DNA of 51,730 bases, taken from positions 1 through 51,730 of the IMG/VR virus record IMGVR_UViG_3300025678_000004, one strand, 5' to 3'. The translations under genes and the position numbers were made by a program. A model generated the notes under the pieces. That model did not search any database. It saw only the letters and a list, made by a program, of their open reading frames with translations, and had not been told where the DNA came from. Of this stretch, positions 1 through 51,730 are shown piece by piece; the first letter of the stretch is position 1, and each line of letters starts with the position of its first letter. Source of the DNA: a virus.

Positions 1-127
1 ATGCGAATACCTTCAACGTAACTTCCATCAGGAGCAAACGTACGAATTTTAACATATCCGTATTCCTGAACATACGGCCCAGGTTCAAGCACATACGGCT
101 GAACCATTATATCTGCAAAAACCTCAC
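1..127. repeat. Terminal direct repeat, left copy (identical to 51604..51730)
   Basis: Compared base by base: nt 1-127 equal nt 51604-51730. The length matches a common assembler k-mer, so the simplest reading is a circular-closure overlap. A true short DTR cannot be excluded. Confidence 0.95.
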
Positions 128-854
128 AAAAAGAAAGCCCTGGCCCGCAAATCGAATAGTTTTCATAAACCGGTTCCCCATCTTTATAATCAACAATTCT
201 GCGTTTGCTTATAGAAACAGGCCAACCATACCTCTTCATTTCTCCAATCAAAACCTTTGACTGCGTCTTGATATCAACATCAACCCCGCATATCCATCTG
301 GAAAGATCAGGATACACCACATAATCCATCGCGATTCCAACGCATGGAGTAGACCCTCCAAACGGAATTGCCATGCCAAACCCATGATACCTCTCGCAAT
401 CAGAACAATACCCAATCGGACGGGGAGATTCATTTGACGGGCGGTTGCAACTCCCTATATATGGAACAACACCGCCATACTGAATCGGGAGCCCTGTTTC
501 TCTCCCATCACGACTTCTAACCACAGGAGAAAGTGCATAAAAAGAATATCCCGGTTTTACATAATCATAAATAACCACATATGTCTCATTTTCACAAGAA
601 ACTCCAACATACGAAATCCGATCAATCATCCCAGGAGAAAACGGATTAAAATACCCCCCTTTCCCACGACAATCAATCCGTACCGGATATGCTCCTCTCC
701 ACGGAGACATAATACCAAGAGACAACCTACGAACATTCCCCGACAGATAACACCCCATATCACAAGTATATTTTATCTTCCGGATCTTCCGGTACCCATC
801 CGGGTGAGCATGCACTACTGTAATAGTAACATCCCGATACTCGTGGTCACTCAT
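1..854 (-). CDS. Large Cys/Pro-rich virion-associated protein (putative adhesin/fibre), 5' portion of a gene split by the window ends
   Basis: Hand translation of the minus strand from ATG 854..852 (MSDHEYRDVTITVVHAHPDGY...) is open down to nt 1. It is in frame with MVQPYVLEPG at 51710 (equivalent to nt 107; 854-107=747, divisible by 3). The ATG overlaps the upstream stop (ATGAGTGA). The ORF track misses it because the ORF runs off the window. Confidence 0.8.
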   Translation of the reverse strand, partial: MSDHEYRDVTITVVHAHPDGYRKIRKIKYTCDMGCYLSGNVRRLSLGIMSPWRGAYPVRIDCRGKGGYFNPFSPGMIDRISYVGVSCENETYVVIYDYVKPGYSFYALSPVVRSRDGRETGLPIQYGGVVPYIGSCNRPSNESPRPIGYCSDCERYHGFGMAIPFGGSTPCVGIAMDYVVYPDLSRWICGVDVDIKTQSKVLIGEMKRYGWPVSISKRRIVDYKDGEPVYENYSICGPGLSFCEVFADIMVQPYVLEPGPYVQEYGYVKIRTFAPDGSYVEGIR

Positions 855-1404
855 AAAATGCCCCACAATCTATTACAGCATTCTTAATCTGGTTCCACCT
901 TAGATCAAACTGCTTGTACAAATTAGTCCGAATCCCGTTTGTATGCGTAACATTCCCACCTTTGTAAAAAACAACATCATATGTATTTGGAACATCACTT
1001 ACCGGAATATGCAAATAAAAATCCAGATCAGATGCAACAACCCCGTTTACCATCCTCCATTCTCCCCCACCACCAGAATTCGGAACATAATAATACAACC
1101 TATCATTTGTATTATTCATCCACAACGGGTGCTCAACCGGGTCTGCAGGAACAGACGGACCAACATATACCGACCCACTCCCACCACCACTTACTTTCAC
1201 CCAATCCGCATCCCAGTAATAAATCTCATTTGTTGATGTTTTCAACCATACCGGGGATGCTTCATGGTCATCCGGAGGAGTGTCGCTTATGTATATCCCA
1301 GAACCCCCAACCGCAGACCCATCTGCAACAATATACAACGGATTTTCAACAGTTCCAACAAAATTCCCATTTCTGTCAATCAATATGACCCGCTTTTCTG
1401 CCAT
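847..1404 (-). CDS. Putative fibre/virion-associated protein (Gly-rich)
   Basis: 185 aa with GGGSGS and SGGGGEW runs and aromatic, beta-rich composition. It is translationally coupled on both sides (TAATG, ATGA) and lies first in the fibre/adhesin run after portal. Confidence 0.5.
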   Translation of the reverse strand: MAEKRVILIDRNGNFVGTVENPLYIVADGSAVGGSGIYISDTPPDDHEASPVWLKTSTNEIYYWDADWVKVSGGGSGSVYVGPSVPADPVEHPLWMNNTNDRLYYYVPNSGGGGEWRMVNGVVASDLDFYLHIPVSDVPNTYDVVFYKGGNVTHTNGIRTNLYKQFDLRWNQIKNAVIDCGAFYE

Positions 1405-1514
1405 TATTCCTCACTCCTCTTTGGTGATGCAACCAGAATCCCGTATAACGGGTTTTCAGCAGTCCCAACCACAACACCATTTTTATCAATCAGTATAACA
1501 TCATCCTGTGCCAT
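1404..1514 (-). CDS. 36-aa mini-ORF duplicating the N-terminus of the downstream gene
   Basis: MAQDDVILIDKNGVVVGTAENPLYGILVASPKRSEE compares with the downstream MAEKRVILIDRNGNFVGTVENPLYIVADG. It fills the portal-to-next-gene gap exactly, and its stop overlaps the next ATG (TAATG). Confidence 0.4.
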   Translation of the reverse strand: MAQDDVILIDKNGVVVGTAENPLYGILVASPKRSEE

Positions 1515-1515
1515 T

Positions 1516-3336
1516 TTATTCACCTGTAAACACAATCAAATCAAAATCCTCAACCGCCCTGGCGATGACCCTGTCCCAGACTGTTGGGTCTCTCATCCGT
1601 TCCCGGTGGTGCTTTGTCAGTTCACGGACCTGTCTTGCAATCTCCCGTGCAGCCTCAGTCGAACATCCTTTCCGGTTCGTTGTAACAGACGGCCCGGACG
1701 GGACAATGGTTATCTCAGCCCCATCATCACCAATGAGTTTGATCTCCGTTGTCGACTTCTTTATTCCCGCACTTCGTTCTTCTGCATCACCAAACTTTAT
1801 TTTGTCCTTTCCTCCACGACCCTTGTCCTGTCCTGACTGTTCAGTCTTTCTCCCACGGTTCGGTTCGGACGGTTTCCCTCCTTCACTCTGTTGCGACTTA
1901 CTCAGGTCACGGATGGTGATGTCTTCAAACTCAACAACATCATGCTCCTTGGTAAGTCCGGCAAGCCTCGCTGCATCGCGGTTCTTAATCCCCATCTCAA
2001 ACATCGTCTTTGCAGCCTGTGACTGTGCAAGCTTGGTCTCAGCAACCTTCATGGTGTCATCAAGATCCTGCTCAACCTCGAACTTGAACCGCATTCCCTT
2101 CTCATACCCGTCAAGATACGGCAGAATCTCACGGGTAAACACAACCTCAAGGAACCGCATGATCGGATACAGCATCTTTGATTTTGTGATGTTCCGAGAA
2201 ACATATGCGGTTGCACGGTTTGTCGACTCCCCGACAAACTCCTGGGGCTGGAATCCCCACATCGACCACACCAACTGGGCCATAAATTTCTGTCCCTCAA
2301 GCCATTCCATATCATGCAGCTTGTGGGACAGCGTCTCTACCTCTTCGTCTTTTACCAGATGAAGGGTTCCGCCAAACCTGAGCGGCCCCTGATTGTTCTG
2401 TTTCAAATCAGCAAGCCGTTGCATTAGTTGTTTCCGATCAGCAACCTGCGGGTGCTTGTAAATAAGCGAGGGGACAACACCATTTTGAAATGTCTTCCCG
2501 GCAGCACGAGTCGAATCAATAAGATACTGTATCGGGGCTTTAAGACACGAGATCCAATCGGTTCCGTATATAGTATCATTCCGAGGATACATGGACATAT
2601 AGGCGATTTCATTCGGATCAAAAGATATGTAAACGCCGGTCCTGGACCGCTGCCAGTACCGCTGTACATGCCCGTGCGAATAATACCCAATCTGCTTAGC
2701 AACCGGAATATTACTAAGATTAATTCCAACCGGGACACGATCGATCTCCTTCCAGAATTCAGTCCCAAGAAACGAATCAATCTCAACACACTTTCCCTTT
2801 CTGTTAAATGTCTTTACAAAAACACCGGCATCATACCGGGTGATGTCAGGAAGTGCCTTTTTAATCAGGTCTCCAAATGATACCTGTGGTCCGGGGAACT
2901 CAAGAAAATCATCCAAATCCTGCACGTGCTTGTTGTCACGATCGTATACCCCAAATTCGAGTGCAGCAGTATAATCACAGATAGATTTCTCACAAATGGC
3001 ATAATACGGGGTTGTTGCAAGCATGTCATTCGCAGCCTTGGAAAAGTACGGCCGCGCTATACCAAGAGTATTATAATAATTCGATATCGGATGAATTGCA
3101 CGTTCCCACTCCACAAACTCATCCCATTTCCTGGCATCCGCAATGTCAGGCTCATAATTTGTGGATATTGAAGACGGAATCGGTAATGTAAACCCCTCGC
3201 GGGCAGCAAACGCTTTTAAAAGAATCTCCGTGAGTTGTTCGGAGTTTATGCGATCCAACTCTTTATAAATATTTTCGTCTTTTTTTGACGCCTTCGGTAT
3301 ACTATTTGCCATCGGCTGCCTCTTAATAAAAAACAC
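1516..3336 (-). CDS. Portal protein
   Basis: 606 aa and the next same-strand gene after TerL. Its size and highly charged C-terminus are typical of portals, and there is no other portal-sized candidate. Assignment rests on position and size, not a named motif. Confidence 0.7.
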   Translation of the reverse strand: MFFIKRQPMANSIPKASKKDENIYKELDRINSEQLTEILLKAFAAREGFTLPIPSSISTNYEPDIADARKWDEFVEWERAIHPISNYYNTLGIARPYFSKAANDMLATTPYYAICEKSICDYTAALEFGVYDRDNKHVQDLDDFLEFPGPQVSFGDLIKKALPDITRYDAGVFVKTFNRKGKCVEIDSFLGTEFWKEIDRVPVGINLSNIPVAKQIGYYSHGHVQRYWQRSRTGVYISFDPNEIAYMSMYPRNDTIYGTDWISCLKAPIQYLIDSTRAAGKTFQNGVVPSLIYKHPQVADRKQLMQRLADLKQNNQGPLRFGGTLHLVKDEEVETLSHKLHDMEWLEGQKFMAQLVWSMWGFQPQEFVGESTNRATAYVSRNITKSKMLYPIMRFLEVVFTREILPYLDGYEKGMRFKFEVEQDLDDTMKVAETKLAQSQAAKTMFEMGIKNRDAARLAGLTKEHDVVEFEDITIRDLSKSQQSEGGKPSEPNRGRKTEQSGQDKGRGGKDKIKFGDAEERSAGIKKSTTEIKLIGDDGAEITIVPSGPSVTTNRKGCSTEAAREIARQVRELTKHHRERMRDPTVWDRVIARAVEDFDLIVFTGE

Positions 3337-3399
3337 GTGTGAACTATAAAAAACATTTCGGAATTTTATAAGAGGATTTTATATCCTTTCAAAACCCCA

Positions 3400-4155
3400 G
3401 TGTTAAATATGAGTTCCGTTGGAATCATTGCAAAATACTGGAACGAGGAAGTGCTCCTGCCACACTGGCTCAAATGGCTGAATCTTATAGATGCACGTGC
3501 CATCATTCTCGCAGATGACGGATCAACCGATGCATCAGCAAAAATATGCGAAGCATATACCCATAAATCAGCATTTGTGACAAACCTGTCAATAGATCAG
3601 CAAAAACAGGAATATTTCACCGAAACTATCCCTGAAGCCCAAAAAGTGAACGATCTGCTCGCACAGGCATATGATTTCGGGTGCGACTGGGTGTTGCATC
3701 TTGACATAGACGAGTTCCCAACGCTCCCCATGATACAGTATATTAACGAAGAACTTCCCCACATTCCACCAAACTATGGCATATATTTCCCGATATGCAA
3801 CATGTACAAATCGCTTGACGAGTTTATTATCCGGGACCTTATCACAAACCACCCGTATTATCCGGAACCGCACCTCAAAATATTCGGAAAAGAGTCAGGA
3901 TTTGTAAGAACAATAAACGGAATGGACCTTGACCAGGGAGTCACCGGTGGAAACCGGTATATCATGACATCGTTCCCATACATTCACCTCAAATATCTGT
4001 TCAGATTCAGACGATGGATGCGGTACACATCAATAGAAAATCAGACCAGACAGCCAATGGGAAATTTTGCAACCGCAACGTTCCCAAAAGAGATAATTCC
4101 AAAAGAAATCCGGGAATGGTGGATGGAATTCAAAGAACCAGGGCATCCCTGGTAA
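3400..4155 (+). CDS. Glycosyltransferase family 2-like (counter-oriented insert between TerL and portal)
   Basis: ILADDGSTDAS nucleotide-sugar binding motif and HLDIDEF (DxD). The likely true start is ATG 3409 (MSSVGII). A TATA-like TTTTATAT inside the palindrome AGGATTTTATATCCT lies about 30 nt upstream. Confidence 0.65.
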   Translation: MLNMSSVGIIAKYWNEEVLLPHWLKWLNLIDARAIILADDGSTDASAKICEAYTHKSAFVTNLSIDQQKQEYFTETIPEAQKVNDLLAQAYDFGCDWVLHLDIDEFPTLPMIQYINEELPHIPPNYGIYFPICNMYKSLDEFIIRDLITNHPYYPEPHLKIFGKESGFVRTINGMDLDQGVTGGNRYIMTSFPYIHLKYLFRFRRWMRYTSIENQTRQPMGNFATATFPKEIIPKEIREWWMEFKEPGHPW

Positions 4156-4156
4156 T

Positions 4157-5581
4157 TTACACCTCTATCACGCCTCCATACCGTCTTATTTTCTCATGTT
4201 CAGCCGTTCCGAACGCATCCTCAAACGGGTCATCAGCATATGCATCACTAGAAGTATCATACATAGCATCCCGAAGCCAGTCAAACACAGTTCCGTCATC
4301 ATATTCATCCTTTAAAATCACCTCGCCCGGCTTTCCGGAGAACTGTTCGTCATACTCTTCCTGGGTCAGATCTGACTCAAATCCCCCAAGACAGAGCGCA
4401 ACACCACCGTTCATCCCATAATTCATGAGCATAAGAGCACACACCTGATCATCAAAAAACCCTTTCGGAGCCCCGTATTTTATATTCCCCGAATCGGTCT
4501 GGGTATATGTAAACGATTCAAGTTCCTCACGAAGAGAGGGATCAGGCGGGATGAAAATCTCACAGTTATGAAATGCAATCGAAAGCCGTTTTACCAGTTC
4601 CTTCTTGCTTTCCATCGTAAACTTATAACTTACAACATTCACCCCGTCTTTCTCAAGATCTTCCTGAATTGCATCCCCCACTCCGGTAGTGTCCAGAAAC
4701 ACCGGCGGGCGTCCGTACCGCTCATACACATCCCGCACCCGCATTTTTATATACGCCCATGCGGTCCGGTTGAACCGTTCTGAGTACACCAGTTCCTTTG
4801 TGGTAGTGTCCCCGACGTGGATAACTGTAAAATCCTGGTGTCTTCCGAGATCCACCCCCATAACATAGATTCTACCCGGCACGTACTCTGGGGAAATATT
4901 ATAACGCACGCAAGAGTCAATATTTTTAAAAACAGTTCCACCATCTGACAGAAATATTGCAAGAATTTCCTGTTCATACTCAAGCTCCGACAAATCCTGA
5001 ACAATCTCTTCAAGTTCCTCACGTTCCAGAAACGGGTTATCATACGACGAAAAGGTAAAACTCTCCCATTTTGGGTTATATGTCGGACTTCCTTTCTTCC
5101 CCTTCATATACAACTTGTAATACCAGTTCTTTCCACGCGGAGTTGTACAAAAAAGGGCCCATCCAAGTTTGTCCATCAGTGCCGGACGAATGACTTTAAA
5201 CCATGCATCCGGATGAACCATCGCAGCTTCATCCAAAACCACTCCGTCAAGCCCTTCCCCACGCAGGTTGTCGTATTTTTCAGCCGATTTTGCCCAGATT
5301 GTGGCCCCGTTCTTCAGTTCTATGCACAATTTTCCAAGATAAATATCTTTTATATACTTTTTTGGCAGTAATTTAAGCACCATCCGCCACATGATGTCAG
5401 TCTGGGGGAACGTCGGGGCCACAATCCAGTATATCCCACCAGGCTTTGAAAGTGCCGAGACAATCACTTTTGTGGCTCCAAACCACGATTTTCCAAACCT
5501 ACGGCCGCAATTCAGGCATATAAACCTCGCTTTCGAGTTATATACCTTCATCTGGTTCTCATGCAGCCCGATTTCAAGCAT
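4157..5581 (-). CDS. terL: Terminase large subunit
   Basis: Walker A CGRRFGKS and Walker B VVLDEAA, plus C-terminal RNase H-like nuclease acidic motifs (GVDLGRHQDFTV, FLDTTGVGD, DDQVCALM). 474 aa. Confidence 0.9.
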   Translation of the reverse strand: MLEIGLHENQMKVYNSKARFICLNCGRRFGKSWFGATKVIVSALSKPGGIYWIVAPTFPQTDIMWRMVLKLLPKKYIKDIYLGKLCIELKNGATIWAKSAEKYDNLRGEGLDGVVLDEAAMVHPDAWFKVIRPALMDKLGWALFCTTPRGKNWYYKLYMKGKKGSPTYNPKWESFTFSSYDNPFLEREELEEIVQDLSELEYEQEILAIFLSDGGTVFKNIDSCVRYNISPEYVPGRIYVMGVDLGRHQDFTVIHVGDTTTKELVYSERFNRTAWAYIKMRVRDVYERYGRPPVFLDTTGVGDAIQEDLEKDGVNVVSYKFTMESKKELVKRLSIAFHNCEIFIPPDPSLREELESFTYTQTDSGNIKYGAPKGFFDDQVCALMLMNYGMNGGVALCLGGFESDLTQEEYDEQFSGKPGEVILKDEYDDGTVFDWLRDAMYDTSSDAYADDPFEDAFGTAEHEKIRRYGGVIEV

Positions 5582-5590
5582 AAATCAGCC

Positions 5591-6202
5591 CTACATATCA
5601 CACACAACCGGTTCAACCGGTGTGCTCGGGTCAAGTTTTACGAATATCGTCTTCTTTTCGTTCGGGAGTTTGAAATCCCCGATACGCAGTTTTGCCTTTG
5701 TCTCATCGACAACGGGCGAATTAAACAGCGAATCTGGGTTTTCATCCAGTTCTTTCTCAAGTTTCCGCACAATCCGCTCGTCCGGGTCCTTCTTTCCTGC
5801 ACGTTTCACAATGGAAACATCGATTTTTGCAGGTGCAACCTCCTCGTCCGCAGACACCTGAATCTTCTTTGTATCAACCTTAAACGACCGGTCAATTTTC
5901 AGGATTGTCTCGATGTATGTTATCATATCATCCGGGTTATTCTTCAGGTTCAGCGTTCGGGCAAGGTTAAAAAGCAGTTCTGTTGCCTCTGCTTTTAATC
6001 CCTCGCGCCCCCGGAGATAGAGATTCACAAATCTGCGCCGCTGGTCTTCGGGAAGCAGTAAAAGCACACACGGAGCAGTATTCGTGTCAGATCTGTCACA
6101 CACCGGGCATACCATATAATAATTGCATTTGCACGAGCAATAAGGGATTTTTGCAAGTTCCCGGTCAACCTGCTGGTAAAAATCCACGTTCATATCAATC
6201 AC
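5591..6202 (-). CDS. Putative terminase small subunit / DNA-recognition protein (N-terminal Cys cluster)
   Basis: 203 aa ending 9 nt upstream of the TerL start. It has an N-terminal CSCKC...CPVC cluster and a charged C-terminal half. The function is assigned by position only. Confidence 0.35.
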   Translation of the reverse strand: MIDMNVDFYQQVDRELAKIPYCSCKCNYYMVCPVCDRSDTNTAPCVLLLLPEDQRRRFVNLYLRGREGLKAEATELLFNLARTLNLKNNPDDMITYIETILKIDRSFKVDTKKIQVSADEEVAPAKIDVSIVKRAGKKDPDERIVRKLEKELDENPDSLFNSPVVDETKAKLRIGDFKLPNEKKTIFVKLDPSTPVEPVVCDM

Positions 6203-6217
6203 TATACCAATTTACCT

Positions 6218-6236
6218 TCAGGTATAAATATATATG
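6218..6236. promoter_or_regulatory. TATA-like element in a 58-bp divergent intergenic region
   Basis: TATAAATATATAT lies about 32 nt upstream of the histone ATG (6261) and about 27 nt upstream of the divergent minus-strand ATG (6202). This spacing is compatible with leaderless or short-leader archaeal transcripts in both directions. Confidence 0.4.
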
Positions 6237-6260
6237 ACCGTATTTCAAAATACATAACCT

Positions 6261-6482
6261 ATGGCACGAAGAAAAACCGTATTGCCAATTGCAGCAGTCG
6301 CAAGAATCGCACATGTAAAAGATGGCATCAGAGTCGAAAAAGGAGCGATTGAACTTGCAATTGCTGATGTTGAAGCCTCAATAAAAGACCTCTTCAACGG
6401 AGCATATCAGTTTACCGAACACAGGGGCGGAACGATGATTATGAAGAAAGATGTAGAAGCATACCTAGCATCAATTCAATAA
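6261..6482 (+). CDS. Archaeal histone-fold protein (HMf-like)
   Basis: 73 aa that aligns by eye to HMfB: LPIAAVARI vs LPIAPIGRI, RVE..A vs RVS..A, and the C-terminal EHRGGTMIMKKDVEAYL vs RHAGRKTIKAEDIELAV. It carries a short basic N-terminal extension, MARRKT. Confidence 0.8.
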   Translation: MARRKTVLPIAAVARIAHVKDGIRVEKGAIELAIADVEASIKDLFNGAYQFTEHRGGTMIMKKDVEAYLASIQ

Positions 6483-6483
6483 C

Positions 6484-6490
6484 TTTTTTT
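6484..6490 (+). terminator. Oligo-T tract after the histone gene
   Basis: A T7 run starts 2 nt after the stop codon, which is an archaeal-type terminator signal. Confidence 0.45.
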
Positions 6491-6659
6491 ACTACAAATT
6501 CAATGTATTATATGCCGTGGTGATATGAGTGGGACATCAGACCATGACACCGCAGCAGCATGAACATTCCCTCTGTGTCGGATGTGCAGGAAACCTGAAA
6601 TACCTCGGAAAAGAGAACCAACCATAACTCATAATGCAAAACGGGGGTGGTGGGATGGG

Positions 6660-6890
6660 TCATCCCCGTTTTCTGGCCTTCTTACGCCTTAAATCCGTTC
6701 CAATCTCTCCAAGCACCTTTCTTTTATGCTTTTCAATGAAATCGACACCAAGCAGCCTGAAATGCAACTCACGGATGACATTCACCGCATGTTTTGCCTC
6801 TTCAAATGACTGCACCGGGGCAGCAGCCCGGCGGATATCAAGCAGGATCGAATTGAACTGCTCAAGCGCACTGTCATCCCCCATTACCAC
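6660..6890 (-). CDS. Hypothetical protein (helical, basic C-terminus)
   Basis: 76-aa ORF on the dominant strand, coupled to the upstream gene (7-nt overlap). A hairpin AACGGGG..CCCCGTT lies just downstream at about 6643-6675. Confidence 0.5.
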   Translation of the reverse strand: MVMGDDSALEQFNSILLDIRRAAAPVQSFEEAKHAVNVIRELHFRLLGVDFIEKHKRKVLGEIGTDLRRKKARKRG

Positions 6891-7075
6891 TCACACTCCA
6901 GACATTCCATGAGAGCATTATAGAAGCACCTGGAATCGCAAAACTCAGACTCCTCCATATCCACCAGCCTTACAGCACCTCCCACGACTGTAGATGCCTT
7001 GAAGCTCGTTACAGTGAAAATGTCATCCCAGTCCTGGAACGGCCGGTTGCAGTAGTCACACATCCCGCGGGTCAT
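6884..7075 (-). CDS. FCS/TRASH-like zinc-finger protein
   Basis: MTRGMCDYCNRPF...EFCDSRCFYNAL has a CxxC plus FCxxxC arrangement. The start ATG 7075 overlaps the upstream stop (ATGA). The longer tracked ORF (to 7144) overlaps the GT gene. Confidence 0.5.
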   Translation of the reverse strand: MTRGMCDYCNRPFQDWDDIFTVTSFKASTVVGGAVRLVDMEESEFCDSRCFYNALMECLECEW

Positions 7076-7956
7076 CCGAACACCTCCAGAAACGCTGAAA
7101 TTTGAGCCTCGTGGCTGTAATAATCTACATACCACTCCCTGCACATATCCTGAATCTCGCCGATATCATCAATGCTGCCATGAAATTTCATGATGTCCCG
7201 TTCGATATTACAGATGTTTTTCACATACACAAACGGAATTTCATCCAACCGATCCTGGAGTTTCCCGTAATACCAGTCTGCCGGCGTCATGCCGCCGGAT
7301 TCAATATACACCGGTATCCGCCCTGACGCAAGCGTCTCGAAGAACCGGAGTGACCAGTTTGCGTTCCCCCGTGCACATACCTGGTACTGGTTTGCCAGCA
7401 TATTTGACCTGAACAGCGGACCGTGTCTCCTGTAATCCGGGTGGGACTCGTTAAAAAACCCGGCGGAATCGCCTTCAGGTGCCATCCGAACATGAAAATC
7501 ACAGCATATCTCATTTGACCGGTTCAGTCGTTCAAGAGCCTCAAGACGGGGTTCAAACCCACGGTGAATCGCTTTTACCGTTCCTTCACCGTCTTTTGCA
7601 GGCAGATCAAATATCGGGACCCTGCCAACAAACCCTACTGTCGGAACCTCCGTGTACTCCGAGTGCGGAAGCTGCACGATCTTCCTGAAATCCTGGCGAA
7701 GCCACATATACGTCTCCGGGTGTTCTGCAGATGTCATAAACTGAATCGAATCACACCCCGGTATCGGTTCTGCAAAGTCAGATTCTATGAAAACCATATC
7801 AAAATTGTTTATATGGCCAACAAGACACGTATTTTTCATAAAATCATCAATGTAATAATACCCGAGCACCTCGGGATACACATTCGCACCATAATCACAT
7901 GCAAACTGAAACAAATCCATATCAACCATTTCTCCACACACACGAAGGATTTTCAC
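7072..7956 (-). CDS. Exostosin (GT47)-like glycosyltransferase
   Basis: 294 aa. The C-terminal RGNANWSLRFFETLASGRIPVYIESGG resembles the exostosin-family R..E.L..G.IPV motif. No search was run. Confidence 0.45.
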   Translation of the reverse strand: MKILRVCGEMVDMDLFQFACDYGANVYPEVLGYYYIDDFMKNTCLVGHINNFDMVFIESDFAEPIPGCDSIQFMTSAEHPETYMWLRQDFRKIVQLPHSEYTEVPTVGFVGRVPIFDLPAKDGEGTVKAIHRGFEPRLEALERLNRSNEICCDFHVRMAPEGDSAGFFNESHPDYRRHGPLFRSNMLANQYQVCARGNANWSLRFFETLASGRIPVYIESGGMTPADWYYGKLQDRLDEIPFVYVKNICNIERDIMKFHGSIDDIGEIQDMCREWYVDYYSHEAQISAFLEVFG

Positions 7957-8167
7957 GCCTTATACGCGACGCATATTCACGGGACGCAACCGGATACGCC
8001 CCGGCAAACGTGTAACTGCATGAGTTACACCTGAAATGAGGTCTCGGTGCGTTCAAAGACAACACCTCACCCGCTATCCAGTGAACCCCGTGCCGTTTGC
8101 ACGACGGACACACCATACCAGGAACCTCAAGACCAGGTCTCGGAACTCCGTCAACAGGGTATCCCAT
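7922..8167 (-). CDS. Zinc-ribbon protein
   Basis: CPSCKRHG...FRCNSCSYTF is a four-Cys ribbon resembling the N-terminal ribbon of some IS transposases, but no catalytic domain follows. Confidence 0.5.
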   Translation of the reverse strand: MGYPVDGVPRPGLEVPGMVCPSCKRHGVHWIAGEVLSLNAPRPHFRCNSCSYTFAGAYPVASREYASRIRRENPSCVWRNG

Positions 8168-8170
8168 ACA

Positions 8171-8731
8171 TCACACCCGGAAAAATGCCCCTGATACCAG
8201 AGCATCAATGTTCCTGTCAAGCCATTCCTCACACTTCTTAAAATCAACCTTATACACCGGGCACAACGGGCTCCGCCGTTTCAGGTGAGACACGCGGCAC
8301 ATCACATAATCAAACTGGGACCCTTTCGTAACCCGGCAATAACACCATTCACGGTCAAGCGTCATCCCTAACTGAACAAGATACCGACGGTTTACCTGAT
8401 ACCGGGTGTTCTGGTGAGTGTCACGCCGATACGGTTCAAACTGGATGATCGTCTCCTCATAAAACCTATACAGCAATTCCTGTGACAACCGCCACATCTG
8501 TTTCGCCGGTTTCCCCGTCCGTGAACCAACCTTCACCATATACCCGATATACCGGGCACGACGGACACAAAACCCCTTCGCAGTACACACATCATCAAAA
8601 TCAGATGCCGTAAACAGACCCCCGCGAAACCGCTCATACACCGCACGCAAAACGTCAGTCTCTTCCGCGGTTGCTTCATATAACCGCGACTTTATAGTCA
8701 GAACATCGGAACGAAACCCGTTATACGTCAT
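8171..8731 (-). CDS. Hypothetical protein
   Basis: 186-aa ORF on the dominant strand with purine-rich coding strand composition like its neighbours. Confidence 0.55.
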   Translation of the reverse strand: MTYNGFRSDVLTIKSRLYEATAEETDVLRAVYERFRGGLFTASDFDDVCTAKGFCVRRARYIGYMVKVGSRTGKPAKQMWRLSQELLYRFYEETIIQFEPYRRDTHQNTRYQVNRRYLVQLGMTLDREWCYCRVTKGSQFDYVMCRVSHLKRRSPLCPVYKVDFKKCEEWLDRNIDALVSGAFFRV

Positions 8732-8734
8732 GCA

Positions 8735-9049
8735 TTACTCCTCTCTCGTAGGACACAGCCCGTATACCAACTCACCTATCTTCACAACCAGTATCGGACC
8801 TACCCGGGGATGCTCAACCATCTGAACCCGGACATCAACATGGGACCCGCGTTTAAAATCACCTTTGTGACGCTTATACAACTCATTCGCAAACTTCAAA
8901 AACGCTCTCGCACGATACGTCTGGTCCACAGCAACAGGACACCCGGACAAACACGTGCCGACAAACTTCTCCGAAAAAACACCAGATACATGAGAAATAC
9001 CATCAAACTCAAAGTCATCATCGAAAACATTCAATCTATCCCCTCCCAC
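8735..9049 (-). CDS. Hypothetical protein
   Basis: 104-aa ORF, tightly packed with its neighbours. Confidence 0.5.
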   Translation of the reverse strand: MGGDRLNVFDDDFEFDGISHVSGVFSEKFVGTCLSGCPVAVDQTYRARAFLKFANELYKRHKGDFKRGSHVDVRVQMVEHPRVGPILVVKIGELVYGLCPTREE

Positions 9050-9357
9050 GGCAACGTCACATACTTGCTCGGATTGTCATACCGCACGCAATGCCACTCA
9101 CATTCCTCAAAAAACTCAAACAACTCCTTCCCAAACCATACCTTCGGGACCTTGATACTCCTCGCATTCAGACTCTCATCAAACGCCTCACCAGCATTGC
9201 CCTCCGTTGTGACTGGGGAGACCCGGTGGTTCTGGTAATACCGGCACCGCTTCTCCGAACAGATGTCCCTGTTCCTGTGCCTGTTATACGCAGGACACCA
9301 GGGACCAGGTTTCGAACCCTCCAATACACGATACCCACCATGGTCACCGGCCATCAT
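9031..9357 (-). CDS. Hypothetical Cys-rich protein
   Basis: Likely start is MMAGDHGGY at 9357, overlapping the RHH ORF stop. The tracked start at 9387 would overlap the RHH ORF out of frame. Confidence 0.5.
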   Translation of the reverse strand: MMAGDHGGYRVLEGSKPGPWCPAYNRHRNRDICSEKRCRYYQNHRVSPVTTEGNAGEAFDESLNARSIKVPKVWFGKELFEFFEECEWHCVRYDNPSKYVTLPWEGID

Positions 9358-9481
9358 TCGTCTCCCGGACATAATCATCATATACATCCATCAGCCGCTC
9401 AAACAATGCACTCCATGATTCACGCGGACGTTTCAACTTCTCTCCACGACGATACGTCTCTTCATGCAAATTCACTTGCAT
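9344..9481 (-). CDS. Ribbon-helix-helix (CopG/Arc-like) DNA-binding protein, first gene of the leftward arm
   Basis: Hand-translated 45 aa: MQVNLHEETYRRGEKLKRPRESWSALFERLMDVYDDYVRETNDGR. The pattern is a beta-strand followed by two helices. A TATA-like CATAAATACA lies about 25 nt upstream, suggesting a leaderless transcript. It is below the ORF-track size cutoff. Confidence 0.5.
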   Translation of the reverse strand: MQVNLHEETYRRGEKLKRPRESWSALFERLMDVYDDYVRETNDGR

Positions 9482-9501
9482 ACATAATCATTCAACTTCT
9501 A

Positions 9502-9531
9502 TGTATTTATGTGTATTCATTTGTATTTATG
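9502..9531 (-). promoter_or_regulatory. Two direct copies of TGTATTTATG (minus strand CATAAATACA), a TATA-like pair upstream of the RHH gene
   Basis: Copies at 9502-9511 and 9522-9531, 20 bp apart. The proximal copy is centred about 25 nt from ATG 9481. Confidence 0.4.
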
Positions 9532-9668
9532 ATCGATTTTTTTGAAAATTTTTGTGTGAAGGGCTCAGCCCCTTCCCTTTGACGCTGTCGTGATGCTTTG
9601 TGCTGGAGGTGCACGTGCCACCAGCGTCTGGGCACCACGATTTATTCATTCAAGCACTGGTGATCAGC

Positions 9669-9866
9669 ATGACAGCAATGCCAGATCTTAACAAGCCAGC
9701 ATTCAGAGCAATGCCCAAGGCAGCACAGCGAGTCAAACAACACCTCTGCCCATGTTGTGGCAAGCCAGTAGGAGAGTTCAGAGATGAGTTATCCAAGCGT
9801 GAGTATAGCATCAGTGGCATGTGCCAGGCATGTCAGGATTCAGTCTTCGGACTTTCGGAAGAATAG
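9669..9866 (+). CDS. Zinc-ribbon protein (solitary transcription unit)
   Basis: MTAMPDLNK...CPCCGKP...MCQACQD. GGTGA lies 5 nt upstream of ATG 9669, and the tracked GTG 9600 start lacks a Shine-Dalgarno motif. It is followed by a T8 tract. Confidence 0.55.
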   Translation: MTAMPDLNKPAFRAMPKAAQRVKQHLCPCCGKPVGEFRDELSKREYSISGMCQACQDSVFGLSEE

Positions 9867-9904
9867 TCTGGAGAAGCACGGAGCCGATGACGACTAATCT
9901 ATTC

Positions 9905-9912
9905 TTTTTTTT
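9905..9912 (+). terminator. Oligo-T (T8) tract
   Basis: TTTTTTTT lies about 40 nt after the stop of the 9669..9866 gene. Confidence 0.4.
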
Positions 9913-10412
9913 ATCATTCCGGGGCAGTATCTCCATCTCCATACCCCCCCAATAATAATTGTTGCAATCCATCATAGGTGCCGCAGCAATTATTAAATAC
10001 TTTGAATCATAATTAATGATCTAAGTACTATTGTGATGATGAATGGTGATTAGTGGTGGATCAATGATGGATCAGTGAATTTTGATGACTGATACATTCA
10101 ATAATCATCATATAAATATCACGGAGGGGGGATGATGATAATAAACAATAATTATCATCTATTTTTGAATAAATAATCAATAAAATCAATATTTTATTTT
10201 AATTAAATACATTCATAATTCTCCAGTTGAAATCAAGGTATATATACATACATTTCCACTGCATGTATACCCAAATTCACACTGTGAATTCAATGTATTT
10301 TTTTGTTAAAATAAATATTGATTCCTTACCCTGATTAATTCTTTTTTATTATATTGAGCCAGGATGCACCTATCACCGTACACGTCCCTGCCCTGGCTCA
10401 AAGGAGGTAATT
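9913..10412. promoter_or_regulatory. About 500-bp AT-rich non-coding control region at the head of the rightward arm (candidate origin and/or early promoter/operator field)
   Basis: There is no credible ORF. Elements seen: a 12-bp-arm inverted repeat at 9954-9965/9983-9994 (1 mismatch); tandem 11-bp repeats GGATCAATGAT/GGATCAGTGAA at 10058-10079; ATCATCAT/ATGATGAT inverted pair near 10094-10140; a 17-bp palindrome at 10274-10290; and a 9-bp-stem hairpin at 10355-10363/10392-10400 just before the GGAGGT Shine-Dalgarno motif. Confidence 0.5.
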
Positions 10413-10553
10413 ATGCAAATCCAGGATGAAGAGTGGTATTGGAACGGAGAAATCCTAAGAATAGATAAAGAAAAAAAGAAGGTGGAATTACCAGATTCCA
10501 TCGAGAGATATGAACAGTTCTTATGGTGGGATCGTGAAGGCAGTATACTGTGA
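10413..10553 (+). CDS. Hypothetical small protein (46 aa)
   Basis: A strong Shine-Dalgarno motif (AAAGGAGGTAATT) precedes the ATG. Hand translation: MQIQDEEWYWNGEILRIDKEKKKVELPDSIERYEQFLWWDREGSIL. Confidence 0.55.
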   Translation: MQIQDEEWYWNGEILRIDKEKKKVELPDSIERYEQFLWWDREGSIL

Positions 10554-10677
10554 CTGGTGTTTCACAAAAATGACTTACAGAACAGTATCGTTTGAAGACT
10601 TAAGCCGGGAACAGGTAAAAGTCTACAAATGCAAAAATTGCGGATATCGCAGAGTGATAAAACATGAAAGCAATTGA
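10510..10677 (+). CDS. Zinc-ribbon protein (55 aa)
   Basis: The hand translation contains CDWC...CKNC. It overlaps both neighbours in alternative frames. Confidence 0.45.
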   Translation: MNSSYGGIVKAVYCDWCFTKMTYRTVSFEDLSREQVKVYKCKNCGYRRVIKHESN

Positions 10678-10801
10678 ATTTCTAACAATGTGGGATATTA
10701 TGCATCCCGAAGAATCAGAAGACGAAAACGGGTCATTCTGGGACGACCTTGTATGGAAAGACGGGCAAATGTTACATTACAGCCCAAATCTGGTGATATA
10801 A
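10664..10801 (+). CDS. Hypothetical acidic small protein (45 aa)
   Basis: MKAIEFLTMWDIMHPEESEDENGSFWDDLVWKDGQMLHYSPNLVI. The stop overlaps the next ATG (TAATG). Confidence 0.45.
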   Translation: MKAIEFLTMWDIMHPEESEDENGSFWDDLVWKDGQMLHYSPNLVI

Positions 10802-11031
10802 TGTTATACAATGTCCAACCACATTCAAAAAAAGGAAAAAAAATGGACGAATACATGCTGCTACACGCAGTATGTGACATGACAGCAGACTGGGAATGCG
10901 AAGAACAAGAATGTAAAAATTGCCCATGGAACTGGAAAATCCTGGAATACAATCTCTGTATTCTGGAAATACTAAAAGACATAGGGTATTCAACATTCGA
11001 CCCGGAGGAAAAAAATGAAACTCCAGTATAA
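10801..11031 (+). CDS. Cys-rich small protein (76 aa)
   Basis: MLYNVQPHSKKGKKMDEY...CDMTADWECEEQECKNCPWNW. The N-terminal part of tracked ORF 10690..11031 is better explained by the separate upstream ORF. Confidence 0.5.
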   Translation: MLYNVQPHSKKGKKMDEYMLLHAVCDMTADWECEEQECKNCPWNWKILEYNLCILEILKDIGYSTFDPEEKNETPV

Positions 11032-11440
11032 ACTAGCACTTTCGGGGACAGTATTAATGACACTCATCTGTATGGCTGTATCATACGGAACAATGTATGA
11101 AGTTGCAATGATGCATCAGATACCTGCTGCGGAGCTCTTCCCAGTTGCAATTGATGGAAGCATGGCGCTCGCCATGTTCGTACGGGTATACTTCTCAAAA
11201 ATCGGCAAACCAAGCCGGGAAACGCTGCTCATAATGGGCTTCTTCACGCTCACGAGCATCCTTGTAAATGCTGTGGCAGCACAAAACGCCCTCGAAGTAT
11301 ACCTGTTCTCAATCGCACCAATCGGGGTATTCAGTTCAACAGAATTATCGGCGCTAATCATCGAAAAGCAGCCAGTTGAAAAGAAAACCAGGAAGCCAAC
11401 CCGGGCACCAAATGGCAAATTCACAAAGGAAGTGGAATAA
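11015..11440 (+). CDS. Multi-pass membrane protein, DUF2637-like
   Basis: GGAGG lies 7 nt upstream. There are three or four hydrophobic helices. AVSYGTMYEVAMMHQIPAAELFPVAIDGSMALAMFV resembles the DUF2637 signature (S..L..LA.....A.L.P...DG). The tail is basic. Confidence 0.4.
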   Translation: MKLQYKLALSGTVLMTLICMAVSYGTMYEVAMMHQIPAAELFPVAIDGSMALAMFVRVYFSKIGKPSRETLLIMGFFTLTSILVNAVAAQNALEVYLFSIAPIGVFSSTELSALIIEKQPVEKKTRKPTRAPNGKFTKEVE

Positions 11441-11854
11441 ATGGTAAGACCAGAACCAATCAGCCCAGAACGCCCAGAACAGAACGACGAATACAAGTTT
11501 GAACTCATTAAAGCAATGGGAGTTGCCATTGCAGCAATCGCAAAAGAGAAATCAGTGTTCATCACTGATGCTGAAGTCAAGCGAAATTCGGACGACTACT
11601 GGGAACTTGAAATCAAGGCAGTAGTCCCGAAAGACAAAGACGCCGGGATAAAATATAACAATCAACTCCGGCAATACTGGAAAGACCTCTCATTATGGGA
11701 GCAGGAATTGTATTGTGAAAAATTCGGTATAACCGAAGAACAATACAAAGAAACTTGTGAGAAATACTTACAGTATTGCCGAGATACAGATTACAGAACC
11801 CGCATGGAAAAAATGCAATTCTTTGAATCCAAACACCCCATTTCAATCCCATAA
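11441..11854 (+). CDS. Hypothetical protein
   Basis: 137 aa. The start abuts the upstream stop (TAAATG). Confidence 0.55.
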   Translation: MVRPEPISPERPEQNDEYKFELIKAMGVAIAAIAKEKSVFITDAEVKRNSDDYWELEIKAVVPKDKDAGIKYNNQLRQYWKDLSLWEQELYCEKFGITEEQYKETCEKYLQYCRDTDYRTRMEKMQFFESKHPISIP

Positions 11855-11875
11855 CCCATCATAGAGGTGGCATAA

Positions 11876-12784
11876 ATGGCTAAATTCACAGCAAATGCAT
11901 ACAATCCACGGGAAAAAGAATTCATCCCCATGGATGAACTCATCGAAACAACTCGTTTTAATGAACTCACAACAGCAATAAAAGTGCCTCTTTACAAACA
12001 GCACACAGATAAAGACCAAAGAACGTATTACGACCAGAGCAAATGGTTTTCTATAATATGCCAGGGAAAGGAAGTCAATTCAGTTGGACCAAACTATGAC
12101 CTCATCCAGCACCAGGATGCATTTATCCAAGTCATTGATACCCTGAATAAAGCAGGAATAACCATGCAAGGAAGAATCAATGATTATGGCAAAGTTGCAT
12201 GGATGGACATGATATTCGAAAACCTGAAAATCCAGGATCCAACAGGTTCAGATATCAACCTCGGATACTCTGTTCGTTCAGGATATGCATATCATGGGCT
12301 AAACATCTTTCCATACGCAGTAAGAAGCATCTGTAGCAATGGATGTATCTTTAACCAGACTCCTAAACTCCAAGGACTCATGGACACAATAAACGTGTCC
12401 CATGTTGGAGATGCAGCAAGAAGACTTGCAATCAAAATGCAAGGACTATTACAGGACACCATCAAAGTAAAAGGAGTATTCCTGGAAATGTTCAACCGTG
12501 CAAACGGAGAATTCTTTAGATTCAGTTCAGAAAAAGAACTTGAATTAACTATTGCAAGTTATGGAATCAGCGAAAAACAAATAAAACAAGCACTAAACAG
12601 AGGAACCATCAATCTCGAAAATTGTTCCAGATACGAGTTATACAACTGTTTGACAGAATACGCCACATGGGGGCAACTATCACCAGGACTGTATGAATCA
12701 ATCCAAAATGCTGGAAACAAACTCTTAAATGAGTCATATGAACACACAATCGATAGAATAAAACAAACAGCACAGGTAGCATAA
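11876..12784 (+). CDS. DUF932-like protein (phage/plasmid family)
   Basis: GAGGTGG Shine-Dalgarno motif. VGPNYDLIQHQDAFIQVIDTL and AVRSICSNGCIF resemble the conserved Y..QN.eaF and R.vC.NG blocks of DUF932. Confidence 0.5.
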   Translation: MAKFTANAYNPREKEFIPMDELIETTRFNELTTAIKVPLYKQHTDKDQRTYYDQSKWFSIICQGKEVNSVGPNYDLIQHQDAFIQVIDTLNKAGITMQGRINDYGKVAWMDMIFENLKIQDPTGSDINLGYSVRSGYAYHGLNIFPYAVRSICSNGCIFNQTPKLQGLMDTINVSHVGDAARRLAIKMQGLLQDTIKVKGVFLEMFNRANGEFFRFSSEKELELTIASYGISEKQIKQALNRGTINLENCSRYELYNCLTEYATWGQLSPGLYESIQNAGNKLLNESYEHTIDRIKQTAQVA

Positions 12785-13399
12785 ATGACAGAACTAACCC
12801 CGCTCACACTTTGGACACAACATCCAATGTCCAAAGGAGGAAAAATGAGTGGTATGTGGAGTTGGGGAAACACATCCCCACTTGCCAACGAATTCTGCAT
12901 GAAAAAATGCACATTCACAAACCATTGCTACGCAAAAAGGCTGGTAATGGTAAGACCCAATGTGCACAGAGCATACCAAAGAAATGCAGAAATACTAAGC
13001 AAGCCAATCCCAGAAGAGTTGCTCTCATGGGCTCCACTAGGAAGCCACAGAATACAGGCATTCGGCGAGTTAATAAACGAACACCACTGGAGAAACGTTG
13101 TATTACTTGCAACATTAAACCCAGGGAAAAAGTTCACCATCTGGACAAAACGATATGAAGATATCATAAAACCATCCAGATGGAAAATACCAGAGAATCT
13201 TCAGATAATCATATCAGGAGATTATCTCAGCAATGAGATAAAATCTGAAGAATTCCCAACTTTTTTGGTATCAAACGAGCCGCCAAAAAAACCATACATC
13301 AAATGTAACGGGAAATGCATCTCCTGCCAGTACTGCTATGGATGGAGCAGATACGCAGGGCTGGATCCCGAATTACCAATATGGGAGAAACCGAAATAA
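12785..13399 (+). CDS. Hypothetical Cys-rich protein
   Basis: 204 aa with an N-terminal C..KC....HCYA cluster and a C-terminal CNGKCISCQYC cluster. Possibly Gp88-like, but I cannot support that without a search. Confidence 0.5.
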   Translation: MTELTPLTLWTQHPMSKGGKMSGMWSWGNTSPLANEFCMKKCTFTNHCYAKRLVMVRPNVHRAYQRNAEILSKPIPEELLSWAPLGSHRIQAFGELINEHHWRNVVLLATLNPGKKFTIWTKRYEDIIKPSRWKIPENLQIIISGDYLSNEIKSEEFPTFLVSNEPPKKPYIKCNGKCISCQYCYGWSRYAGLDPELPIWEKPK

Positions 13400-13511
13400 T
13401 AAAACAAATTCTTATTTTTGCAGCAATTGCCTGGATGCTTTGGCAGATTGGCAAGGTTTTCTGGGCATAGTAACGTATTTATGAACATAAAACAAAAGAA
13501 AAGGTGATTAT

Positions 13512-13877
13512 ATGGCAAAAGTAACACTTCAGTCAGTTGGAGAAGACGTTGTCGCATTCAATGACCAGGCATACTGGGTTGCAGACAATGTAAAGAGATT
13601 TCTAAACAACTTCCAACCAGGAATGGAAGTAGAATTAACAGTAAAAGAAATAAATGGAACTCCAACTGTTACATTTATCAAAAAAGCAGGAGTTCCAATT
13701 GGTGGAGACAAGCCAGCATTTCCAAAACCTGCATCTGCACCAACATCATTCCAGACACCATCCATTACAAAGAAAACAATTGATGGTGCAGCACTTCTAG
13801 CAGCAGCAATCATCGTAAAGAACGGACTCGATCCGGTTCTTGTCAAAACAGTAGCAGAACAACTACTGCAATCATAA
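13512..13877 (+). CDS. Hypothetical protein upstream of MCM
   Basis: AAGGTGA Shine-Dalgarno motif. 121 aa made of a beta-rich N-terminal half, a Pro-rich linker and a helical tail. It is followed by a T-rich tract at 13878-13894. Confidence 0.55.
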   Translation: MAKVTLQSVGEDVVAFNDQAYWVADNVKRFLNNFQPGMEVELTVKEINGTPTVTFIKKAGVPIGGDKPAFPKPASAPTSFQTPSITKKTIDGAALLAAAIIVKNGLDPVLVKTVAEQLLQS

Positions 13878-13979
13878 TTTTTATTTTTTTATTTCAGTGA
13901 TATGATATCCCTGTCAGAACCGGATATCATTTTTCAATCAGATCAAAACGCGATTTCCCTGTAAACAGGGGGTGAAATT

Positions 13980-14105
13980 ATGTTCAAATGCAGAATATGC
14001 GGAGAGAAATTTGCCAATGACATGGAATCAGAAGAGCCAAAAGTATGCATAGAATGCTATGATGAAATGCTCACAGCAGAACTGATAGCAATTGACATCA
14101 TCTGA
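13980..14105 (+). CDS. Zinc-ribbon protein (41 aa)
   Basis: GGGGGTGA Shine-Dalgarno motif. MFKCRICGEKF...VCIECYDEM has two CxxC pairs. It is preceded by the hairpin TGATATCC..GGATATCA (13901-13927). Confidence 0.5.
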   Translation: MFKCRICGEKFANDMESEEPKVCIECYDEMLTAELIAIDII

Positions 14106-14116
14106 AGGTGAACATC

Positions 14117-16066
14117 ATGACAAATATTGTGAAGTTATGGAAAGAAAACCTGGACACCGCACACAAAGGCGAAATCATTGTATTGAAAGCAGAATACCCA
14201 AAGAAATCAAGTATAACAATCAACATCAATAACACACAGAAGGAATTATTTGATGAAATTGTAAAAGACCCGATACTCGCTGAAAATGCATTATATTCAG
14301 CGCTGATGGAAGGAAAATACATCCCGGGGTGGAATGGGTCAAAACACACAATTTCAATCAGATTCATCGGGTTCCCACAAAGAATCAAAGTAAAAGACCT
14401 GAACTCAAAGCACCTGGAAAAATTCACATCCATGAGAGTTGTCGTAAAGAAAATAAACAGTGTAAAACCAAGACTTGTGCATGCAGCATTCAAATGCAAC
14501 GCCTGCAAGGAAAAGATCACATATGTCCCTGTGGAAGAGGATGAAGTCGTTCCTCCGTCTGAAAAATGTCTCTGTGGTGGTAAATCATGGAGGTTCCTGC
14601 TCAGATCATCAATCAAAAAAGACTACCAGATCATCCAGGTCCAGGACCCTGCCGAAGACGGAGGAAGTTCAAAACCAGAGGTTCTCACAGTCAAACTCCT
14701 GGACGATTTATGTGGTAAAGTCCAGCCAGGAAACATCATAGTTATCAACGGTATCTATAGAGGCCAGCAGAAAAAACAGTCGGCCACATTAGATACCTAT
14801 CTGGATGCAAAATCCATTGAGATAACAAACAAAGACTTCAGCAAAATTGAAATCACAGAGGATGAAATTCGTGAATTCGAAGAACTTGCAAAAAATCCAG
14901 ATATATATGATATGTTATGGTCATCTATCGGATCAGTGGTCAAAGGATGGGAAGCAGTCAAACAAGCGATATTACTGCAGCTTCTTGGAGGGTGCGAGAA
15001 AATCACCGCGGATGGAGATCGCTTTAGGCCGGATTTCCACATCCTGTTATGTGGAGATCCATCCGTTGCTAAGTCAAAAATTCTCCGCTCTGCCTACAAC
15101 CTATGCCCCAGAGGTATTTATGCATCTGGCAAGGCTACATCAGCTGCTGGACTCACAGCGGCAGCCACAAAGGCATCAGACGGGGGATGGGAGATTGAGG
15201 CTGGTGCTGCCGTATTAGCAGACAAAGGCATGCTCATCATAGATGAGCTTGACAAAGTCGACAAGGAGGCAGTATCATCTCTCCATGAAATTCTTGAGGA
15301 ACAGATTCTCCATATCAACAAAGCAGGTATTAGTGCAGACCTTGCAACACGTGAATCCTGTCTTGCTGCAGCAAACCCGAAACGTTCACGATTTGACAAA
15401 TACCAGGACCTTGCATCCCAGGTTGCGTTCGCACCATCTCTTCTCTCACGGTTCGGTCTCATATTCCTCATGATTGACGAGCCGGACAAAACAAAAGACC
15501 GGGAGATTGCAAAGCACATCATCAACTCCCACCGGGGAGTGACTCATGAAAAACCAATTCCGATTGAGACCCTCCGGAAATACATTGCACATGCAAAACA
15601 GTCCTGTGAGCCGGAGATAACAGATGAAGCAGCACGGATGTATGAGGAGTATTATGTTAAAATAAGACATTCAAACGGAGAATCGACTATCCCTATAACA
15701 CCCAGGCAGATTGAGGATATCATCAGGATGTCAGAAGCCAGTGCAAAGACACGGCTGTCAAAATATGTTGAGCCGGTTGATGTCAGCCGTGCCATATGGA
15801 TATACGAACAGGCAATGAGAATGACTGCAACAGACCCGGGGACCGGGTCCATTGATGTGGATAAGATAACCGGAGGGATGTCATCATCAGCACGGGAAGG
15901 AATGGCAGAACTCAAGAAGTTGCGGTCTGAATTCTTTGAACAGTTCGAAAAATGGCCGTCAAAAAAGGAACTAAAAGATTATGCAATGCAGAAAGGAATG
16001 TCTGAATCATCAGCAGCATACCTTACCCGCGAATTGTGGAAAGAGATGGGACTGAATGCATATTAA
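14117..16066 (+). CDS. mcm: MCM replicative helicase
   Basis: Zn motif CNACKEK...CLCGG; Walker A LLCGDPSVAKSKIL; Walker B LIIDELDK; sensor AAANPKRSRFD; arginine finger LLSRFGLIF. AAGGTGA lies upstream of ATG 14117, and the tracked GTG 14108 lies inside that Shine-Dalgarno motif. Confidence 0.92.
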   Translation: MTNIVKLWKENLDTAHKGEIIVLKAEYPKKSSITININNTQKELFDEIVKDPILAENALYSALMEGKYIPGWNGSKHTISIRFIGFPQRIKVKDLNSKHLEKFTSMRVVVKKINSVKPRLVHAAFKCNACKEKITYVPVEEDEVVPPSEKCLCGGKSWRFLLRSSIKKDYQIIQVQDPAEDGGSSKPEVLTVKLLDDLCGKVQPGNIIVINGIYRGQQKKQSATLDTYLDAKSIEITNKDFSKIEITEDEIREFEELAKNPDIYDMLWSSIGSVVKGWEAVKQAILLQLLGGCEKITADGDRFRPDFHILLCGDPSVAKSKILRSAYNLCPRGIYASGKATSAAGLTAAATKASDGGWEIEAGAAVLADKGMLIIDELDKVDKEAVSSLHEILEEQILHINKAGISADLATRESCLAAANPKRSRFDKYQDLASQVAFAPSLLSRFGLIFLMIDEPDKTKDREIAKHIINSHRGVTHEKPIPIETLRKYIAHAKQSCEPEITDEAARMYEEYYVKIRHSNGESTIPITPRQIEDIIRMSEASAKTRLSKYVEPVDVSRAIWIYEQAMRMTATDPGTGSIDVDKITGGMSSSAREGMAELKKLRSEFFEQFEKWPSKKELKDYAMQKGMSESSAAYLTRELWKEMGLNAY

Positions 16067-16355
16067 ACCAACAGCACAGGCTTGCGCCGCCGCTGGGTGT
16101 GACAGGTTTGTTCGCCGGGTGTTGTATGGCGTCCTGATCGTTGATGTGTGTGCTGAATGTGCACTGCGCATCAACTCACTCGAATCATGCCCTCTGGCTG
16201 ACCCATATCCTGACCCAAAACCACCAAAACGGTATAAACCACAGTCTGAAACGAAGATGAAACAAAAAATAAAAAAAGCCGAAATAATAAATGCGGCACG
16301 TAAGGAGGACTATTCATCAAAAATCAAAAGGTTAAAGAAACGTTACAAAATGTAA
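16056..16355 (+). CDS. Zinc-ribbon protein with Lys-rich tail
   Basis: 99 aa overlapping the MCM end by 11 nt. It has C..AGC...VCAEC followed by KKAEIINAARKEDYSSKIKRLKKRYKM. Its last codons run into the first iteron. Confidence 0.5.
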   Translation: MHIKPTAQACAAAGCDRFVRRVLYGVLIVDVCAECALRINSLESCPLADPYPDPKPPKRYKPQSETKMKQKIKKAEIINAARKEDYSSKIKRLKKRYKM

Positions 16356-16460
16356 AGGTACCTTTACAAAATGTAAAACATACTTTACATTGTCTGACAT
16401 GTGTCTGACGGGTGTCTGACATGTAAAGTTTATTTTACATAATGTAAAAAATGTTTTACG
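16343..16460. repeat. Iteron/palindrome field (candidate replication origin)
   Basis: At least 7 copies of ATGTAAA/TTTACAT in about 110 bp. Three direct TGTCTGAC copies with 11-bp period (16391-98, 16402-09, 16413-20) are bracketed by a perfect 8-bp inverted repeat CTTTACAT/ATGTAAAG. Four AATGAT/ATCATT copies follow at 16471-16502. Confidence 0.55.
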
Positions 16461-16528
16461 CGCCGCATTTAATGATCATAATGATTAAATCATTTGAATG
16501 ATTATGTACAATGTACTTGGATCCTCAG

Positions 16529-16580
16529 GGGAGTACGGGCAAGCCCGGACAAACAACAAACCCCCGAAGGGGGAACTCCT
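16529..16580 (+). ncRNA. Candidate structured RNA element (three-way junction)
   Basis: An outer stem GGGAGU/ACUCCU encloses the hairpins CGGG-CAAG-CCCG and CCCCC-GAA-GGGGG, joined by the A/C-rich linker GACAAACAACAAA. It is GC-rich in an otherwise AT-rich intergenic region. Strand and function are unknown. Confidence 0.25.
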
Positions 16581-16609
16581 AAGCAGGGCAAAGATCTATT
16601 ATTATTATA

Positions 16610-16661
16610 TTAATGATCTAAGATCATTAATCAGCACTTCTGAAAATTCACGCTGTGAATT
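16610..16661. promoter_or_regulatory. Two operator-like palindromes upstream of the 16695 operon
   Basis: TTAATGATCT-A-AGATCATTAA (16610-16630, perfect 10-bp arms) and AATTCACG-C-TGTGAATT (16645-16661). Both motifs recur in the 9.9-10.4 kb region: TTAATGATCTAAG at 10013-10025 and AATTCACA-C-TGTGAATT at 10274-10290. Confidence 0.5.
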
Positions 16662-16694
16662 GGGCTTATTTTCCGATTTTAGGCGGGTGTTAAC

Positions 16695-17051
16695 TTGAAA
16701 GTTGAAAACTGCGCCCAATGCTTCAATCTTTTTCATGATTTCGTGGACGGCTGGGTATGTGATGTGACCATGCAGCCGGTGTTCATGATGCTCGGGTGTC
16801 CGATGGAACGGGATGATGTCCCTATTGATCTGGACCCGTGTTATGTATGGTTCCCGACACCTCAGTATGCGGTTGTATACTGCAAAAACGCCGGATTCAA
16901 ACGCCCGTGCCAGTTTCTTAACGGATACCGGTGCACAATCAGCCATGCTGATATACGACATGCCAGGTACTGCCCACTCCCGAGATTTGATCCGGAAACA
17001 CTGAAAACATTAACACCAAAGGCCAACTATGATATATTGCGAATGTGGTGA
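16695..17051 (+). CDS. Cys-rich hypothetical protein
   Basis: 118 aa with a TTG start (uncertain). The plus strand is G>C here, like other plus-strand genes. There are several Cys pairs (CAQC, GCP.., CQF..C). Confidence 0.45.
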   Translation: MKVENCAQCFNLFHDFVDGWVCDVTMQPVFMMLGCPMERDDVPIDLDPCYVWFPTPQYAVVYCKNAGFKRPCQFLNGYRCTISHADIRHARYCPLPRFDPETLKTLTPKANYDILRMW

Positions 17052-17057
17052 GGCAAC

Positions 17058-17315
17058 ATGCAAGAAGAATGGATGACAAGTAAAAACAAGAAATTAGGGG
17101 AGATGACAAAAGTCACCCCCTATATTGAACAGGGTGAGTATAAGAAATACCTAATTACCCATGAACAAGATGTGTGCGAGACTCGACAATTTGGGTTCTA
17201 TGCATGCCAGGAATGTGACGGGGCAATAACGGGGGAACCGATATCATGGCGCGACATGTACTTTTGTTCATGGAAATGTCTGAAGATGTACATGGATGCA
17301 AGGGAAGAGCAGTAA
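17058..17315 (+). CDS. TRASH/FCS-type zinc-finger protein
   Basis: CQECDGAITGEPISWRDMYFCSWKC fits C-x2-C-x16-C-x3-C with the FCS signature. Confidence 0.55.
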   Translation: MQEEWMTSKNKKLGEMTKVTPYIEQGEYKKYLITHEQDVCETRQFGFYACQECDGAITGEPISWRDMYFCSWKCLKMYMDAREEQ

Positions 17316-17708
17316 ATGGTGAAACACATGGATGAAACAGAATTTGACCAGATTAAGACCAGAATCAAAGACCTTGCTGCGATGAACGCAGTTGACAACG
17401 CAGCACGTATTGAACGGGTAGCAATCGAGGAAGCACTTCTCGAATCTCCCTATAAATCCCACCTGTATACCGAACAGATGTTTGACCACCTCATCTTCCT
17501 GGAACTAATCGAAGTCAATGCAAACCTGGCACGACTGATCGCCATGTTGTCACCAGACGCACGTGAAGGGGTCTGTATTGGAGGATCGTGCAATGGGCAT
17601 ACATCACATGCCCCACCAACAAACACTGAAATAGAAGAGGCCTATAGATGCGATGATGATGTGCCGGCAAGGAAGCGTGGGCGGACAAAGTCCGCAACCC
17701 GCGGGTGA
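17316..17708 (+). CDS. Hypothetical protein (basic C-terminus)
   Basis: 130 aa. The start abuts the upstream stop (TAAATG). Confidence 0.55.
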   Translation: MVKHMDETEFDQIKTRIKDLAAMNAVDNAARIERVAIEEALLESPYKSHLYTEQMFDHLIFLELIEVNANLARLIAMLSPDAREGVCIGGSCNGHTSHAPPTNTEIEEAYRCDDDVPARKRGRTKSATRG

Positions 17709-17739
17709 TTTAAATACCCGCGGGAATGAAGTGATACAT

Positions 17740-17961
17740 ATGTCTACGGTACATGTACGTGTGGAAATGGTGGAAGTCGCATCGCCCGACGGGACGGCTG
17801 TCCAGGGATACCGGGCGTATGCAGCTGATATCGGTCTGTCAGCAGAGGGAACATCGCTTGATGACTGCATAACAACGATTAAATCGGCAGTCAGCGCGTA
17901 TCTCGGAAAACCTGCAAATCTTAACTGGATGAGAGCGGAATTCAGGCTCTCAACCGAGTAA
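17740..17961 (+). CDS. HicB-like (UPF0150-type) small protein
   Basis: MSTVHVRVEMVEVASPDGTAVQGYRAYAADIGLSAEGTSLDDCITTIKSAVSAYL follows the HicB N-domain pattern (beta strands, then G.t.eEa......A....). The tracked start at 17653 overlaps the previous gene. Confidence 0.4.
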   Translation: MSTVHVRVEMVEVASPDGTAVQGYRAYAADIGLSAEGTSLDDCITTIKSAVSAYLGKPANLNWMRAEFRLSTE

Positions 17962-17991
17962 CTTTTTATAATTTTAGTATAAGTGATACCT

Positions 17992-18501
17992 ATGGAAATT
18001 GCATATGTAGTGGAAACTACAAACGGAACAACATGGAAAGCAACATGCTCCGACCCACATCTCGAAACAGAGGGGCCTGATATCCTGTCAGTAAGTAGGA
18101 GCATGGCAGAAAAGATTGAATCATGGATTGTGAATACATTCGGGACCCCGAAAAAAGTGGTGGTTGAAGTCCCGAAGATAAAAGCCAAAATAAAAGCAAA
18201 CATTGTTGTAAGGCCCGAAACTCCGCTGACGGAGTATACCCCGCCCGAACCGGTAAGGATTGAAAACAAGGTGTATGGTCCGTGTGCATATCTGTCTGAC
18301 GGGAAGGGGGTTCTCCCTGTCGGTGAATGCGAAGCCAGATCGATGGACCCTGCAGACACTCCAGGTATCAGGGTGGATGCTGATGGCATGTGCATGGCAG
18401 AGTTTGAAAAATGTACATATTACAAACCGCTGATGCAGATATCCGTGCAGGATGACGATGACTTCGAGGATGTTGATGACAACATCAATGAATATGAGTG
18501 A
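17992..18501 (+). CDS. Hypothetical protein with HicB-like N-terminal pattern and acidic tail
   Basis: MEIAYVVETTNGTTWKATCSDPHLETEGPDILSVSRSMAEKIESWI, with C-terminal DDDDFEDVDDNINEYE. ATG 17992 is preferred over the tracked GTG 17983. Confidence 0.45.
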   Translation: MEIAYVVETTNGTTWKATCSDPHLETEGPDILSVSRSMAEKIESWIVNTFGTPKKVVVEVPKIKAKIKANIVVRPETPLTEYTPPEPVRIENKVYGPCAYLSDGKGVLPVGECEARSMDPADTPGIRVDADGMCMAEFEKCTYYKPLMQISVQDDDDFEDVDDNINEYE

Positions 18502-19010
18502 CCATGCCATTTTCAAAACGAAAGACGCGTGTAAAAAACGCGACAAAAACTGTAGTGAATGGAACGGCGTTCTCATCAAAAGCGGAAGGGTACTATTACA
18601 CCGTGCTGCTTGAAAAACTAAAGACAGGAGAGATACAAAAAATAGAGTTGCAGATCCCGTTCGAACTCCAGCCCCAGTACAAGAAATGTCAGGCACACGG
18701 GTGTGATTTCATCTGGGTGAGACCGGGGGATGAGAAAGATCCAAATTACAAGCGGTATTATTCAGCAAAGACATGCCCAAAGTGCAACGCACCACTCAAA
18801 CTCCATCGCGAAATGTTATATGTCTGTGATTTTGTCGTTACTGATGCGTATGGAAAGAAGCATGTAATTGATGTCAAATCAAGTGCACATTTTCAGACCG
18901 AAGTCTTTAAACTGAAGAAAAAGATTTTTGAGTTTCGATATCCAGACAAATTGCTGGAAGAAGTTTATCCAAAAGTCCCAAAAGGATGGACGGGTGAAAA
19001 AGTTATTTAA
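18498..19010 (+). CDS. DUF1064-type PD-(D/E)xK nuclease (Holliday-junction-resolvase-like) with zinc-ribbon insertion
   Basis: NGTAFSSKAEGYYYTVLLEKLKTGEI and YVCDFVVTDAYGKKHVIDVKSS match the DUF1064 F.S..E and DF.v.d..g...v.DvK blocks. CQAHGC...CPKC is inserted between them. Confidence 0.55.
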   Translation: MTMPFSKRKTRVKNATKTVVNGTAFSSKAEGYYYTVLLEKLKTGEIQKIELQIPFELQPQYKKCQAHGCDFIWVRPGDEKDPNYKRYYSAKTCPKCNAPLKLHREMLYVCDFVVTDAYGKKHVIDVKSSAHFQTEVFKLKKKIFEFRYPDKLLEEVYPKVPKGWTGEKVI

Positions 19011-22000
19011 AAATAATTCATTTGTGGTGCTTTTCTTTCTCCCCCTGGGAACTCGTTTACGAATGTCATTTGTTGCCACTTTTCAACGCAATATTCGAGA
19101 TAATCTGCATCCATCTCCCACTTTTTAATTTTTTGTATCTGGTCGTTTGTCAAATCCCGCCATTCTATTTTTGTGACCATTTGATTTTCTGGTGATGCCA
19201 CTGTAGTGGATTTCTCCCAGTATGTTTTACTTGGAGTTTTTACCTGGGTCCAGATATTATCAAATTTCTTCGTCTGGGGAGTAATGAGATACAATCTCTT
19301 ACCCCATAGAGGATCCCATATTAATTCCAAATTCCAGTTTCCATCATCATATGTATATGTTGCATGTAACAGGGGCATTGGGGTAATCATACCACACACA
19401 TCTTTCTTTTTGTGTGAACTTCCAAAAGACCCAAAATTTATGTCTTGCATAAGAGTTTCATAAATGTAAAATTTTACACTAGCGAGATTTTGCATAAATT
19501 GGTCATATGCTTGTTGTGCGGCTGCGTCGCCTCTATCCGCAGCAGCTTTAACAATTTTTACAGAATTAACAAATTCAGATGTGTATCGTATAATCGATTC
19601 CCCCGATTTTGGTTCATAATCTCCTGGTTCTGTGATACTAGAATCAACATAGGAAGATTTTGTTGCAATCTGGTGTAACTCTGCTTCTGATGCAACTTCG
19701 GGGTATGTTTTGTACGTATGGAATCTCCAGGGCCACTGTGCATATTTAGTCTGCGGATATTGTGTACGAAGTTGCTGGAACGAATCCCAGGTAACACCAG
19801 TAAAAGAAAACATCCCATATTTGAAGTTATATTGTGGCACGATAATGAGACTTTCATTTTCGTGTCTTGATACCATTGTCGGAAGACATCCGGATATAGA
19901 ACAGTTTTCAAAGTATACTTCTCCAATTGCAGGTGTTACGGGATTTATGTTATGATTTGCTGAATTTATGTAGGGGCATGATGCAGGCCGCAAAATTACA
20001 TCCCACCCGGCATCACTACCATCACACCCCTTCAATAATGGAATCCTGGCATATGTTGAATAAACAGTTCCACACCCGGACCTGCCAAAGAATTCTTCTT
20101 CGTAATATGCTGCACCAACAGAATACATATGCGGATAATACAATGTAGGAGCCTCAGCAAGATTAAACCCGGTTGGATTATCACCAGCTGCGTTGCCAGC
20201 CTGGAAGAATCCGGGTCTGTCAAGGTGTATCTGGCACGGTTTCATTAAATTTGAATTCCGCCAGGGTTCTTCGTATTCCCACCATGACTGAGGGTCAAAT
20301 GCTTGCATATTTGCAAGGCTTGGTTGCACATTCCCAGTTCCAGAAGCACCATAATAGTTCCGGGTAAACAAATCGCATTGTGCAAATAATAAATCCATTT
20401 CCATTGCAAGTTCGCGACCAGAATCGGATCCAGACATGGGATACCATTCAGATCTCCATGACCTGATATTATATGGCATTTGAACAGTTGTATTTGTATT
20501 TGGGCCGTTGTATATTGGGGTTGGTCTATCTAAAGTTGTATCAATTCGAAGCTCCATTTTAGAAAGAGTTCTGTTTCCATGACAATTTAAATAATAATAT
20601 TCGGTTGTTGGTGCTGCAGAAGAGTTTCCATATTTAGTTAAAATTGCCCGGTCGCCTCCTATGGTATATGTCCAGGCAGATTTCCAAGATGCTTTATTAT
20701 AAGTTCCTGATGCTCCCTTTCCTTGGTATGCGGTTGTATCAATGTCATATCGCCAGATTGTATTATAAGAATATGTAGATGGCAGGTAAGGACCAATTCT
20801 TCCAACATCCAACCCTTCTGGAATTGGAGTGTACCCGCTTGGCATTTCTGATGTCTCTCTCCAGTAAAAGTACAAATATTCTGGAGATGAGAATGATATC
20901 CCTTCCCAATGATTAGATGGATATGAATTGAATCTATCTACACCAAACCAGGTGCCACAACATGCATATACATTGCCATATGTATCAACATCCAATTTTA
21001 ATGGCGGATTAATAATAGTATATGTGCACGGCCCCCTGGTGTTGGAATCTACATAATATTTCCCTCTAAATCCACGGGTTCCAGGAACAAATGGCAAGTA
21101 ATCCCATAACTTCCATTTTGATTTCTTGTTAAAACAAATTATGAACATCCGGGCTCTTGGAAGCCCGCACCGATACATTCTATCAGTGGTTTCTGCATAT
21201 GTCCCTGCATGTGGGGGAACGTATTGTCTGGGAAAATATCCGGGGTCATATATTGGATATGCTGTTGGAGTAGTGGTGCTGCCATATGGGTATGTGTCGT
21301 CATATTGAACGCCAATACGGCATTCATACCCCATATAATTGACATTTGCAACTTTGTTTGGGTATACATCTGCATAATGCCATCCAATCTGGAGCAAACA
21401 CCACAGATTTCCTTTTGAGTCTTCTTTGATATCTCTAACAGCAATGTTTGCAGGATCGGCAGGACCAGCCATATTTTTCCATGGCAATTGTGTAGTAATA
21501 TCGGCAAGTGCGAGAGTCCCAGCATATACCGGGCCAAGAACCCCGGAATATGATGCTGGGCGGATATAACTTGATGCCTCATTCCGGTCACCGCCCACAT
21601 ATGATGCAACGTGGGTAGCATACGATTTGGGGATATCAAAATAATTCGGGGATGCTGCAGTAACCATGGATTCAAAATTTAAATACCGGTCATACCACCA
21701 TCGATTTACCCATAGCGGAGCATTAACATTCAGTTCATATGGATCTACACGCTCTGTTGAAATGTTCTTGATTATTTTGAATATAATCGGTTCCAAATCA
21801 ATGTTATCGAGAATGCTACCATTTTCATCCAATTTAATAAGATGAATTGCAGAATCAACAACTCTATCTTTCCATTCTTCAGTAATAGGATCCCAGACAT
21901 ACGAATGGCGAAACGCCTGTTTCGATGTCCAGAATTCTAATTTATCTTCTGTTACTGGGAACATCCCTGTAGGATTCATACCACCAGATACAGCAATATA

Positions 22001-22165
22001 AGACCCGATTTGCGGAGTTCCGCATTGAATCCCATAATTCCCGCCGTTAAACGAATCAAATGCAAGCATGGATGCAAGTTCTGGTGCCCCGGACTGCATC
22101 CCTATTTTGATATTTGAATCAAACTGGAACTGGCTTGTATCCATTATCGAATCATCCTCACCCAA
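19007..22165 (-). CDS. Large distal tail / receptor-binding protein
   Basis: 1052 aa, very Trp/Tyr-rich, and the last gene of the tail module. Its stop overlaps the stop of the convergent 18498..19010 gene (TTAA). Confidence 0.5.
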   Translation of the reverse strand: MGEDDSIMDTSQFQFDSNIKIGMQSGAPELASMLAFDSFNGGNYGIQCGTPQIGSYIAVSGGMNPTGMFPVTEDKLEFWTSKQAFRHSYVWDPITEEWKDRVVDSAIHLIKLDENGSILDNIDLEPIIFKIIKNISTERVDPYELNVNAPLWVNRWWYDRYLNFESMVTAASPNYFDIPKSYATHVASYVGGDRNEASSYIRPASYSGVLGPVYAGTLALADITTQLPWKNMAGPADPANIAVRDIKEDSKGNLWCLLQIGWHYADVYPNKVANVNYMGYECRIGVQYDDTYPYGSTTTPTAYPIYDPGYFPRQYVPPHAGTYAETTDRMYRCGLPRARMFIICFNKKSKWKLWDYLPFVPGTRGFRGKYYVDSNTRGPCTYTIINPPLKLDVDTYGNVYACCGTWFGVDRFNSYPSNHWEGISFSSPEYLYFYWRETSEMPSGYTPIPEGLDVGRIGPYLPSTYSYNTIWRYDIDTTAYQGKGASGTYNKASWKSAWTYTIGGDRAILTKYGNSSAAPTTEYYYLNCHGNRTLSKMELRIDTTLDRPTPIYNGPNTNTTVQMPYNIRSWRSEWYPMSGSDSGRELAMEMDLLFAQCDLFTRNYYGASGTGNVQPSLANMQAFDPQSWWEYEEPWRNSNLMKPCQIHLDRPGFFQAGNAAGDNPTGFNLAEAPTLYYPHMYSVGAAYYEEEFFGRSGCGTVYSTYARIPLLKGCDGSDAGWDVILRPASCPYINSANHNINPVTPAIGEVYFENCSISGCLPTMVSRHENESLIIVPQYNFKYGMFSFTGVTWDSFQQLRTQYPQTKYAQWPWRFHTYKTYPEVASEAELHQIATKSSYVDSSITEPGDYEPKSGESIIRYTSEFVNSVKIVKAAADRGDAAAQQAYDQFMQNLASVKFYIYETLMQDINFGSFGSSHKKKDVCGMITPMPLLHATYTYDDGNWNLELIWDPLWGKRLYLITPQTKKFDNIWTQVKTPSKTYWEKSTTVASPENQMVTKIEWRDLTNDQIQKIKKWEMDADYLEYCVEKWQQMTFVNEFPGGERKAPQMNYF

Positions 22166-24426
22166 GTCTTTGCCCCGGTTCTTATGTTTTGGACTTTTGC
22201 TGCAACCCCAGTTTCACTTGTTATAATCACACGTGACAACTCCTGGTTTCTGTGCCGCTGACTGGTGACATCCTTGGTGTCACGCACGAATTCGAGAATG
22301 TCATTAAAGGATGTTCCCGGGGTTCCAAAGTATATATCCGGCGCTCCCCGCTGGGGTTTCACGGTTTTTTGAATAACAAACTTCTGCTTTATCTTATACC
22401 AGTGTTTTGGCTGACCGGAAGGAGTATTTTTTGGAATCTGAACCCATTCGGATTCCGGTTGCGGAGATGTGTTTGTGGATGCATAATCAAACCAGTGGGT
22501 TGGATACCATGTTGCAACAGTTGTATCAAATCTACCCTTTGTTGCAACCTGTATGTAGATGATGTCGCCTGGGTACAATCCATCCGGCACTTTCCACGGG
22601 TCGTAACTGAAATATGTAAGGTTCCCGGTAACAGGAAGTGCGGACAGTCGCATATGACCTTCAGCAACCTTGTCAAGGGTATCGATATCAGCAACACCTT
22701 TCACAACAACCTGGGCGGGGATATATCCGTACTTGTAATACGGGGAATCACGTGCAACATCCTCATAATGTTCCCCGGTCTGATCCATGTAATAATACGT
22801 CTCGGGGAACACGATTGCATGCTTGTGGTGAGGGTATTTCTCTGTCCAGGGGATCTTGTCTGGGGTAAGCCCCTTTGGGCATATCTCTGAAAACTGCATA
22901 TCATTCTTGATGTTTTTACATGCAAGAACCGGGCATGGGGACGTGCTGTCAAAACACACCGGGCATGCAGTTCCGTCTGATGTAATCAGATCACTGTGTT
23001 TGAACGCAACCCCGTTTGATACCATGTCCTTTGCGAGTTCGCAAAAGTCGGTTATTTTTTCATTTGCATCACACCCTCCGAACGGGCATCCGGTAGTCCA
23101 CCCGATCTTTCCGATTCTGGTGCCAGCATGCTGACACGACGCACATGCACATGCAGGAACCCCTCGTACAATATCCTGCAGGTAGTAATGATATGGTTCG
23201 TTGTCTGTGACATAGGAGCATACCCGGTAGTAAATGCGTTCAGACCCGATCCATACAAACCCTTTCTCTGCAACAAGGTTCTTTTCAAATGTAAGATACG
23301 ATGAAACGGATATTTTGCATTCCCCGTATAAGACATCATCATAAATTGCAGATGTCTCCGGCTCTGTGCCGTATGCATTGATGTTCCGGTTGCTGGTGTA
23401 CGTTGCAGTCTGCACCGATTCTATCCAATGAACCGGCCTTTGGTACAACGATGCAACAATAACCCCGGTGGTATTATAATTCTGAACCGACTGGAAATAT
23501 GGTACAACTGTTGTATCATCAAGATCGCCGTTTTCCCAACTTGCTACGTGGATGCCAGGGAGAAAGTATACTCCGGATATTTTGAGTTTTTCTTTGTTTA
23601 TGTATACTGTAGTGTTTGGAGTAGGAAGATCCAACAGATAGTTTGTGGGGGATGCGGGAAAATAGTAATAATATAATGAATCAGGTGACATTTCCGGGCG
23701 TTTTAACTGGGTATCTTTCATTTCAATGACTCTTGGTGCAGCATTCCAGTCTCCTATTTCGGCGTCCATCTGCACCTGCTTGATTCCAAGTTCCGATTCT
23801 GCCCCGAATACTGTTATGGATGTGGCGAGTTTTCCGTAATCTATGGTAACATTGAAGTTTGCAAAGTCTTTCCATTCAGTGAGCGATTTGCACGGGAGAA
23901 TGTCTGCCTCACTCTGGTATGGGAGATTTGTAAACGTGTCTCTGTAAAATGCCTTTACCGTCTTTATGTAATTCCCGTTGTCATACCCACAGAAAACAGT
24001 GAAATCAAGCCCGAGAATATTGCATATTGTGGTGATGTGTGAGATATAGGTGCCGTTTCGCAGGATGTATGAGATGTACCGGGGGGATGTATCAAAATCA
24101 GGTGGATATTCAAACGTCCACCCATCGGGAATGAGATAGTCTTTGATAAGGGATATTGCGTTGACCTGCCTGAATTCACTCGGCATTTTGACAATATTGT
24201 TTCTCAGTTCCCTGGCATATGACTCTGCGGTAATGGTAAGGGTAAGCCGGTCTCCGGCGATTTTTGATTCTGTGATGATCCCGTAAAATCCAGCCTGTCC
24301 AATATCAATTTTACACCCCTCCTTAAACAGGTCGAGATCTGCCTGTTTCTCCACAACCACAGTCGATTTAAATATATCAACTGCTTTTGCGTTATATTCA
24401 AAAGAGTAGTTTTTAAAGAACGCCAT
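22144..24426 (-). CDS. Tail-tip/baseplate hub-like protein with Cys-rich insert
   Basis: 760 aa, two genes downstream of the tape measure. A Cys cluster VPACACASCQH...GCPFGGC...CPVC...CPVLAC...ICP is encoded at about 22879-23160. Confidence 0.45.
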   Translation of the reverse strand: MAFFKNYSFEYNAKAVDIFKSTVVVEKQADLDLFKEGCKIDIGQAGFYGIITESKIAGDRLTLTITAESYARELRNNIVKMPSEFRQVNAISLIKDYLIPDGWTFEYPPDFDTSPRYISYILRNGTYISHITTICNILGLDFTVFCGYDNGNYIKTVKAFYRDTFTNLPYQSEADILPCKSLTEWKDFANFNVTIDYGKLATSITVFGAESELGIKQVQMDAEIGDWNAAPRVIEMKDTQLKRPEMSPDSLYYYYFPASPTNYLLDLPTPNTTVYINKEKLKISGVYFLPGIHVASWENGDLDDTTVVPYFQSVQNYNTTGVIVASLYQRPVHWIESVQTATYTSNRNINAYGTEPETSAIYDDVLYGECKISVSSYLTFEKNLVAEKGFVWIGSERIYYRVCSYVTDNEPYHYYLQDIVRGVPACACASCQHAGTRIGKIGWTTGCPFGGCDANEKITDFCELAKDMVSNGVAFKHSDLITSDGTACPVCFDSTSPCPVLACKNIKNDMQFSEICPKGLTPDKIPWTEKYPHHKHAIVFPETYYYMDQTGEHYEDVARDSPYYKYGYIPAQVVVKGVADIDTLDKVAEGHMRLSALPVTGNLTYFSYDPWKVPDGLYPGDIIYIQVATKGRFDTTVATWYPTHWFDYASTNTSPQPESEWVQIPKNTPSGQPKHWYKIKQKFVIQKTVKPQRGAPDIYFGTPGTSFNDILEFVRDTKDVTSQRHRNQELSRVIITSETGVAAKVQNIRTGAKTWVRMIR

Positions 24427-24457
24427 AATAATAATGGCATTTGGTATAAAAAAAGAA

Positions 24458-25075
24458 TTACAATTTATAATGCCCTTTTAACTGGCATATTGCAAGCCCA
24501 AGGCGGATTGATATGGTGTTTCCCTGACCTCCGATGATATTTGATGAATACCCGGTTATAAGCACCGGATATGCACGGGACGATAACAGAAGAATTAGCG
24601 GAGACTGCCTGCATTCCTCCTTAATAAGGGATTTTGTTGTTCTCAAATCCTCTATAATAATATCCCTGCTATAGGTCTGTTTTGTCTGCCCCTGTGTTCC
24701 AGTTGACATGGTTACCATTCCAAGCCCGTCAAACCACACTCCTGCTATGGTGATGGTTCCGGATTCAACAAACCCAATATCCCATCCTATCTGCAGTTCT
24801 TCAGGCAGTGGGATGAGTATGGGGGATGCAGTAAACCCCTTGTCAACAGACTGGATACCCCCGCGATAAATGCACGACGTGTCTGATGACTGCTCTGTTT
24901 CAGTGAGGTCTATCGCTTCAAAGGTGTAATCATTTACCCCTGCAACTTTGAACTGCCCCCTTACTTCAGGGTCGCTCACCCCATTTGCAGGGACAAACCC
25001 AAGTGCAAGCGTCCCTTCTTTTGATGCAGGATATTTCCCACTCTGCCATGTGTATTCATACCATCCTCCCGGCAT
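24458..25075 (-). CDS. Distal tail protein (Dit-like) by position
   Basis: 205 aa. The start overlaps the TMP stop (ATGA-type coupling), which is the canonical post-TMP position. Confidence 0.4.
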   Translation of the reverse strand: MPGGWYEYTWQSGKYPASKEGTLALGFVPANGVSDPEVRGQFKVAGVNDYTFEAIDLTETEQSSDTSCIYRGGIQSVDKGFTASPILIPLPEELQIGWDIGFVESGTITIAGVWFDGLGMVTMSTGTQGQTKQTYSRDIIIEDLRTTKSLIKEECRQSPLILLLSSRAYPVLITGYSSNIIGGQGNTISIRLGLAICQLKGHYKL

Positions 25076-28000
25076 CAGTAACTCACCTGCACACCGCTTG
25101 TTTTACCCATTGTCGTAAGCCATTGCACAAACTGCTGGAACAATGCATATGGGTCAGAGTTAGACATTTCAACTGATATCTGATTTATTGTTGGTTGCTT
25201 TAACTTTTCGTCTATTGATGTGAGTTTGTTTAGAATCGCTGTATCCTGCGGTTTTGTTGGTTCTGCCTCAAGCCGCTGTATCTCGCGGCCCTGCAACCAG
25301 TTGTATGTTCCTTTGAACACTTCTCCAAACAACCCGTATTTTCCTTCAAGCGGACGGTTTGCAATCTCGTGGGATTTTATGACTTCCCCGGCAAGCCCCG
25401 GGATCTCCCCCGATTCTATGTATTTCATAATGCCAGGAATTCCCCCGACTATATCAGATACAGCAGCACCGGCCATACCAAGCGGTCCCATCCCGGCAGA
25501 CAACGCTGTAGAAACCCCTACTCTTATACCGCCCTCAACCATTTCATTATCACGGAGTCCGGGGATATAGTTCGCCGGTGACAACGGTCCCTTTCCTCTT
25601 GTAACCGCATGCCCGACGGCCTGCCCGAAATCCGGTGCAACAAACCCGCCCAGAAACTGGGCGGTATATGGAGCACTTGCTGCAATAACATTGAACCCCA
25701 TCTGGGCTGCACCCGCAAGTGCAGCTGACTTTGCTATCTCAAGCGGGTCCCCGGATTCCATTCCCCCAAGGACGCCTCCAAGAAGGGTCATTCCAGGGAC
25801 CCCTTTCATTAGTTCCTTTCCGTATCCGATGATGCGCTCAGGAAGGGATTTTGGTTTTTCTGCACGGAGCCGTTCTTCTTCTTTTAATCCGGACTCGCGT
25901 TTCAACTCTTCCGGTCTGATCTCTTCCCTGCCTTTATCCATCATCTCCCGGTATCTGTCACGTGCCCGTGCCCGGCGTTCCTTCTCACTCTCAATGAGTT
26001 TGTCATCCCGGAGCCGGTCTCCTTCCTTTGGTTTCCCCGGTTCTGCTGCAGCCTCTTTTGGTTTGAACAGGTCTTTGAACCAGTCCCACATCCCTTTCAG
26101 GGTGTCAATTGCTTTCTGAAGAAGTCCCTTTCCGGCATCAAGAATCCCCCTGATTGTGTTCATAAGTCCCTGTGCAACAGCACCAAACCCCTGGGTCCAT
26201 GCATATATCCCTGCTACAGCAACACCAATCGGGATAAGCGGAGCAAGTCCACCCACAAGTCCAAGCAGTTGTGCAGTTGCAACGGTCCGGAGTGCCCTGA
26301 ACCCTCCTTCAGACACCCCACTGACCATCTGGTTCCCACGTTCAATGGTCCGCCTGAGCATCTCAATACCGCGTCCTGCAACGGCCCCTATTGCAAGTGC
26401 AGGTGCAAGTGGGGCTATCATAGCCCCCACCATCTTTGAGACCATTCCAAGGCCCCCTACGATGCTCTGGGCGATGTCTGTGGACATGATGGTACCATAC
26501 ATGCTCATGATGTTCCCGATGACACCACCCGCCCCTCCGATTATACCACCGTCAGCATAATGGGGAATATCGCGTTTTGATATGACAACCTCCCCTGGAG
26601 TGAGCATGGCAAGAACAGAATCGGTATTCCCTACTCCGGGAACCACACCTCCCCGGCTGAACCGTCTGGCCGGTTTTGTAACTGTGGTCTCCCCTGCTTT
26701 TACAGGGACGGCTGTTCCTTCAATGTTCACATAGAAATCCGGTTCCGGCTTCTCACCTGATGCAAGAAGGGTTCCTCTGCGAAGCATCCTCCCCCTGTAT
26801 GCCATTGTGGGTTCTGACTCTTCTGTTGTTGCAAGAGGAGCGGGCGTTGGTGGCTTTGGCGGAACGACCCGCTCTTTCATTACATTGACAAAATCGTTAA
26901 TGGCACTGGTCATATGCCTTATAGACTCCGGGATCTTTCCCATTGCCTTGAGCCACTGATATGTCTCATAAATGGTTTTTCCAATAACCAGTGCACCGAT
27001 TGCAAATATAGGGGGGAACTGGCGGACGATGTTTCCGATGTTTACCAGTCCTTTTACAACAGGACCTATATAGGGAATGATCGGCATCAGGAACATGTCT
27101 GAAATGTATCCGATTCCTTTGCCGATTGCTTCATGGGTCTTGTTATAGACCTTTGATGTCTGCCCGAATATACGCATGACGTGGGCTGCAATGAGGTATG
27201 ACGTGGTTGCACCACGGATAGACCTGAGATAGTTCTTCCGTGCCTGGTCCTCCTTCTCAAGCAGTTTCCAGTATCCTTTTGGTGCGGCAGATTCCCAGTC
27301 CATCCCGCTCCGTTCTGCTTCAAGTACCCGCTCTGAATACTGCCGCTCTTTTCGTTTCATCTGGATGGGGAGCCCTATGATAGGCAGCCGTTCTGCGATC
27401 CGCTGCCAGCCTTTCGGATGGGGGAGTTCACTCAGATACAGTTCACGGAACAGTTTCTCATAATCCGGTTCGGTTGGAGCACCTTCTTCTTCTGCAGCAA
27501 CAGCCGCCCGGCGGCTCTTCTTTGCACCACTGTCACCATACTGTGTGACCTGTATCTTAATACCATTAAACCATGACTCAAACTTTGACATCGTCGGCTG
27601 ACACAGGTCAACCCCGCGACATTTCCCTGATGGTCGTGGTTTTGCCGGGGATTTTCTGATTGCAGCATCAATATCATCAGAATTTATAATAGAATCGGGA
27701 ATCCCACGCGGGTGAGACGAGGGAAACAGCCAGTCTCCGGCACGAGGTTCTTTCTGTGGAGTTCCGGATGATGGTGGGGTTGACGCGGGGGATTTGCGCC
27801 TGAACTCCGGTCCAGGAACCGTTTTCGGAACAAGGGCCTTTTCAATAGTATTGAATTTGTCCGCGAACCGCGGAACAGATTCAAACGATTTCCCTGCCTC
27901 TTCGAGAATGTTTAACAGTGCTATGGAGTCATTCCATAACATCGTGTCAAGATTCTTCCCGGTGTTGAGCAGTTTCTGGTTAAACCCAATTGGTTTTAAG

Positions 28001-31000
28001 TCCTGATATATCTTCCCAAACAGGTCTATCGTTGCGGCATCATCCTCAACACCGCCCATCGGGGCACCGGCAAGCATTGCAAGAGACTTGTCATTCCATC
28101 CTGCTGATTCGAGTTTGGATATGATGTTCTTGATGACCGGGTGTACTCCGGGCCCTGATGCAGATTCCCAGAGTTCGTGAAGCCGTTCGGTGAAGACTGC
28201 AAGTCGTGACGGGTTTTTATCCCAGGTCTCGTCCGGTGTGGGTCCTACCGCACCATATTTCGGGAACACTTTAGACAACGCACGGGCATGCCCGGGTGTG
28301 GTTGCACCGATCCCCTGTCGTTCATACCGCTCTTTTGATACGATGTCATAGATGCTTACCCGCCGGGATGCAAGATCAAACAACCGCATTGCAGCTGCAT
28401 CTTCTGCATTGTCCATCCCTGCTCCTTTGACCGGGCGTGGACCGAACATTTCATTGTATTTTGCGAGTTTCTTTTTCCATCCTTCAAACCCCTTTACAAG
28501 GTCCATCTCATGCGCACCGAGCGTGCTTAAATCACGGGTGACATTAATGACAAATCCTTTGACAGAATCCTGGAAGAAGTCTGCATATGCTGCAATCTGC
28601 TCTGCGAAGTCTGCATCAACCTTGCTGGAGGTCTTAAAGTCCGCAATGGTTGGAACAAGGTTGCCAGTAGCATCCCGGATGAACCCGGCTATGTCAAGAG
28701 TTCCGGAATACTTGTCCCTGGTGTTTACAAACCGCTCTTCAATGAGACTCGGGACAAACCCCATCTGATCTACAAGCTCGACAAACCTGTCCGCAATATC
28801 TTTCCCTGTTTTGATAATATCATCAATGGAATGGAGCGTGCCCTGTAAATCTTTTGAAGGGGAAATATCAGGGAACTTCACGTGAGATGTGTCGATTTCA
28901 TACTTCTTCCCAAGCGCCTGTGCGGCATAATAGTGGGCGACACTCCCCACATGCCCATAATACTCCCCGCCGTTGTATACCTTCCCCAGATTTTTAATCT
29001 TGGTTACAGAAGGCCATATTTCTCCGGTGACCGGGTCAACATAATCATGTTCATCCGGTTGTGCTTCGCGGGTAACATTGCGGGCATGTGATGCAAGTGG
29101 GAGCGTCCCCTCGGCCAAAAACCGCAGATGTTTGTTTGGAATCACATCGAATCCTCCTCCCGGGCGAGACACCAGCAGTTCCGGCCCGGCTTCACCTACT
29201 ACTGCGTTTTCACCAGGTTTTAACTTTCCGCCCGTTGCAAGTGCACGGAACCGCATTCCGGCAAACTCTTTTGGAAGGGCCCCAGGATTATATCGTTCGA
29301 TAGTAATGTTTGATGGAATCTCCCCGTGGAACACTTTCATGAGGTATGAACCAAATGCCACTGAACCCGCCGGGCGGGTAGTCTTTGATGGAACCCATAT
29401 AATTTTGCATGGTTTCGTTCCGATGGATTCGATCAGTTTGTTCACCTGCGAAATCCCGGACGGGGACAGATACGCCTCATCAAAAAACGCAAGCACTTCA
29501 TCAGACGAGTTTATCACATCTGCCGTGGTGTAATCCTTCTGATACTGCTTCCCGCTTTTTCTGGAAAGCCATTCCACACGTGCCGGAATCTTGTACTGGA
29601 ACGTGCCGGTATGATGTGCCCAGTTGGATGCCTGGTATGCAGCACCAAAACTGGTATCGTTCAGTCCCTTGCCAACTTCGGTGGAGGTTATCATCACATT
29701 GTTCGGGTCCCAGTATTTGCTGAAGTACTTCCGCATGAACGGTTCGTTGTCCCATGACTTTGATCCGACAATACCAACCCGTTTCACCCCGGGGAGTTCG
29801 ACCTCTCCTTTGGCAACGCGTTTTACAATATCTTCAGTTTCCTGGGGGAGGTCTGCTATCTTCAGTCCGAACCTGTCACGGAACTTTGATACCACCCGCA
29901 TAAGGCGGTCATCCTGGGTAACGTGCTGATACAGTCCGCGAAGAGAGTGTTTTGGAGAGAATGGTTTTATCTCGTCTTTCTCAACCGCAATCTTCCGTTC
30001 ATACCGTTCAAGCCCGCGGGTATACGAATCAATCTCTGCCTTTAACTGTGCCTTGTCGGCACCATACGTCATGATAAGTTCGTCTGCCTTCTCAAACGGG
30101 ATACCGGCTTCATGGAACGCCCGGCCATAATACCTGCCATATCGTGAGATATAATTTGCACGGACATCTTCATGCTCGGTCATCCGTTCAAGATACCAGT
30201 CGTGGTATACCTGATGCAACTGGGACTGTGCCTCCCGTGCAGTTGCAGCAACCACATACGGGCTGTATAACCGGGTTGTATACTCAGTAATAAGATCCGG
30301 CCCAGCATCGATATATTTCCGGTACTTCTTCTCAAGTTCTTTTGACCAGTTTCCATACTCCTCTTCAGCGGTAGGACTTGAGAAATCGGCCATCTCAGAC
30401 TCAAGGTATTCAGCAGCGGATTTGAACGAGTACCCCCCTTCATCAGAGTCTTCCAGGTACCGTGGCAGATGTGTCCTGAAACTGTCACCAGACCACTTTG
30501 CACGGATTGTAGTGGGCTTGCCTATACCAGATATAGGGTATGATGAAATAATCGAATCCAGATACTCCTGTGACGCTCTGGTGAGAAGTCTGGGTCTTCG
30601 CCTAAGCCCCCCTCCCAGTCTGGCATCAGTACTCCTCCCTGTCTTCTTCCGTGCAAACAGGTGGGCAGCAGTCTGAACCTCGCCGACAAACTCTTTCATT
30701 GAGTCGTCAACAATATCGTGTGGGGATATACCAAGCCGTTTTAATGCAGTCTGGACTATCGGAGAGTTCATCCTGGACGGTGTTGTCTGATACTTCTCAA
30801 TTATTTCAAGTGCGTCAATGGTTTTTTGCAGGTCTTCTTTGCTTACCGGGGAGATGTATGCGTTGGTGCTGCTTACCTCCCGTTTCTTCATCCGTTTCAG
30901 ATCGTCTGCAAGAATGTCATCAAGACGCGGGGCAATATAACTGGTCAGGTTTCCTCCCGACCATTTATCAAAAAGATGTGCAATAACAATGTCACGGGCA

Positions 31001-31530
31001 GAAAGGATCTCCTTGTTTGAAAGGCTTTCCAACTCCTCTTTGGTAAGGAAAGACCCTAACTTACGACGGAGGGTTTTAGAGCCTACTCCTTTGAATCTGC
31101 CTGTCGTGCTGGTAAGGTAATCGGTGATACCTTCTACTATCCGGGGATTAACGTGGGGGAACTTCCGGCCGATATCACGTTTTATCTCGGCCATTGATTT
31201 GGGGTCAAGTACCCGTCCCCGGCCCACGGCCTGGGACTGGTAATGAATAACACGGGCAGCATCCTGCAACACCCCGCGGGGAAGTGTGATCGGGTCTCCC
31301 GGGTTTGTTGCAATCTCCTTTAACTGTTTCACAATAGAAACAGTCTCGCGAAATGCTGCCTGTCTTACAGGAGAGTCAGGATCACCACCGGAACGGATCT
31401 CATTCCGGATGACATCATACATCTTAATGACCTGTTCTTTTGACTCAACAGACAATTGAGAGAACTTCCGGCCAAAAACCCGGTATGAAATCTCATCCCT
31501 GCTTGGATACCTGACTGACATAGTGCCCAC
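25075..31530 (-). CDS. Tape-measure protein with embedded SLOG-like and PD-(D/E)xK nuclease modules
   Basis: 2151 aa in the canonical position after tube and chaperone. TMP hallmarks: GGKLKPGENAVVGEAGPELLV, GGVVPGVGNTDSVLAMLTPGEVV, and long Gly/Ala-rich hydrophobic helices. aa ~583-712 contain RVGIVGSKSWDN...SSDEVLAFFD. aa ~828-1000 contain PSVTKI, GSVAH, GTLDIAG, IADFKTS and QIAAYADF. An ATG at 31521 is an alternative start. Confidence 0.8.
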   Translation of the reverse strand: MGTMSVRYPSRDEISYRVFGRKFSQLSVESKEQVIKMYDVIRNEIRSGGDPDSPVRQAAFRETVSIVKQLKEIATNPGDPITLPRGVLQDAARVIHYQSQAVGRGRVLDPKSMAEIKRDIGRKFPHVNPRIVEGITDYLTSTTGRFKGVGSKTLRRKLGSFLTKEELESLSNKEILSARDIVIAHLFDKWSGGNLTSYIAPRLDDILADDLKRMKKREVSSTNAYISPVSKEDLQKTIDALEIIEKYQTTPSRMNSPIVQTALKRLGISPHDIVDDSMKEFVGEVQTAAHLFARKKTGRSTDARLGGGLRRRPRLLTRASQEYLDSIISSYPISGIGKPTTIRAKWSGDSFRTHLPRYLEDSDEGGYSFKSAAEYLESEMADFSSPTAEEEYGNWSKELEKKYRKYIDAGPDLITEYTTRLYSPYVVAATAREAQSQLHQVYHDWYLERMTEHEDVRANYISRYGRYYGRAFHEAGIPFEKADELIMTYGADKAQLKAEIDSYTRGLERYERKIAVEKDEIKPFSPKHSLRGLYQHVTQDDRLMRVVSKFRDRFGLKIADLPQETEDIVKRVAKGEVELPGVKRVGIVGSKSWDNEPFMRKYFSKYWDPNNVMITSTEVGKGLNDTSFGAAYQASNWAHHTGTFQYKIPARVEWLSRKSGKQYQKDYTTADVINSSDEVLAFFDEAYLSPSGISQVNKLIESIGTKPCKIIWVPSKTTRPAGSVAFGSYLMKVFHGEIPSNITIERYNPGALPKEFAGMRFRALATGGKLKPGENAVVGEAGPELLVSRPGGGFDVIPNKHLRFLAEGTLPLASHARNVTREAQPDEHDYVDPVTGEIWPSVTKIKNLGKVYNGGEYYGHVGSVAHYYAAQALGKKYEIDTSHVKFPDISPSKDLQGTLHSIDDIIKTGKDIADRFVELVDQMGFVPSLIEERFVNTRDKYSGTLDIAGFIRDATGNLVPTIADFKTSSKVDADFAEQIAAYADFFQDSVKGFVINVTRDLSTLGAHEMDLVKGFEGWKKKLAKYNEMFGPRPVKGAGMDNAEDAAAMRLFDLASRRVSIYDIVSKERYERQGIGATTPGHARALSKVFPKYGAVGPTPDETWDKNPSRLAVFTERLHELWESASGPGVHPVIKNIISKLESAGWNDKSLAMLAGAPMGGVEDDAATIDLFGKIYQDLKPIGFNQKLLNTGKNLDTMLWNDSIALLNILEEAGKSFESVPRFADKFNTIEKALVPKTVPGPEFRRKSPASTPPSSGTPQKEPRAGDWLFPSSHPRGIPDSIINSDDIDAAIRKSPAKPRPSGKCRGVDLCQPTMSKFESWFNGIKIQVTQYGDSGAKKSRRAAVAAEEEGAPTEPDYEKLFRELYLSELPHPKGWQRIAERLPIIGLPIQMKRKERQYSERVLEAERSGMDWESAAPKGYWKLLEKEDQARKNYLRSIRGATTSYLIAAHVMRIFGQTSKVYNKTHEAIGKGIGYISDMFLMPIIPYIGPVVKGLVNIGNIVRQFPPIFAIGALVIGKTIYETYQWLKAMGKIPESIRHMTSAINDFVNVMKERVVPPKPPTPAPLATTEESEPTMAYRGRMLRRGTLLASGEKPEPDFYVNIEGTAVPVKAGETTVTKPARRFSRGGVVPGVGNTDSVLAMLTPGEVVISKRDIPHYADGGIIGGAGGVIGNIMSMYGTIMSTDIAQSIVGGLGMVSKMVGAMIAPLAPALAIGAVAGRGIEMLRRTIERGNQMVSGVSEGGFRALRTVATAQLLGLVGGLAPLIPIGVAVAGIYAWTQGFGAVAQGLMNTIRGILDAGKGLLQKAIDTLKGMWDWFKDLFKPKEAAAEPGKPKEGDRLRDDKLIESEKERRARARDRYREMMDKGREEIRPEELKRESGLKEEERLRAEKPKSLPERIIGYGKELMKGVPGMTLLGGVLGGMESGDPLEIAKSAALAGAAQMGFNVIAASAPYTAQFLGGFVAPDFGQAVGHAVTRGKGPLSPANYIPGLRDNEMVEGGIRVGVSTALSAGMGPLGMAGAAVSDIVGGIPGIMKYIESGEIPGLAGEVIKSHEIANRPLEGKYGLFGEVFKGTYNWLQGREIQRLEAEPTKPQDTAILNKLTSIDEKLKQPTINQISVEMSNSDPYALFQQFVQWLTTMGKTSGVQVSY

Positions 31531-31531
31531 T

Positions 31532-31654
31532 TTATTCTTTGTTCTTTGCGATTTCAGCGTTTCTGATTTTTATCGATTCACTCAGAAAGATGTCTTCCTC
31601 AATACTACACGGCCAGTTTCCAGACGGCGTCCGCCTGAAAAACTCACATTTCAT
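31532..31654 (-). CDS. 40-aa ORF filling the chaperone-TMP gap (independent gene or +1-frame extension)
   Basis: Hand translation: MKCEFFRRTPSGNWPCSIEEDIFLSESIKIRNAEIAKNKE. The same frame is open from 7 codons before the chaperone stop to 1 nt before the TMP GTG. Confidence 0.3.
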   Translation of the reverse strand: MKCEFFRRTPSGNWPCSIEEDIFLSESIKIRNAEIAKNKE

Positions 31655-31673
31655 AAACAGGAACTTTCCTTCG

Positions 31674-32075
31674 TTACTTCTTGCGAAAGTCACCTATCTT
31701 TTCTTCATTCTTCTCGATGCCTTCATACATCGCGTTGAAGACCCCCCAGAACTTCCCGGTCATCGTATCGTAGTATTCCCAAAACTGTGGCGTGTTAAAT
31801 GGAGCTTCAAGACACAACTGAGCAGCAATCTTGTACGCATCTGCTTCTATGTCAGAAAAGCGGAGGTCCTTCTCTTTCCGGGTTCTGTTCTGTTCGTAAA
31901 AGTATCTGACTTCACGGGGGAACGCAGCAACAACCTTTATCGGAACTCCTGCAAGATCGAATAGAAGGTGCCGTTCCTTCTCGTTTTCAAGTATCTTCTG
32001 GACAAGTTCGTTACTTTCAAGCTCTTTCAGTTCAAACTCCTTCAGTCTTGAAAGCAGGTCTTTCTTTTCTGCCAT
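31674..32075 (-). CDS. Tail assembly chaperone (by position)
   Basis: 133 aa, acidic and helical, between the tube genes and the TMP. A TATA-like TTTTTATATTT lies upstream. Confidence 0.5.
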   Translation of the reverse strand: MAEKKDLLSRLKEFELKELESNELVQKILENEKERHLLFDLAGVPIKVVAAFPREVRYFYEQNRTRKEKDLRFSDIEADAYKIAAQLCLEAPFNTPQFWEYYDTMTGKFWGVFNAMYEGIEKNEEKIGDFRKK

Positions 32076-32122
32076 ACATTAGATAGATGGCAGTAAATAT
32101 AAAAAAAGAGTTTGTTTGTTTT

Positions 32123-32692
32123 CTATACCTTGACCCACGAATCGTTTGTAGTCGTGCGTTTGTATGTGGTAACATACACCGATTTCCCTGTTCCACTAAG
32201 GTTACGCGAGATAAACTCGTTCTCTTTCATCTCATACGGAACAGACTCGAAATACACGTCTGATGCCACCAGTACAACCTTACGGAGTGCATCCGTTTCA
32301 AGCATCTCCATTGTGATGTCAAACCGTGCAACTTTGTTCTTCCATTTTGGGTCATTGATATTCGCACGGGTAACCGGACTTGCCGGATCATACCGGCCAA
32401 GCAGAACCCCTTTCAGAATATGGTCAGAATCGGGGTTCCACATAGCCACTTCCACGCTCACATCCACATTCAGCGAGTGCTTGGCGACTGCAGCACGGGT
32501 AACCCGTTCCATACCATAGAGGGTAACATGTTCAAATTTCGGGATAATCGAAATCCCTTTTAATGCAGCAACTTCTACAGTTGCCGTCGGTTGTGATGGG
32601 TTAATGTTTGCTCCCTGATAAGAAGCAACAGTCATCGTCATTGTACCATAGTTGGCAAAGAATGCACTACGGCCGTTATATGTATCTGCCAT
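32123..32692 (-). CDS. Major tail (tube) protein, paralog 2
   Basis: 189 aa, clearly homologous to 32704..33210. Shared blocks: MAD.Y.GR.AFFANYGTM, GMERVTRAAVAKHSL, WKNKVARF, DVYFESVPYEMKENEFISRNL. Confidence 0.65.
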   Translation of the reverse strand: MADTYNGRSAFFANYGTMTMTVASYQGANINPSQPTATVEVAALKGISIIPKFEHVTLYGMERVTRAAVAKHSLNVDVSVEVAMWNPDSDHILKGVLLGRYDPASPVTRANINDPKWKNKVARFDITMEMLETDALRKVVLVASDVYFESVPYEMKENEFISRNLSGTGKSVYVTTYKRTTTNDSWVKV

Positions 32693-32703
32693 GATTTACC
32701 CCC

Positions 32704-33210
32704 TCATGATACTGATATGGCTGCACCCGTGCCGGTAAGGTTACGGGAGATGAACTCATTCTCTTTCATTTCATACGGCACCGATTCAAAGTACACGTCT
32801 TCTACCCGGAGTGTAACTTCTTTCTCGCCATCTGTATCAAGCATCTTCATGGTAAGGTTAAATCTTGCTACCTTGTTCTTCCAGAGCGAGTCGTTGATGA
32901 GGTCTTCAGTAATATCATCATCAGATTCATGACCAAGAAGAACTCCCTGGAGAATAATATCTGACTCAGGGTCCCACATTGCAACCTCAACCGTCACATC
33001 AACCGCGAGGGAGTGTTTTGCCACGGCTGCCCTGGTCACCCGCTCCATACCAAACAGTGTCACATGCTCATATTTCGGGACGACAGATATCCCTTTTAGA
33101 GCAGCGACTTTAACTTCGGTGCTGTCTGCACCGGTGTCATCAGCAATTACCAATGACATTGTGCCGTAGTTAGCGAAGAATGCTCTACGGCCCATATATG
33201 CATCTGCCAT
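32704..33210 (-). CDS. Major tail (tube) protein, paralog 1
   Basis: 168 aa in the canonical position upstream of chaperone and TMP. It has its own TATA-like element and a 14-bp palindrome in the leader. Confidence 0.65.
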   Translation of the reverse strand: MADAYMGRRAFFANYGTMSLVIADDTGADSTEVKVAALKGISVVPKYEHVTLFGMERVTRAAVAKHSLAVDVTVEVAMWDPESDIILQGVLLGHESDDDITEDLINDSLWKNKVARFNLTMKMLDTDGEKEVTLRVEDVYFESVPYEMKENEFISRNLTGTGAAISVS

Positions 33211-33257
33211 GAGTTGATCAACTCAAATATGACTCGATTTAAAAATGATATAAGTTT
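33211..33257 (-). promoter_or_regulatory. Tube-gene promoter region with perfect palindrome GAGTTGATCAACTC
   Basis: The palindrome at 33211-33224 abuts the ATG. On the minus strand, AAACTTATATCATTTTT is a TATA-like element about 39 nt upstream of the ATG. Confidence 0.4.
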
Positions 33258-33267
33258 AAGGGAAATT

Positions 33268-33846
33268 TTAAAGAATGGCAGATATCTGTATCTGCAAACT
33301 CCACCACAGAATTATATACGAGGTTCCTGACATATACCACCCGATTCTCGGGGTCATCATCTTAATCCCGCCGGGAAGGGCATACATCGCCTTCTCCTGC
33401 GAGAGAATGTCCCAGTAATTCCACGCCCAGTCACGAACATCCTTTATCGGGTGTCGTATGTCTGTATATTTGTAATAGGTCATTACCGTAACCGGCATCG
33501 TGCTCATTGACAGCGGGTCACCAATATACGGAACCGTGCTGTATATCTTGTCATCATCCGCCTTTACATATTCGGGGCGCCGGTGAGGAGGAATGTACAG
33601 CGGGAGTATATACATACATGGAAACTCTTCGCTCTCTCCAACGATTGCCGGGTCTTCCCACCACTCCTTGATATATGTAATGTTTCCAATGAAGTTAGAA
33701 TGGTCAATCGCAAGTTGTTCAAGCCCGACAACAATCCGGTTAAAATTTTCAGCAGACCTGAACGTATGGACCCCGTGAGGAGATGCCGGGGATGAAACGA
33801 TAATACCGGTATACGGTATAACCTGCGGATCGCGCGGAATTGCCAT
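33268..33846 (-). CDS. Head-tail joining / tail terminator-like protein (by position)
   Basis: 192 aa between the connector-like gene and the tube genes. Confidence 0.35.
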   Translation of the reverse strand: MAIPRDPQVIPYTGIIVSSPASPHGVHTFRSAENFNRIVVGLEQLAIDHSNFIGNITYIKEWWEDPAIVGESEEFPCMYILPLYIPPHRRPEYVKADDDKIYSTVPYIGDPLSMSTMPVTVMTYYKYTDIRHPIKDVRDWAWNYWDILSQEKAMYALPGGIKMMTPRIGWYMSGTSYIILWWSLQIQISAIL

Positions 33847-33847
33847 G

Positions 33848-34597
33848 TTATATCCCCTGTGATAACAACAACCTGCGGTATCGGTTCAGTTCGTTCACAA
33901 TGTCTTCTGGGATATAATATGCATCCTTGTGCGGGGTCTTATTGATATCATACATCTCCACATAATCACGCACCCCTACGTTCCGGATAGTCCCTGCCTG
34001 CTGGAACTTCAGTTTCTCTTCAAGATTTATACGGATAATCCGCAGCACAATCTGCTGGATTTCGCGGAACTGAGGGGATGAGTCCGGATACCCGGCAACA
34101 TATTCGATCTTAATGTTCCCAAGCCCTGCAGGGGGGACCCGGTTCAGACACACATATGTCAGTTCATCCTGGGTTACTGTATACCAGTCTCCCCCGGTAG
34201 GGCCGACTTTCACAAGCGGTATCCAGGCATCAACCCATTGCGACGGCCTGATTGCAACAGAAGAAACAGATATGCACGGTTCAGACAACACAAAATCATA
34301 TGACGACCGACCCATCGCCGCCGGCCCTCCCGGGGTCATCCACGACAGATATGTGTCAAGAAACTCCACTTCTCCGGGAGAGTTCCGGAATTCTATCTTT
34401 GTATGTTCATCGAATGTAGACACTCCGCAATACCGGTGCACCATCTGTTCAATCCGGGGAATGAGATCATTTGTGCAGTAATCCTGCCACTGGGAAGCGG
34501 TCATTATAAATGACCCCTGTTTCATGTCCTCGGCACCGAACCCGGTAAACGCCTCTACATCGAGTATGGAAACATATGACATATTACGTAATTGCAC
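33848..34597 (-). CDS. Head-tail connector/adaptor-like protein
   Basis: 249 aa. The N-terminal YVSILDVEAFTGFGAED...IEQMVHRYCG resembles the gp6-like connector N-terminal pattern. The position fits. Confidence 0.4.
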   Translation of the reverse strand: MQLRNMSYVSILDVEAFTGFGAEDMKQGSFIMTASQWQDYCTNDLIPRIEQMVHRYCGVSTFDEHTKIEFRNSPGEVEFLDTYLSWMTPGGPAAMGRSSYDFVLSEPCISVSSVAIRPSQWVDAWIPLVKVGPTGGDWYTVTQDELTYVCLNRVPPAGLGNIKIEYVAGYPDSSPQFREIQQIVLRIIRINLEEKLKFQQAGTIRNVGVRDYVEMYDINKTPHKDAYYIPEDIVNELNRYRRLLLSQGI

Positions 34598-35039
34598 CCC
34601 CTTTCATAAAGAACGTAGCCAGAAGAACAATGACAGCAATCAGAACAGCCTGAATAATATTCATTGCACGGTCCACCCACTTGGATTCTCCTTTATATGC
34701 AGAGAGTTCCATCTTAATATTTGTAATATCAGCAGCCATGTTTACGAGCATTCTTTCTTTTTTACAGTCGTGTTTTCCGGCAGCCATTTCAAGTAAACGT
34801 AAACGTTCGCTGCTTGTCTCAACGAACGCCTGTATAATCTTGTTCTGTTCCTGCAGCTGAGCCACAACCTGTTCAAAACAGGCTGATAAATGAATCAGAT
34901 TCTCACTGAATCGCGCCTGCTCCACCTGGATCTTTGTGAGCACATCCTGTGCCGTGCATCGGTGTGCAAAATCCGCAAGCTCATCAATATTTTCAATACG
35001 GACTGCTTTACACTGGTCATCCGGCATGGGGCACCACAC
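34584..35039 (-). CDS. Coiled-coil protein with C-terminal transmembrane anchor
   Basis: 151 aa, helical throughout, ending in AMNIIQAVLIAVIVLLATFFMKGGAIT. A probable ATG at 35027 (MPDDQCK) is an alternative start. Confidence 0.5.
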   Translation of the reverse strand: MWCPMPDDQCKAVRIENIDELADFAHRCTAQDVLTKIQVEQARFSENLIHLSACFEQVVAQLQEQNKIIQAFVETSSERLRLLEMAAGKHDCKKERMLVNMAADITNIKMELSAYKGESKWVDRAMNIIQAVLIAVIVLLATFFMKGGAIT

Positions 35040-35087
35040 GAATACCAGATATTACACACGTAAAATAAAAAAGGATGATTGAAATTT

Positions 35088-35303
35088 TCAGATCGCATCC
35101 GCACGGCTTCCAACAAGGATGCCGTTATCAAATATCAGGTATTCTCCCGAAGGGAGGTCAATTACAACATGCCGCTCCTTATTCAGGTTCGCCTTTTCAA
35201 CCGCCCTGATAATAATCTCACGTTCCTCTTCACTGTAACTCTTATTCTCAAGAGCCCAGTTCAGGGTTTCTTTTGTAATCGGGTGCCACGTTTCGTTGTA
35301 CAT
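35088..35303 (-). CDS. Hypothetical small protein
   Basis: 71 aa, followed on the minus strand by the oligo-T tract CCTTTTTTATTTT. Confidence 0.5.
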   Translation of the reverse strand: MYNETWHPITKETLNWALENKSYSEEEREIIIRAVEKANLNKERHVVIDLPSGEYLIFDNGILVGSRADAI

Positions 35304-35304
35304 A

Positions 35305-35538
35305 TTACTTCACGAACCTCCCGTTCTCAACTTTTACGGGTGCTCCAGGTACAAAGTCAAGTGTGTATTCATAAATACCCTTTCGGTTGTTTGTCTGCAC
35401 AACAGTTACAATCTGCGATTTAATCGCACGCGGGTATCCGCTTTCATCAAGGAACGCCTGCAGAACCTCTGTAGGAACAGGCCCGCCTTTTCCACTCTTC
35501 TGCTGCACCTTTACATCTTCATCCAGTTCAAAATTCAT
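35305..35538 (-). CDS. Hypothetical small protein
   Basis: 77 aa, coupled to the upstream membrane-protein gene (4-nt overlap). Confidence 0.5.
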   Translation of the reverse strand: MNFELDEDVKVQQKSGKGGPVPTEVLQAFLDESGYPRAIKSQIVTVVQTNNRKGIYEYTLDFVPGAPVKVENGRFVK

Positions 35539-35840
35539 ACCACACCTCTCGCTTTCAGGATTCTCACAACTGTCCGCACACCTCTCTCTACAACAGCCAC
35601 AAGGGCTCCGTATGCGAGGAACTGTGCTTCAAACGATACCTGGGTAAGCTCCATGCCAGACACGAACATAAAGCCCCCTACAGCAGCCCCAACAACAGCC
35701 GTAGCAACAACCGGGTACGGATCAATATCCTTCCATGTCGTAGGGCTGCTTGGGTCTGCAACCTTGTTTACATACCAATACAGCGAATATGCAACTCCGG
35801 CAAACACTGCCGTAATAATTGGTCCTAATTCAATCATCAT
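35535..35840 (-). CDS. Small multi-TM protein (holin-like topology)
   Basis: 101 aa with hydrophobic helices LGPIITAVFAGVAYSLYWYV, PVVATAVVGAAVGGFMFV and FLAYGALVAVV, plus the basic tail RGVRTVVRILKARGVV. Confidence 0.45.
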   Translation of the reverse strand: MMIELGPIITAVFAGVAYSLYWYVNKVADPSSPTTWKDIDPYPVVATAVVGAAVGGFMFVSGMELTQVSFEAQFLAYGALVAVVERGVRTVVRILKARGVV

Positions 35841-36523
35841 AAACTCCCGGTATGCGATGATACCACATCAGTCTGGTTCTTTGTCATGTTTATATCAAGT
35901 GCTGTGTCATTTGTGATAAACGAATCAGAGAAATCAATGAAATCAAACTCCGGTCTCACAATAGCACCACCACTGGCATTTGTTCCTACAACAGCATGAT
36001 CATTGCTTTCAGTAAGGAACGTATACGTTCTGCCAAGTGTCTCGCGGCTCTGGCGCACCGCATAGGAAATATCACGCCCATACATACCGGCACCATCCCA
36101 TGCTGCCTGCTGGCCTACAGAAACATCTGCGTTCTCAACAAATTTCGCGGTGCTGATCTGGGCTTTCTGCGCAAACCCATAATGACTGCCTGTTACAACC
36201 TGATACGGATCAGAACCGGTCATACTTACAGATTCTGCAAATACACCCCCGTTCTCAAATTCAACATACCCGCTCTGGTTGTAGAAGTTGCCGGTGGTTG
36301 CATCAACGGTGTCTTTTGTCTGGTACCGCGTCTCACCCGGAAGGGTTACCAGGATACTCCCGGAAGACCCGCCAAGAGATTCGTTATCAACACCAGACCG
36401 CCACATTGTGTCAACCGACCGGTGAACCGATCCAAGTGTCTGAACCGTAAACGATGTAGTTGCAACTGCTGCAAATGCATGTGATACCAGAAGCATCATG
36501 ACAAGCAGTGCAGCAAATTTCAT
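35837..36523 (-). CDS. Secreted protein with N-terminal signal peptide
   Basis: MKFAALLVMMLLVSHAFAAVATTS is a classic n-h-c signal with an AFA cleavage motif. The mature part (about 205 aa) is Ser/Thr/Gly-rich. Confidence 0.6.
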   Translation of the reverse strand: MKFAALLVMMLLVSHAFAAVATTSFTVQTLGSVHRSVDTMWRSGVDNESLGGSSGSILVTLPGETRYQTKDTVDATTGNFYNQSGYVEFENGGVFAESVSMTGSDPYQVVTGSHYGFAQKAQISTAKFVENADVSVGQQAAWDGAGMYGRDISYAVRQSRETLGRTYTFLTESNDHAVVGTNASGGAIVRPEFDFIDFSDSFITNDTALDINMTKNQTDVVSSHTGSL

Positions 36524-36657
36524 TTTTTACACCCGCTCTGAAAACAGCACTTTATTGCATCCTTCTTTTCAGAGAGCCACTGCCGGACTCCCCCTTTCTT
36601 TTCTTTTGTCTCTGCGTTCAAAGGCTTTTCAAAAACCGTCTCATCAAATCCGGTCAT
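36520..36657 (-). CDS. 45-aa leader ORF of the membrane/secretion cassette
   Basis: Hand translation: MTGFDETVFEKPLNAETKEKKGGVRQWLSEKKDAIKCCFQSGCKK. The stop overlaps the next ATG (ATGA). It is preceded by an oligo-T tract and a TATA-like CTTTTATCG. Confidence 0.35.
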   Translation of the reverse strand: MTGFDETVFEKPLNAETKEKKGGVRQWLSEKKDAIKCCFQSGCKK

Positions 36658-36704
36658 ACTATCTATTCAGCCCCGCATGACGATAAAAGCATTGCAAAAA
36701 AGGG

Positions 36705-37268
36705 TTATACAGGAGTTGGATATTCTGACCCGTATACCCGGTTCGGATTCGTCTGGGACCATGTCCGCTTCGACTCACCACTCATGTTCAGACCATCACG
36801 ATACAGCGGGACGCTCAGATAAATTATCTTAACATCACCCGTTGAGTTCTTGGTAAGTTTAAGTGCGTTCTGAATATATGCCTGCCCACCTGCATGGGGA
36901 ACTGCCTTTGTTCCAAACGCACCACGGACAACAGTAAACGTGCCGGTATCGGCTGTGTTGTCAGTATCGCCTTTTACATGGATGAGTTCTTTCTCAACCC
37001 GTATCAGGTAATCACCTTTCAGCCGTGGAATCCCGGTTCCTGCAGAATATGCAATCTGAGTGTCGATTGCAGACATGGATGCAACAGTGATGGCAGCATG
37101 TTCAAACGTCTCTGCACCGCCATTGTCGGTATACATGTTCTGCACAAGCACCATCGCATCATTGAACAGCACGTAATCGTTCTGCGCACCTTTACTTGCA
37201 ACAGCGATGTTCTGTGGGTATCCCACAATCTTCATGACATTCACATCAGGAATGGTTGCCATGTTCAC
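36705..37268 (-). CDS. Head decoration/auxiliary capsid protein (by position)
   Basis: 187 aa, coupled to the MCP stop (4-nt overlap), beta-rich. Confidence 0.35.
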   Translation of the reverse strand: MNMATIPDVNVMKIVGYPQNIAVASKGAQNDYVLFNDAMVLVQNMYTDNGGAETFEHAAITVASMSAIDTQIAYSAGTGIPRLKGDYLIRVEKELIHVKGDTDNTADTGTFTVVRGAFGTKAVPHAGGQAYIQNALKLTKNSTGDVKIIYLSVPLYRDGLNMSGESKRTWSQTNPNRVYGSEYPTPV

Positions 37269-38632
37269 ACCCTCCCTTTGATAGTAATGCCGTATAATCC
37301 GCCATGGAGTGAATCAAACTCAGTGACACCTGACTTGTCAATGAGTGTCTCTGCAGAACTGATAACAAACTTGTCGCTGGTGTTGATGTTTGCAAGCTGC
37401 TCGTAGGTGTCCTGCCACAGGGTTCTCCGTGCAAGCAGTCTGGTGTCAACCAGCTGGATCGATCCGTAGTCCCCTGACATCATAGAAAGGAACGGATGCG
37501 GAACAAGCGGAAGTGCACCCTCGTTCGGGAACACCAGGTCAATCTTTGAAACACCAGGAACCAGTGTCTTGACAGGTTCTCCTATATACCGGATGAAATC
37601 TGTCATACCACGCCGGATGAGACCAAACGTTTTGTAATCACAGATGGCAAGATTCGGCCGCATGCCATACAGCACCATCTTGCTGTAGATTTCATCAAGA
37701 TAGAAGTTGATATCACTGAATGTCTTGATTCCACCTACTTCAGAAGCATGTATCCAGCATTTGTCCTTAAGTACTCCGTCTCCGGCTTCACCCTTGTTCT
37801 TCTGGATAATCTCTGCAATACCCGCATACTCAAGCGGCCCTGCGGTTTCAAACTGGTTCTTGACGCTCTGCAGGTTTCTCGTAACACCGAGCATCGAACG
37901 CTCACGGAGAGCCCGCATTGCATCCTGTGCCATATCAACACGGATTGCACGGAGATCGCGTGCCGGAATCTGGGTGAGACCTGCAAGTTGTGCAGCCTTC
38001 GTCAGCCTGCCAACCGTATACATGTACTTAATACGATCAAACCGGTTGTAGGCCTTCATGTTGGTCTCAGTCAGGTCGGGGTCTTCCTGCCCGAAGTATG
38101 CACTGGTGATATCATATGGTCCGATGACATCCCATGCAGCCCACTTTCCTTTGTTCGCCTCAACAGGAATAAGTGACTGGAACGGATACGGACGCTTGTA
38201 CAGATATGTCACCTGTTCGTCAGCGATGACATGCATCAGGTTTGACTCGGTTGTATCTGCCTTGCTGATAACCTTATCCAGATACTGCCGGGTGAGTTTG
38301 TCCATCTCTTCCTTGTATGACTTGCGGAGATGCATCATTTCGTCTTTGTCCATAAAGGAGTCTGCGAAGATAGCCTTCTTGACAAACTGATCCTGCACCG
38401 GCGGGATAAGAGGCATTAACGCAATCTGTTTCCCTTCAATCTTCGCTTTCTTAAACGCATTCTGCTGCAGTCTGATCTGCTGAATGCCTATCGGAGTCCC
38501 GTCAGGAACACCGGCCCACAGGGCCTCTCCAACAAGGGCAGCCTGTTCAAACAGCCCGGACATCCCATAGCCACCAAAGGAGGCTTTAGATATTACGTCT
38601 CCGTCGACGCTGTGTCCAACTCGAAATGACAT
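37265..38632 (-). CDS. Major capsid protein (HK97-fold expected)
   Basis: 455 aa starting 2 nt after the protease-scaffold stop. Size and position are canonical, and no other capsid-sized candidate exists. Confidence 0.75.
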   Translation of the reverse strand: MSFRVGHSVDGDVISKASFGGYGMSGLFEQAALVGEALWAGVPDGTPIGIQQIRLQQNAFKKAKIEGKQIALMPLIPPVQDQFVKKAIFADSFMDKDEMMHLRKSYKEEMDKLTRQYLDKVISKADTTESNLMHVIADEQVTYLYKRPYPFQSLIPVEANKGKWAAWDVIGPYDITSAYFGQEDPDLTETNMKAYNRFDRIKYMYTVGRLTKAAQLAGLTQIPARDLRAIRVDMAQDAMRALRERSMLGVTRNLQSVKNQFETAGPLEYAGIAEIIQKNKGEAGDGVLKDKCWIHASEVGGIKTFSDINFYLDEIYSKMVLYGMRPNLAICDYKTFGLIRRGMTDFIRYIGEPVKTLVPGVSKIDLVFPNEGALPLVPHPFLSMMSGDYGSIQLVDTRLLARRTLWQDTYEQLANINTSDKFVISSAETLIDKSGVTEFDSLHGGLYGITIKGRV

Positions 38633-38634
38633 GA

Positions 38635-39660
38635 TTAAGCCTCCAGAGCATCAAGATTTGATAAGAACGAATTATCCACCCTGCCAAGCGGGTTTCCTTC
38701 CATATCCAGGATAACGACATGGCCGCCTTTCCTGATAGTCTCGCTTCCAAAAGCTTCAATCGTCTTTTCCATTTCAGCAATCTTGGCATCATATGCCTTT
38801 TTCACTTCCGCAATGGCAAGATCAATCTTCGCTTTTACGACAAGGTCAAGAACGGATTCAAGGTTTGCTTTTGTAATATACTGCGATGCATCTTCCTTTA
38901 CAGGTTCCGGCTCCTGCACCGGTGCATCGCCAGACTTTTTCAGAAACTCAACAATATCAGAAATTCCTTTCTTCACTTCGTCAATCTCACTCTTAATGAG
39001 AGCGACGTCCTGCACCACAGGTTCCAGTTCAGACTTTACAACCACACCGTCAGTAGAAACGGTAGGTTCAGTACCGGAATCAACATGGTCCTGCTGATCA
39101 GCATTTGGAGCCATACTAGTATCAGGGAACGCTGCCTTTATTAACTCAACTGTTTTTTGTTCAAACTCCTCGCACAAATCAGGGGAAAACGACTTTGCTA
39201 TTTTTATATATGACCCCGGGTTTATCGCATTGTCACTACAGAGCGTAAACGACCAAAGCCGGATTGCCTTTGTAACACACGGAGACGTGCGTTCATGCGG
39301 CGCAAGCCGGCATTCATCAGACGCCATTGTGCGGACGCCATAGATTGAAATCCGGTTTAACTTTCCTTTCTCGATCTGCTCCCACACGTCATGGGTATCC
39401 CCGTCATCAGGAATCTTTGCCTTAAAATACGTGTCTCCCACTTTCGCATTTGGGTCATAATCCGGATGATTCTCATGTAATATCGGGTCCCCCGCTTTCA
39501 GAACACGACATTCCGTAACAAACCCGATTGGCCGCTCGGTATGCATCAGATGCAGAATAGGAATCTTCAAAAACAATGGAATGGCCTTTTCCATTGCTTC
39601 AGAGGTTATCAGTTCATTCTCACGGTCAACTATCGGGGAGGTCGCAATCCCAGATATCAT
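38635..39660 (-). CDS. Prohead protease (HK97/S78-like) fused to a coiled-coil scaffold domain
   Basis: GIATSPIVDRENELITSEAMEKA, ILHLMHTERPIGFV (His) and KLNRISIYGV (Ser) fit the HK97-protease blocks. The C-terminal ~170 aa are charged coiled coil. The start MISGIATSP (39660) is preferred over the tracked 39819, which overlaps the upstream gene by 194 nt. Confidence 0.7.
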   Translation of the reverse strand: MISGIATSPIVDRENELITSEAMEKAIPLFLKIPILHLMHTERPIGFVTECRVLKAGDPILHENHPDYDPNAKVGDTYFKAKIPDDGDTHDVWEQIEKGKLNRISIYGVRTMASDECRLAPHERTSPCVTKAIRLWSFTLCSDNAINPGSYIKIAKSFSPDLCEEFEQKTVELIKAAFPDTSMAPNADQQDHVDSGTEPTVSTDGVVVKSELEPVVQDVALIKSEIDEVKKGISDIVEFLKKSGDAPVQEPEPVKEDASQYITKANLESVLDLVVKAKIDLAIAEVKKAYDAKIAEMEKTIEAFGSETIRKGGHVVILDMEGNPLGRVDNSFLSNLDALEA

Positions 39661-40285
39661 CCTCCGGCCCAAACTCCTGACTTGCCCCGTCAACAGTAAG
39701 GGTTCGCGGGATTTGAAGAGGTGGTTTTGGCTGTTGTCCTGGCCTGTGCCACAATCGCGGGTCATAATATAAATCAAGCTGTAATGGGAAATAACAGCTT
39801 GGGGAAATGTGTTTTGCAACTGCCCACATCAGATACCCAATCCGGTCCCGTGTATACGGATTCCCACAATAGAGGCTCACTAATATCTTCAGAACATTGA
39901 GCCACCCTCTGTCATAGACGTTGTTATGATCCGAGTACATAGACGTGATATTGAGCACCTCAAGCAGAATCATAACATTTGGATCACGACTCACCTGCAT
40001 GCATTCTTCATAACTCTCATGCCCACAATACACTGAGTTATATTTGTCAAGTATCTCTGATGATATCTCAACATCAGCAATCTGTTTTAAAATCTCAAGC
40101 TGCTCAAGAAACTGCGGAACAGTCTCCATATTTTCAGGGTCTTTCACCTGACCCGGTTTATACATCAGATCCTTGTACAGATCCTTCTCAGCAAGCATCA
40201 TATCAACAGTCAGCTTCTGCCCTGGTGGTGACCGGGGAGGATGGTTCTGTTTCCCGCCTTTCGGCGGTTTTGGTCGCTTTACCAT
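39626..40285 (-). CDS. Hypothetical protein (basic, Pro-rich N-terminus)
   Basis: 219 aa starting MVKRPKPPKGGKQNHPPRSPPGQK. It belongs to the head-module operon. Confidence 0.5.
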   Translation of the reverse strand: MVKRPKPPKGGKQNHPPRSPPGQKLTVDMMLAEKDLYKDLMYKPGQVKDPENMETVPQFLEQLEILKQIADVEISSEILDKYNSVYCGHESYEECMQVSRDPNVMILLEVLNITSMYSDHNNVYDRGWLNVLKILVSLYCGNPYTRDRIGYLMWAVAKHISPSCYFPLQLDLYYDPRLWHRPGQQPKPPLQIPRTLTVDGASQEFGPEDDIWDCDLPDS

Positions 40286-40286
40286 G

Positions 40287-40406
40287 TTAAATCACCAGCC
40301 CAATAAAACATCCTATAATCATACCAATAATAATCCCAAGAACAACAGAGCGTATAACAACTTCATTTTCGAACTCGTATGTAAATTCTGGTGGTTTCTG
40401 TGTCAT
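40287..40406 (-). CDS. 39-aa tail-anchored membrane peptide
   Basis: MTQKPPEFTYEFENEVVIRSVVLGIIIGMIIGCFIGLVI. The longer tracked start at 40472 adds an implausible Cys/Trp leader. Confidence 0.4.
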   Translation of the reverse strand: MTQKPPEFTYEFENEVVIRSVVLGIIIGMIIGCFIGLVI

Positions 40407-40511
40407 GCTATACACTCCCACATCCTGCCCACAACAATTACAATCGCCCCACATAAAATGCCACAAAAGCACCCGTATAAAAACGCACCGAAATCAAAAT
40501 CAGCCTGCATG

Positions 40512-41180
40512 TTATCCAAGCCCTCCCATAGTCATGTTATCAATAAACCCGTTCCCGCAGTTACCATACCATTTCTTTGGGTTCATATCATCGGAATAAA
40601 CAAACTCCATCTGGTGGGACCCGATCCAGTTCAGTGCCCAGTCAACAGACCGGGTATAGAAATCAACAGTCTTATACTTCTCAAGAATATGGTTCAGAAA
40701 CTTCAGATACACATCATGATTCCGTTCACGGCCGTCGAACGTATCCCACCAGTTGATAATAAACTTCAGGTAATCGTAGTTCCCTCCCGGTGTCTCTGAT
40801 ATCTTCCCACGGGAATAGTCATGAAGAATCCTGAACATGACCCCGTTAAACCGGGTATAATATGCAGGATCTTGTTTGCACAGACTTGCAAGATACCGCA
40901 CAAGATTCTCGTACACAATCGATTCCGCAAGCGGGATGTCAAGTGTCTTTGAATAATACATATACTCAGTACACAGTTTGTACACGAACGGATAGTTCGG
41001 AAAATCACCCTCTTCCGGAACACACCACTCTTTCTTTACAACAATCCCTGCAAGATGTTTGAAATCAAGTTCCCCAGAACAAAACAGATTATACATCGAT
41101 TGTATAATCCGGGATTTGTTTTTCATGTGATAATCATAACAGTCCGGGCTATCAACCCATCGTGTAGACAACTTTACCAT
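40512..41180 (-). CDS. Hypothetical protein, first gene of the head-module transcription unit
   Basis: 222 aa and aromatic-rich, with a TATA-like element directly upstream. Confidence 0.5.
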   Translation of the reverse strand: MVKLSTRWVDSPDCYDYHMKNKSRIIQSMYNLFCSGELDFKHLAGIVVKKEWCVPEEGDFPNYPFVYKLCTEYMYYSKTLDIPLAESIVYENLVRYLASLCKQDPAYYTRFNGVMFRILHDYSRGKISETPGGNYDYLKFIINWWDTFDGRERNHDVYLKFLNHILEKYKTVDFYTRSVDWALNWIGSHQMEFVYSDDMNPKKWYGNCGNGFIDNMTMGGLG

Positions 41181-41219
41181 ATATACTGGTTATAGATAAA
41201 AGAATATAAAATATGTAGA
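41181..41219 (-). promoter_or_regulatory. Intergenic terminator/promoter between the fibre run and the head module
   Basis: The minus strand reads ATCTACATATTTTATATTCTTTTATCTATAACCAGTATAT-ATG. TTTTATATT is centred about 27 nt from the ATG, and T-runs follow the upstream stop. Confidence 0.4.
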
Positions 41220-42014
41220 TTATAATGGAAATACTGTGTCCCACTCTACAACTAACGGGCGAGTCAAATCAATGCTCGTTGACAGAAAATCCGGAGACCC
41301 GCCATTTGCACACAAATACGCTGATAACATATATGTACCGCCATAACTTGCACCACCGGTCAAATACCATTTAAATCCGGTCAGCCCAGAATATCCATAT
41401 GTAAACAACCCAATCTCGGTGCATGCAGGAACAATTTCCCAGGCGTCGTTTTTATATACATACGCCCGCAAATCGGCAAGATTTTTTACGACGTCTGGAG
41501 ATGTAACCGGCACCGTATTCCACGCACTCCCATCCCATGCCACAAGCGTCCCGTTTACGATATACCGGTCTCCTGTAGACGGAGATGTGGGATAATCTGT
41601 TACTATGTCAATAACAGGATCTTTTATATTTGAAATGGAAACAGCCAACCCTGTAAACGCAGATAACATAGACTCCGCCGAAATCGATGCCCCGCGCCGT
41701 ATAATATACGGAGATGCAACCGAAAAATCATAATATGCAAATTTATAATTTCCAGTAAGAGTCACCTTCTCTGTTTCGAGCCCGGTCAAGTTGTGTGCTG
41801 GGGTTCTGGTAACACCAGACCCAAGTCGTATTTGGAAAGTCCCACCAAGATGATACGTAGCAGTAACATATTGACCATAACCCCCATACAAATTTATATA
41901 CATCCCACAAAGTCCACAAAATAGGGATTTTACAAAGTTAGATGTGATGTGATTATCACACACAAACACACACGCGTCATTTTGCAAGCCACGAACAACA
42001 CCACGAATTTTCAT
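41220..42014 (-). CDS. Fibre-associated protein with DUF2793-like motif
   Basis: TDYPTSPSTGDRYIVNGTLVAWDGSAWNTV carries the P.sP.tGDRYiv...W.G..W signature. The start MKIRGVV (ATGA overlap, GGAGGT 5 nt upstream) is preferred over the tracked 42026. Confidence 0.5.
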   Translation of the reverse strand: MKIRGVVRGLQNDACVFVCDNHITSNFVKSLFCGLCGMYINLYGGYGQYVTATYHLGGTFQIRLGSGVTRTPAHNLTGLETEKVTLTGNYKFAYYDFSVASPYIIRRGASISAESMLSAFTGLAVSISNIKDPVIDIVTDYPTSPSTGDRYIVNGTLVAWDGSAWNTVPVTSPDVVKNLADLRAYVYKNDAWEIVPACTEIGLFTYGYSGLTGFKWYLTGGASYGGTYMLSAYLCANGGSPDFLSTSIDLTRPLVVEWDTVFPL

Positions 42015-42616
42015 ACAAACCTCCATTTAAATACCCACTGTACCAAAACCGGGGCAACGGGATCTGGAACAAGCCCCGGAGAATCTAGCACATACCTAGC
42101 TAACAATCCGGTTGGCGGTGTTACTTCAATTGAAAACTCACTAAGCGGAGCATCTAAAGTCGGTGTTGCGTTATCAGAATACACCGACTCCATAAGCGGG
42201 CACAAAACGCCAATTTCATATAATGCATCTTCACCAGATAAATACCCATTTAACACCCCAGCAGACCACGAACACAGAACTGCCAATGAAATTTCGTCGG
42301 ATTTAATTGTCCACCCAGCCGAATACAGTGATGTGGGATCACACAATATCGGGGTGGTTAAATTTGTCATTAACACATCCGTTGGGACATTAGACTTTCC
42401 AAACAATATAGTAAAAGTAGACGCCGGCAAATTCACACGTCTTTGATGATTGCTATATCGTGCTGCCAGATACATTCTATCTGAATATGCCCATATCATC
42501 AAATGTCGAATCAAAGATTTGCAAACCGTGTTGTTTCCTACAGAAACAACCCGATTCCCATTTGTAATCTTAACATTCCCAGAAATTTCAATTGAATTTA
42601 AAGAACTCATAATCAC
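42011..42616 (-). CDS. Fibre-associated hypothetical protein
   Basis: 201 aa. The N-terminal pattern (IEISGNVKITNGNRVVSVGNNTVCKSLIRHL) is loosely similar to the N-terminus of the downstream 41220 gene. Confidence 0.45.
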   Translation of the reverse strand: MIMSSLNSIEISGNVKITNGNRVVSVGNNTVCKSLIRHLMIWAYSDRMYLAARYSNHQRRVNLPASTFTILFGKSNVPTDVLMTNLTTPILCDPTSLYSAGWTIKSDEISLAVLCSWSAGVLNGYLSGEDALYEIGVLCPLMESVYSDNATPTLDAPLSEFSIEVTPPTGLLARYVLDSPGLVPDPVAPVLVQWVFKWRFV

Positions 42617-42849
42617 ACCTGAATAAACGAAACCGAAGTGCCAACAAGCAAAGGCTCAATATCAACCGCACCAGGGTTGGATGAAACCAACCCCAAACAA
42701 TCCAAGTCGTCTGAAACCCCAATGTAATTAAAAGCGCCAGATTCTCCTGGTGTATGATACATCACATCGGAAATCAACATCGACTCTTCTAAAATTACAC
42801 GATTTGTTGAATATGGAAAATATGTCCCAAATCTACGTATAAATCTCAT
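42613..42849 (-). CDS. Hypothetical small protein
   Basis: 78 aa from MRFIRRFGTYFP. The ATG overlaps the stop of the S8-fibre gene (ATGA). Confidence 0.45.
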   Translation of the reverse strand: MRFIRRFGTYFPYSTNRVILEESMLISDVMYHTPGESGAFNYIGVSDDLDCLGLVSSNPGAVDIEPLLVGTSVSFIQV

Positions 42850-45398
42850 ACTAAAACATACACCCCCGTCACAGTTAAGCATTCCGCATTTCCATTTCCA
42901 CCAACATCTGTGGAAACTTCAATTGAAGCACCATATGGAACATTATAATTGGCTGTAGAAATGTCAACAACCGTGTCAACCCATGCGGAGTCGGACGTTC
43001 GTCTCCCGGCATTTGAGTTCGCCGTGCATACCGGCAACCCATTTACTAACAAATTTATTGCCGGTTGTGTAGCACCGGTATCCCCGGCATTACATACATG
43101 CGATATCTGGACCAGCTTCGCATCGCCAAGCATCCATCTAAATCGCGTTTTCATAAAATGTCGGAGCAAATTTGTTCGAGCCTCACCATTAAACACCCCA
43201 TTTATATACAAATCGACATGTGCAACCCGGCTTGCATCACACACTGCAAGTTCCTGTATCGTTCCAGACAACGGTGCTCCTGCAATTCCAATCACACTTG
43301 ACGTCAGATCACGGATTATACCATAATACCACACCCCACCAATCTTGTACTTTATCCCCATGCCTTTCTGGAGAACAGAGGTAAGATTTGCAACAGTTGT
43401 TATAGATGATGTGCTCGCAGGAGTTGCAACATACTGAACCGATGCAACCCGCAACCAATAATTCACCTGGGTCCCAGTAAACTCAAGAAACGCATTCCCC
43501 CCTGCATCCTGGGTCATATTAATATTTATTCCGCCTCCGGCAGGGGCAACAAGCTTGTTCAGAAGATAGTCCGCAGATGCATCCCCACTATATATCTTCG
43601 CTTTCCCACCAAGATCCGCCGGGGTATATATCGTCGGTTTGTTCCTGATGAATGCATCAGAATTTACATCCGTTTCATTCCAATCGGCCTGAACATTCTT
43701 TTCAGCATCAGAAGGAGCATGCTGACTCGTCGCATGATCGTATGCAAATTTCCCACGATCCCCGCGGTATGCAGTATCACTCGTCTCCCCAAGCGTTGCA
43801 GGAAACGTGTTCGGCTTGTCTATGATGTTCCCCCAGCACACCGATGAAGAACTGTTCAGGATAATATCATACGTAGTTTCATCACGCCACACAAGCCAGT
43901 CACCAGGAAGAACTCCGGTCTCACCAATATACCCGGCATGAGAAATAACATAATATTTCCCCTGCTCACCTGGAGGCAGAGGGTTTGCAGGATTATAAAG
44001 CCCGGCATATGTTAACGCCCCAACCACGCTCGAAGGGAGATAGTCAGATTTTATTTTCCCTGCAGAATCTAGAATTGAAAGCGAAAACTCGTGATTATTT
44101 AACGTGAGCCCGGTACCTGCGGTATACCCCTCAGAATCTATCTTTGCCCACACACCGCCTTTTCTGGCATAATACTCATCCGTAGCAACATCCCGCACCG
44201 CACACTGCTTTTTAATTCCAAGAACGACCGTGGGGTCATCTATAAGCCCGGACAACGCCTTATATGCATTCACGCGGCCACCGGTTGCACATTTCCCGGA
44301 CAATGCCGGGATGATATCAACACCATTCAATATCCGTGTCCGTATCTGCTGGGCTGTCAGTTCCGGGAATGCCCCTTTCAGAAGAACTGCAATTCCAGTA
44401 ACCATCGGAGCAGCCATTGACGTGCCGGACAACCACACATATGAGTTCCCGGTCAGTGTACTGCAGATATTTGTACCCGGAGCAGCTACATGAACACTCG
44501 CAGCACCATAGTTAGACTGAGCATTTAACTGATCCTTGTTATTGGTATTACAAACCGAAATGATATTATTAAATCCAAGAGATGCTGGATATACCGGGGT
44601 CGAATCATTGTTATTTGCATCATTTCCTGCAGCACACACAAACAGCACCCCAGGCATACTCGCAATCTTATCGGCAACCGCCTGAGAGAACGAATAACTC
44701 CCAAACGACATATTAACAATATGACACCCCATCATCTCAGCATGGTCAAGCCCATACAGCACAGAGGTATCTGTTGCCTGCATACTTGACCCAAGCGATT
44801 TTATCGGGTATATCCGGCATGACCATGCAACACCACATACTCCCTGCCCATTATTCCCTTTCGCTCCAATTATCCCTGCAACATGCGTCCCGTGATCCCC
44901 ATCATCCATCGGATCAGAATCCATGTTGTAAAAATCAAATCCATCCGCTTTTTTACAGTTATCAGACAAATCCGGATGATTATAATCAACCCCGGTATCA
45001 ATAACCCCAACCTTTACCGACGTGCTCCCAATCGGCTTTCCAGCCTCATACAGCAACCGCCATGCATACGGTGCACCAATATCTGCTCCGGCAGTCCCTC
45101 CGTTCTGCCCCTGGTTAAAGAGCCCCCACTGGTTCCCGGCCTGATAATACGGGTCATTCGGGTGGTATGGCGTCGGTAAAAACCCGGTATAAATGTGGTC
45201 GGGTTGTGCAAACTCAACCAGCCCCGATTTATTCAGGGCGTCAACCTCATCAAGTACAGGAGAATCCTCAAAGGAGATTACAGTAATATCTCCTATTGCA
45301 TCTACAATTTCCGCTCCAGCCACAACCGCACGGATATCATCTATAGACACCCCGGGCTTCAGTTTTGCAAGGAGCCTTCCTTCAACATATTCTGCCAT
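42846..45398 (-). CDS. Subtilisin-like (S8) serine protease fused to tail-fibre modules
   Basis: It has an I9-like propeptide at the N-terminus and the catalytic triad blocks VGVIDTGVDYNHPDL (Asp), DHGTHVAGIIGA (His) and SGTSMAAPMVTGIAVLL (Ser). The C-terminal ~450 aa carry fibre-type motifs (WGNIIDKPNTFPATLGETSDTAY, NSDAFIRNKPTIYT). Confidence 0.85.
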   Translation of the reverse strand: MAEYVEGRLLAKLKPGVSIDDIRAVVAGAEIVDAIGDITVISFEDSPVLDEVDALNKSGLVEFAQPDHIYTGFLPTPYHPNDPYYQAGNQWGLFNQGQNGGTAGADIGAPYAWRLLYEAGKPIGSTSVKVGVIDTGVDYNHPDLSDNCKKADGFDFYNMDSDPMDDGDHGTHVAGIIGAKGNNGQGVCGVAWSCRIYPIKSLGSSMQATDTSVLYGLDHAEMMGCHIVNMSFGSYSFSQAVADKIASMPGVLFVCAAGNDANNNDSTPVYPASLGFNNIISVCNTNNKDQLNAQSNYGAASVHVAAPGTNICSTLTGNSYVWLSGTSMAAPMVTGIAVLLKGAFPELTAQQIRTRILNGVDIIPALSGKCATGGRVNAYKALSGLIDDPTVVLGIKKQCAVRDVATDEYYARKGGVWAKIDSEGYTAGTGLTLNNHEFSLSILDSAGKIKSDYLPSSVVGALTYAGLYNPANPLPPGEQGKYYVISHAGYIGETGVLPGDWLVWRDETTYDIILNSSSSVCWGNIIDKPNTFPATLGETSDTAYRGDRGKFAYDHATSQHAPSDAEKNVQADWNETDVNSDAFIRNKPTIYTPADLGGKAKIYSGDASADYLLNKLVAPAGGGININMTQDAGGNAFLEFTGTQVNYWLRVASVQYVATPASTSSITTVANLTSVLQKGMGIKYKIGGVWYYGIIRDLTSSVIGIAGAPLSGTIQELAVCDASRVAHVDLYINGVFNGEARTNLLRHFMKTRFRWMLGDAKLVQISHVCNAGDTGATQPAINLLVNGLPVCTANSNAGRRTSDSAWVDTVVDISTANYNVPYGASIEVSTDVGGNGNAECLTVTGVYVLV

Positions 45399-48300
45399 TT
45401 ACAGCACCACCTGCATCTCAATGGTTCCAATAGACTGCACTACCTGGAACTCAACATTTTCTTTTACACACACAAGCAACACCGAATCCCTGTAATGACT
45501 CGACTGAATAAATCCGTCCGTTCCGGTCTGAGTAACACGATCCGAAAATACTATTTTCTGTCCTGACCGCTGGGCAATCTTCCACCCGCCTGCTCCAACA
45601 CCAACAACTTCGATCTTCTTTCCGATCTCACACGTTTCCGGAAGTGTCAGAACAATCCTGGACTGGCTGTCTGCAATATAATGCTCATTCCCCACAGCAT
45701 CCTGTGACTGGGTTATTGTCTTCCATATCTCCACATTTTCATGAATATCAGGGACCGACCAATCAAGTTCCTGCCACCCGTCATACGAATACTTCCAATG
45801 AGTCCCGGTTGACAGAACATATGCAATCGCACCAATCGGAGCATACTCAAAGAACCATACCCCTACAGACGCCCCTTCAGGAAGGATATACGTTGCAATC
45901 TGTTCTGCATGACCTTCAAACGGACCATACGGCTGAGTCCCCACAATAAACCGGTGCTCATAATCATAGTTTACAGGCGGAGTATTCGCAATTGCAATTA
46001 CCGGAGACTGCCACGACCCGTCCCCGATACCGGCAGGACCTCTCGGACCGGTTTCCCCCTGCGGGCCCTGTGGGCCTGGCTCCCCGCGTTCTCCCTGCAA
46101 CCCGCGTAATCCACGCGGACCCTGTATTCCCTGGGGCCCCTGCGGGCCCTGCGGGCCGGGAGGCCCTACAATCGGACCCACATCAACCCATGCAGAATCT
46201 ATGTAAACATAACAGTCTCCATCAGATTCGCAATAATACCCATCATATTCATTCGCAGTGGATGGAAGATCTGCTGGTGTAGCAACCCGGCCTTTCATCA
46301 CGATATTTGTACCAGGAGCACCAGGAGGCCCCTGTATTCCCTGCGGGCCCGGGGGACCTTGTGCACCATCCTCACCATCTGCCCCGTTTTCTCCCGGGTC
46401 TCCTTTATCCCCTTTCGGACCGGTTACAACCGCGGTTTTATTCACCCACGTTGTACCATCCCACATCTCAAACACGCCATTCGTAGATATGAGCGTCCCT
46501 TTTACCTTTTCATCCGGATGGGACACAAAATACGAATCCCGCTGGGCAGATGAAACAAAATAATGGGAATCCTGAATCATAAACGATGCCGCAACATTAT
46601 CATCGTTTACAAATGCGTTCCGCGATTCATCCCACACCAATATCTGACCTTCTTTCGGGCTTGCAACTTCAAACCCTCCAAGCAGCATGGCATCATGCCC
46701 ATGCGACGCAACGGCAAACTCACTCGCATGTTTTCCATCAAGCAAATCGGCATTCAGATTGTCAACCTTATTTGGAGAAGTGACATTAAACGGAACATCT
46801 CCTGAAGAAAACGTATGAATTGCAGAGATCGTTCTCGGAACCGATATATGCACATACTGTAAATGATCATCCGCAGAGAGCCCCTGGAGCGATTCGTGGG
46901 ACGTTGTGCTTGGAAGTTTGTTCCATCCTCCGTCAGCATACAGATATGTTGCATTCTCATCAGTAACAACAACAACCCATCCGTTCTCCGGCGTATCCAT
47001 ATCCCATCCATATCCATCCCATGTTGCAATCTCGGATGTGGTAGTCAGAATATGGCGGTCGCCGGTATCCGGAGACGCCGGAAGGATATCAACAAAGCTT
47101 ATTACCGCTTGTTTCCAGACAATCCCACTGCTCATCACAGTTGTCAGATATCCAAGTGTAACCGGATCGGAATCAGTAAGCGGAGTTGGTAAATTGTATA
47201 TCCTGGACCCCTGCATGTTTATGGGGCCATTCATAACTCCTCCGGCACGTTTCAGATACCATTCATCGTGTGTATGCGGGAGTCCGTTAATATTATATGT
47301 CCCCCCAAGCGGGAGATCAATCACACCTGCAATAATCCCATTCGGGCACCGCACAACCCCGTCTTTATAGATATACAGTGCTTCTGTCTGTGTAAGCGTC
47401 CCCCGTCCTTTTACAACAAGAGCAACCCGTGGATCGGGCGACGTAGTTCCATAATCCCAATCAGAACCATGTCCCTCGATAATAAGGCCCCCACCAAACT
47501 CACTCGCAACAACATTCTTGTACAGATTTGCAACAAAGCCTATAGATGTCTGGTTAAACCCAGAATATCCCGAATATTTACTTAAGTCCAGAATTCCTGC
47601 ATGAACACTGCAATCGAGGTTCCCATACGTCTTTATCTTGAAATCCCCATACCGCTCATGTGGGGAGTGTCTCACAAACAACCCTTCAGGTACAAACGCA
47701 TCCTTATCTGCATTTTTCAGCCAAGCCCCGTTTGAATCGTTCCATGCAGCAAGACAGTTCCGGGTAACCGGAGTAACCGGATTTATAGACCCGGACCCAC
47801 CTCCACCAGACCCCCCATTAATCAGGAAACAGTTTTCAAACGGTTGTGGTGTTGCAGGATCAACGCCAAGCCGCAACTGCCGGAGCGTTGCGTTCCATAC
47901 AAACTCCCCGTCATTAAATTTCTGATTAAGCAGCCCTGCCGCATTCCCCCGCTTTATACGGAACAGATTCACCGTTTCATAAACCGATCTGAACGTTGCA
48001 ACAACATCAACATCCTCATTTATGAACGGATAATCAATTGCTACCGGCCCGTCTTCAGGAGGTTCTATCTCTTCTCCATTTATGTACAGCGTGTCAATTA
48101 CATATCCCTCATCAGGAATTACGTGCAGCGTTGTCCGATCTCCCTGCAAAAAATCACCATATTCAGGATCTTCAGCAGGGGACACATACGCTCCTCCATG
48201 CTCGCCAACCCCCGAAAAATCAAATGTATATGTCTGATGCGGGCCTGCACCAAAATCAACATATACATTCAAATCCGAGTTTATGTTACTTATCAAATGC

Positions 48301-48587
48301 CCGCCTATCCCACCGGAAGGGTTTGAACCAAACGCCGATTCCGAATATATTGTGGATTCGCCTGTAGAAATATTCTCAACGGTTATTGATTTTGTACGAA
48401 ACCCGTTCGGAAGATCATATCCTCCAGAAGAAAAAGCAGCCCGACTCGGGCGGGATTTAATATATAAATTCCCGCCCGGGGAAACAAGAACCTCCCCCTC
48501 ATTATCAACAAAATTTACTGTGTTGCACACCTCACAATTATTTCCAAACACATCGCGTGTCCGTTTAATTATGTTTACCTTATACAT
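45399..48587 (-). CDS. Tail fibre with two collagen-like Gly-X-Y segments
   Basis: 1062 aa. [37 protein letters not shown] is encoded at 46311-46421, and [46 protein letters not shown] at 46029-46166. Fibre motifs are also present ([44 protein letters not shown]). Confidence 0.85.
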
Positions 48588-48591
48588 ACAA

Positions 48592-48996
48592 TCACGCTAT
48601 ATCCAAATTCACCGGGCAGAATATTCCACCTTTTGATATAATCAAAAACACATTCTGTCGTATTAACGTTTCCCCATTTCTTGCAAATCTGGCACAATCA
48701 ACATATTTTACAATCCCAGAGTTCCCTTTCCATAAATATGTAACATCATAAATCCCGCTTCTCCCACTCCATGTATAAATCCTGTTATTTCCGGCATTCA
48801 ATGAGTATGTCCCGCTCCCGGAATCAACTTTCGCAATAGAATTGGAAACCCGTGTAAGATATACACGGGCACCATCACTGTCATCCCATTCAAACTCGTG
48901 TGATGCCGGGCCGGATTCATAAAACGGAACTCCAAATGCCCCGACAGATACCGGCGGGCCTTCAAAAAGCAACCGGATTACTCTTACATACTCCAT
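48592..48996 (-). CDS. Hypothetical virion-associated protein
   Basis: 134 aa, beta-rich, inside the fibre run. Confidence 0.45.
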
Positions 48997-49658
48997 ACTG
49001 CCTCCTTAAAATATACCCTCACACGGGCATCATCAAACGGTGTCAGATATTTTAACTTCAATCTACGCGGGGGAGAACTAATCTGACTCGGATATGCAAC
49101 CCCATTTTCATTATATATAACTCCTTCAAACTCAACTCTGTCAATATCAGCGCCAATATACGGATATATTTCCAAATTGACAACATCCCCGGCATACAGC
49201 GGAATATTGCGGGTTATAGGAGACACAAGCCCCATAAACCCGCACTGAACGGGGATGCACTTTAAAATCTCAAACTCGTCCTGCGTATTGATTATAGGAC
49301 TAAAAATAAGATCCTTCACCCAAATCTTATGTAATTCAAATGCCTGATACAAAAACCCGATCACAATCGGAGTTTCAATCGGTTTCGGAATCCTGACCCG
49401 ATACTCAAGAAACTCCATTACCTGCGTCGGCGTTGGTTTTGACGGAAGTAACTTTGTCTGACCGTTATACTGAACATATATATATGTCACCCTGCTATGC
49501 CAGTCCGACAACTCCTGCATAACCTTAAAAGAAAAATACCCATGATTTTCAATCCCAGGGCCATTTATAACAATTTCATGTGAAATATAATCCGGTCCAA
49601 ATTCGATCTCAGCCATAGGCAGATAATTTTCTCCAGGTATATATGGTCCATTAATCAT
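48984..49658 (-). CDS. Hypothetical virion-associated protein
   Basis: 224 aa starting 3 nt after the stop of the 931-aa gene. Confidence 0.45.
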   Translation of the reverse strand: MINGPYIPGENYLPMAEIEFGPDYISHEIVINGPGIENHGYFSFKVMQELSDWHSRVTYIYVQYNGQTKLLPSKPTPTQVMEFLEYRVRIPKPIETPIVIGFLYQAFELHKIWVKDLIFSPIINTQDEFEILKCIPVQCGFMGLVSPITRNIPLYAGDVVNLEIYPYIGADIDRVEFEGVIYNENGVAYPSQISSPPRRLKLKYLTPFDDARVRVYFKEAVWSM

Positions 49659-49661
49659 AGT

Positions 49662-51730
49662 TCACCCACTAAACACGCTAGGAACCGCAGGCATACATGA
49701 AACTTTCACATATACCGCATACCGGTTTACACCAGGTATCCGCTCAAACGCTTTTACAGTCCCTCCAAAAATCCGCATTCCTCCAACAGTATAATCAACT
49801 ATAAACTTAAACACAGAATAATGAGAAATTTCAACCGTATACGTAACATGTCCAAACCGATCAAATTTCAATACAGTATCAATACCCATCTGAACACATG
49901 AAACATTTACCTCAACCCCTTCATATCCACGCATATTTGGAGTAATACCCCCCCATGCAATAATATCAATATATATTCGCTGAGATGTATCCGGATTCAG
50001 TGATTCCAGTGTAACCACATATGTCGGTGTTGTTCCTGCAATAGAATCCACAAACACCATTTTTGTTTTATACCCGTCACAGCTCACAACACATTCATAT
50101 ATCCCAAACAAAAGAGTCCAGAATGTATACTCACCATATTTTGTGGATTCCCCAATTTTAACTGCTACAGGCGATTTATTATTCTCATCAGTAACAACAC
50201 GGATATAAAAGTTCCCATACATATTCGGGTCATAAATAGGCACCGAATCCCCCCATTTCCCAAGCAACACAATAACCGCATTCGGCTTTATCGACCCAAA
50301 TGTAAATGTTATTTCCCTGTTTACACGATCGATAGTCGCGTCGCCGGTGGAAACCCCCACCCCGGTAACCGGATCATATGCAAGAAGACCTATCGGATCG
50401 TTTGCAGTAACTGACACGTTTTCGCGGACAATGCCTTTAAGATCATATCGTATCGTCCCAACGCTATCGCGTTTTCCATGCGCAGAACCAGGAATATGAT
50501 ACAATCCCTCCAGATACTTACTTCCCCCAACACTAATAATCCCACCCTGACTCTTAAACGAATATGTCACATATTCATCCTCTTCTTCCGGTGGAGGAAT
50601 TGGCCCCGGGTCTGGCGGATCAACCGGAACCACAGGCGGGGGAGAAACCTCATTATCATCAAAATACGCAGGAGTAATTGTAAAATAACATGGATCAACT
50701 AATATAGGAAGTCCTGGGCCTGGGGTTGGGTTTGGAACTGGATTCGGGGTAGGGTTCGGTTTTGGAATCTTTGGTATTTTTGGCGGGGGGATCGATTCTT
50801 CTTCCTTCTCCTCCTCCTCTTCTTCCTTTACTTCCGGCTCAATATTATTTAAAAACTCAAACACAGCAACGCCATAATTAATTCCATTCCCCTTAGAAAC
50901 CGGCCCTCCTTCATGCTGCCACGACCCCTTAATATACTTAAACACAAACAGCGCCGCCTTACGAAGCGGGTCCTGTTCTATCTTTTTCTGAATTTCTTCA
51001 ACCGCCACTTCAACATCAATCCACCCCCTGGCGGTCTTAACCATATATTTCCCATATTTTGCATCCTCAACATACCGCTCAACAATCCTGCCTCCAACAA
51101 CCTCAATCTCCCGGCGTAAAAACCCGGACATTTTAACCGTAGCAGGGATCTTCGTAATTCCTTTTGCCCCACCACTCCCAAGCGTCAGTTCAATCACATC
51201 AAGCATTGTCCCGATAGCCCCGCGGGCACGTTGCAAAGACCCGGTTACAACACTGTTTAACGCAACCACCCCCATCATTCCAAATTCCCCACCAACAGAA
51301 TACCCCATATACATCAGTTCTGTCGGAAGCCCGTGAATTTTTACATACCCTTCAGTACCATCATCTGCACGGGCTTCAGACACAATGTACAAATCATAAT
51401 CATTCTCAACCGATTCTGTTAAATAAACATCACACTCGCGAGATTCGCGTGCAACAACTGTAACAGCACCAGAACCACAATACCACACAGATCCAAACTT
51501 TGCATACCCCCAAACACAACACTGGGAACCTGCCGCGAACATCGCACTGCACGGGCTCACGGTCATGTACATCCCCCCATCCGTGCGATATCCAACAAAC
51601 ATTATGCGAATACCTTCAACGTAACTTCCATCAGGAGCAAACGTACGAATTTTAACATATCCGTATTCCTGAACATACGGCCCAGGTTCAAGCACATACG
51701 GCTGAACCATTATATCTGCAAAAACCTCAC
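49662..51730 (-). CDS. 3' portion of the junction-spanning 931-aa gene (continues from 854..1)
   Basis: The ORF is open to the window end. The tracked Met at 51710 is internal (residue 250 of the full protein). It contains a poly-Glu plus Pro-rich linker: EEEEEKEEESIPPPKIPKIPKPNPTPNPVPNPTPGPGLP. Confidence 0.8.
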   Translation of the reverse strand, partial: EVFADIMVQPYVLEPGPYVQEYGYVKIRTFAPDGSYVEGIRIMFVGYRTDGGMYMTVSPCSAMFAAGSQCCVWGYAKFGSVWYCGSGAVTVVARESRECDVYLTESVENDYDLYIVSEARADDGTEGYVKIHGLPTELMYMGYSVGGEFGMMGVVALNSVVTGSLQRARGAIGTMLDVIELTLGSGGAKGITKIPATVKMSGFLRREIEVVGGRIVERYVEDAKYGKYMVKTARGWIDVEVAVEEIQKKIEQDPLRKAALFVFKYIKGSWQHEGGPVSKGNGINYGVAVFEFLNNIEPEVKEEEEEEKEEESIPPPKIPKIPKPNPTPNPVPNPTPGPGLPILVDPCYFTITPAYFDDNEVSPPPVVPVDPPDPGPIPPPEEEDEYVTYSFKSQGGIISVGGSKYLEGLYHIPGSAHGKRDSVGTIRYDLKGIVRENVSVTANDPIGLLAYDPVTGVGVSTGDATIDRVNREITFTFGSIKPNAVIVLLGKWGDSVPIYDPNMYGNFYIRVVTDENNKSPVAVKIGESTKYGEYTFWTLLFGIYECVVSCDGYKTKMVFVDSIAGTTPTYVVTLESLNPDTSQRIYIDIIAWGGITPNMRGYEGVEVNVSCVQMGIDTVLKFDRFGHVTYTVEISHYSVFKFIVDYTVGGMRIFGGTVKAFERIPGVNRYAVYVKVSCMPAVPSVFSG
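51604..51730. repeat. Terminal direct repeat, right copy (identical to 1..127)
   Basis: Same as the left copy. The unique genome length is therefore 51,603 bp. Confidence 0.95.

Follow-up and report, generated by a model that had tools for sequence, protein, structure and literature searches.

A virus-only histone family with a rebuilt L2 loop, a shared TATA element and a linked hairpin RNA in tailed archaeal viruses

The window analysed here, meaning the whole stretch of 51,730 nucleotides of IMG/VR record IMGVR_UViG_3300025678_000004, has ends that overlap exactly over 127 bp, so that the assembly closes with 51,603 unique bp, and it is the complete circular genome of an uncultivated tailed archaeal virus of about 51.6 kb. 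The portal, T4-type large terminase, XkdF-like capsid protease and tail genes contained in this closed 51.6-kb genome identify the element as a virus, while an MCM helicase, TATA promoters and the absence of a Shine-Dalgarno sequence point to an archaeal host. The genome also encodes an S8 subtilase and a collagen-repeat fibre protein. The features discussed below, most of which surround a small gene next to the packaging genes, are as follows:

3400..4155, plus strand: glycosyltransferase gene
4157..5581, minus strand: large terminase gene
5591..6202, minus strand: divergent neighbour of the histone-fold gene (open reading frame with conserved synteny)
6223..6235, between the two divergent genes: shared TATA element TATAAATATATAT, the sole exact match in the window
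6261..6482, plus strand: histone-fold gene with an ATG start, 73 aa (open reading frame call, Pfam, profile, AlphaFold, Foldseek, dN/dS)
6484..6491, plus strand: T-rich element TTTTTTTA, with a T-run conserved in 12 lineages
6513..6557, plus strand: conserved hairpin with a kink-turn-like internal loop (covariation, covariance model)
6638..6672, no strand assigned: hairpin at the convergent gene junction, AAAACGGGG ... CCCCGTTTT (sequence reading, and a scan for inner hairpin and T-run)
6660..6890, minus strand: convergent gene
14108..16066: MCM helicase gene

The MCM helicase is about 30% identical to the MCMs of archaeal viruses and matches no others among deposited viruses. A close relative of the virus is absent from deposited phage and archaeal virus records, among which the terminase has its best match, at 36%, in a bacterial phage. 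Similarly, a search of one genome per GTDB species recovered no relatives of either the histone or the MCM helicase, and no matching methanogen virus was found in the literature. The window contains no detectable tRNA genes and no match to any Rfam family, and no integrase was found among the open reading frames scanned.

The histone-fold gene encodes a protein of full sequence MARRKTVLPIAAVARIAHVKDGIRVEKGAIELAIADVEASIKDLFNGAYQFTEHRGGTMIMKKDVEAYLASIQ, opening with the residues MARRKTVLPIAAV. The short basic N-terminal extension (MARRKT) pointed out in an earlier sequence-only reading of this DNA is indeed present, and it is kept across the family with the pattern M-x-K/R-K-T, growing to 22 and 45 residues in two distant members whose long starts are supported by the fit of their TATA spacing. 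The protein has a pI of 9.2, within a family range of 7.8-10.1. A profile search of the six-frame translation of the genome found no second histone gene. Since the gene is short, lies on the opposite strand and scores marginally in Pfam as a single sequence, one might suspect a chance open reading frame or a decayed gene without function. Its dN/dS against homologues is 0.03-0.5 (0.03 for close pairs and 0.09-0.5 for distant pairs), however, which identifies a coding gene under purifying selection. This selection, together with the retention of the gene in all relatives, its confident AlphaFold fold and the match of the family profile to solved histones, rules out a chance or decayed reading frame, to which we assign a negligible probability.

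Evidence for the histone fold accumulates from the single sequence to the family. Alone, the protein reaches 21.9 bits against Pfam PF00808 (CBFD_NFYB_HMF), a marginal result at a cut-off of 21.4 (E 2e-4), and a single-sequence query returned no significant histone match among PDB sequences, for which the family profile was needed. PF00808 and PF00125 are both matched by 11 of the 15 family members, and the 15-member profile searched against solved structures reaches HPhA at E 1.6e-6 and HmvA at 5e-4, followed by HMfA and H3; the matches listed are all histone-fold proteins, covered over the whole fold and without gaps. AlphaFold, run with a 15-sequence alignment that replaced a 4-sequence run (pLDDT 56), returned a model with a pLDDT of 89.4 in which alpha1 spans residues 10-17, alpha2 27-55 and alpha3 62-72. 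The top PDB matches of this model in Foldseek are all histone folds (query-normalised TM 0.73-0.87). The best of them are NF-YB (TM 0.83-0.87), HPhA is among them, and HMfB is matched at TM 0.78 query-normalised and 0.83 target-normalised, with 26% identity over 66 columns. Against a library of viral structures, histones of giant viruses ranked highest. Both the family HMM match, marginal in Pfam and joined by profile matches to solved histones, and the predicted three-helix fold (pLDDT 89) bear out the histone assignment originally made from the letters alone, and on these profile and model comparisons we regard the histone fold of the 73-aa protein as established. Relatives occur on IMG/VR contigs, and the JGI pipeline annotates some of them as "histone H3/H4". 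The family is very small and stands apart from cellular histones; it forms three clusters at 90% identity in a set of 5.8 billion proteins, and 13 representatives reach E<=1e-3 in a set of 1.84 billion.

The position of the gene is fixed. Each of the 21 loci to which the histone led (L001-L021) has the same gene order, with portal, terminase and a 200-aa gene all on the minus strand, followed by the histone on the opposite strand. The layout is unchanged even in L020, a contig of 51 kb in which histone identity drops to 44%. Most of these loci also have a plus-strand glycosyltransferase gene, placed between the portal and terminase genes. To avoid circularity we ran a histone-independent search with a terminase alignment, which recovered 14 viral contigs, 13 of them already known and one new (L029). 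A histone is present in all 14, and that of L029 has the expected place and orientation. Its occurrence in every locus at the same place argues for a core gene and against an accessory insert. The virus group can thus be described as tailed archaeal viruses of about 50 kb that encode an MCM helicase and carry the histone as a core gene. Among these relatives the histone is 51-62% identical, as compared to 74-82% for the terminase and 81-86% for the portal.

This conservation modifies the picture of an autonomous cassette, counter-oriented to all surrounding genes, that had been drawn from the sequence. The gene does form a transcription unit of its own in the opposite orientation, flanked by minus-strand genes at 5591..6202 on one side and from 6660..6890 onwards on the other, but the glycosyltransferase gene at 3400..4155 is on the plus strand as well; and the histone gene is a fixed core gene that has its TATA element in common with the packaging operon, not a mobile insert. 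The divergent neighbour is the first gene of that operon, which runs into the large terminase. It encodes 200 aa from an ATG at 6193 or 203 aa from a GTG at 6202, with a Cys-rich N-terminus. Apart from the position of the gene, nothing supports its proposed identity as a small terminase, and the protein has no significant match in Pfam, PHROGs, NCBIfam or PDB sequences.

A gene that adjoins packaging genes and has its promoter region in common with them might be expected to act in the virion. The protein would then be a DNA-condensing component packaged with the genome, as in Marseilleviridae. The terminase motors of tailed viruses, however, thread bare double-stranded DNA through the portal, whose narrow channel excludes histone-bound DNA, which makes compaction in the capsid unlikely and the least plausible of the roles proposed earlier. 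No scaffold-like or head-targeting feature is visible in the protein either. Eukaryotic giant viruses do package histones (PMC11390915); even so, we consider a virion role for this protein very improbable.

The TATA element TATAAATATATAT between the two divergent genes is centred 32 nt, and ends 25 nt, before the histone ATG. The TATA-like sequence placed about 32 nt upstream in the earlier reading is thereby confirmed, and its geometry is kept in relatives. In 12 of 12 lineages the histone ATG is preceded by an AT-only element of 9-16 bp whose end lies 20-28 nt away, the distance being 20-25 nt in 11 of them and 28 nt in L036, and in several lineages the TATA is the perfect palindrome ATATAAATTTATAT. 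Towards the divergent ATG the distance by hand count is about 27-31 nt in 8 of the 10 lineages that have that start in sequence; the exceptions are L037, at about 23 nt, and L036, in which the spacer is shorter (50 nt). In the window itself the spacer is 58 bp, as first described, if the neighbour starts at GTG 6202, but 67 bp if it starts at ATG 6193, the start called on near-identical contigs. The TATA lies 20 nt (GTG) or 29 nt (ATG) from the neighbour and not the 27 nt given before. No Shine-Dalgarno-like motif precedes the histone ATG. Scans for sigma-70 promoters and intrinsic terminators, models that are not relevant to an archaeal virus, returned nothing useful at the histone gene. Archaeal promoters have their TATA centred near -26. 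Together with the missing Shine-Dalgarno motif, this geometry suggests that leaderless mRNAs may be produced in both directions from the one shared TATA. With a TATA that it has in common with the packaging operon, the histone gene is not independent of its neighbours.

What kind of histone this is can be read from a residue map, in which we brought the family onto HMfB numbering through an ungapped alignment and compared it with the criteria of PMC6136690, PMC13260811 and PMC7776873. The window histone and HMfB are identical at 17 of 66 positions by hand count (about 26%), and LPIA, R10, R19-V20, A24, H49, G51, D59 and E61 are common to both. The whole-length alignment with HMf histones that had been reported is thus real and ungapped, but the label "HMf-type" is an overstatement. 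Against NCBIfam NF043032 (archaea_histone) the protein scores 16 bits where the cut-off is 50, and it is without the RKT motif, the R-D clamp arginine, Gly16 and all three stacking pairs. In fact the H.GG.T block that had been cited as an HMf likeness is the very site of departure, reading H-A-G-R-K-T in HMfB and H-R-G-G-T-M here.

This departure concerns loop L2, where the RKT(V) motif is defined (PMC13260811). The window histone has G57-T58-M59-I60 in its place, with G invariant and M nearly invariant in the family, and a 2026 survey describes RKT and the R-D clamp as nearly universal. R52, the R-D clamp arginine, is replaced by an invariant Gly in the family, K53 by Thr or Ser in most members and T54 by Met. 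The clamp arginine has been described as invariably seven residues upstream of the alpha3 Asp; here that Asp is kept (D64), position 57 is Gly, and A50 is replaced by a family-invariant Arg (R55) nine residues upstream of D64. Residues for DNA contact are retained in part, a mixed outcome for the expectation that the key ones would be in place. The minor-groove arginines R10 and R19 (the RV motif) are kept as R15 and R24-V25 in the window histone, and Arg or Lys occupies both positions in 11 of the 15 members, P0008, P0011, P0013 and P0015 each being without one; positions 53 and 54, two of the four top contributors to DNA binding, and the clamp arginine are replaced. DNA binding by the window histone could consequently be weak or lost.

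The oligomerisation surfaces are likewise divided. At the dimer-dimer interface the His and Asp of HMfB (H49 and D59) survive as H54 and D64, and L46 and L62 are changed family-wide to F51 and A67. Hypernucleosome formation has been tied to a small residue (Gly) at position 16 and to the pairs K30-E61, E34-R65 and R48-D14 (PMC6136690). Position 16 is Asp in the window histone and one of D, E, K, P, T and S across the family, and the stacking positions are occupied by A35, A39, A70, E53 and V19, with which none of the three pairs is possible. Capstone variants are marked by an acidic or hydrophobic residue at position 49 (PMC7776873), and this position is His in the window histone and in 12 of 15 family members. 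The predicted alpha3 is 11 residues long (62-72) and no extra domain follows. The alpha3-truncated or phage histones (PMC11390915), which resemble the present protein in being histone folds from tailed viruses, differ in having an alpha3 of 3-4 residues and a C-terminal tetramerisation helix. By residue map and predicted structure, then, the window protein is a full-length three-helix histone belonging neither to the canonical HMf-type nor to the alpha3-truncated class (PMC11390915).

For such a protein we favour a role as a virus-specific DNA-binding histone that forms homodimers or tetramers and assembles as short units on DNA in the infected cell, rather than a capsid packaging protein, and we give this reading, built on the sequence features above, roughly an even chance. 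The histone mRNA would be short, monocistronic and probably leaderless. Because there is a single histone gene, the product should form homodimers unless it pairs with host histones, and these would bind DNA via R15 and R24 (HMfB R10 and R19) and the conserved basic N-terminal tail; such binding is favoured by the arginines that are kept, by the basic tail and by the basic pI. Dimers would join into tetramers through the His-Asp contact H54-D64 (H49 and D59), a step for which the retention of that pair argues. The altered bundle packing (F51 and A67 for L46 and L62) may separate viral from host histones, as the F/A swap could keep the volume in a homotetramer and fit poorly on the Leu/Leu face of a host histone. 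Short stretches of DNA would be bent or wrapped, and no long hypernucleosomes would form, since the RKT loop, the R-D clamp arginine, Gly16 and the stacking pairs are all missing. The site of action would be replicating viral DNA or host DNA inside the infected cell, not the capsid.

The same surfaces allow a different outcome, in which the viral protein poisons host chromatin by entering mixed dimers or tetramers with host histones and so halts or destabilises host hypernucleosomes. A unit with no stacking determinants and a bulky position 16, once in a host fibre, could not be stacked upon, and cellular capstone variants provide a precedent (PMC7776873). Moreover, the histone evolves faster than its neighbours (51-62% identity against 74-86% for terminase and portal), a pattern common in genes that interact with the host. 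The capstone marker at position 49 is nevertheless missing, with His in 12 of 15 members, and both the identity of about 25% to canonical histones and the F/A replacement of the L/L bundle residues favour self-association. We therefore rate poisoning as unlikely. Under such an arrangement the host genome might be either opened or shut down during takeover.

The NF-YB matches raise the question of a regulatory histone-fold factor that, like NF-Y or TAF subunits, would act at specific sites such as the shared promoter or an origin, possibly with a partner. NF-YB gives the best structural matches (TM 0.83-0.87), but monomer fold matches cannot separate histone classes, as NF-Y-type transcription-factor subunits match the monomer fold as well as HMfB does. 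The loss of the canonical L2 DNA-contact motif and the location of the gene on a promoter common with the packaging operon would both suit a regulator. However, the genome has no second histone-fold gene that could supply the partner, and the minor-groove arginines and basic charge are kept, as in chromatin histones. A regulatory role thus appears distinctly unlikely, and we retain the reading of a virus-specific, DNA-binding histone acting in short units.

Downstream, the histone stop codon (TAA, 6480..6482) is followed by a single c at 6483 and a run of seven T at 6484..6490. Runs of this kind are no rarity (T6 occurs 67 times in the window, with 62 matches expected), and yet a T4-T7 run falls 0-6 nt past the histone stop in 12 of the 12 lineages with sequence there. 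In most relatives the T-rich element reads TTTT(T)ATA(T), which is like an archaeal TATA box, and in the 11 lineages with the hairpin region on the contig it ends 19-22 nt before the base of the downstream hairpin (by our own reading of the sequences), a spacing equal to that between the TATA end and the histone ATG in the same genomes. The T-rich element may therefore be an oligo-T terminator, a TATA box for a hairpin RNA, or both. The T7 terminator proposed in the sequence-only reading is accordingly upheld as a T-run conserved right after the stop, with the reservation that it may be a promoter as well or instead.

The hairpin itself has a 10-bp stem pairing 6513-6522 with 6548-6557, an AUAU bulge at 6523-6526, G6527-A6528 opposite G6546-A6547, and a short upper stem beyond. 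RNAalifold reports compensatory changes in 9 of 13 pairs. In an alignment of seven sequences 95.8% of the cells are paired, 8 of the 14 pairs vary on both sides, and none of 500 shuffles attains the covariation score; pairing in slid controls is 23-62%. A single copy per genome is found by the covariance model wherever the region of the locus is covered, including copies outside its training loci in L020 (E 1e-4) and L021 (E 2e-3), while the hairpins of L017, L019, L029, L036 and L038 were recognised by eye only. Thermodynamic z-scores are modest (-1.1 to -2.5), so the case for the hairpin is one of covariation and position. Two conserved G-U pairs assign the fold to the plus strand, which also encodes the histone. 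A DNA-level interpretation as a pac site or cruciform was rejected, because these G-U pairs become C-A mismatches on the other strand.

The nucleotides left unpaired are invariant where the stems vary, namely 5' A-x-A-U-G-A and a 3' G-A abutting the stem. GA opposite GA is invariant in the seven aligned sequences and was seen by eye in L019, L020, L021, L029 and L038; as exceptions, L017 has AA for GA and L036 has the stem only, without the loop. Such an arrangement resembles the L7Ae-bound kink-turn of box C/D RNAs, with a canonical stem, a bulge ending in U, GA facing GA and a second stem, as well as a box C-like 5' AUGAnG and a box D-like 3' C/A-N-G-A against the stem. The bulge is 3 or 4 nt long, and 4 nt in most lineages, whereas that of a canonical kink-turn is 3 nt. 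Rfam searches gave no match to the hairpin and no C/D family at E<=10. On the strength of this loop we would call the hairpin a kink-turn-like RNA with about as much confidence as doubt. Box C/D guide sRNAs are defined by C'/D' boxes and guides of 10-12 nt. The hairpin differs from them in having neither C'/D' boxes nor guide regions, with 6-20 nt between its C-like and D-like boxes, and an identity as a methylation guide was rejected for that reason. It may be a small RNA in its own right, started at the T-rich element, or else belong to the histone mRNA as a 3' element.

A second hairpin, at the convergent junction (6638..6672), overlaps the stop codon of the minus-strand gene at 6660..6890. 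Relatives have a GC-rich hairpin at the equivalent junction, and it looks like a terminator that could be read in both directions. A longer structured RNA spanning the two hairpins is not indicated, as the middle part is not conserved. GAAAC motifs in relatives had suggested something like CRISPR repeats, a reading that was dropped as no repeats were present.

Histone and hairpin might belong together, as a two-part module in which a host-insulated viral histone with a rebuilt L2 attends to DNA organisation and the kink-turn-like RNA engages host L7Ae. We regard this joint reading as a speculative one and rather improbable. In it, RKT and the R-D clamp have given way to HRGGTM with a relocated Arg and the packing of the four-helix bundle is changed, so that the viral histone would make short chromatin units of its own; the small RNA is transcribed from the T-rich element and co-inherited with the histone.

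Virus-encoded archaeal-type histones are already known, and the window histone is not a first. Archaeal viruses go unmentioned in earlier reviews of viral histones, but Liu et al. (bioRxiv 10.1101/2024.12.06.627149) reported archaeal-like or HMf-like histones of Caudoviricetes from IMG/VR with predicted Methanobacteriota hosts. Those proteins resemble the present ones as single histone-fold proteins of tailed viruses that are predicted to infect archaea and come from IMG/VR. Inclusion in that survey called for E below 1e-5 to HMf-type profiles, and its account of the cluster is brief (bioRxiv 10.1101/2024.12.06.627149); given its marginal scores against HMf-type profiles, the family described here may be missing from it. 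The survey contains no description of a rewired L2 loop, core-gene status, a shared TATA or a downstream hairpin. The Borg elements of Methanoperedens (PMC12660748) similarly carry histone genes on an archaeal mobile or virus-like element. They measure hundreds of kb, however, and encode several histones and histone-modifying enzymes, as compared to one histone in 51.6 kb here, where no other histone-related genes were seen among the roughly 30 larger open reading frames scanned.

The cellular comparisons show a similar mixture. HMfB, HTkA and HPhA share with the viral protein the length class, the three-helix fold with a full alpha3, the ungapped alignment and a basic pI. The viral protein differs from them in having G-T-M-I for RKT(V), the clamp Arg two residues upstream (HRGG), Asp at position 16, no stacking ion pairs, F/A at L46/L62 and a 5-residue basic N-terminal extension. 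Capstone variants of Methanobacteriales (PMC7776873) are like it in their predicted inability to extend into long oligomers, but they are recognised by the loss of His49 at the dimer-dimer interface, whereas the viral histone keeps His49 and Asp59 and is without the stacking features. What is new here is a separate family confined to viruses in which loop L2 is rebuilt, together with the core-gene status of the histone, the palindromic shared TATA and the linked hairpin RNA.

Archaeal chromatin research has so far had almost no viral counterpart. A viral histone that breaks the RKT and R-D clamp signature is a natural experiment on which residues are needed for DNA binding and oligomerisation, and at 73 aa it is easy to express, so that one can test directly whether it wraps DNA, which oligomers it forms and whether it mixes with model archaeal histones. 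The conserved hairpin beside it adds a candidate viral RNA element. The family also offers a way into the question of whether archaeal viruses make chromatin of their own or interfere with that of their hosts.

Closely downstream of the histone gene, on the same strand, lies a conserved and covarying hairpin RNA, which is separated from the histone stop codon by a T-run and followed by a second hairpin at a convergent gene junction:

6484..6491, T-run after the histone stop codon, with the sequence TTTT(T)ATA(T) in most of the related viruses
6513..6557 (+), hairpin RNA whose internal loop resembles a kink-turn
6638..6672, perfect 9-bp hairpin (AAAACGGGG...CCCCGTTTT) where the convergent genes meet

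The hairpin RNA is present as a single copy per genome in every locus whose sequence includes the region, and it had no match in Rfam. The distance from T-run to hairpin is a constant 19-22 nt, as read by eye across the lineages, and this spacing is the same as that between TATA element and ATG upstream of the histone gene. From its sequence and placement, the T-run may therefore serve both as a promoter element and as a terminator. In a divergent lineage, the hairpin stem (GTCGCACGG...CCGTGAGAC; L036 640..705) and the T-run spacing are retained, and the kink-turn-like loop and the upper stem are absent. The junction hairpin overlaps the stop codon of the gene at 6660..6890 (-) and, judged by its sequence, looks like a terminator that could be read from both strands.

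Two distant members of the histone family carry basic N-terminal tails of approximately 22 residues (L037 865..1137) and 45 residues (L038 47..370), and their long start codons are supported by TATA elements spaced 20 and 23 nt away, respectively. Real tails are unusual among archaeal-type histones.

The ends of the window (1..127 and 51604..51730) overlap exactly over 127 bp, and the window represents a viral genome that is complete and closed, with a length of 51,603 bp. Its other genes include:

3400..4155 (+), family-2 glycosyltransferase gene, which lies between those for the portal and the terminase and runs in the opposite direction to them
14108..16066 (+), MCM helicase
25075..31530 (-), 2151-aa ORF without a Pfam match
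42846..48587 (-), S8 subtilase and an adjoining protein with collagen repeats and DUF2793

The large terminase has a length of 833 aa in five relatives (L008, 4848..7349 (-); also L009, L010, L012 and L013), in which its Walker A motif is interrupted by an insertion of approximately 360 aa (GRRFGK / ALDL...THN / TWF). This insertion contains LAGLIDADG-like motifs and has the appearance of an intein that carries a homing endonuclease; it is missing from the large terminase of the window. Separately, approximately 980 bp interrupt the portal gene match in another relative (L011 2493..5285), and these may represent another inserted element. The glycosyltransferase gene is missing from two relatives (L011 and L018), and it therefore behaves like an accessory insert, whereas the histone gene does not.

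Follow-up and report, generated by a model that had tools for sequence, protein, structure and literature searches.

What is the role of the field of short, regularly spaced repeats that directly follows the replicative helicase operon of an uncultivated virus: does it mark the place where replication begins, or does it control the transcription of the genes beside it? To our knowledge, archaeal viruses that encode an MCM have hardly been mapped with respect to either origins or gene-control circuits. The stretch of DNA under study (51,730 nucleotides, referred to here as the window) carries its first 127 bases again at positions 51604-51730, and hence represents a closed genome of 51.6 kb. 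The minus strand carries the genes for the portal (1516-3336), the large terminase (4157-5581), a prohead-protease-like protein, a collagen-like tail fibre and a subtilase, while a plus-strand gene block spanning from 10.4 to 19.0 kb encodes a DUF2637 protein, a GP88-like protein, a full MCM and a DUF1064 protein. The GC skew of the window tracks gene orientation only and is uninformative regarding the origin. The homologous region was gathered from approximately nine distinct lineages, the contigs of which derive from metagenomes (one of them labelled as farmland). A search for hosts and proviruses across 185,579 genomes detected neither relatives nor proviral copies, no DNA match to the window was found in a phage collection, and a tRNA search found none.

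The mcm gene (14108-16066, plus strand) encodes a protein of 652 residues, with a Pfam MCM domain (E = 5.6e-77) as well as MCM_OB and MCM_lid domains. In a large protein collection, it falls within a viral MCM clade of about 14 sequences (62-98% identity), after which come cellular MCMs, from methanogens and other Euryarchaeota, with 39% identity; among isolated viruses, it matches only archaeal ones (25-31% identity). Because of these MCM matches and of its gene content, the window is assigned to an archaeal head-tailed virus, uncultivated so far, whose host is probably of the methanogen type. The mcm gene is followed, with an overlap of 11 nt, by a gene encoding a Cys-rich and Lys-rich zinc-ribbon protein of 99 residues (16056-16355, plus strand), which is kept beside mcm in the relatives with invariant Cys columns and for which no Pfam or PDB sequence match was obtained. 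The TAA stop codon of this gene (16353-16355) lies inside the first repeat of the field, in agreement with the initial annotation, where this repeat was described as overlapping the last codons of a gene coupled to mcm. The downstream operon begins with a gene encoding a 118-aa Cys-rich protein (16695-17051, plus strand, with a TTG start), which is kept in all relatives.

The same annotation had counted at least seven copies of ATGTAAA/TTTACAT in both orientations. The repeats do exist, but the exact 7-mers are six, starting at 16350, 16371, 16421 and 16442 in the plus orientation, and at 16384 and 16434 in the minus orientation. They form part of a larger set of nine TTTACA/TGTAAA half-sites placed between 16342 and 16460, composed of seven 6-mer cores and two half-sites that match in five of six positions (GTTACA at 16342 and TTTACG at 16455). 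The orientation of these half-sites alternates strictly, with spacings of 9 and 12 bp that generate a period of 21 bp. In the left half, this period is exact, with TTTACA-type sites starting at 16342, 16363 and 16384, and TGTAAA at 16351 and 16372, and the right half mirrors it, with TGTAAA at 16422 and 16443, and TTTACA at 16434 and 16455. Indeed, the entire field is dyad-symmetric about position 16405.5, which is the middle of three direct TGTCTGAC repeats (16391-16420, plus strand). These start at 16391, 16402 and 16413, exactly 11 bp apart, as had been proposed.

Likewise, the 8-bp inverted repeat reported to bracket these three units was found, with CTTTACAT at 16383-16390 and ATGTAAAG at 16421-16428, although as many as 9 bp match, and these are only the inner end of two much longer arms of 28 nt (16363-16390 and 16421-16448) that are 86% complementary. 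Two 15-bp palindromic sites, T1 (GTTACAAAATGTAAA, 16342-16356) and T2 (TTTACAAAATGTAAA, 16363-16377), lie 21 bp from each other in the period-21 array, and the previously noted palindrome TTTTACAT-A-ATGTAAAA (T3, 16433-16449) is present as the mirror partner of T2 about 16405.5. The last half-site of the field belongs to a degenerate outer inverted repeat, GTAAAA-AATG-TTTTAC(G), at 16444-16460. Further downstream, the four announced copies of AATGAT/ATCATT are placed at 16471, 16480, 16489 (minus orientation) and 16497, and two additional ones were located at 16612 and 16623 (the latter in the minus orientation).

The repeats of the field are not a product of chance. Six copies of the 7-mer fall within 100 bp, a density that no other 7-mer cluster of the window attains; the maximum in 100 second-order Markov simulations was four, and only 1 out of 3000 shuffles of the 168-bp region reached six copies. 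Moreover, the cluster of the 15-mer dyad and the 8-mer of the field occurs nowhere else in the genome. The GC content of the field and the AATGAT array is low (0.25-0.29), and the segment 16311-16511 is the second least stable 200-bp window of the genome (z 3.0), the clear minimum being 10147-10247 (z 4.7). When considered as single-stranded DNA, the region 16340-16462 folds into a long hairpin (-25.5 kcal/mol, z = -5.9). Such a strong fold right after a stop codon, with GC hairpins following in the adjacent cassette, would suit a structural element at the nucleic acid level, whether a 3'-end hairpin that terminates or stabilises the mcm-operon transcript, or a cruciform. We consider this very unlikely, as a run of at least five T is missing downstream of the field and the long inverted repeat is restricted to the repeat type of the window; the counterparts in relatives, where direct tandems of 10 bp (L008) or palindromes whose loops measure 0-1 nt (L001, L009) are found, cannot form a comparable hairpin.

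Contiguous to the field there is a second unit, the conserved cassette, which spans from 16460 to 16694. It starts with GCGCCGCA and the four-copy AATGAT/ATCATT array, in which a TATA-like TTAAAT is found (16460-16505, conserved in relatives), and it continues on the plus strand with a GTAC motif and a C-rich stretch (16506-16600). This stretch contains two or three GC hairpins, which in the window correspond to 16536-16548 and 16561-16573, with an outer stem made by 16530-16534 and 16575-16579; in 11 lineages, their place is kept while the stem sequences differ and yet stay paired (z from -1.9 to -4.8 for the fold of the plus strand). Then, following a TATA-like TTATTATATTA, comes a perfect palindrome, ATTAATGATCT-A-AGATCATTAAT (16609-16631), a putative operator at a putative promoter, of which ATGATCTTAGATCAT is found exactly in eight loci (L001, L003, L006, L008, L016, L020, L021 and L022). 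The last element is the palindrome AATTCACGCTGTGAATT (16645-16661), with four strand-matches against 0.3 expected, and whose sole other copy in the genome is at 10274-10290, in the early promoter region. Archaeal promoters were judged by eye, since the promoter and terminator scanner is of the bacterial sigma-70 type and does not apply to archaea.

The order of these elements in the relatives is GYGCCGCA, the AATGAT array, GTAC, the GC hairpins, TAATGATCTnAGATCATTA (a palindrome exactly kept in eight loci), AATTCACnnTGTGAATT and the gene for the 118-aa Cys-rich protein. Several of the motifs recur at the early promoter region, as is the case for GTGCCGCA at 9978, TAATGATC at 10014 (followed by TAAGTAC) and AATTCACACTGTGAATT at 10274, this last position also holding the only other genomic copy of AATTCACnnTGTGAATT, and further AATGAT-type arrays are found nearby, in the AT-rich divergent region that precedes the early plus-strand genes. 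This duplication at the early region is observed in the relatives too. Across the genome AATGAT is under-represented (38 found versus 66 expected), yet six copies are gathered in 16471-16628. The recurrence of its motifs at the early promoter region marks the cassette as a reused control unit, and a motif set common to both plus-strand operon fronts would be most simply understood as a promoter/operator system served by one group-wide factor. Two other candidates for this segment were discarded. A small RNA or known RNA family was rejected because Rfam yielded no match at threshold (permissive matches had E values of 0.8 or worse), and an open reading frame spanning the cassette (16498-16698) was rejected because the frame is lost in L003, its openness being explained by the GC-rich, stop-poor nature of the stretch.

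A key set of observations came from the comparison with relatives. In most lineages, a repeat field is found directly 5' of the conserved cassette, and every field present has this placement. However, its sequence, architecture and copy number differ between lineages, and the actual sequences are kept only among near-identical strains. The TTTACA/TGTCTGAC type is shared by the window, L013, L014 and L015. In contrast, L001, L002, L017 and L006 present ATCT(A/C)TATAGAT palindromes with spacings of 20/20/10/20 bp, L003 and L020 carry TTTCAAAA...TTTTGAAA palindromes, L010 and L011 have ATCAAAARTGAGA-type repeats, and L008 contains five to six contiguous direct repeats of 10 bp (TTCTACAYGA). One and a half copies of TGCTACAGTGTAGCA are found in L016, L018, L019 and L022, and a single copy, that is, one 15-bp palindrome, in L009. 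The four L001-like variants L016, L018, L019 and L022 carry the GCTACAGTGTAGC cassette. The number of sites thus ranges from one (L009) to about six (L008), and phasing in multiples of 10-11 bp is also apparent in L001, L006 and L008. Finally, L012 has neither field nor cassette, with only some 30 bp between its zinc-ribbon gene and the Cys-rich gene, so that this lineage lacks the whole intergenic unit, which can therefore be dispensed with at this position. The expectation that the repeats would be conserved in relatives was therefore not borne out beyond near-identical strains, and what is kept is the presence of some field.

These differences arise at one position of one virus backbone, which accommodates at least five unrelated repeat cassettes. 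For instance, L001 and L022 are 97% identical before the field and 93% after it, with MCM and zinc-ribbon proteins that are 98-99% identical, but their fields are unrelated. Similarly, between L006 and L016 (flanks 92% and 89% identical), 160 bp have been cleanly replaced by an unrelated segment of 57 bp, whereas the more distant pair L009 and L016 (MCM about 72% identical) have the field in common and little else, the only other alignment being one of 118 bp at 69% identity. When L018, L019, L022 and L016 were compared with L001, identities were 96-98% for MCM, 94-99% for the zinc-ribbon protein and 84-100% for the downstream proteins, in spite of their different repeat type; overall, the proteins on either side of the field are 92-100% identical across differing repeat types. 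Between the window and L013, the intergenic region is 98-99% identical and the flanks are 67-93% identical, in genomes that share other 100%-identical blocks elsewhere, as in a mosaic. Judged from these alignments, the field behaves as a discrete cassette that has been swapped between backbones independently of the neighbouring proteins.

This independence was examined through a co-variation screen based on an identity matrix of 13 neighbouring protein families, none of which tracks the repeat type. Mosaic patterns ruled out p137, p302 and GP88 as partners, and the L001/L022/L019 comparison did so for p121, MCM, the zinc-ribbon protein, Cys118, p85, p130 and p102. As the near-identical (94-99%) MCM and zinc-ribbon proteins adjoin unrelated repeats, neither of them sets the repeat specificity, and both were rejected as its determinants. 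A shared factor had also been considered on the basis of three TGTCTGAC units at 11-bp spacing in nine unrelated IMG/VR contigs, and it was rejected: two permuted 8-mers used as controls gave 15 and 0 matches, no protein is common to the nine contigs, and tandem arrays of 11-bp units yield such matches as background. For another repeat type, the single additional match of its 18-mer corresponds to the chance level.

The explanation that we favour, with a probability of roughly 40%, is that the field is a lineage-specific operator, or upstream binding array, that controls the boundary between early and middle transcription. According to this explanation, the segment 16342-16460 would be an array of putative sites for a sequence-specific protein that recognises double-stranded DNA, organised as 15-bp dyads in 21-bp phase and mirrored around the three 11-bp direct repeats, and it would represent the variable upstream part of a composite control region situated between the early (mcm) operon and the next one. 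A dimeric or oligomerising regulator might coat one face of the helix across the field, thus modulating read-through from the mcm operon and/or the firing of the putative promoter/operator cassette at 16460-16694. The cassette itself would be controlled by a factor common to the virus group, acting through the conserved AATGAT and AATTCAC palindromes. The protein that binds the field, being neither MCM nor the adjacent zinc-ribbon protein, would have to come from another viral locus or from the host and, because the field is self-contained, it could be exchanged as a cassette among relatives, with a change in regulatory or immunity specificity, or in host matching, as the possible outcome.

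Protein binding, the promoter and the regulatory effect are what we infer for the field; the repeats, their phasing, their constant position, their exchange and their independence from the adjacent proteins are directly observed. In addition, the spacers of the field palindromes measure 0-3 bp (as in ATCTATATAGAT and TGCTACAGTGTAGCA), a geometry that would fit the binding of a dimer to duplex DNA, given that RNA hairpins cannot form with such short loops. Also counting in favour of a regulatory function are the placement beside the cassette, the variable copy number, the clean exchange, the dispensability in L012, and the fact that the canonical origin-recognition and unwinding-type signature is situated elsewhere, at 10.2 kb (see below). 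There is precedent for such arrays, as the archaeal viral regulators F55 (SSV1), SvtR (SIRV1) and AvtR (AFV6) bind tandem or inverted repeats of 10-20 bp in or beside promoters (PMC5569661). The field resembles these operators in the kind of repeats, in its location beside a (here putative) promoter and in the variable number of sites, suggestive of protein oligomerisation along the DNA. It differs from them in being larger and more symmetric, in that no RHH or HTH regulator is recognised and in that the promoter is only inferred. Indeed, Pfam recognised no RHH, HTH or winged-helix regulator in 40 ORFs, and small unannotated ORFs are possible candidates.

Some facts fit a regulatory array less well. 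Operators are usually linked to the gene of their regulator, and no neighbouring gene co-varies with the repeat type; furthermore, some 50-70 bp separate the last site from the putative start downstream of it, a long distance if the regulator is a repressor. The field might alternatively be a site for another DNA transaction, such as partition (a centromere of the plasmid type), packaging (a pac site) or recombination. Short phased tandem repeats do resemble centromere-like arrays, of which the parC centromere of plasmid R1, with its 11-bp iterons, is an example, and cassette-like replacement suggests a recombination hot spot. Nevertheless, we regard this as very unlikely, considering that Pfam found no ParA/ParB, integrase or recombinase in the ORFs scanned, that no proviral copy was detected among the genomes searched, and that the terminase genes are about 10 kb away.

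Compared with a regulatory array, the field's uniqueness in the genome, its strong dyad symmetry and its AT-richness fit a replication origin equally well. The helical phasing, the inverted bracketing and the adjacency to mcm invoked by the initial annotation in favour of an origin are all real, and the field is, in addition, AT-rich (GC 0.29). However, the poor conservation of the repeats, the lack of co-variation with MCM or the zinc-ribbon protein and the location of the canonical archaeal origin signature some 6 kb away speak against that reading, which is no longer the best-supported one. In its present form, it would state that the field is an iteron-type origin, either the sole one or a second one, where an initiator would occupy the phased repeats, strand opening would take place in the neighbouring AT-rich AATGAT stretch, and a pair of viral MCM hexamers would be loaded in a symmetric fashion. 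We deem this possible but doubtful. Besides the features already mentioned, including the low duplex stability of 16311-16511, the 28-nt inverted arms with their z of -5.9 and the recurrence of 10-11-bp phasing in L001, L006 and L008, the high intergenic identity between the window and L013 could be taken as support, although it might also stem from recent recombination, given the other 100%-identical blocks.

The iterons of theta plasmids and lambdoid phages change in step with the gene of their initiator, which lies beside them or overlaps them. The field shares with those origins several short, helically phased repeats beside an AT-rich stretch (at least three in this case, counting the three TGTCTGAC at 11 bp and the 15-bp dyads at 21 bp), as well as lineage-specific sequences. 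In contrast to them, the repeat type in the window group changes while all the neighbouring genes stay 92-100% identical, so that it follows neither MCM nor the zinc-ribbon protein nor any of the replication genes nearby, and no initiator gene was recognised by Pfam in the 40 ORFs scanned, nor is there one adjacent. The single palindrome of L009 and the lack of the unit in L012 are also difficult to reconcile with an iteron origin. In terms of position, an archaeal precedent is offered by the plasmid pRN1, the origin of which is a stem-loop of about 100 nt contained in the 166 bp that follow orf904, its primase-helicase gene (PMC4234260). As in that plasmid, the field is placed directly 3' of a replicative helicase operon and can form a long stem-loop. 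However, the helicase here is an MCM, not a prim-pol/SF3 fusion, and the stem-loop is not kept in the relatives, where direct tandems (L008), one palindrome (L009) or nothing (L012) are found instead.

The origin question took a different turn when the whole window was searched with the euryarchaeal ORB consensus, GTTCCAGTGGAAAC-AAA-GGGGG (PMC1868953), which has a counterpart in the common motif of Ori-Finder 2, TCCA[CG]T[TG]GAAA[TC][GA]AAGGGGT (PMC4164010). The best match (17/20) is at 10222-10241 (plus strand, TCCAGTTGAAATCAAGGTAT) and forms an inverted pair with a second one (15/20) at 10244-10263 on the minus strand. A score of 17/20 is not rare by itself, since 3 of 40 simulated genomes reached it, but the exact TTCCAGTGGAAA is present at the homologous spot in seven relatives, where it is also their best ORB match. 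In the window, only two further positions (27346 and 49915) score at least 15/20, and none falls within 16343-16510. The pair adjoins 10147-10247, the least stable duplex of the genome (GC 0.16, z 4.7), so that the candidate region (10140-10263) consists of an AT-rich, unwinding-type stretch followed by inverted ORB-like sites. It is located, moreover, at the switch of divergent transcription, and because of this divergence, forks leaving it would presumably run co-directionally with most genes. Measured against the criteria generally applied to archaea, the classic origin architecture belongs to this region and not to the field. Since the Pfam scan of 40 ORFs revealed no gene for an Orc1/Cdc6 protein, such a site would have to use the initiator of the host.

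In archaeal Orc1/Cdc6 origins, inverted ORBs flank an AT-rich unwinding element. The field is like them in being intergenic, AT-rich, dyad-symmetric and near a replication gene, and its symmetry would suit head-to-head loading of MCM; it departs from them in lacking any ORB-like sequence and in belonging to a genome where orc1/cdc6 was not detected. Some archaea possess several origins, each with its own initiator (PMC3607249), which is compatible with a second origin beside the ORB-like one. In a further possibility, unlikely in our opinion, the field is a self-contained and exchangeable origin-specificity cassette, that is, a second, iteron-type MCM loading site served by a non-adjacent factor, possibly a host protein, with host Orc1 acting at the ORB-like site at 10.2 kb. 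Were this the case, a swap would direct replication towards another host or another incompatibility group. If the field did turn out to be an origin, none would have been described before for a virus of this kind, and it would be unusual in that its specificity is not linked to the replication genes.

The field belongs to an already-known kind of element, since phased repeat arrays have been described in viral intergenic control or origin regions; what is new is a well-delimited member with an unusual cassette exchange, unlinked from the neighbouring genes. With its natural variation, it offers a compact test object of 120 bp. The conserved ORB-like site at 10.2 kb, in turn, is a place where a virus with its own MCM and without Orc1 might borrow the initiator of its host, and it could also be, or double as, an operator of the early promoter.

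A second candidate for the replication origin, rivaling the repeat field that lies 3′ of the mcm and zinc-ribbon genes, is found at 10.2 kb, where an inverted pair resembling the archaeal origin-recognition box (ORB) and the adjoining DNA, the least stable of the genome, coincide with a switch to divergent transcription (window 10140-10263). The exact mini-ORB TTCCAGTGGAAA is present in relatives at the homologous spot, and sites corresponding to this region were located in contigs of related lineages: L013 (~1860), L001 (~1780), L006 (~1751), L003 (~1356), L007 (~2624), L008 (~1709/1953) and L009 (~843). Although the virus encodes its own MCM, Orc1/Cdc6 was not detectable in it, and therefore it may borrow the initiator of its host.

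The fronts of both plus-strand operons have a conserved cassette in common, which spans window 16460-16694, with related motifs at 9978-10030 and 10274-10290. Its elements are an AATGAT array, a GTAC motif, GC hairpins within a C-rich stretch, with stem sequences that vary while their pairing is kept, and the palindromes TAATGATCTnAGATCATTA and AATTCACnnTGTGAATT. Genome-wide, AATGAT is rarer than expected (38 occurrences vs. ~66, with at least 38 in 100 of 100 shuffles); despite this scarcity, six copies fall inside 160 bp of the intergenic region (window 16471-16628). The cassette could contain a promoter together with operators, a small structured RNA, or both; a search of Rfam returned no family matching it.

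In some relatives, the zinc-ribbon gene is separated from the repeat field by a gene encoding 116 residues (L006 10304-10654, and also L016, L018, L019, L020 and L022), of which L001 keeps only the 3′ end (8236-8281), fused to the zinc-ribbon gene. The product of this gene is likewise not the protein that recognizes the field, because its sequence stays 87-91% identical alongside three distinct types of repeat.

Among the 7-mer clusters of the window, the one that ranks second in density consists of four copies of GTTGCAA (on either strand) in 40 bp (22511-22548), within a minus-strand gene encoding 760 residues. In an unrelated family of phage contigs, tandem 11-bp repeats containing ATGTCTGAC were observed in four to six copies beside a ribonucleotide reductase gene (L038 2622, L040 4716 and L041 3724); in these arrays, the 8-mer is constant and the 3-nt spacers are variable. 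Permuted controls suggest that their likeness to the iterons of the window is a coincidence.

Positions 1-127 and 51604-51730 of the window are identical over 127 bp and, therefore, it is a closed genome of 51,603 bp, either circular or terminally redundant. A 73-residue ORF on the plus strand (6261-6482) matches the fold of archaeal histones (Pfam CBFD_NFYB_HMF, E = 2e-4, slightly above the curated threshold), and thus the virus appears to encode a histone; the ORF runs opposite to its neighbors. Finally, the MCM of L006 (7001-10018, 1005 residues) carries an inserted LAGLIDADG-type segment, probably an intein inside the viral helicase.

Follow-up and report, generated by a model that had tools for sequence, protein, structure and literature searches.

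A candidate tape-measure protein with RecB-family nuclease and SLOG-like modules in a virus of probably archaeal host

To our knowledge, tape-measure proteins (TMPs) are usually seen as rulers and membrane-channel formers, at most with wall-degrading domains. The window analyzed here, the whole of a 51,730-nucleotide stretch of viral DNA (positions 1 to 51,730 of IMG/VR record IMGVR_UViG_3300025678_000004), contains a giant open reading frame (ORF) in its tail module whose product, according to a preliminary description made from the letters of the sequence, combines a TMP with two enzyme-like modules. This raises the questions of whether the frame is a single tape-measure gene, what the two modules are, and what they might do in a protein of this kind.

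The giant open reading frame and its surroundings

The virus is tailed and about 52 kb in size, and its tail module contains no sheath-sized gene. The large terminase subunit (TerL) matches Pfam's T4-type terminase N-terminal domain, and the structural module encodes an 850-aa S8 subtilase and an XkdF-like protease. The host is probably archaeal; the sole basis for the host domain is the MCM protein of the virus, which shares at most 40% identity with its closest cellular relatives, all of them euryarchaeal. A scan of genome contigs gave only an 8.7-kb contig from the bin of a Bacteroidales MAG, which we treat as unreliable binning, and one weak match. Among the related viral contigs, L003 and L015 additionally carry genes for a Tad2-like protein and for a Lar-like restriction-alleviation protein. 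The part of the tail module that frames the question is as follows.

19007..25075, minus strand: three ORFs downstream of the giant ORF (205, 760 and 1052 aa), placed where distal tail, hub and fiber genes would be expected (from the ORF list)
25075..31530, minus strand: giant tape-measure ORF, uninterrupted, 2151 codons from a GTG
31674..32692, minus strand: pair of small ORFs preceding the giant ORF (189 and 133 aa), placed where tail assembly chaperone genes would be expected (from the ORF list)

Direct reading of the frame bore out its uninterrupted length as first described. Gene callers start instead at the ATG at codon 4, which gives a protein of 2148 aa, and the protein called on the source contig (ENA ERZ764804 NODE_473) is identical to the product of the giant ORF. 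As stops account for about 3 in 64 codons, a frame of this length is beyond chance. Colinear orthologues of 2096-2452 aa are found on independent contigs, and on each of the five distinct relative contigs that were checked the ORF is intact, at 2097-2456 codons, and the order of the motifs is identical, in agreement with the earlier view that this is one gene and not a fusion of neighbors. The intact frames of the relatives also argue against the possibility that a corrected assembly would split the ORF.

The gene order runs from the capsid-module genes through several small ORFs to the giant ORF and then to the ORFs of 205, 760 and 1052 aa. Wherever neighboring genes were read (L001, L003 and L015), the order of small ORFs, giant ORF and three large ORFs is identical, with a pair of the 189/133-aa type preceding the giant ORF and the downstream trio in synteny, and the gene thus occupies the canonical tape-measure slot that had been proposed for it. 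This slot is defined by gene order and size, the neighbors having no family match: a PHROGs search of the two small upstream ORFs and a family search of the three downstream ORFs both returned no match. Judged from position alone, the 189 and 133 aa ORFs would be tail assembly chaperones, and those of 205, 760 and 1052 aa would be distal tail, hub and fiber proteins.

Within the giant ORF, the following regions were distinguished, given here from the N-terminus to the C-terminus of the protein.

29806..31530, minus strand: N-terminal region, aa 1-575, conserved, of no recognizable family
29377..29808, minus strand: SLOG-fold Rossmann-like module, aa 575-718, divergent DUF2493/YAcAr/DprA-like (AF2 and Foldseek)
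29170..29232, minus strand: linker motif GGKLKPGENAVVGEAGPELLV, aa 767-787, common to other tape-measure proteins
28447..29079, minus strand: RecB-family PD-(D/E)xK nuclease module, aa 818-1028 (profiles and conserved motifs)
28576-28740, minus strand: predicted catalytic core of the nuclease, aa 931-985, with E932, D946, D964, K966, Q978 and Y982
27796..28449, minus strand: conserved middle region, aa 1028-1245, with the PDETWDKNPSRL... block (invariant columns)
27631..27813, minus strand: Pro/Ser-rich, poorly conserved linker, aa ~1240-1300 (sequence read directly)
25078..27591, minus strand: tape-measure-like C-terminal half, aa 1314-2151 (PHROG matches, hydrophobic segments)
26584..26652, minus strand: second TMP-type motif GGVVPGVGNTDSVLAMLTPGEVV, aa 1627-1649 (position read from the sequence)

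Residues 1314-1823 match phrog_58 (E=1.4e-5) and phrog_991 (E=2.9e-5), both "tail length tape measure protein", with matches of modest strength (E about 1e-5). The C-terminal half also contains hydrophobic segments of membrane type at aa 1480-1499 and 1690-1780 as well as Gly/Ala-rich and highly charged blocks, including a charged coiled stretch, so that the C-terminal ~840 residues do resemble an ordinary TMP, as had been proposed for the C-terminal ~1,000. The core of GGVVPGVGNTDSVLAMLTPGEVV, which we take to be a common TMP motif, is invariant among the orthologues, and phrog_35029 matches aa 1611-1661. In an all-protein search, the match was confined to GGKLKPGENAVVGEAGPELLV for 15 of the 17 proteins from outside the family; three of the five such proteins that were scanned (P0014, P0016 and P0017) match PHROG tape-measure families, these being 305, 8892 and 5493. 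Given the matches to PHROGs 58 and 991, a linker motif shared with other TMPs, the hydrophobic Gly-rich segments and the conserved gene order, the giant ORF is supported as the best, and the only, tape-measure candidate in the window.

The preliminary description had treated the two modules as an insertion into a TMP, flanked on both sides by TMP motifs. The nuclease is indeed bracketed by such motifs; however, GGKLKPGENAVVGEAGPELLV lies between the SLOG-like module and the nuclease and not upstream of both, and the N-terminal side of the SLOG-like module consists of 575 conserved residues of no assignable family. With the bracketing misplaced and no module-less relative found (searches keyed on the C-terminal half led to the same five viral contigs only), an insertion is not supported by these results. 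Residues 1-200 share 44-62% identity with the orthologues and the N-terminal region has many invariant columns; this region (aa 1-575) has no match in Pfam, PHROG, NCBIfam or PDB, and the middle region (aa 1028-1245) none in PDB or Pfam. The Pro/Ser-rich linker that separates the N-terminal from the tape-measure half is, at 22% identity, the least conserved part of the N-terminal 1800 residues. Family alignments of the two modules, of the N-terminal and middle regions and of the tape-measure half, used as profiles against the PDB, yielded noise only.

The family is small, with 8 clusters among 1.8 billion proteins, and both modules are present in all of its complete members. As the nuclease and SLOG-like modules are as conserved as the tape-measure half, they are under constraint. 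The spacing between them is about 110 residues, including a TMP motif, and reaches about 360 in P0007. No relatives of the family were found by a word-indexed protein search with the single sequence or the alignment, and a tblastn comparison of the complete protein with 50,697 phage records gave no match at 1e-5. Pfam, NCBIfam and PDB-sequence searches with the window's modules themselves also returned nothing. No second, paralogous copy of either module was found elsewhere in the window.

Identity of the nuclease and SLOG-like modules

All of the nuclease motifs quoted in the preliminary description are present at essentially the same positions: PSVTKI at aa 840-845, GSVAH at aa 862-866, EERF at aa 931-934, GTLDIAG at aa 943-949 (D946), IADFKTS at aa 962-968 (D964 and K966) and QIAAYADF at aa 978-985. 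The module matches the exonuclease family phrog_298 with E=7.7e-13 and, more weakly, phrog_69 and phrog_466. Three of the seven orthologues match Pfam PDDEXK_1, and the gathering score is exceeded in two (25.1 bits in P0007 and 25.3 bits in P0008, against a cut-off of 22), while the window's own nuclease sequence falls below Pfam reporting. Comparison by hhalign with the stand-alone exonuclease P0021 aligned all motifs (Prob 97.4, E=1.6e-11), and the residues E932, D946, D964-x-K966 and Q978...Y982 are invariant in the seven orthologues, which share 26-77% identity in this region. As the motifs are invariant or nearly so across seven divergent orthologues and the region is also recognized by profile searches, they are beyond chance. 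Together, these results indicate that aa ~818-1028 form a RecB-family PD-(D/E)xK nuclease domain with a complete active site, for which activity is predicted from sequence.

The label Cas4-type, which had also been given to this module, fails. Cas4 proper was rejected because there is no Cys in aa 801-1000 and hence no four-cysteine Fe-S cluster. An intein or homing endonuclease was also rejected, as splicing residues are missing and the nuclease class is wrong. The only structural model covering the nuclease, a single-sequence AF2 prediction of aa 540-1030, had a pLDDT of 35 and was unusable. Stand-alone phage RecB-family/Cas4-like exonucleases (PHROG 298, 69 and 466; PDDEXK_1; D29 gp69) have a motif set identical to that of the TMP module (E, D, D/ExK, QxxxY), but they are soluble enzymes of the replication module, whereas here the nuclease is embedded in a structural protein. 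The hhalign comparison of the nuclease profile with the single D29 gp69 sequence was not significant, such single-sequence comparisons being insensitive.

For the SLOG-like module, the motifs quoted earlier are likewise in place, with RVGIVGSKSWDN at aa 584-595, SSDEVLAFFD at aa 675-684 and CKIIWV at aa 708-713. An AF2 model built from an 8-sequence alignment (pLDDT 81.4, pTM 0.78) gave 44 Foldseek matches in BFVD at E<1e-3, the best at 2e-8, and the top matches were DUF2493/YspA-SLOG/DprA-like viral proteins with TM-scores of 0.55-0.66. Matches to PDB structures were weak and generic, the best of these (TM 0.59) being ShosA, which we take to be DprA-like. A CARF domain was rejected, with a TM-score of only 0.36-0.40 compared to 0.55-0.66 for DUF2493 proteins. 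These model-based comparisons support a SLOG-type Rossmann fold for aa ~575-718, which would be the fold predicted for DUF2493/YAcAr (YspA, cpYpsA-related) and DprA-like SLOG phage proteins such as D29 gp61 and the C-terminus of ICP1 HelB.

Thus, of the earlier assignment to a DUF2493/SLOG module, the fold stands, while the DUF2493 signature residues are missing and the Pfam gathering score is not reached. The isolated domain of one orthologue, P0008, matches Pfam PF10686 (YAcAr) with E=4.6e-4, but the full P0008 protein scores 13.9 bits against a cut-off of 28.2, so this is a sub-threshold match in a single orthologue, and the window's own module has no match to PF10686. An hhalign comparison of the eight TMP modules with an alignment of seven bona fide DUF2493 proteins of the D29-gp61 family was colinear through strands 1-4 and weak (E=0.002); against the single D29 gp61 sequence, the comparison is insensitive and gave no support. 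The first-strand motif of the TMP module, RVGIVGSxSW, resembles the RVLVTGsRDW of DUF2493 proteins. However, bona fide DUF2493 members keep the R that follows the first Gly, the D within RGAD, W, RN and GT (the full set being GxR after strand 1, RGAD, W, AGxxRN and GT), and these residues are replaced in all eight TMP modules. As the module lacks residues that are invariant in DUF2493 proteins, DUF2493-like biochemistry should not be assumed for it.

Possible roles at genome entry

TMPs fill the tail lumen and leave ahead of the DNA, and we infer on this basis that the modules are virion-borne cargo. The C-terminal ~840 residues would serve as the ruler and the N-terminal ~1300 as a chain of globular modules, the two halves being joined by the Pro-rich linker, and the modules would reach the host envelope or cytoplasm when the genome enters. 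At 1.5 Å per residue, a ruler made of aa 1314-2151 alone would predict a tail of about 125 nm, and one made of the entire chain a tail of about 320 nm. There, the nuclease may act on DNA ends, by 5'-3' resection of the incoming terminally redundant linear genome, and the resected genome could circularize or recombine before host nucleases reach its ends, with the SLOG-fold module as a nucleic-acid- or nucleotide-binding partner of the nuclease. We lean, with moderate confidence, toward this reading of the modules as tape-measure cargo that processes the ends of the virus's own genome. It is suggested by several observations. The nearest stand-alone relatives of the nuclease module are phage "exonuclease" proteins, and neither module has a second copy in the window. 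The TerL has a match to the T4-type terminase domain, and terminases of this type package by headful, which results in terminally redundant, permuted DNA. In phage D29, a DprA-like SLOG protein and a Cas4-type exonuclease are the products of separate genes within the replication module, and ICP1 HelB joins DUF2493 to an SF1B helicase (bioRxiv 10.1101/671271). The more general idea of cargo is suggested by an extra insert in one family member, in the same place, with a weak JAB-like match (E=0.02, below threshold), and by an unrelated protein of 2095 aa, itself located in a tape-measure slot, that carries a GNAT domain.

Several considerations speak against end processing by tape-measure cargo. 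A siphovirus tail lumen is about 4 nm wide, and three or more copies of folded domains of 150-200 residues would fit it poorly, so that storage unfolded, staggered or outside the tube would be needed; in addition, a nuclease beside viral DNA would be hazardous unless kept inactive. The tape-measure PHROG matches, moreover, are modest, and the SLOG-like module has lost the DUF2493 signature residues. Nothing in these results tells the processing of own DNA ends apart from an attack on host DNA. The latter would be expected of an offensive or counter-defense cargo like the polyvalent proteins, in which the nuclease degrades host or competitor DNA and the SLOG fold binds or destroys immune signals (cyclic oligoadenylates, ADP-ribose derivatives). 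An injected polypeptide built as a long string of unrelated modules would suit this, as would the Tad2-like and Lar-like proteins of L003 and L015 and the varying module content noted above, with RadC-JAB and GNAT being typical polyvalent-protein domains (PMC5512222, PMC7824862); YAcAr-type SLOG domains in phages are furthermore predicted to act on NAD+/ADPr signals (PMC7824862). We nevertheless consider such cargo somewhat unlikely, as the protein contains no detected Macro, NADAR, Nudix or phosphodiesterase domain that could degrade a signal and none of the polyvalent hallmark domains, its SLOG module lacks the family signature residues, the JAB match is sub-threshold, and both modules are fixed in all complete members while polyvalent repertoires are shuffled. 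It is unlikely, too, that the N-terminal half goes undelivered, having been cut off during assembly (for example by the S8 subtilase or the prohead protease) to process DNA late or break down host DNA in the producing cell, or to serve as a scaffold only. The poorly conserved linker between the halves, the two proteases of the structural module and the poor fit of folded globular domains in a tail lumen would all be consistent with such a cut, for which lambda gpH, which is reportedly processed proteolytically, offers a parallel. However, none of the five distinct relative contigs that were checked, at 36-68% identity, has lost the fusion to the tape measure, which argues that the physical linkage matters; a late nuclease would need neither a fixed stoichiometry nor a place in the tail module, and no conserved cleavage motif was identified.

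The hazard of storing a nuclease beside the genome would be solved if the SLOG-fold module were a sensor that silences the nuclease in the virion until a cytoplasmic nucleotide switches it on, as in the CARF-nucleases Can2/Card1 or the SLOG-SIR2 protein ThsA. The chain does place a Rossmann-type sensor fold N-terminal to a PD-(D/E)xK nuclease, and the CARF domains of Sso2081 and Can2 are among the top, though weak, PDB fold matches (E=3e-3 to 2e-2). Several polar residues of the SLOG-like module are invariant (G-S, K, D, S-D and S); their placement in loops, as in a ligand pocket, was read by eye by comparing the sequence with the secondary structure of the model. The spacing between the modules, interrupted by a TMP motif, is unlike that of compact sensor-effector proteins, the CARF TM-scores are well below those of DUF2493 proteins, and there is no sign of dimerization or of any ligand, all of which makes such gating very improbable. 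Quite improbable, if bolder, is that the tape measure is a virion-borne sensor-effector whose SLOG-fold module binds a host nucleotide or second messenger (a cyclic oligoadenylate, an ADP-ribose derivative or NAD+), soaking up the signal at entry or unlocking the nuclease in the cytoplasm, in a Can2/ThsA-like logic turned on the host, with tape measures of archaeal viruses as a general vehicle for injected enzymes (nuclease, GNAT, JAB). Finally, two or three neighboring genes might have been joined by assembly or sequencing error, or the motifs might be chance resemblances; the family member P0006, on a 3.1-kb contig, is broken at the linker motif and followed directly by another ORF. Because the five intact frames come from different samples with the modules in identical order, and the profile E-values of 8e-13 and 1.6e-11 together with the invariant catalytic residues exclude chance, such an artefact is scarcely credible and is already refuted for practical purposes.

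Relation to known systems

If a tape measure does house a conserved nuclease with an intact active site and a fold of nucleotide-binding type, the tail lumen could bring in DNA-directed enzymes from the very start of infection, ahead of viral gene expression. This would bear on the survival and circularization of linear genomes at entry and on how archaeal viruses pre-empt defense, injected effectors being almost unknown in archaea. It would also present a structural puzzle, namely the storage of globular domains within a narrow tail tube or above it. Being small and separable, the nuclease and the SLOG module could be studied in vitro without culturing the host.

Tail rulers with other enzymes are already known, including mycobacteriophage TM4 with its Rpf-like motifs, T5 Pb2 with its muralytic/fusogenic C-terminus, and TMPs with lysozyme or M23 peptidase domains. 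In these, as proposed here, a ruler in the tail lumen is the vehicle for a domain that acts when the tail fires; however, their targets are the cell wall or membrane and the domains are mostly C-terminal and tip-proximal, whereas the modules described here are directed at DNA or nucleotides and belong to the N-terminal half, proximal to the head. The literature searched contained no TMP carrying a nuclease, nor was there a TMP among the sequence matches in the 50,697 phage records, and a nuclease-carrying ruler is new as far as we found. The virion proteins T4 gp2, an end-protector, and Mu N travel with DNA ends, and like the proposed cargo they are stored by the genome end and act at DNA ends on entry; they differ in that they protect the ends, are neither nucleases nor tape measures, and have no sequence relation to this TMP. 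Sle1-type effectors of contractile injection systems are TMP-derived and indicate that TMP scaffolds carry exchangeable functional modules (PMC13277306).

Polyvalent proteins (Iyer, Burroughs, Anand, de Souza and Aravind 2017, PMC5512222) are likewise very large, multidomain, thought to be injected with the DNA, and early-acting, but they are not tape measures and have hallmark modules of their own, in shuffled sets as opposed to the fixed set here. They are scarce in archaea, with almost no archaeal examples above 1000 aa (PMC5512222). When the protein was scanned whole and in pieces, Pfam, PHROG and NCBIfam detected no MuF, ArdC-N or Zn-dependent peptidase. These three are hallmark modules of polyvalent proteins, among whose domains nucleases also occur. 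Modules of the JAB and GNAT type, which polyvalent proteins contain, are seen also in related examples on the tape-measure side.

The giant ORF and its place in the genome

The giant ORF runs uninterrupted on the minus strand over 25075..31530 for 2151 codons from its GTG, as the preliminary description had reported; gene callers start it at an ATG three codons past the GTG, giving 2148 aa. It resides in a tailed-virus genome containing the following features, the last two within the giant protein itself (numbered from the GTG at 31530).

1516-3336 (-), portal
4157-5581 (-), T4-type large terminase, matching the Pfam T4-type N-terminal domain
14108-16066 (+), complete MCM helicase with OB, AAA+ and lid domains
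33848-34597 (-), head-tail adaptor
38635-39819 (-), XkdF-like prohead protease
aa 767-787, linker motif GGKLKPGENAVVGEAGPELLV
aa 1627-1649, second motif of tape-measure protein (TMP) type GGVVPGVGNTDSVLAMLTPGEVV

The gene order is two small ORFs, the giant ORF, and then ORFs of 205, 760 and 1052 aa. The stretch separating the giant ORF from the capsid genes contains no sheath-sized gene, so the giant ORF lies where a virus with a non-contractile tail would encode its tape measure. Over aa 1314-1823 the protein matches PHROG 58 and 991, both annotated as tail length tape measure protein, at E about 1e-5. Its C-terminal half combines Gly/Ala-rich blocks with hydrophobic segments (aa 1480-1499 and 1690-1780) and one 100-residue stretch that is 54% charged. 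When aa 540-1030 were searched exhaustively against 1.84 billion representative proteins, 25 hits were obtained, 17 of them outside the family and 15 of these matched through the linker motif alone; PHROG tape-measure families were detected in three of the five non-family proteins scanned (305 at 8e-12, 8892 at 8e-10 and 5493 at 7e-7). No other tape-measure candidate was found among the window ORFs, and we accept the giant ORF as the predicted TMP, the direct matches being modest.

Relatives of the MCM helicase form a viral clade at 62-98% identity, mostly on contigs of ~30-50 kb. As its closest named cellular relatives are euryarchaeal, at <=40% identity (Methanomicrobiales, Archaeoglobaceae, Thermoplasmatota, Methanocellales and Halobacteria), the host is likely archaeal. 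One viral MCM relative (P0029, 1005 aa) has an additional PF14528 domain, which we take to be of LAGLIDADG type and so possibly an intein. The nearest annotated-phage relatives of the large terminase include Halorubrum virus Hardycor1 and Thermus phages P23-45 and P74-26, the latter two having exceptionally long tails and tape measures.

The nuclease and SLOG-like modules

A single protein encoded in the tape-measure slot joins a C-terminal tape-measure half to a conserved N-terminal half that carries a nuclease and a SLOG-fold domain. In isolation, aa 818-1028 match phrog_298 'exonuclease' at E=7.7e-13, with phrog_69 and phrog_466 weaker. Pfam PDDEXK_1 was not reported for the window's own sequence and was detected in three of seven orthologues, two above the gathering score. 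A profile of the seven orthologous modules matched P0021, a stand-alone exonuclease of 236 aa (itself a phrog_298 match at 6e-29), with a probability of 97.4% and E=1.6e-11, placing the IEE/IEK, GT.D, D.K and Q..AYA motifs in register; E932, D946, D964, K966, Q978 and Y982 are invariant across the seven orthologues, whose modules are just 26-77% identical. These matches and invariant residues make a firm sequence-based case for a RecB-family PD-(D/E)xK nuclease with an intact predicted active site. Of the RecB/Cas4-type call made earlier, the Cas4 part was rejected, as aa 801-1000 contain no cysteine and hence could not hold the Fe-S cluster that defines Cas4.

For aa 575-718, proposed earlier to be a DUF2493/SLOG module, sequence searches with the window's module alone yielded no match. 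AF2 with the eight-sequence family alignment gave a confident Rossmann-like model of alternating beta/alpha elements (pLDDT 81.4, pTM 0.78), which had 44 matches at E<1e-3 among predicted viral structures (best 2.2e-8, TM 0.55-0.66), led by DUF2493, 'YspA cpYpsA-related SLOG' and DprA-like proteins and including relatives of D29 gp61 and the DUF2493 protein of archaeal virus HGTV-1. In the PDB, matches scored poorly and were unspecific, with CARF domains, methylglyoxal synthase and pantothenate synthetase among them (best E=3e-3); the highest TM, 0.59, was to the DprA-like ShosA. One orthologue matches Pfam YAcAr (PF10686, formerly DUF2493) as an isolated domain at E=4.6e-4 and has weak tblastn hits whose annotations read DprA-like or 'GTP-binding domain', including a Vibrio phage phi-pp2 gene that D29 gp61 also finds at 6e-12. 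Compared profile to profile with seven bona fide members of the gp61 family, the module aligned colinearly over 92 columns, though weakly (E=0.002, probability 14%). None of the residues invariant in the gp61 family (the R following the first glycine, the Asp of RGAD, W, RN and GT) is retained in the tape-measure modules, which have an invariant polar set of their own (G-S, K, D, S-D, S). We read the modeled domain as a SLOG-like fold and the module as a divergent offshoot, to which, judging from these substitutions, a DUF2493 ligand or activity is not transferable. The earlier observation is real, with every quoted motif found at its reported position or within a few residues, and both domain calls are essentially right, that of SLOG at the fold level only.

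Conservation of the architecture

Only eight clusters were recovered at E<1e-30 from the 1.84 billion representative proteins: the window protein, six members of 2096-2452 aa and one of 807 aa. Relatives occur on five viral contigs and a single contig from a MAG. In each of the five distinct relative contigs checked, the ORF is intact, 2097-2456 codons long, and has its motifs in one order, which speaks against an assembly artefact. The full-length alignment is colinear at 36-57% identity, and the module regions and tape-measure half are equally conserved. The 807-aa member (P0006; ENA ERZ22666135, a 3143-bp contig) is broken exactly at the VGE.GPE linker motif, with a new ORF from the next base, probably by a frameshift, real or artefactual; either that is a sequencing frameshift or cargo and tape measure are naturally encoded there by separate genes.

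The modules had been described as an insertion flanked on both sides by TMP motifs, but GGKLKPGENAVVGEAGPELLV separates the two modules rather than preceding both. No module-less relative emerged from scans with the C-terminal half, leaving an insertion unproven, and among the sequences sampled the architecture is ancestral to the family.

The orthologue P0007 (L003 10001-17359) has ~250 extra residues (~740-990) between the SLOG-like module and the linker motif, containing HNHPSGEPSFSFAD and matching RadC-JAB (E=0.02) and Prok-JAB (E=0.04) below threshold. The MAG contig (JBAZDQ010000058.1, 8.7 kb) is nearly all family tape-measure gene; its 'Bacteroidales bacterium' bin is the sole cellular label obtained for the family, and the contig is probably mis-binned viral DNA. 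Two relatives have, within their head module, a gene for a Tad2-like protein of 74 aa (PF11195; L003 1501-1725, L015 1418-1642), and L015 also encodes a Lar-type restriction-alleviation protein (25975-26316); local blastp found no homologue of either in the window. Just beyond the tail module end, on the opposite strand, the window encodes a 53%-identity orthologue of the L003 DUF1064 protein (18498-19010(+)).

A second giant protein, P0011 (2095 aa; L016 and L017, both 10001-16288), has only the GG.LK..VGE.GPE motif in common with the window protein. Its gene occupies the tape-measure slot of an unrelated tailed-virus contig, after a Phage_tube_2 gene and two small ORFs, and it contains a GNAT acetyltransferase domain (aa 281-375, Pfam E=4e-7, above cut-off) and a faint Prok-JAB match. 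This GNAT domain suggests that very long tape measures may more generally carry enzymes in their N-terminal part. The contig also encodes an MJ0330_N-type protein, portal and capsid.

Possible roles of the modules

Because a tape measure fills the tail tube and leaves it before the DNA does, the modules would arrive in the host as the genome enters, and virion delivery is plausible. We favor a role at DNA ends for this putative cargo. The nearest stand-alone relatives of the nuclease are phage recombination-type exonucleases, and the window genome has no second copy of either module. The terminase matches the T4-type domain, and T4-type terminases package by headful, leaving terminally redundant ends that need resection and annealing; in published tail structures, the N-terminal half of the tape measure is the part closest to the DNA end. 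DprA-like SLOG proteins and Cas4-type exonucleases are ordinary in phage replication modules, as with D29 gp61 and gp69, and ICP1 HelB joins DUF2493 to an SF1B helicase (bioRxiv 10.1101/671271), both of which also favor this role. The main rival is offensive or counter-defence cargo resembling polyvalent proteins, for which the JAB-like (P0007) and GNAT (P0011) variants argue, as does the published prediction that YAcAr domains in phages target NAD+/ADPr signals (PMC7824862). Alternatively, the N-terminal half might be removed by cleavage and remain in the producing cell, consistent with the poor fit of folded domains in a 4-nm lumen and with the S8 subtilase and prohead protease encoded by the virus.

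Tape measures with cell-wall enzymes are already known; what differs here is a nuclease or SLOG domain in one. TMP-derived effectors of contractile injection systems carry exchangeable functional domains (PMC13277306), and injected polyvalent proteins are known, reported as scarce in archaea (PMC5512222). Limited searches, which do not establish absence, found no report of such a tape measure in the searchable literature and none among the nuclease-module matches in 50,697 phage records, which were weak and only to stand-alone exonuclease or helicase genes.

The S8 subtilase (850 aa, 42846-45398(-), fervidolysin-like prodomain at E=4e-55) lies in the structural module beside a 1062-aa protein with collagen triple-helix repeats and DUF2793 (45399-48587(-)). 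Both are unusual for a virion module, and possible roles are the processing of virion proteins or an action at the host surface.

Follow-up and report, generated by a model that had tools for sequence, protein, structure and literature searches.

A pro-subtilisin fused to fibre modules in a probably archaeal virus, a candidate virion-borne protease

Phage fibres commonly mature by proteolysis, for example by means of S74 domains, which are C-terminal, cleave themselves off once and are absent from the mature fibre. Virion-associated peptidoglycan endopeptidases (M23, CHAP and NlpC/P60 domains in tail-tip proteins) cut peptide bonds of the host wall at entry. Glycan depolymerase tailspikes and fibres, such as the P22 tailspike, the K1F endosialidase and the Klebsiella capsule depolymerases, combine a hydrolytic enzyme in the virion fibre with a receptor-binding end, and the general picture of enzyme-armed phage tailspikes and fibres has been reviewed (PMC5380687, PMC13437554). 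The envelope enzymes described for archaeal viruses include the pseudomurein endoisopeptidases PeiW and PeiP of Methanothermobacter viruses (PMC10791045), which cut the peptide of pseudomurein and act in lysis, and the virion-borne glycosidase- or sialidase-like domains of SSV19, HFTV1 and HRTV-DL1 (PMC13437554), which act on glycans. How archaeal viruses pass through an S-layer or sheath made of protein is recognised as an open question: a 2026 review of S-layers names glycan-directed domains only (PMC13437554), and a 2024 study of sheaths raises virus-encoded proteases as a possibility only (PMC11576556).

We analysed the viral record IMGVR_UViG_3300025678_000004, of which the window (the whole stretch of DNA analysed, 51,730 nucleotides) is a complete 51.6-kb genome. 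It encodes a leaderless protein in which a subtilisin-type (S8) protease with its prodomain is followed by fibre modules. The gene and its parts are the following:

42846..45398, minus strand: pro-subtilisin/fibre fusion gene, 850 aa, leaderless (from the list of open reading frames; stop codon 42846-42848)
45174..45398, minus strand: N-terminal subtilase prodomain, aa 1-75 (PF22148; pro-subtilase alignments; dN/dS 0-0.13)
44244..45173, minus strand: S8 catalytic domain, aa 76-385 (Pfam S8 and PDB matches, invariant catalytic columns)
44997-44999, 44892-44894 and 44418-44420, minus strand: catalytic codons of Asp134, His169 and Ser327, respectively, read in the DNA
44622-44624, minus strand: codon of the oxyanion Asn259, read in the DNA
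43839..44243, minus strand: neck and mid module, aa 386-520, common to many viral fibre proteins
43539..43838, minus strand: fibre repeat module, aa 521-620, with the motif 'GETSDTAYRGDRGKFAYDHATSQHAP...NVQADWNETD...FIRNKP'
42849..43538, minus strand: beta-rich domain at the distal tip, aa 621-850, exchanged between relatives

The protein matched phrog_3677 ('protease', E 2e-61) and had two full-length homologues, P0001 (94% identity) and P0002 (68%). The original prediction of a complete S8 subtilisin with intact Asp, His and Ser blocks was borne out by a match to Pfam PF00082 (Peptidase_S8) over aa 127-358 (E 4e-55, 187.6 bits against a cut-off of 21.8), by the motifs DTGVD, HGTHVAG, AAGN and SGTSMAAP, starting at residues 134, 169, 256 and 324, and by verification of the codons. 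The triad was present in the order Asp, His, Ser within the D-T/S-G, H-G-T-H and G-T-S-M-A-x-P motifs, together with the oxyanion Asn; the catalytic His is the first His of HGTHVAG (His169), by alignment to subtilisin BPN' numbering. Closer alignment revealed no substitution of the catalytic residues, D134, H169, N259 and S327 being invariant in two homologue alignments (10 and 9 sequences) with relatives at 43-94% identity. The S8 core was the best-conserved segment of the protein (67-97% identity among relatives) and the S8 domain its most constrained part (dN/dS of 0.09 and about 0.045). The enzyme apparently is intact, with strong purifying selection on this domain. The best matches among solved structures were deseasin MCP-01 (3vv3, E 2e-57), the AK.1 protease and thermitase.

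The predicted 'I9-like' propeptide stood as a prodomain but not as to its type, which was that of fervidolysin and not Pfam I9 proper. PF22148 (Fervidolysin_NPro-like) reached 20.7 bits on the window protein, just below its cut-off of 21 and marginal alone, while it matched three of nine family members (E up to 0.01), the best with an E of 2e-5, and the alignments to many cellular pre-pro-subtilases began at residues 1-5 of the query. No signal peptide was found in the fusion protein, whose prodomain begins at residue 1. All viral members keep the prodomain and have no signal peptide, unlike the cellular relative P0007, which has a hydrophobic leader. The prodomain would act as a folding chaperone and inhibitor.

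Cellular thermitase-like subtilases (3vv3; thermitase, 1thm; AK.1, 1dbi; and a 997-aa protease of a Methanospirillum MAG, in L039) are of the same family, with the same prodomain type and catalytic motifs and with 40-51% identity over the pro and catalytic region. However, they carry a signal peptide and end in PKD, PEGA, FN3 or similar domains, whereas the viral family is leaderless and has a phage-fibre C-terminus. The stand-alone S8 proteins of Bacillus, Staphylococcus and jumbo phages are likewise tailed-virus S8 proteins and fall in the same PHROG (phrog_3677), but those examined were about 290-400 aa long, with 27-37% identity to the fusion, and Tsamsa gp173 (~287 aa) and the BMBtp16 subtilase (~397 aa) are without fibre modules and lie among non-structural genes or near an integrase. 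A 688-aa gut-phage member had no recognisable fibre part. These comparisons bear on the view that the gene is unrelated to the contact between virus and host envelope, being a captured host protease that serves as a moron or auxiliary gene (for instance to release nutrients or to break down proteins of competitors or of defence), and that its fibre-like part is a generic adhesion module only. The closest S8 relatives are indeed secreted cellular multidomain proteases, from Methanospirillum and many bacteria, and the small Bacillus phage S8 genes sit in non-structural regions. We nevertheless regard this view as very improbable, since the gene lies inside the structural block as an in-frame, leaderless fusion to fibre modules, the cassette around it is conserved across two virus lineages and its tip corresponds to that of the fibres in sister viruses.

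The C-terminal half proved to be made of fibre modules, as predicted. Residues 386-850 matched 153 proteins; the Pfam domains in the scanned partners were Phage_tail_fib, Phage_T7_tail with Phage_fiber_2, Phage_tail_C, Phage_fiber_rpt, and Phage_head_fibr with Gp10_C, and other homologues were fibre-enzyme fusions with GDSL esterase or pectate-lyase-like beta-helix domains (P0130, P0122 and P0192), which have modules in common with the S8 fusion. The neck and mid module holds an 'LDxxGKIxxxYLPS' motif and a small DUF2793-like beta module, and aa 431-605 were about 42% identical to IMG/VR viral contigs. The motif of the fibre repeat module is the consensus of 128 aligned viral proteins; phrog_38707 matched aa 535-574, and the module reached 74% identity to IMG/VR contigs. 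Residues 623-848 shared about 30% identity with the C-terminal tip of a collagen-like tail fibre, 2166 aa long, from a 735-kb megaphage.

The N-terminal end of the protein is conserved and the C-terminus varies: aa 1-385 were 60-100% identical across the family, whereas the tip (aa 621-850) was substituted by unrelated sequence in P0003-P0009. Compared with the 94% homologue, dS was 0.94 in the tip versus 0.05-0.17 upstream of it, a mosaic that indicates recombination at the tip. Such apparent exchange of tip alleles, by domain replacement and dS mosaic, is the usual pattern for receptor-binding ends.

AF2 monomer modelling failed for the full protein (pLDDT 37) and gave a pLDDT of 63 for the C-terminal half, in which the neck and mid module was beta-rich (pLDDT 70-87) and the distal part was almost all beta at low to moderate confidence, in agreement with the beta-rich distal domain that had been proposed. 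Fold searches were uninformative (TM-scores of at most 0.15), and a likeness to the P560 depolymerase was rejected as insignificant (Foldseek E 0.15, TM 0.14). Beta_helix and pectate-lyase families had no match on aa 386-850, even at E up to 5. S74 (PF13884) had none in the window protein or in any of the nine family members at E up to 0.01, which upholds the original distinction from the S74 chaperone proteases. As in those proteins, a serine-type peptidase domain is encoded in a fibre gene, but here it is of an unrelated family, S8 with a classical Asp/His/Ser triad, and N-terminal.

We then compared the surroundings of the gene, which contain the following features:

45399..48587, minus strand: upstream collagen-like/DUF2793 fibre gene, 1062 aa (Pfam Collagen and DUF2793)
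45402..45695, minus strand: terminal ~98-aa module of this upstream fibre, aa 965-1062 (strict co-occurrence with the S8 gene)
48592..51710, minus strand: upstream cassette genes of 682 aa (49662-51710), 224 aa (48984-49658) and 134 aa (48592-48996)
41220..42849, minus strand: downstream small genes of 78 aa (42613-42849), 201 aa (42011-42616) and 268 aa (41220-42026)

The flanking fibre gene that had been noted was found, with tight junctions. This upstream gene, with a product that matched 51 PHROG families (most of them of tail fibres), has its stop codon immediately before the S8 start codon (TAAATG), and the start of the 78-aa gene overlaps the S8 stop codon (ATGA). A collagen-like fibre gene (~1060-1116 aa) immediately precedes the S8 fusion in every context found, and the pairing occurred at seven independent loci on two virus backbones. 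In the 75-kb lineage and in L102, L104 and L136, the fibre/S8 pair comes after homologues of the 224-aa protein (25-32% identity) and of the 134-aa protein (60-61%); the 682-, 224- and 134-aa proteins had no Pfam or PHROG family match. The 268-aa protein had weak phrog and DUF2793 matches, and homologues of the downstream small genes are located behind the S8 gene in L003 and L105, and behind the fibre gene in sister viruses without S8. In this genome the S8/fibre gene has the portal on one side and the head protease and MCP on the other, while in the 75-kb lineage it is placed between the MCP and the tail genes. The S8 protein is not the capsid maturation protease, because a separate S78/XkdF-like head protease (38635-39819) adjoins the capsid gene.

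The tight packing of the fibre and S8 genes would suit a fibre maturation or assembly protease, whose S8 domain would do the work of the S74 intramolecular chaperone in trans or from the N-terminus, processing the collagen-like fibre or the fusion itself, with no role towards the host. Maturation of phage fibres by proteolysis has the precedent of S74, and the ~98-aa module of the upstream fibre was present at all seven S8-bearing loci (52-100% identity) and at none of the sister loci without S8. However, this module is homologous to the C-terminal tips of the S8 fusions P0005, P0006 and P0011, so it is a reusable tip module rather than a dedicated substrate or dock. The best structural match, deseasin MCP-01, is a collagenolytic subtilase and the neighbouring gene is collagen-like, but this match reflects the thermitase-like subfamily generally, thermitase and the AK.1 protease scoring nearly equally. 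Homologous shaft and tip modules assemble in sister viruses that have no S8, and there is no obvious reason to fuse a processing enzyme to an exchangeable receptor-type tip. A maturation role is, in our estimate, quite unlikely.

The sister viruses without S8 are close relatives, which share 81-86% identity with this virus in the portal protein and 84-89% in the capsid protein. In them a homologous tip (33-53% identity) ends one long fibre gene, so the fusion can be argued to be a virion fibre component, with the S8 protein in the position of the fibre end. Since such sisters exist, the S8 domain is an accessory module on a structural fibre whose common parts assemble without it, and it may be transferable, gained by some members of the lineage and absent in close sisters.

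The fibre is thus one polypeptide in the sisters and two genes, with S8 at the break, in the S8-bearing genomes, as would be expected if the subtilisin fold were a structural joint or adaptor that links this half-fibre to either the virion or the upstream fibre, possibly with the prodomain or the partner's tail in the substrate cleft and with catalysis secondary or single-use. The conserved S8 end is also N-terminal, where fibre anchor domains normally sit. Against this, the full catalytic tetrad is invariant and the active-site region very strongly constrained, which is unexpected for a purely structural module, docking had no support from the AF2 models of the full protein and the C-terminal half, and the terminal module of the upstream fibre resembles a tip rather than a dock. 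We consider a joint improbable.

An endolysin has an N-terminal enzyme and a variable C-terminal binding domain. The fusion has the same layout, and we therefore weighed whether it is an egress enzyme, an endolysin equivalent with an N-terminal catalytic and a C-terminal envelope-binding domain, which upon late release or exposure would degrade the S-layer or sheath from inside the cell, or would serve on virions as well as at lysis. The missing signal peptide suits a holin-dependent enzyme, and the genome has small membrane ORFs at 40287-40472 (one TM) and 35535-35840 (two TM). The known lysis enzymes of tailed archaeal viruses are pseudomurein endoisopeptidases only (PMC10791045), and proteases that breach sheaths have been proposed as a possibility (PMC11576556). 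However, the C-terminal half consists of modules of the trimeric-fibre type, and its tip is homologous to the structural fibre tip of the sisters. The gene is always directly behind a fibre gene and has no adjacent membrane protein, the nearest TM ORF being ~2.4 kb and the other 7 kb away, and the sister viruses must lyse their hosts without S8. An egress role is unlikely.

The virus is probably an archaeal tailed virus of methanogen type, because it encodes a full archaeal-type MCM (OB, AAA and lid domains) whose cellular relatives were all archaeal, at 35-40% identity. The nearest cellular S8 protein is that of the Methanospirillum MAG (51% identity), and relatives came from samples of anaerobic bioreactor, landfill and wetland origin. 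Judging from the MCM, this S8 protein and the sample types, an archaeon with a proteinaceous envelope is the probable host. Against this, the GTDB genomes yielded no provirus, and one 7.5-kb contig in the cluster of P0002 was binned to a Paceibacterota MAG.

We tentatively favour, at somewhat less than an even chance, a virion fibre bearing a latent protease that cleaves the proteinaceous envelope of the host at entry, a reading from sequence in which we infer the incorporation into the virion, the activity, the latency conferred by the prodomain, the substrate and the host. The fusion protein would be synthesised in the cytoplasm without a leader, and its prodomain would fold the subtilisin domain and hold the protease inhibited during virion assembly. 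The C-terminal part would form the fibre, either jointed through the S8 domain to the 1062-aa fibre or as a second, separate fibre, and its exchangeable tip would bind the host surface. Outside the cell, the protease on the particle would be or become active and would cleave proteins of the host envelope (S-layer, sheath or plug proteins, surface appendages), so that the particle would reach the membrane or be freed from decoy debris. More doubtful is the further proposition that a protease 'depolymerase' borne on the virion is here identified for the first time in any prokaryotic virus, as a latent archaeal-virus subtilisin activated extracellularly and cutting a purely proteinaceous envelope; this envelope may be an S-layer or, in Methanospirillum-like methanogens, the sheath and plug system.

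A depolymerase function is a reasonable reading of these data. As in enzyme-armed fibres generally, shared shaft modules are combined with an exchangeable tip and with an enzyme that is accessory and, by that analogy, host-specific. Unlike in the glycan depolymerases, the substrate would be protein, and the fold is a subtilisin alpha/beta fold, not a beta-helix; the M23, CHAP and NlpC/P60 endopeptidases are of other peptidase families, have peptidoglycan cross-links as their substrate and are placed at the tail tip or on the tape measure, not on a fibre with an exchangeable tip. The proposed analogy to tailspikes is good in principle but not in geometry, because the protease, with its own prodomain, is at the usual anchor (N-terminal) end and not at the receptor-binding end, the opposite of classical tailspikes, whose enzyme is central or C-terminal after an N-terminal anchor. 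Anchors such as Phage_tail_fib or T7 tail N-domains occur in partner proteins, whereas Pfam and PHROG revealed no anchor-type virion-attachment domain in the fusion, which begins with its pro-S8 module. The S8 domain may consequently be an estimated 15-25 nm from the surface contacted by the tip. The gene cassette is flanked by the portal and head-protease genes, so the protein could as well belong to a head or neck fibre as to a tail fibre. Archaeal sheaths are reported to be remarkably resistant (PMC11576556), and a subtilisin may fail to cut them.

If the reading of a latent entry protease is true, it would answer how tailed archaeal viruses pass through a protein wall. Activity on envelope proteins would widen the depolymerase concept from sugars to proteins and might provide a tool to open methanogen envelopes. 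The S8-fibre family is a rare and testable candidate for a particle that cuts a protein rather than a sugar cell envelope; it can be cloned, with Ser327Ala as a catalytic-dead control and the natural S8-less sisters for comparison. No description of the S8-fibre architecture was found in the literature, and it was present in six to eight of 1.84 billion cluster representatives.

The open reading frame predicted at positions 42846-45398 was found on the minus strand, and encodes the 850-aa S8 fusion. Pfam searches gave a Peptidase_S8 match at residues 127-358 (E 4e-55) and a marginal Fervidolysin_NPro-like prodomain match at residues 2-67 (20.7 bits against a cut-off of 21); the prodomain model matched three of the nine viral family members. 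The PHROGs match was phrog_3677, "protease" (E 2e-61). The Asp, His and Ser motifs named in the original prediction were all present, with Asp134, His169 and Ser327 as catalytic residues and Asn259 at the oxyanion position, and their codons were verified. In BPN' terms, we take the catalytic histidine to be His169, the first His of HGTHVAG. The best solved relatives, matching the S8 part only, belong to the thermitase group (deseasin MCP-01, E 2e-57; AK.1 protease; thermitase). NCBIfam held no equivalog for the S8 fusion, every match being far under its cut-off (33 bits against 900 for the anti-phage peptidase IteS). The S8 fusion has no signal peptide and begins directly with its prodomain, in which it differs from its cellular relatives; many cellular pre-pro-subtilases align to it from residues 1-5 through 383. 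No S74 domain was detected in the S8 fusion or in the family members scanned, and identity with an S74 chaperone protease was rejected, in agreement with what had been proposed.

Close homologues were few: P0001 (94% identity), P0002 (68%, from a 52-kb sister genome), P0003-P0006, P0008 and P0009. Searched exhaustively with HMMER, 1.84 billion cluster representatives added only P0361, P0365 and P0011, with P0461 and P0475 as possible further members. In all five of these the pro-S8 part begins at residue 2-4, and in P0361 and P0365 it is followed by DUF2793-type and collagen-like tail-fibre modules. Public databases annotate members of this family as "S8 family peptidase" or "hypothetical". 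The catalytic columns are invariant throughout the aligned viral S8-fibre family, and its most conserved segment is the S8 core (67-97% identity). The dN/dS of the S8 domain was 0.09 against P0001 and about 0.045 against P0002, for which dS is saturated. The distal 230 residues are replaced by unrelated sequence in most family members. Against P0001, dS rose from 0.05-0.17 over the first 520 codons to 0.94 in the distal tip, and this jump indicates that the tip of the S8 fusion was exchanged by recombination. Such exchange is usual for receptor-binding ends.

The predicted fusion to fibre modules was borne out by homology of the C-terminal half to fibre proteins with tail-fibre Pfam domains. 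Residues 386-850 as sole query matched 153 proteins, and the partners scanned bear Phage_tail_fib, Phage_T7_tail with Phage_fiber_2, Phage_tail_C, Phage_fiber_rpt, and Phage_head_fibr with Gp10_C; some are themselves fusions in which fibre modules are joined to a GDSL esterase or to a pectate-lyase-like beta-helix. A 735-kb phage encodes a 2166-aa collagen-like tail fibre, to whose C-terminal tip the last 230 residues show about 30% identity. Residues 431-640 are shared with IMG/VR viral contigs, and the S8 part was present in 0 of the 14 loci returned, in a scan that used exact peptides of the window protein and missed the fusion-bearing UViG_3300006930_000001 of the 75-kb lineage. AF2 prediction of the full-length protein from a 10-sequence alignment was unusable (pLDDT 37), and that of residues 386-850 from 128 sequences gave a moderate, mostly beta model (pLDDT 63). 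Foldseek searches with the latter model returned nothing from the PDB at E up to 0.001 and three weak matches only from BFVD (TM up to 0.13), and no fold was assigned.

The window carries an exact direct terminal repeat of 127 nt (bases 1-127 = 51604-51730) and thus represents the complete genome, about 51.6 kb long, as a circular assembly or with terminal redundancy. No tRNA genes were found in the window. Along its minus strand, with terminase and portal first, the gene order is as follows.

4157-5581, minus strand: terminase
1516-3336, minus strand: portal
Across the terminal repeat from the portal, minus strand: genes for 682, 224 and 134 aa, before the 1062-aa fibre
45399-48587, minus strand: 1062-aa collagen/DUF2793 fibre, then the S8 fusion gene
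After the S8 fusion gene, minus strand: genes for 78, 201, 268, 222 and 219 aa
38635-39819, minus strand: S78/XkdF-like head protease, then the capsid protein
After the capsid gene, minus strand: tail genes including a 2151-aa protein, then two further large proteins

The flanking fibre gene and the tight junctions were as predicted: the S8 start codon abuts the TAA of the fibre gene with zero gap, and the downstream gene starts in an ATGA overlap. A role in capsid maturation was rejected because the separate S78/XkdF-like head protease sits beside the capsid gene. Between the 222- and 219-aa genes lies a 61-aa ORF (40287-40472, minus strand) with a C-terminal hydrophobic segment, possibly a holin-like or membrane protein; the sister genome L003 has a gene for 55 aa at this place.

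The fibre cassette (10 kb, 41220-51710, minus strand) lies between the portal and the head protease and capsid genes. It is not behind the tape-measure-sized 2151-aa gene, where proteins of 760 and 1052 aa without family hits are encoded; the 75-kb lineage has this cassette between its capsid and tail genes. The fibre modules of the proposed "tail" fibre thus stood, and its location on the tail became uncertain: since the cassette occupies the head-gene region, its fibres may belong to the head or neck. The archaeal virus HFTV1 is documented to attach head first (PMC9973310).

The collagen-like fibre (about 1060-1116 aa) followed by the S8 fusion was found as a pair in every context fetched (L003, L004/L005, L102/L103, L104, L105, L111 and L136), including a 75-kb virus backbone with a different capsid protein type. 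In this second lineage, several large Laminin_G_3 (concanavalin-like lectin) and Gly_rich_2 proteins lie downstream of the S8 fusion (L102 10083-12029; L004 14081-18332), which suggests that the S8 fusion is part of a multi-adhesin block for host recognition, alongside other surface-active proteins. In the 75-kb and related lineage, the interval from the fibre cassette to the head-tail connector genes encodes a small protein with a PAS domain (154-177 aa; L004 18781-19314; L102 12064-12528), which is unusual within a structural block.

Comparison with the IMG/VR sister viruses, whose portal and capsid proteins are 81-86% and 84-89% identical to those of the window, showed that S8 is absent at the same place. 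These viruses have a single long fibre gene (941, 1239 or 1498 aa), the product of which starts like the 1062-aa fibre and ends in a domain 33-53% identical to residues 593/658-850 of the S8 fusion. The S8 fusion thus bears what ends the structural fibre in the sister viruses, and this is the strongest argument that it is a virion component; by this comparison the S8 module is accessory. The rival reading of a fibre-maturation protease has the tight pairing of the two genes beside it, but the idea of an assembly factor is weakened, since the shared fibre parts fold and function without S8 in the sister viruses. The last 98 or so residues of the upstream fibre were present in all 7 S8-bearing loci and absent from every S8-less one. 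Their candidacy as a dedicated S8 dock was downgraded, the same module being also the C-terminal tip of other S8 fusions, and for this reason both a two-segment fibre with the protease at its joint and two separate fibres remain as geometries. The first of these would also accommodate an S8 domain serving as a structural joint, a rival against which stands an active site that is intact and strongly constrained, counted here for a virion protease.

On the best-supported reading of these comparisons, the S8 fusion is a fibre protein of the virion and its protease is genuine. While in the cytoplasm, the enzyme would be folded and kept silent by the prodomain; the fibre part would build it into the particle and carry it to the host surface, and there the enzyme would cut envelope proteins. 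Besides the active site, we counted for this reading a prodomain that is kept in the absence of a leader, the accessory occurrence of S8 across the sister viruses, the separate head protease, and the fibre modules with their exchangeable tip. Against two further rivals, an egress enzyme and an unrelated moron, stand the fibre modules and the homology of the tip to the fibre tips of the sister viruses. Counted against the virion protease were the N-terminal position of the enzyme, at the usual fibre-anchor end and far from the tip, the location of the cassette in the head-gene region, so that the fibre is perhaps a head or neck fibre, and the description of archaeal sheaths as remarkably resistant (PMC11576556). 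The observation behind the original prediction therefore held and its interpretation held in part: the S8 fusion is likely a fibre component of the virion and likely an active protease, it is a plausible candidate for an envelope depolymerase, and the "tail" fibre and the identity of the host are uncertain.

Enzyme-armed fibres are well known, and the enzymes known from them target glycans or peptidoglycan. The S8 genes of cultured phages that we examined are stand-alone and lie in non-structural regions, whereas that of the window is fused to a fibre within a structural block. Our literature search for an S8-fibre fusion found no description of one. A 2024 review of archaeal virus entry states that no S-layer-degrading hydrolytic enzyme has yet been identified (PMC10791045), a 2026 review covers glycan-directed domains only (PMC13437554), and a sheath study raises virus proteases merely as a possibility (PMC11576556). 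An enzyme on a fibre is thus familiar; the enzyme class, its position, the prodomain logic and the probable protein substrate are unfamiliar. The rarely encountered viral S8-fibre family is well defined and lends itself to direct testing, and it bears on the open question of how archaeal viruses pass S-layers and sheaths.

The host is probably archaeal, of Methanomicrobiales type, as judged from the replication helicase and the nearest cellular S8.

14108-16066, plus strand: complete MCM helicase with OB, AAA and lid domains

This MCM belongs to a virus-only clade (62-98% identity) on contigs up to about 51 kb, and its cellular relatives, 35-40% identical, are all archaeal, including Archaeoglobaceae, Methanocorpusculum, Methanoregula and Thermoplasmatota. 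One clade member, P0243 (1005 aa), has an extra PF14528 domain, possibly an intein-type insertion. The replication module of the window (about 10-19 kb, plus strand) is marked by GC content and a strand switch.

The nearest cellular S8 among 185,579 species genomes was 51% identical and came from a Methanospirillum MAG. It is part of a multidomain protease of 997 aa, encoded on an ordinary chromosomal contig (L039 7898-10891; CAZCSN010000014.1), in which it is combined with a fervidolysin-type prodomain, one papain-like C1 domain and two PEGA domains. This S8 domain may be the source of the captured viral one; bacterial S8 matches were about 35-47% identical to the viral enzyme. The capsid-protein scan of GTDB genomes detected no provirus, the S8-family scan of them returned cellular subtilases only, and GenBank phages held no relative of the capsid protein or of a secreted 228-aa protein. 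The only organism label in the viral S8-fibre family is that of P0505 (NCBI MFA5432927.1; 847 aa, P0002 cluster), deposited as an "S8 family peptidase"; its 7.5-kb contig is binned to a Candidatus Paceibacterota MAG and is probably viral DNA placed in the wrong bin. Relatives were sampled from anaerobic bioreactor, landfill and wetland soil. The supplementary tables on viruses of sheathed archaea (PMC11576556) list none of the IMG/VR relatives or S8-bearing scaffolds, and hold only other scaffolds from samples shared with relatives of the window.

The 228-aa protein (35837-36523, minus strand) combines a textbook signal peptide (MKFAALLVMMLLVSHAFA/AV) with numerous N-glycosylation sequons. Its gene sits immediately behind the capsid gene block, and next comes a 101-aa ORF (35535-35840, minus strand) with two TM segments. 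A published study screened viruses of sheathed archaea for sheath-like (SH-like) proteins by selecting proteins of 150-350 aa with a signal peptide (PMC11576556), a description that the 228-aa protein fits. Its similarity to the published SH-like set was weak, the best match being a Methanospirillum-virus protein (23% over 171 aa, E 0.014 in a tiny database), and an IMG/VR relative carries a copy at 70% identity.
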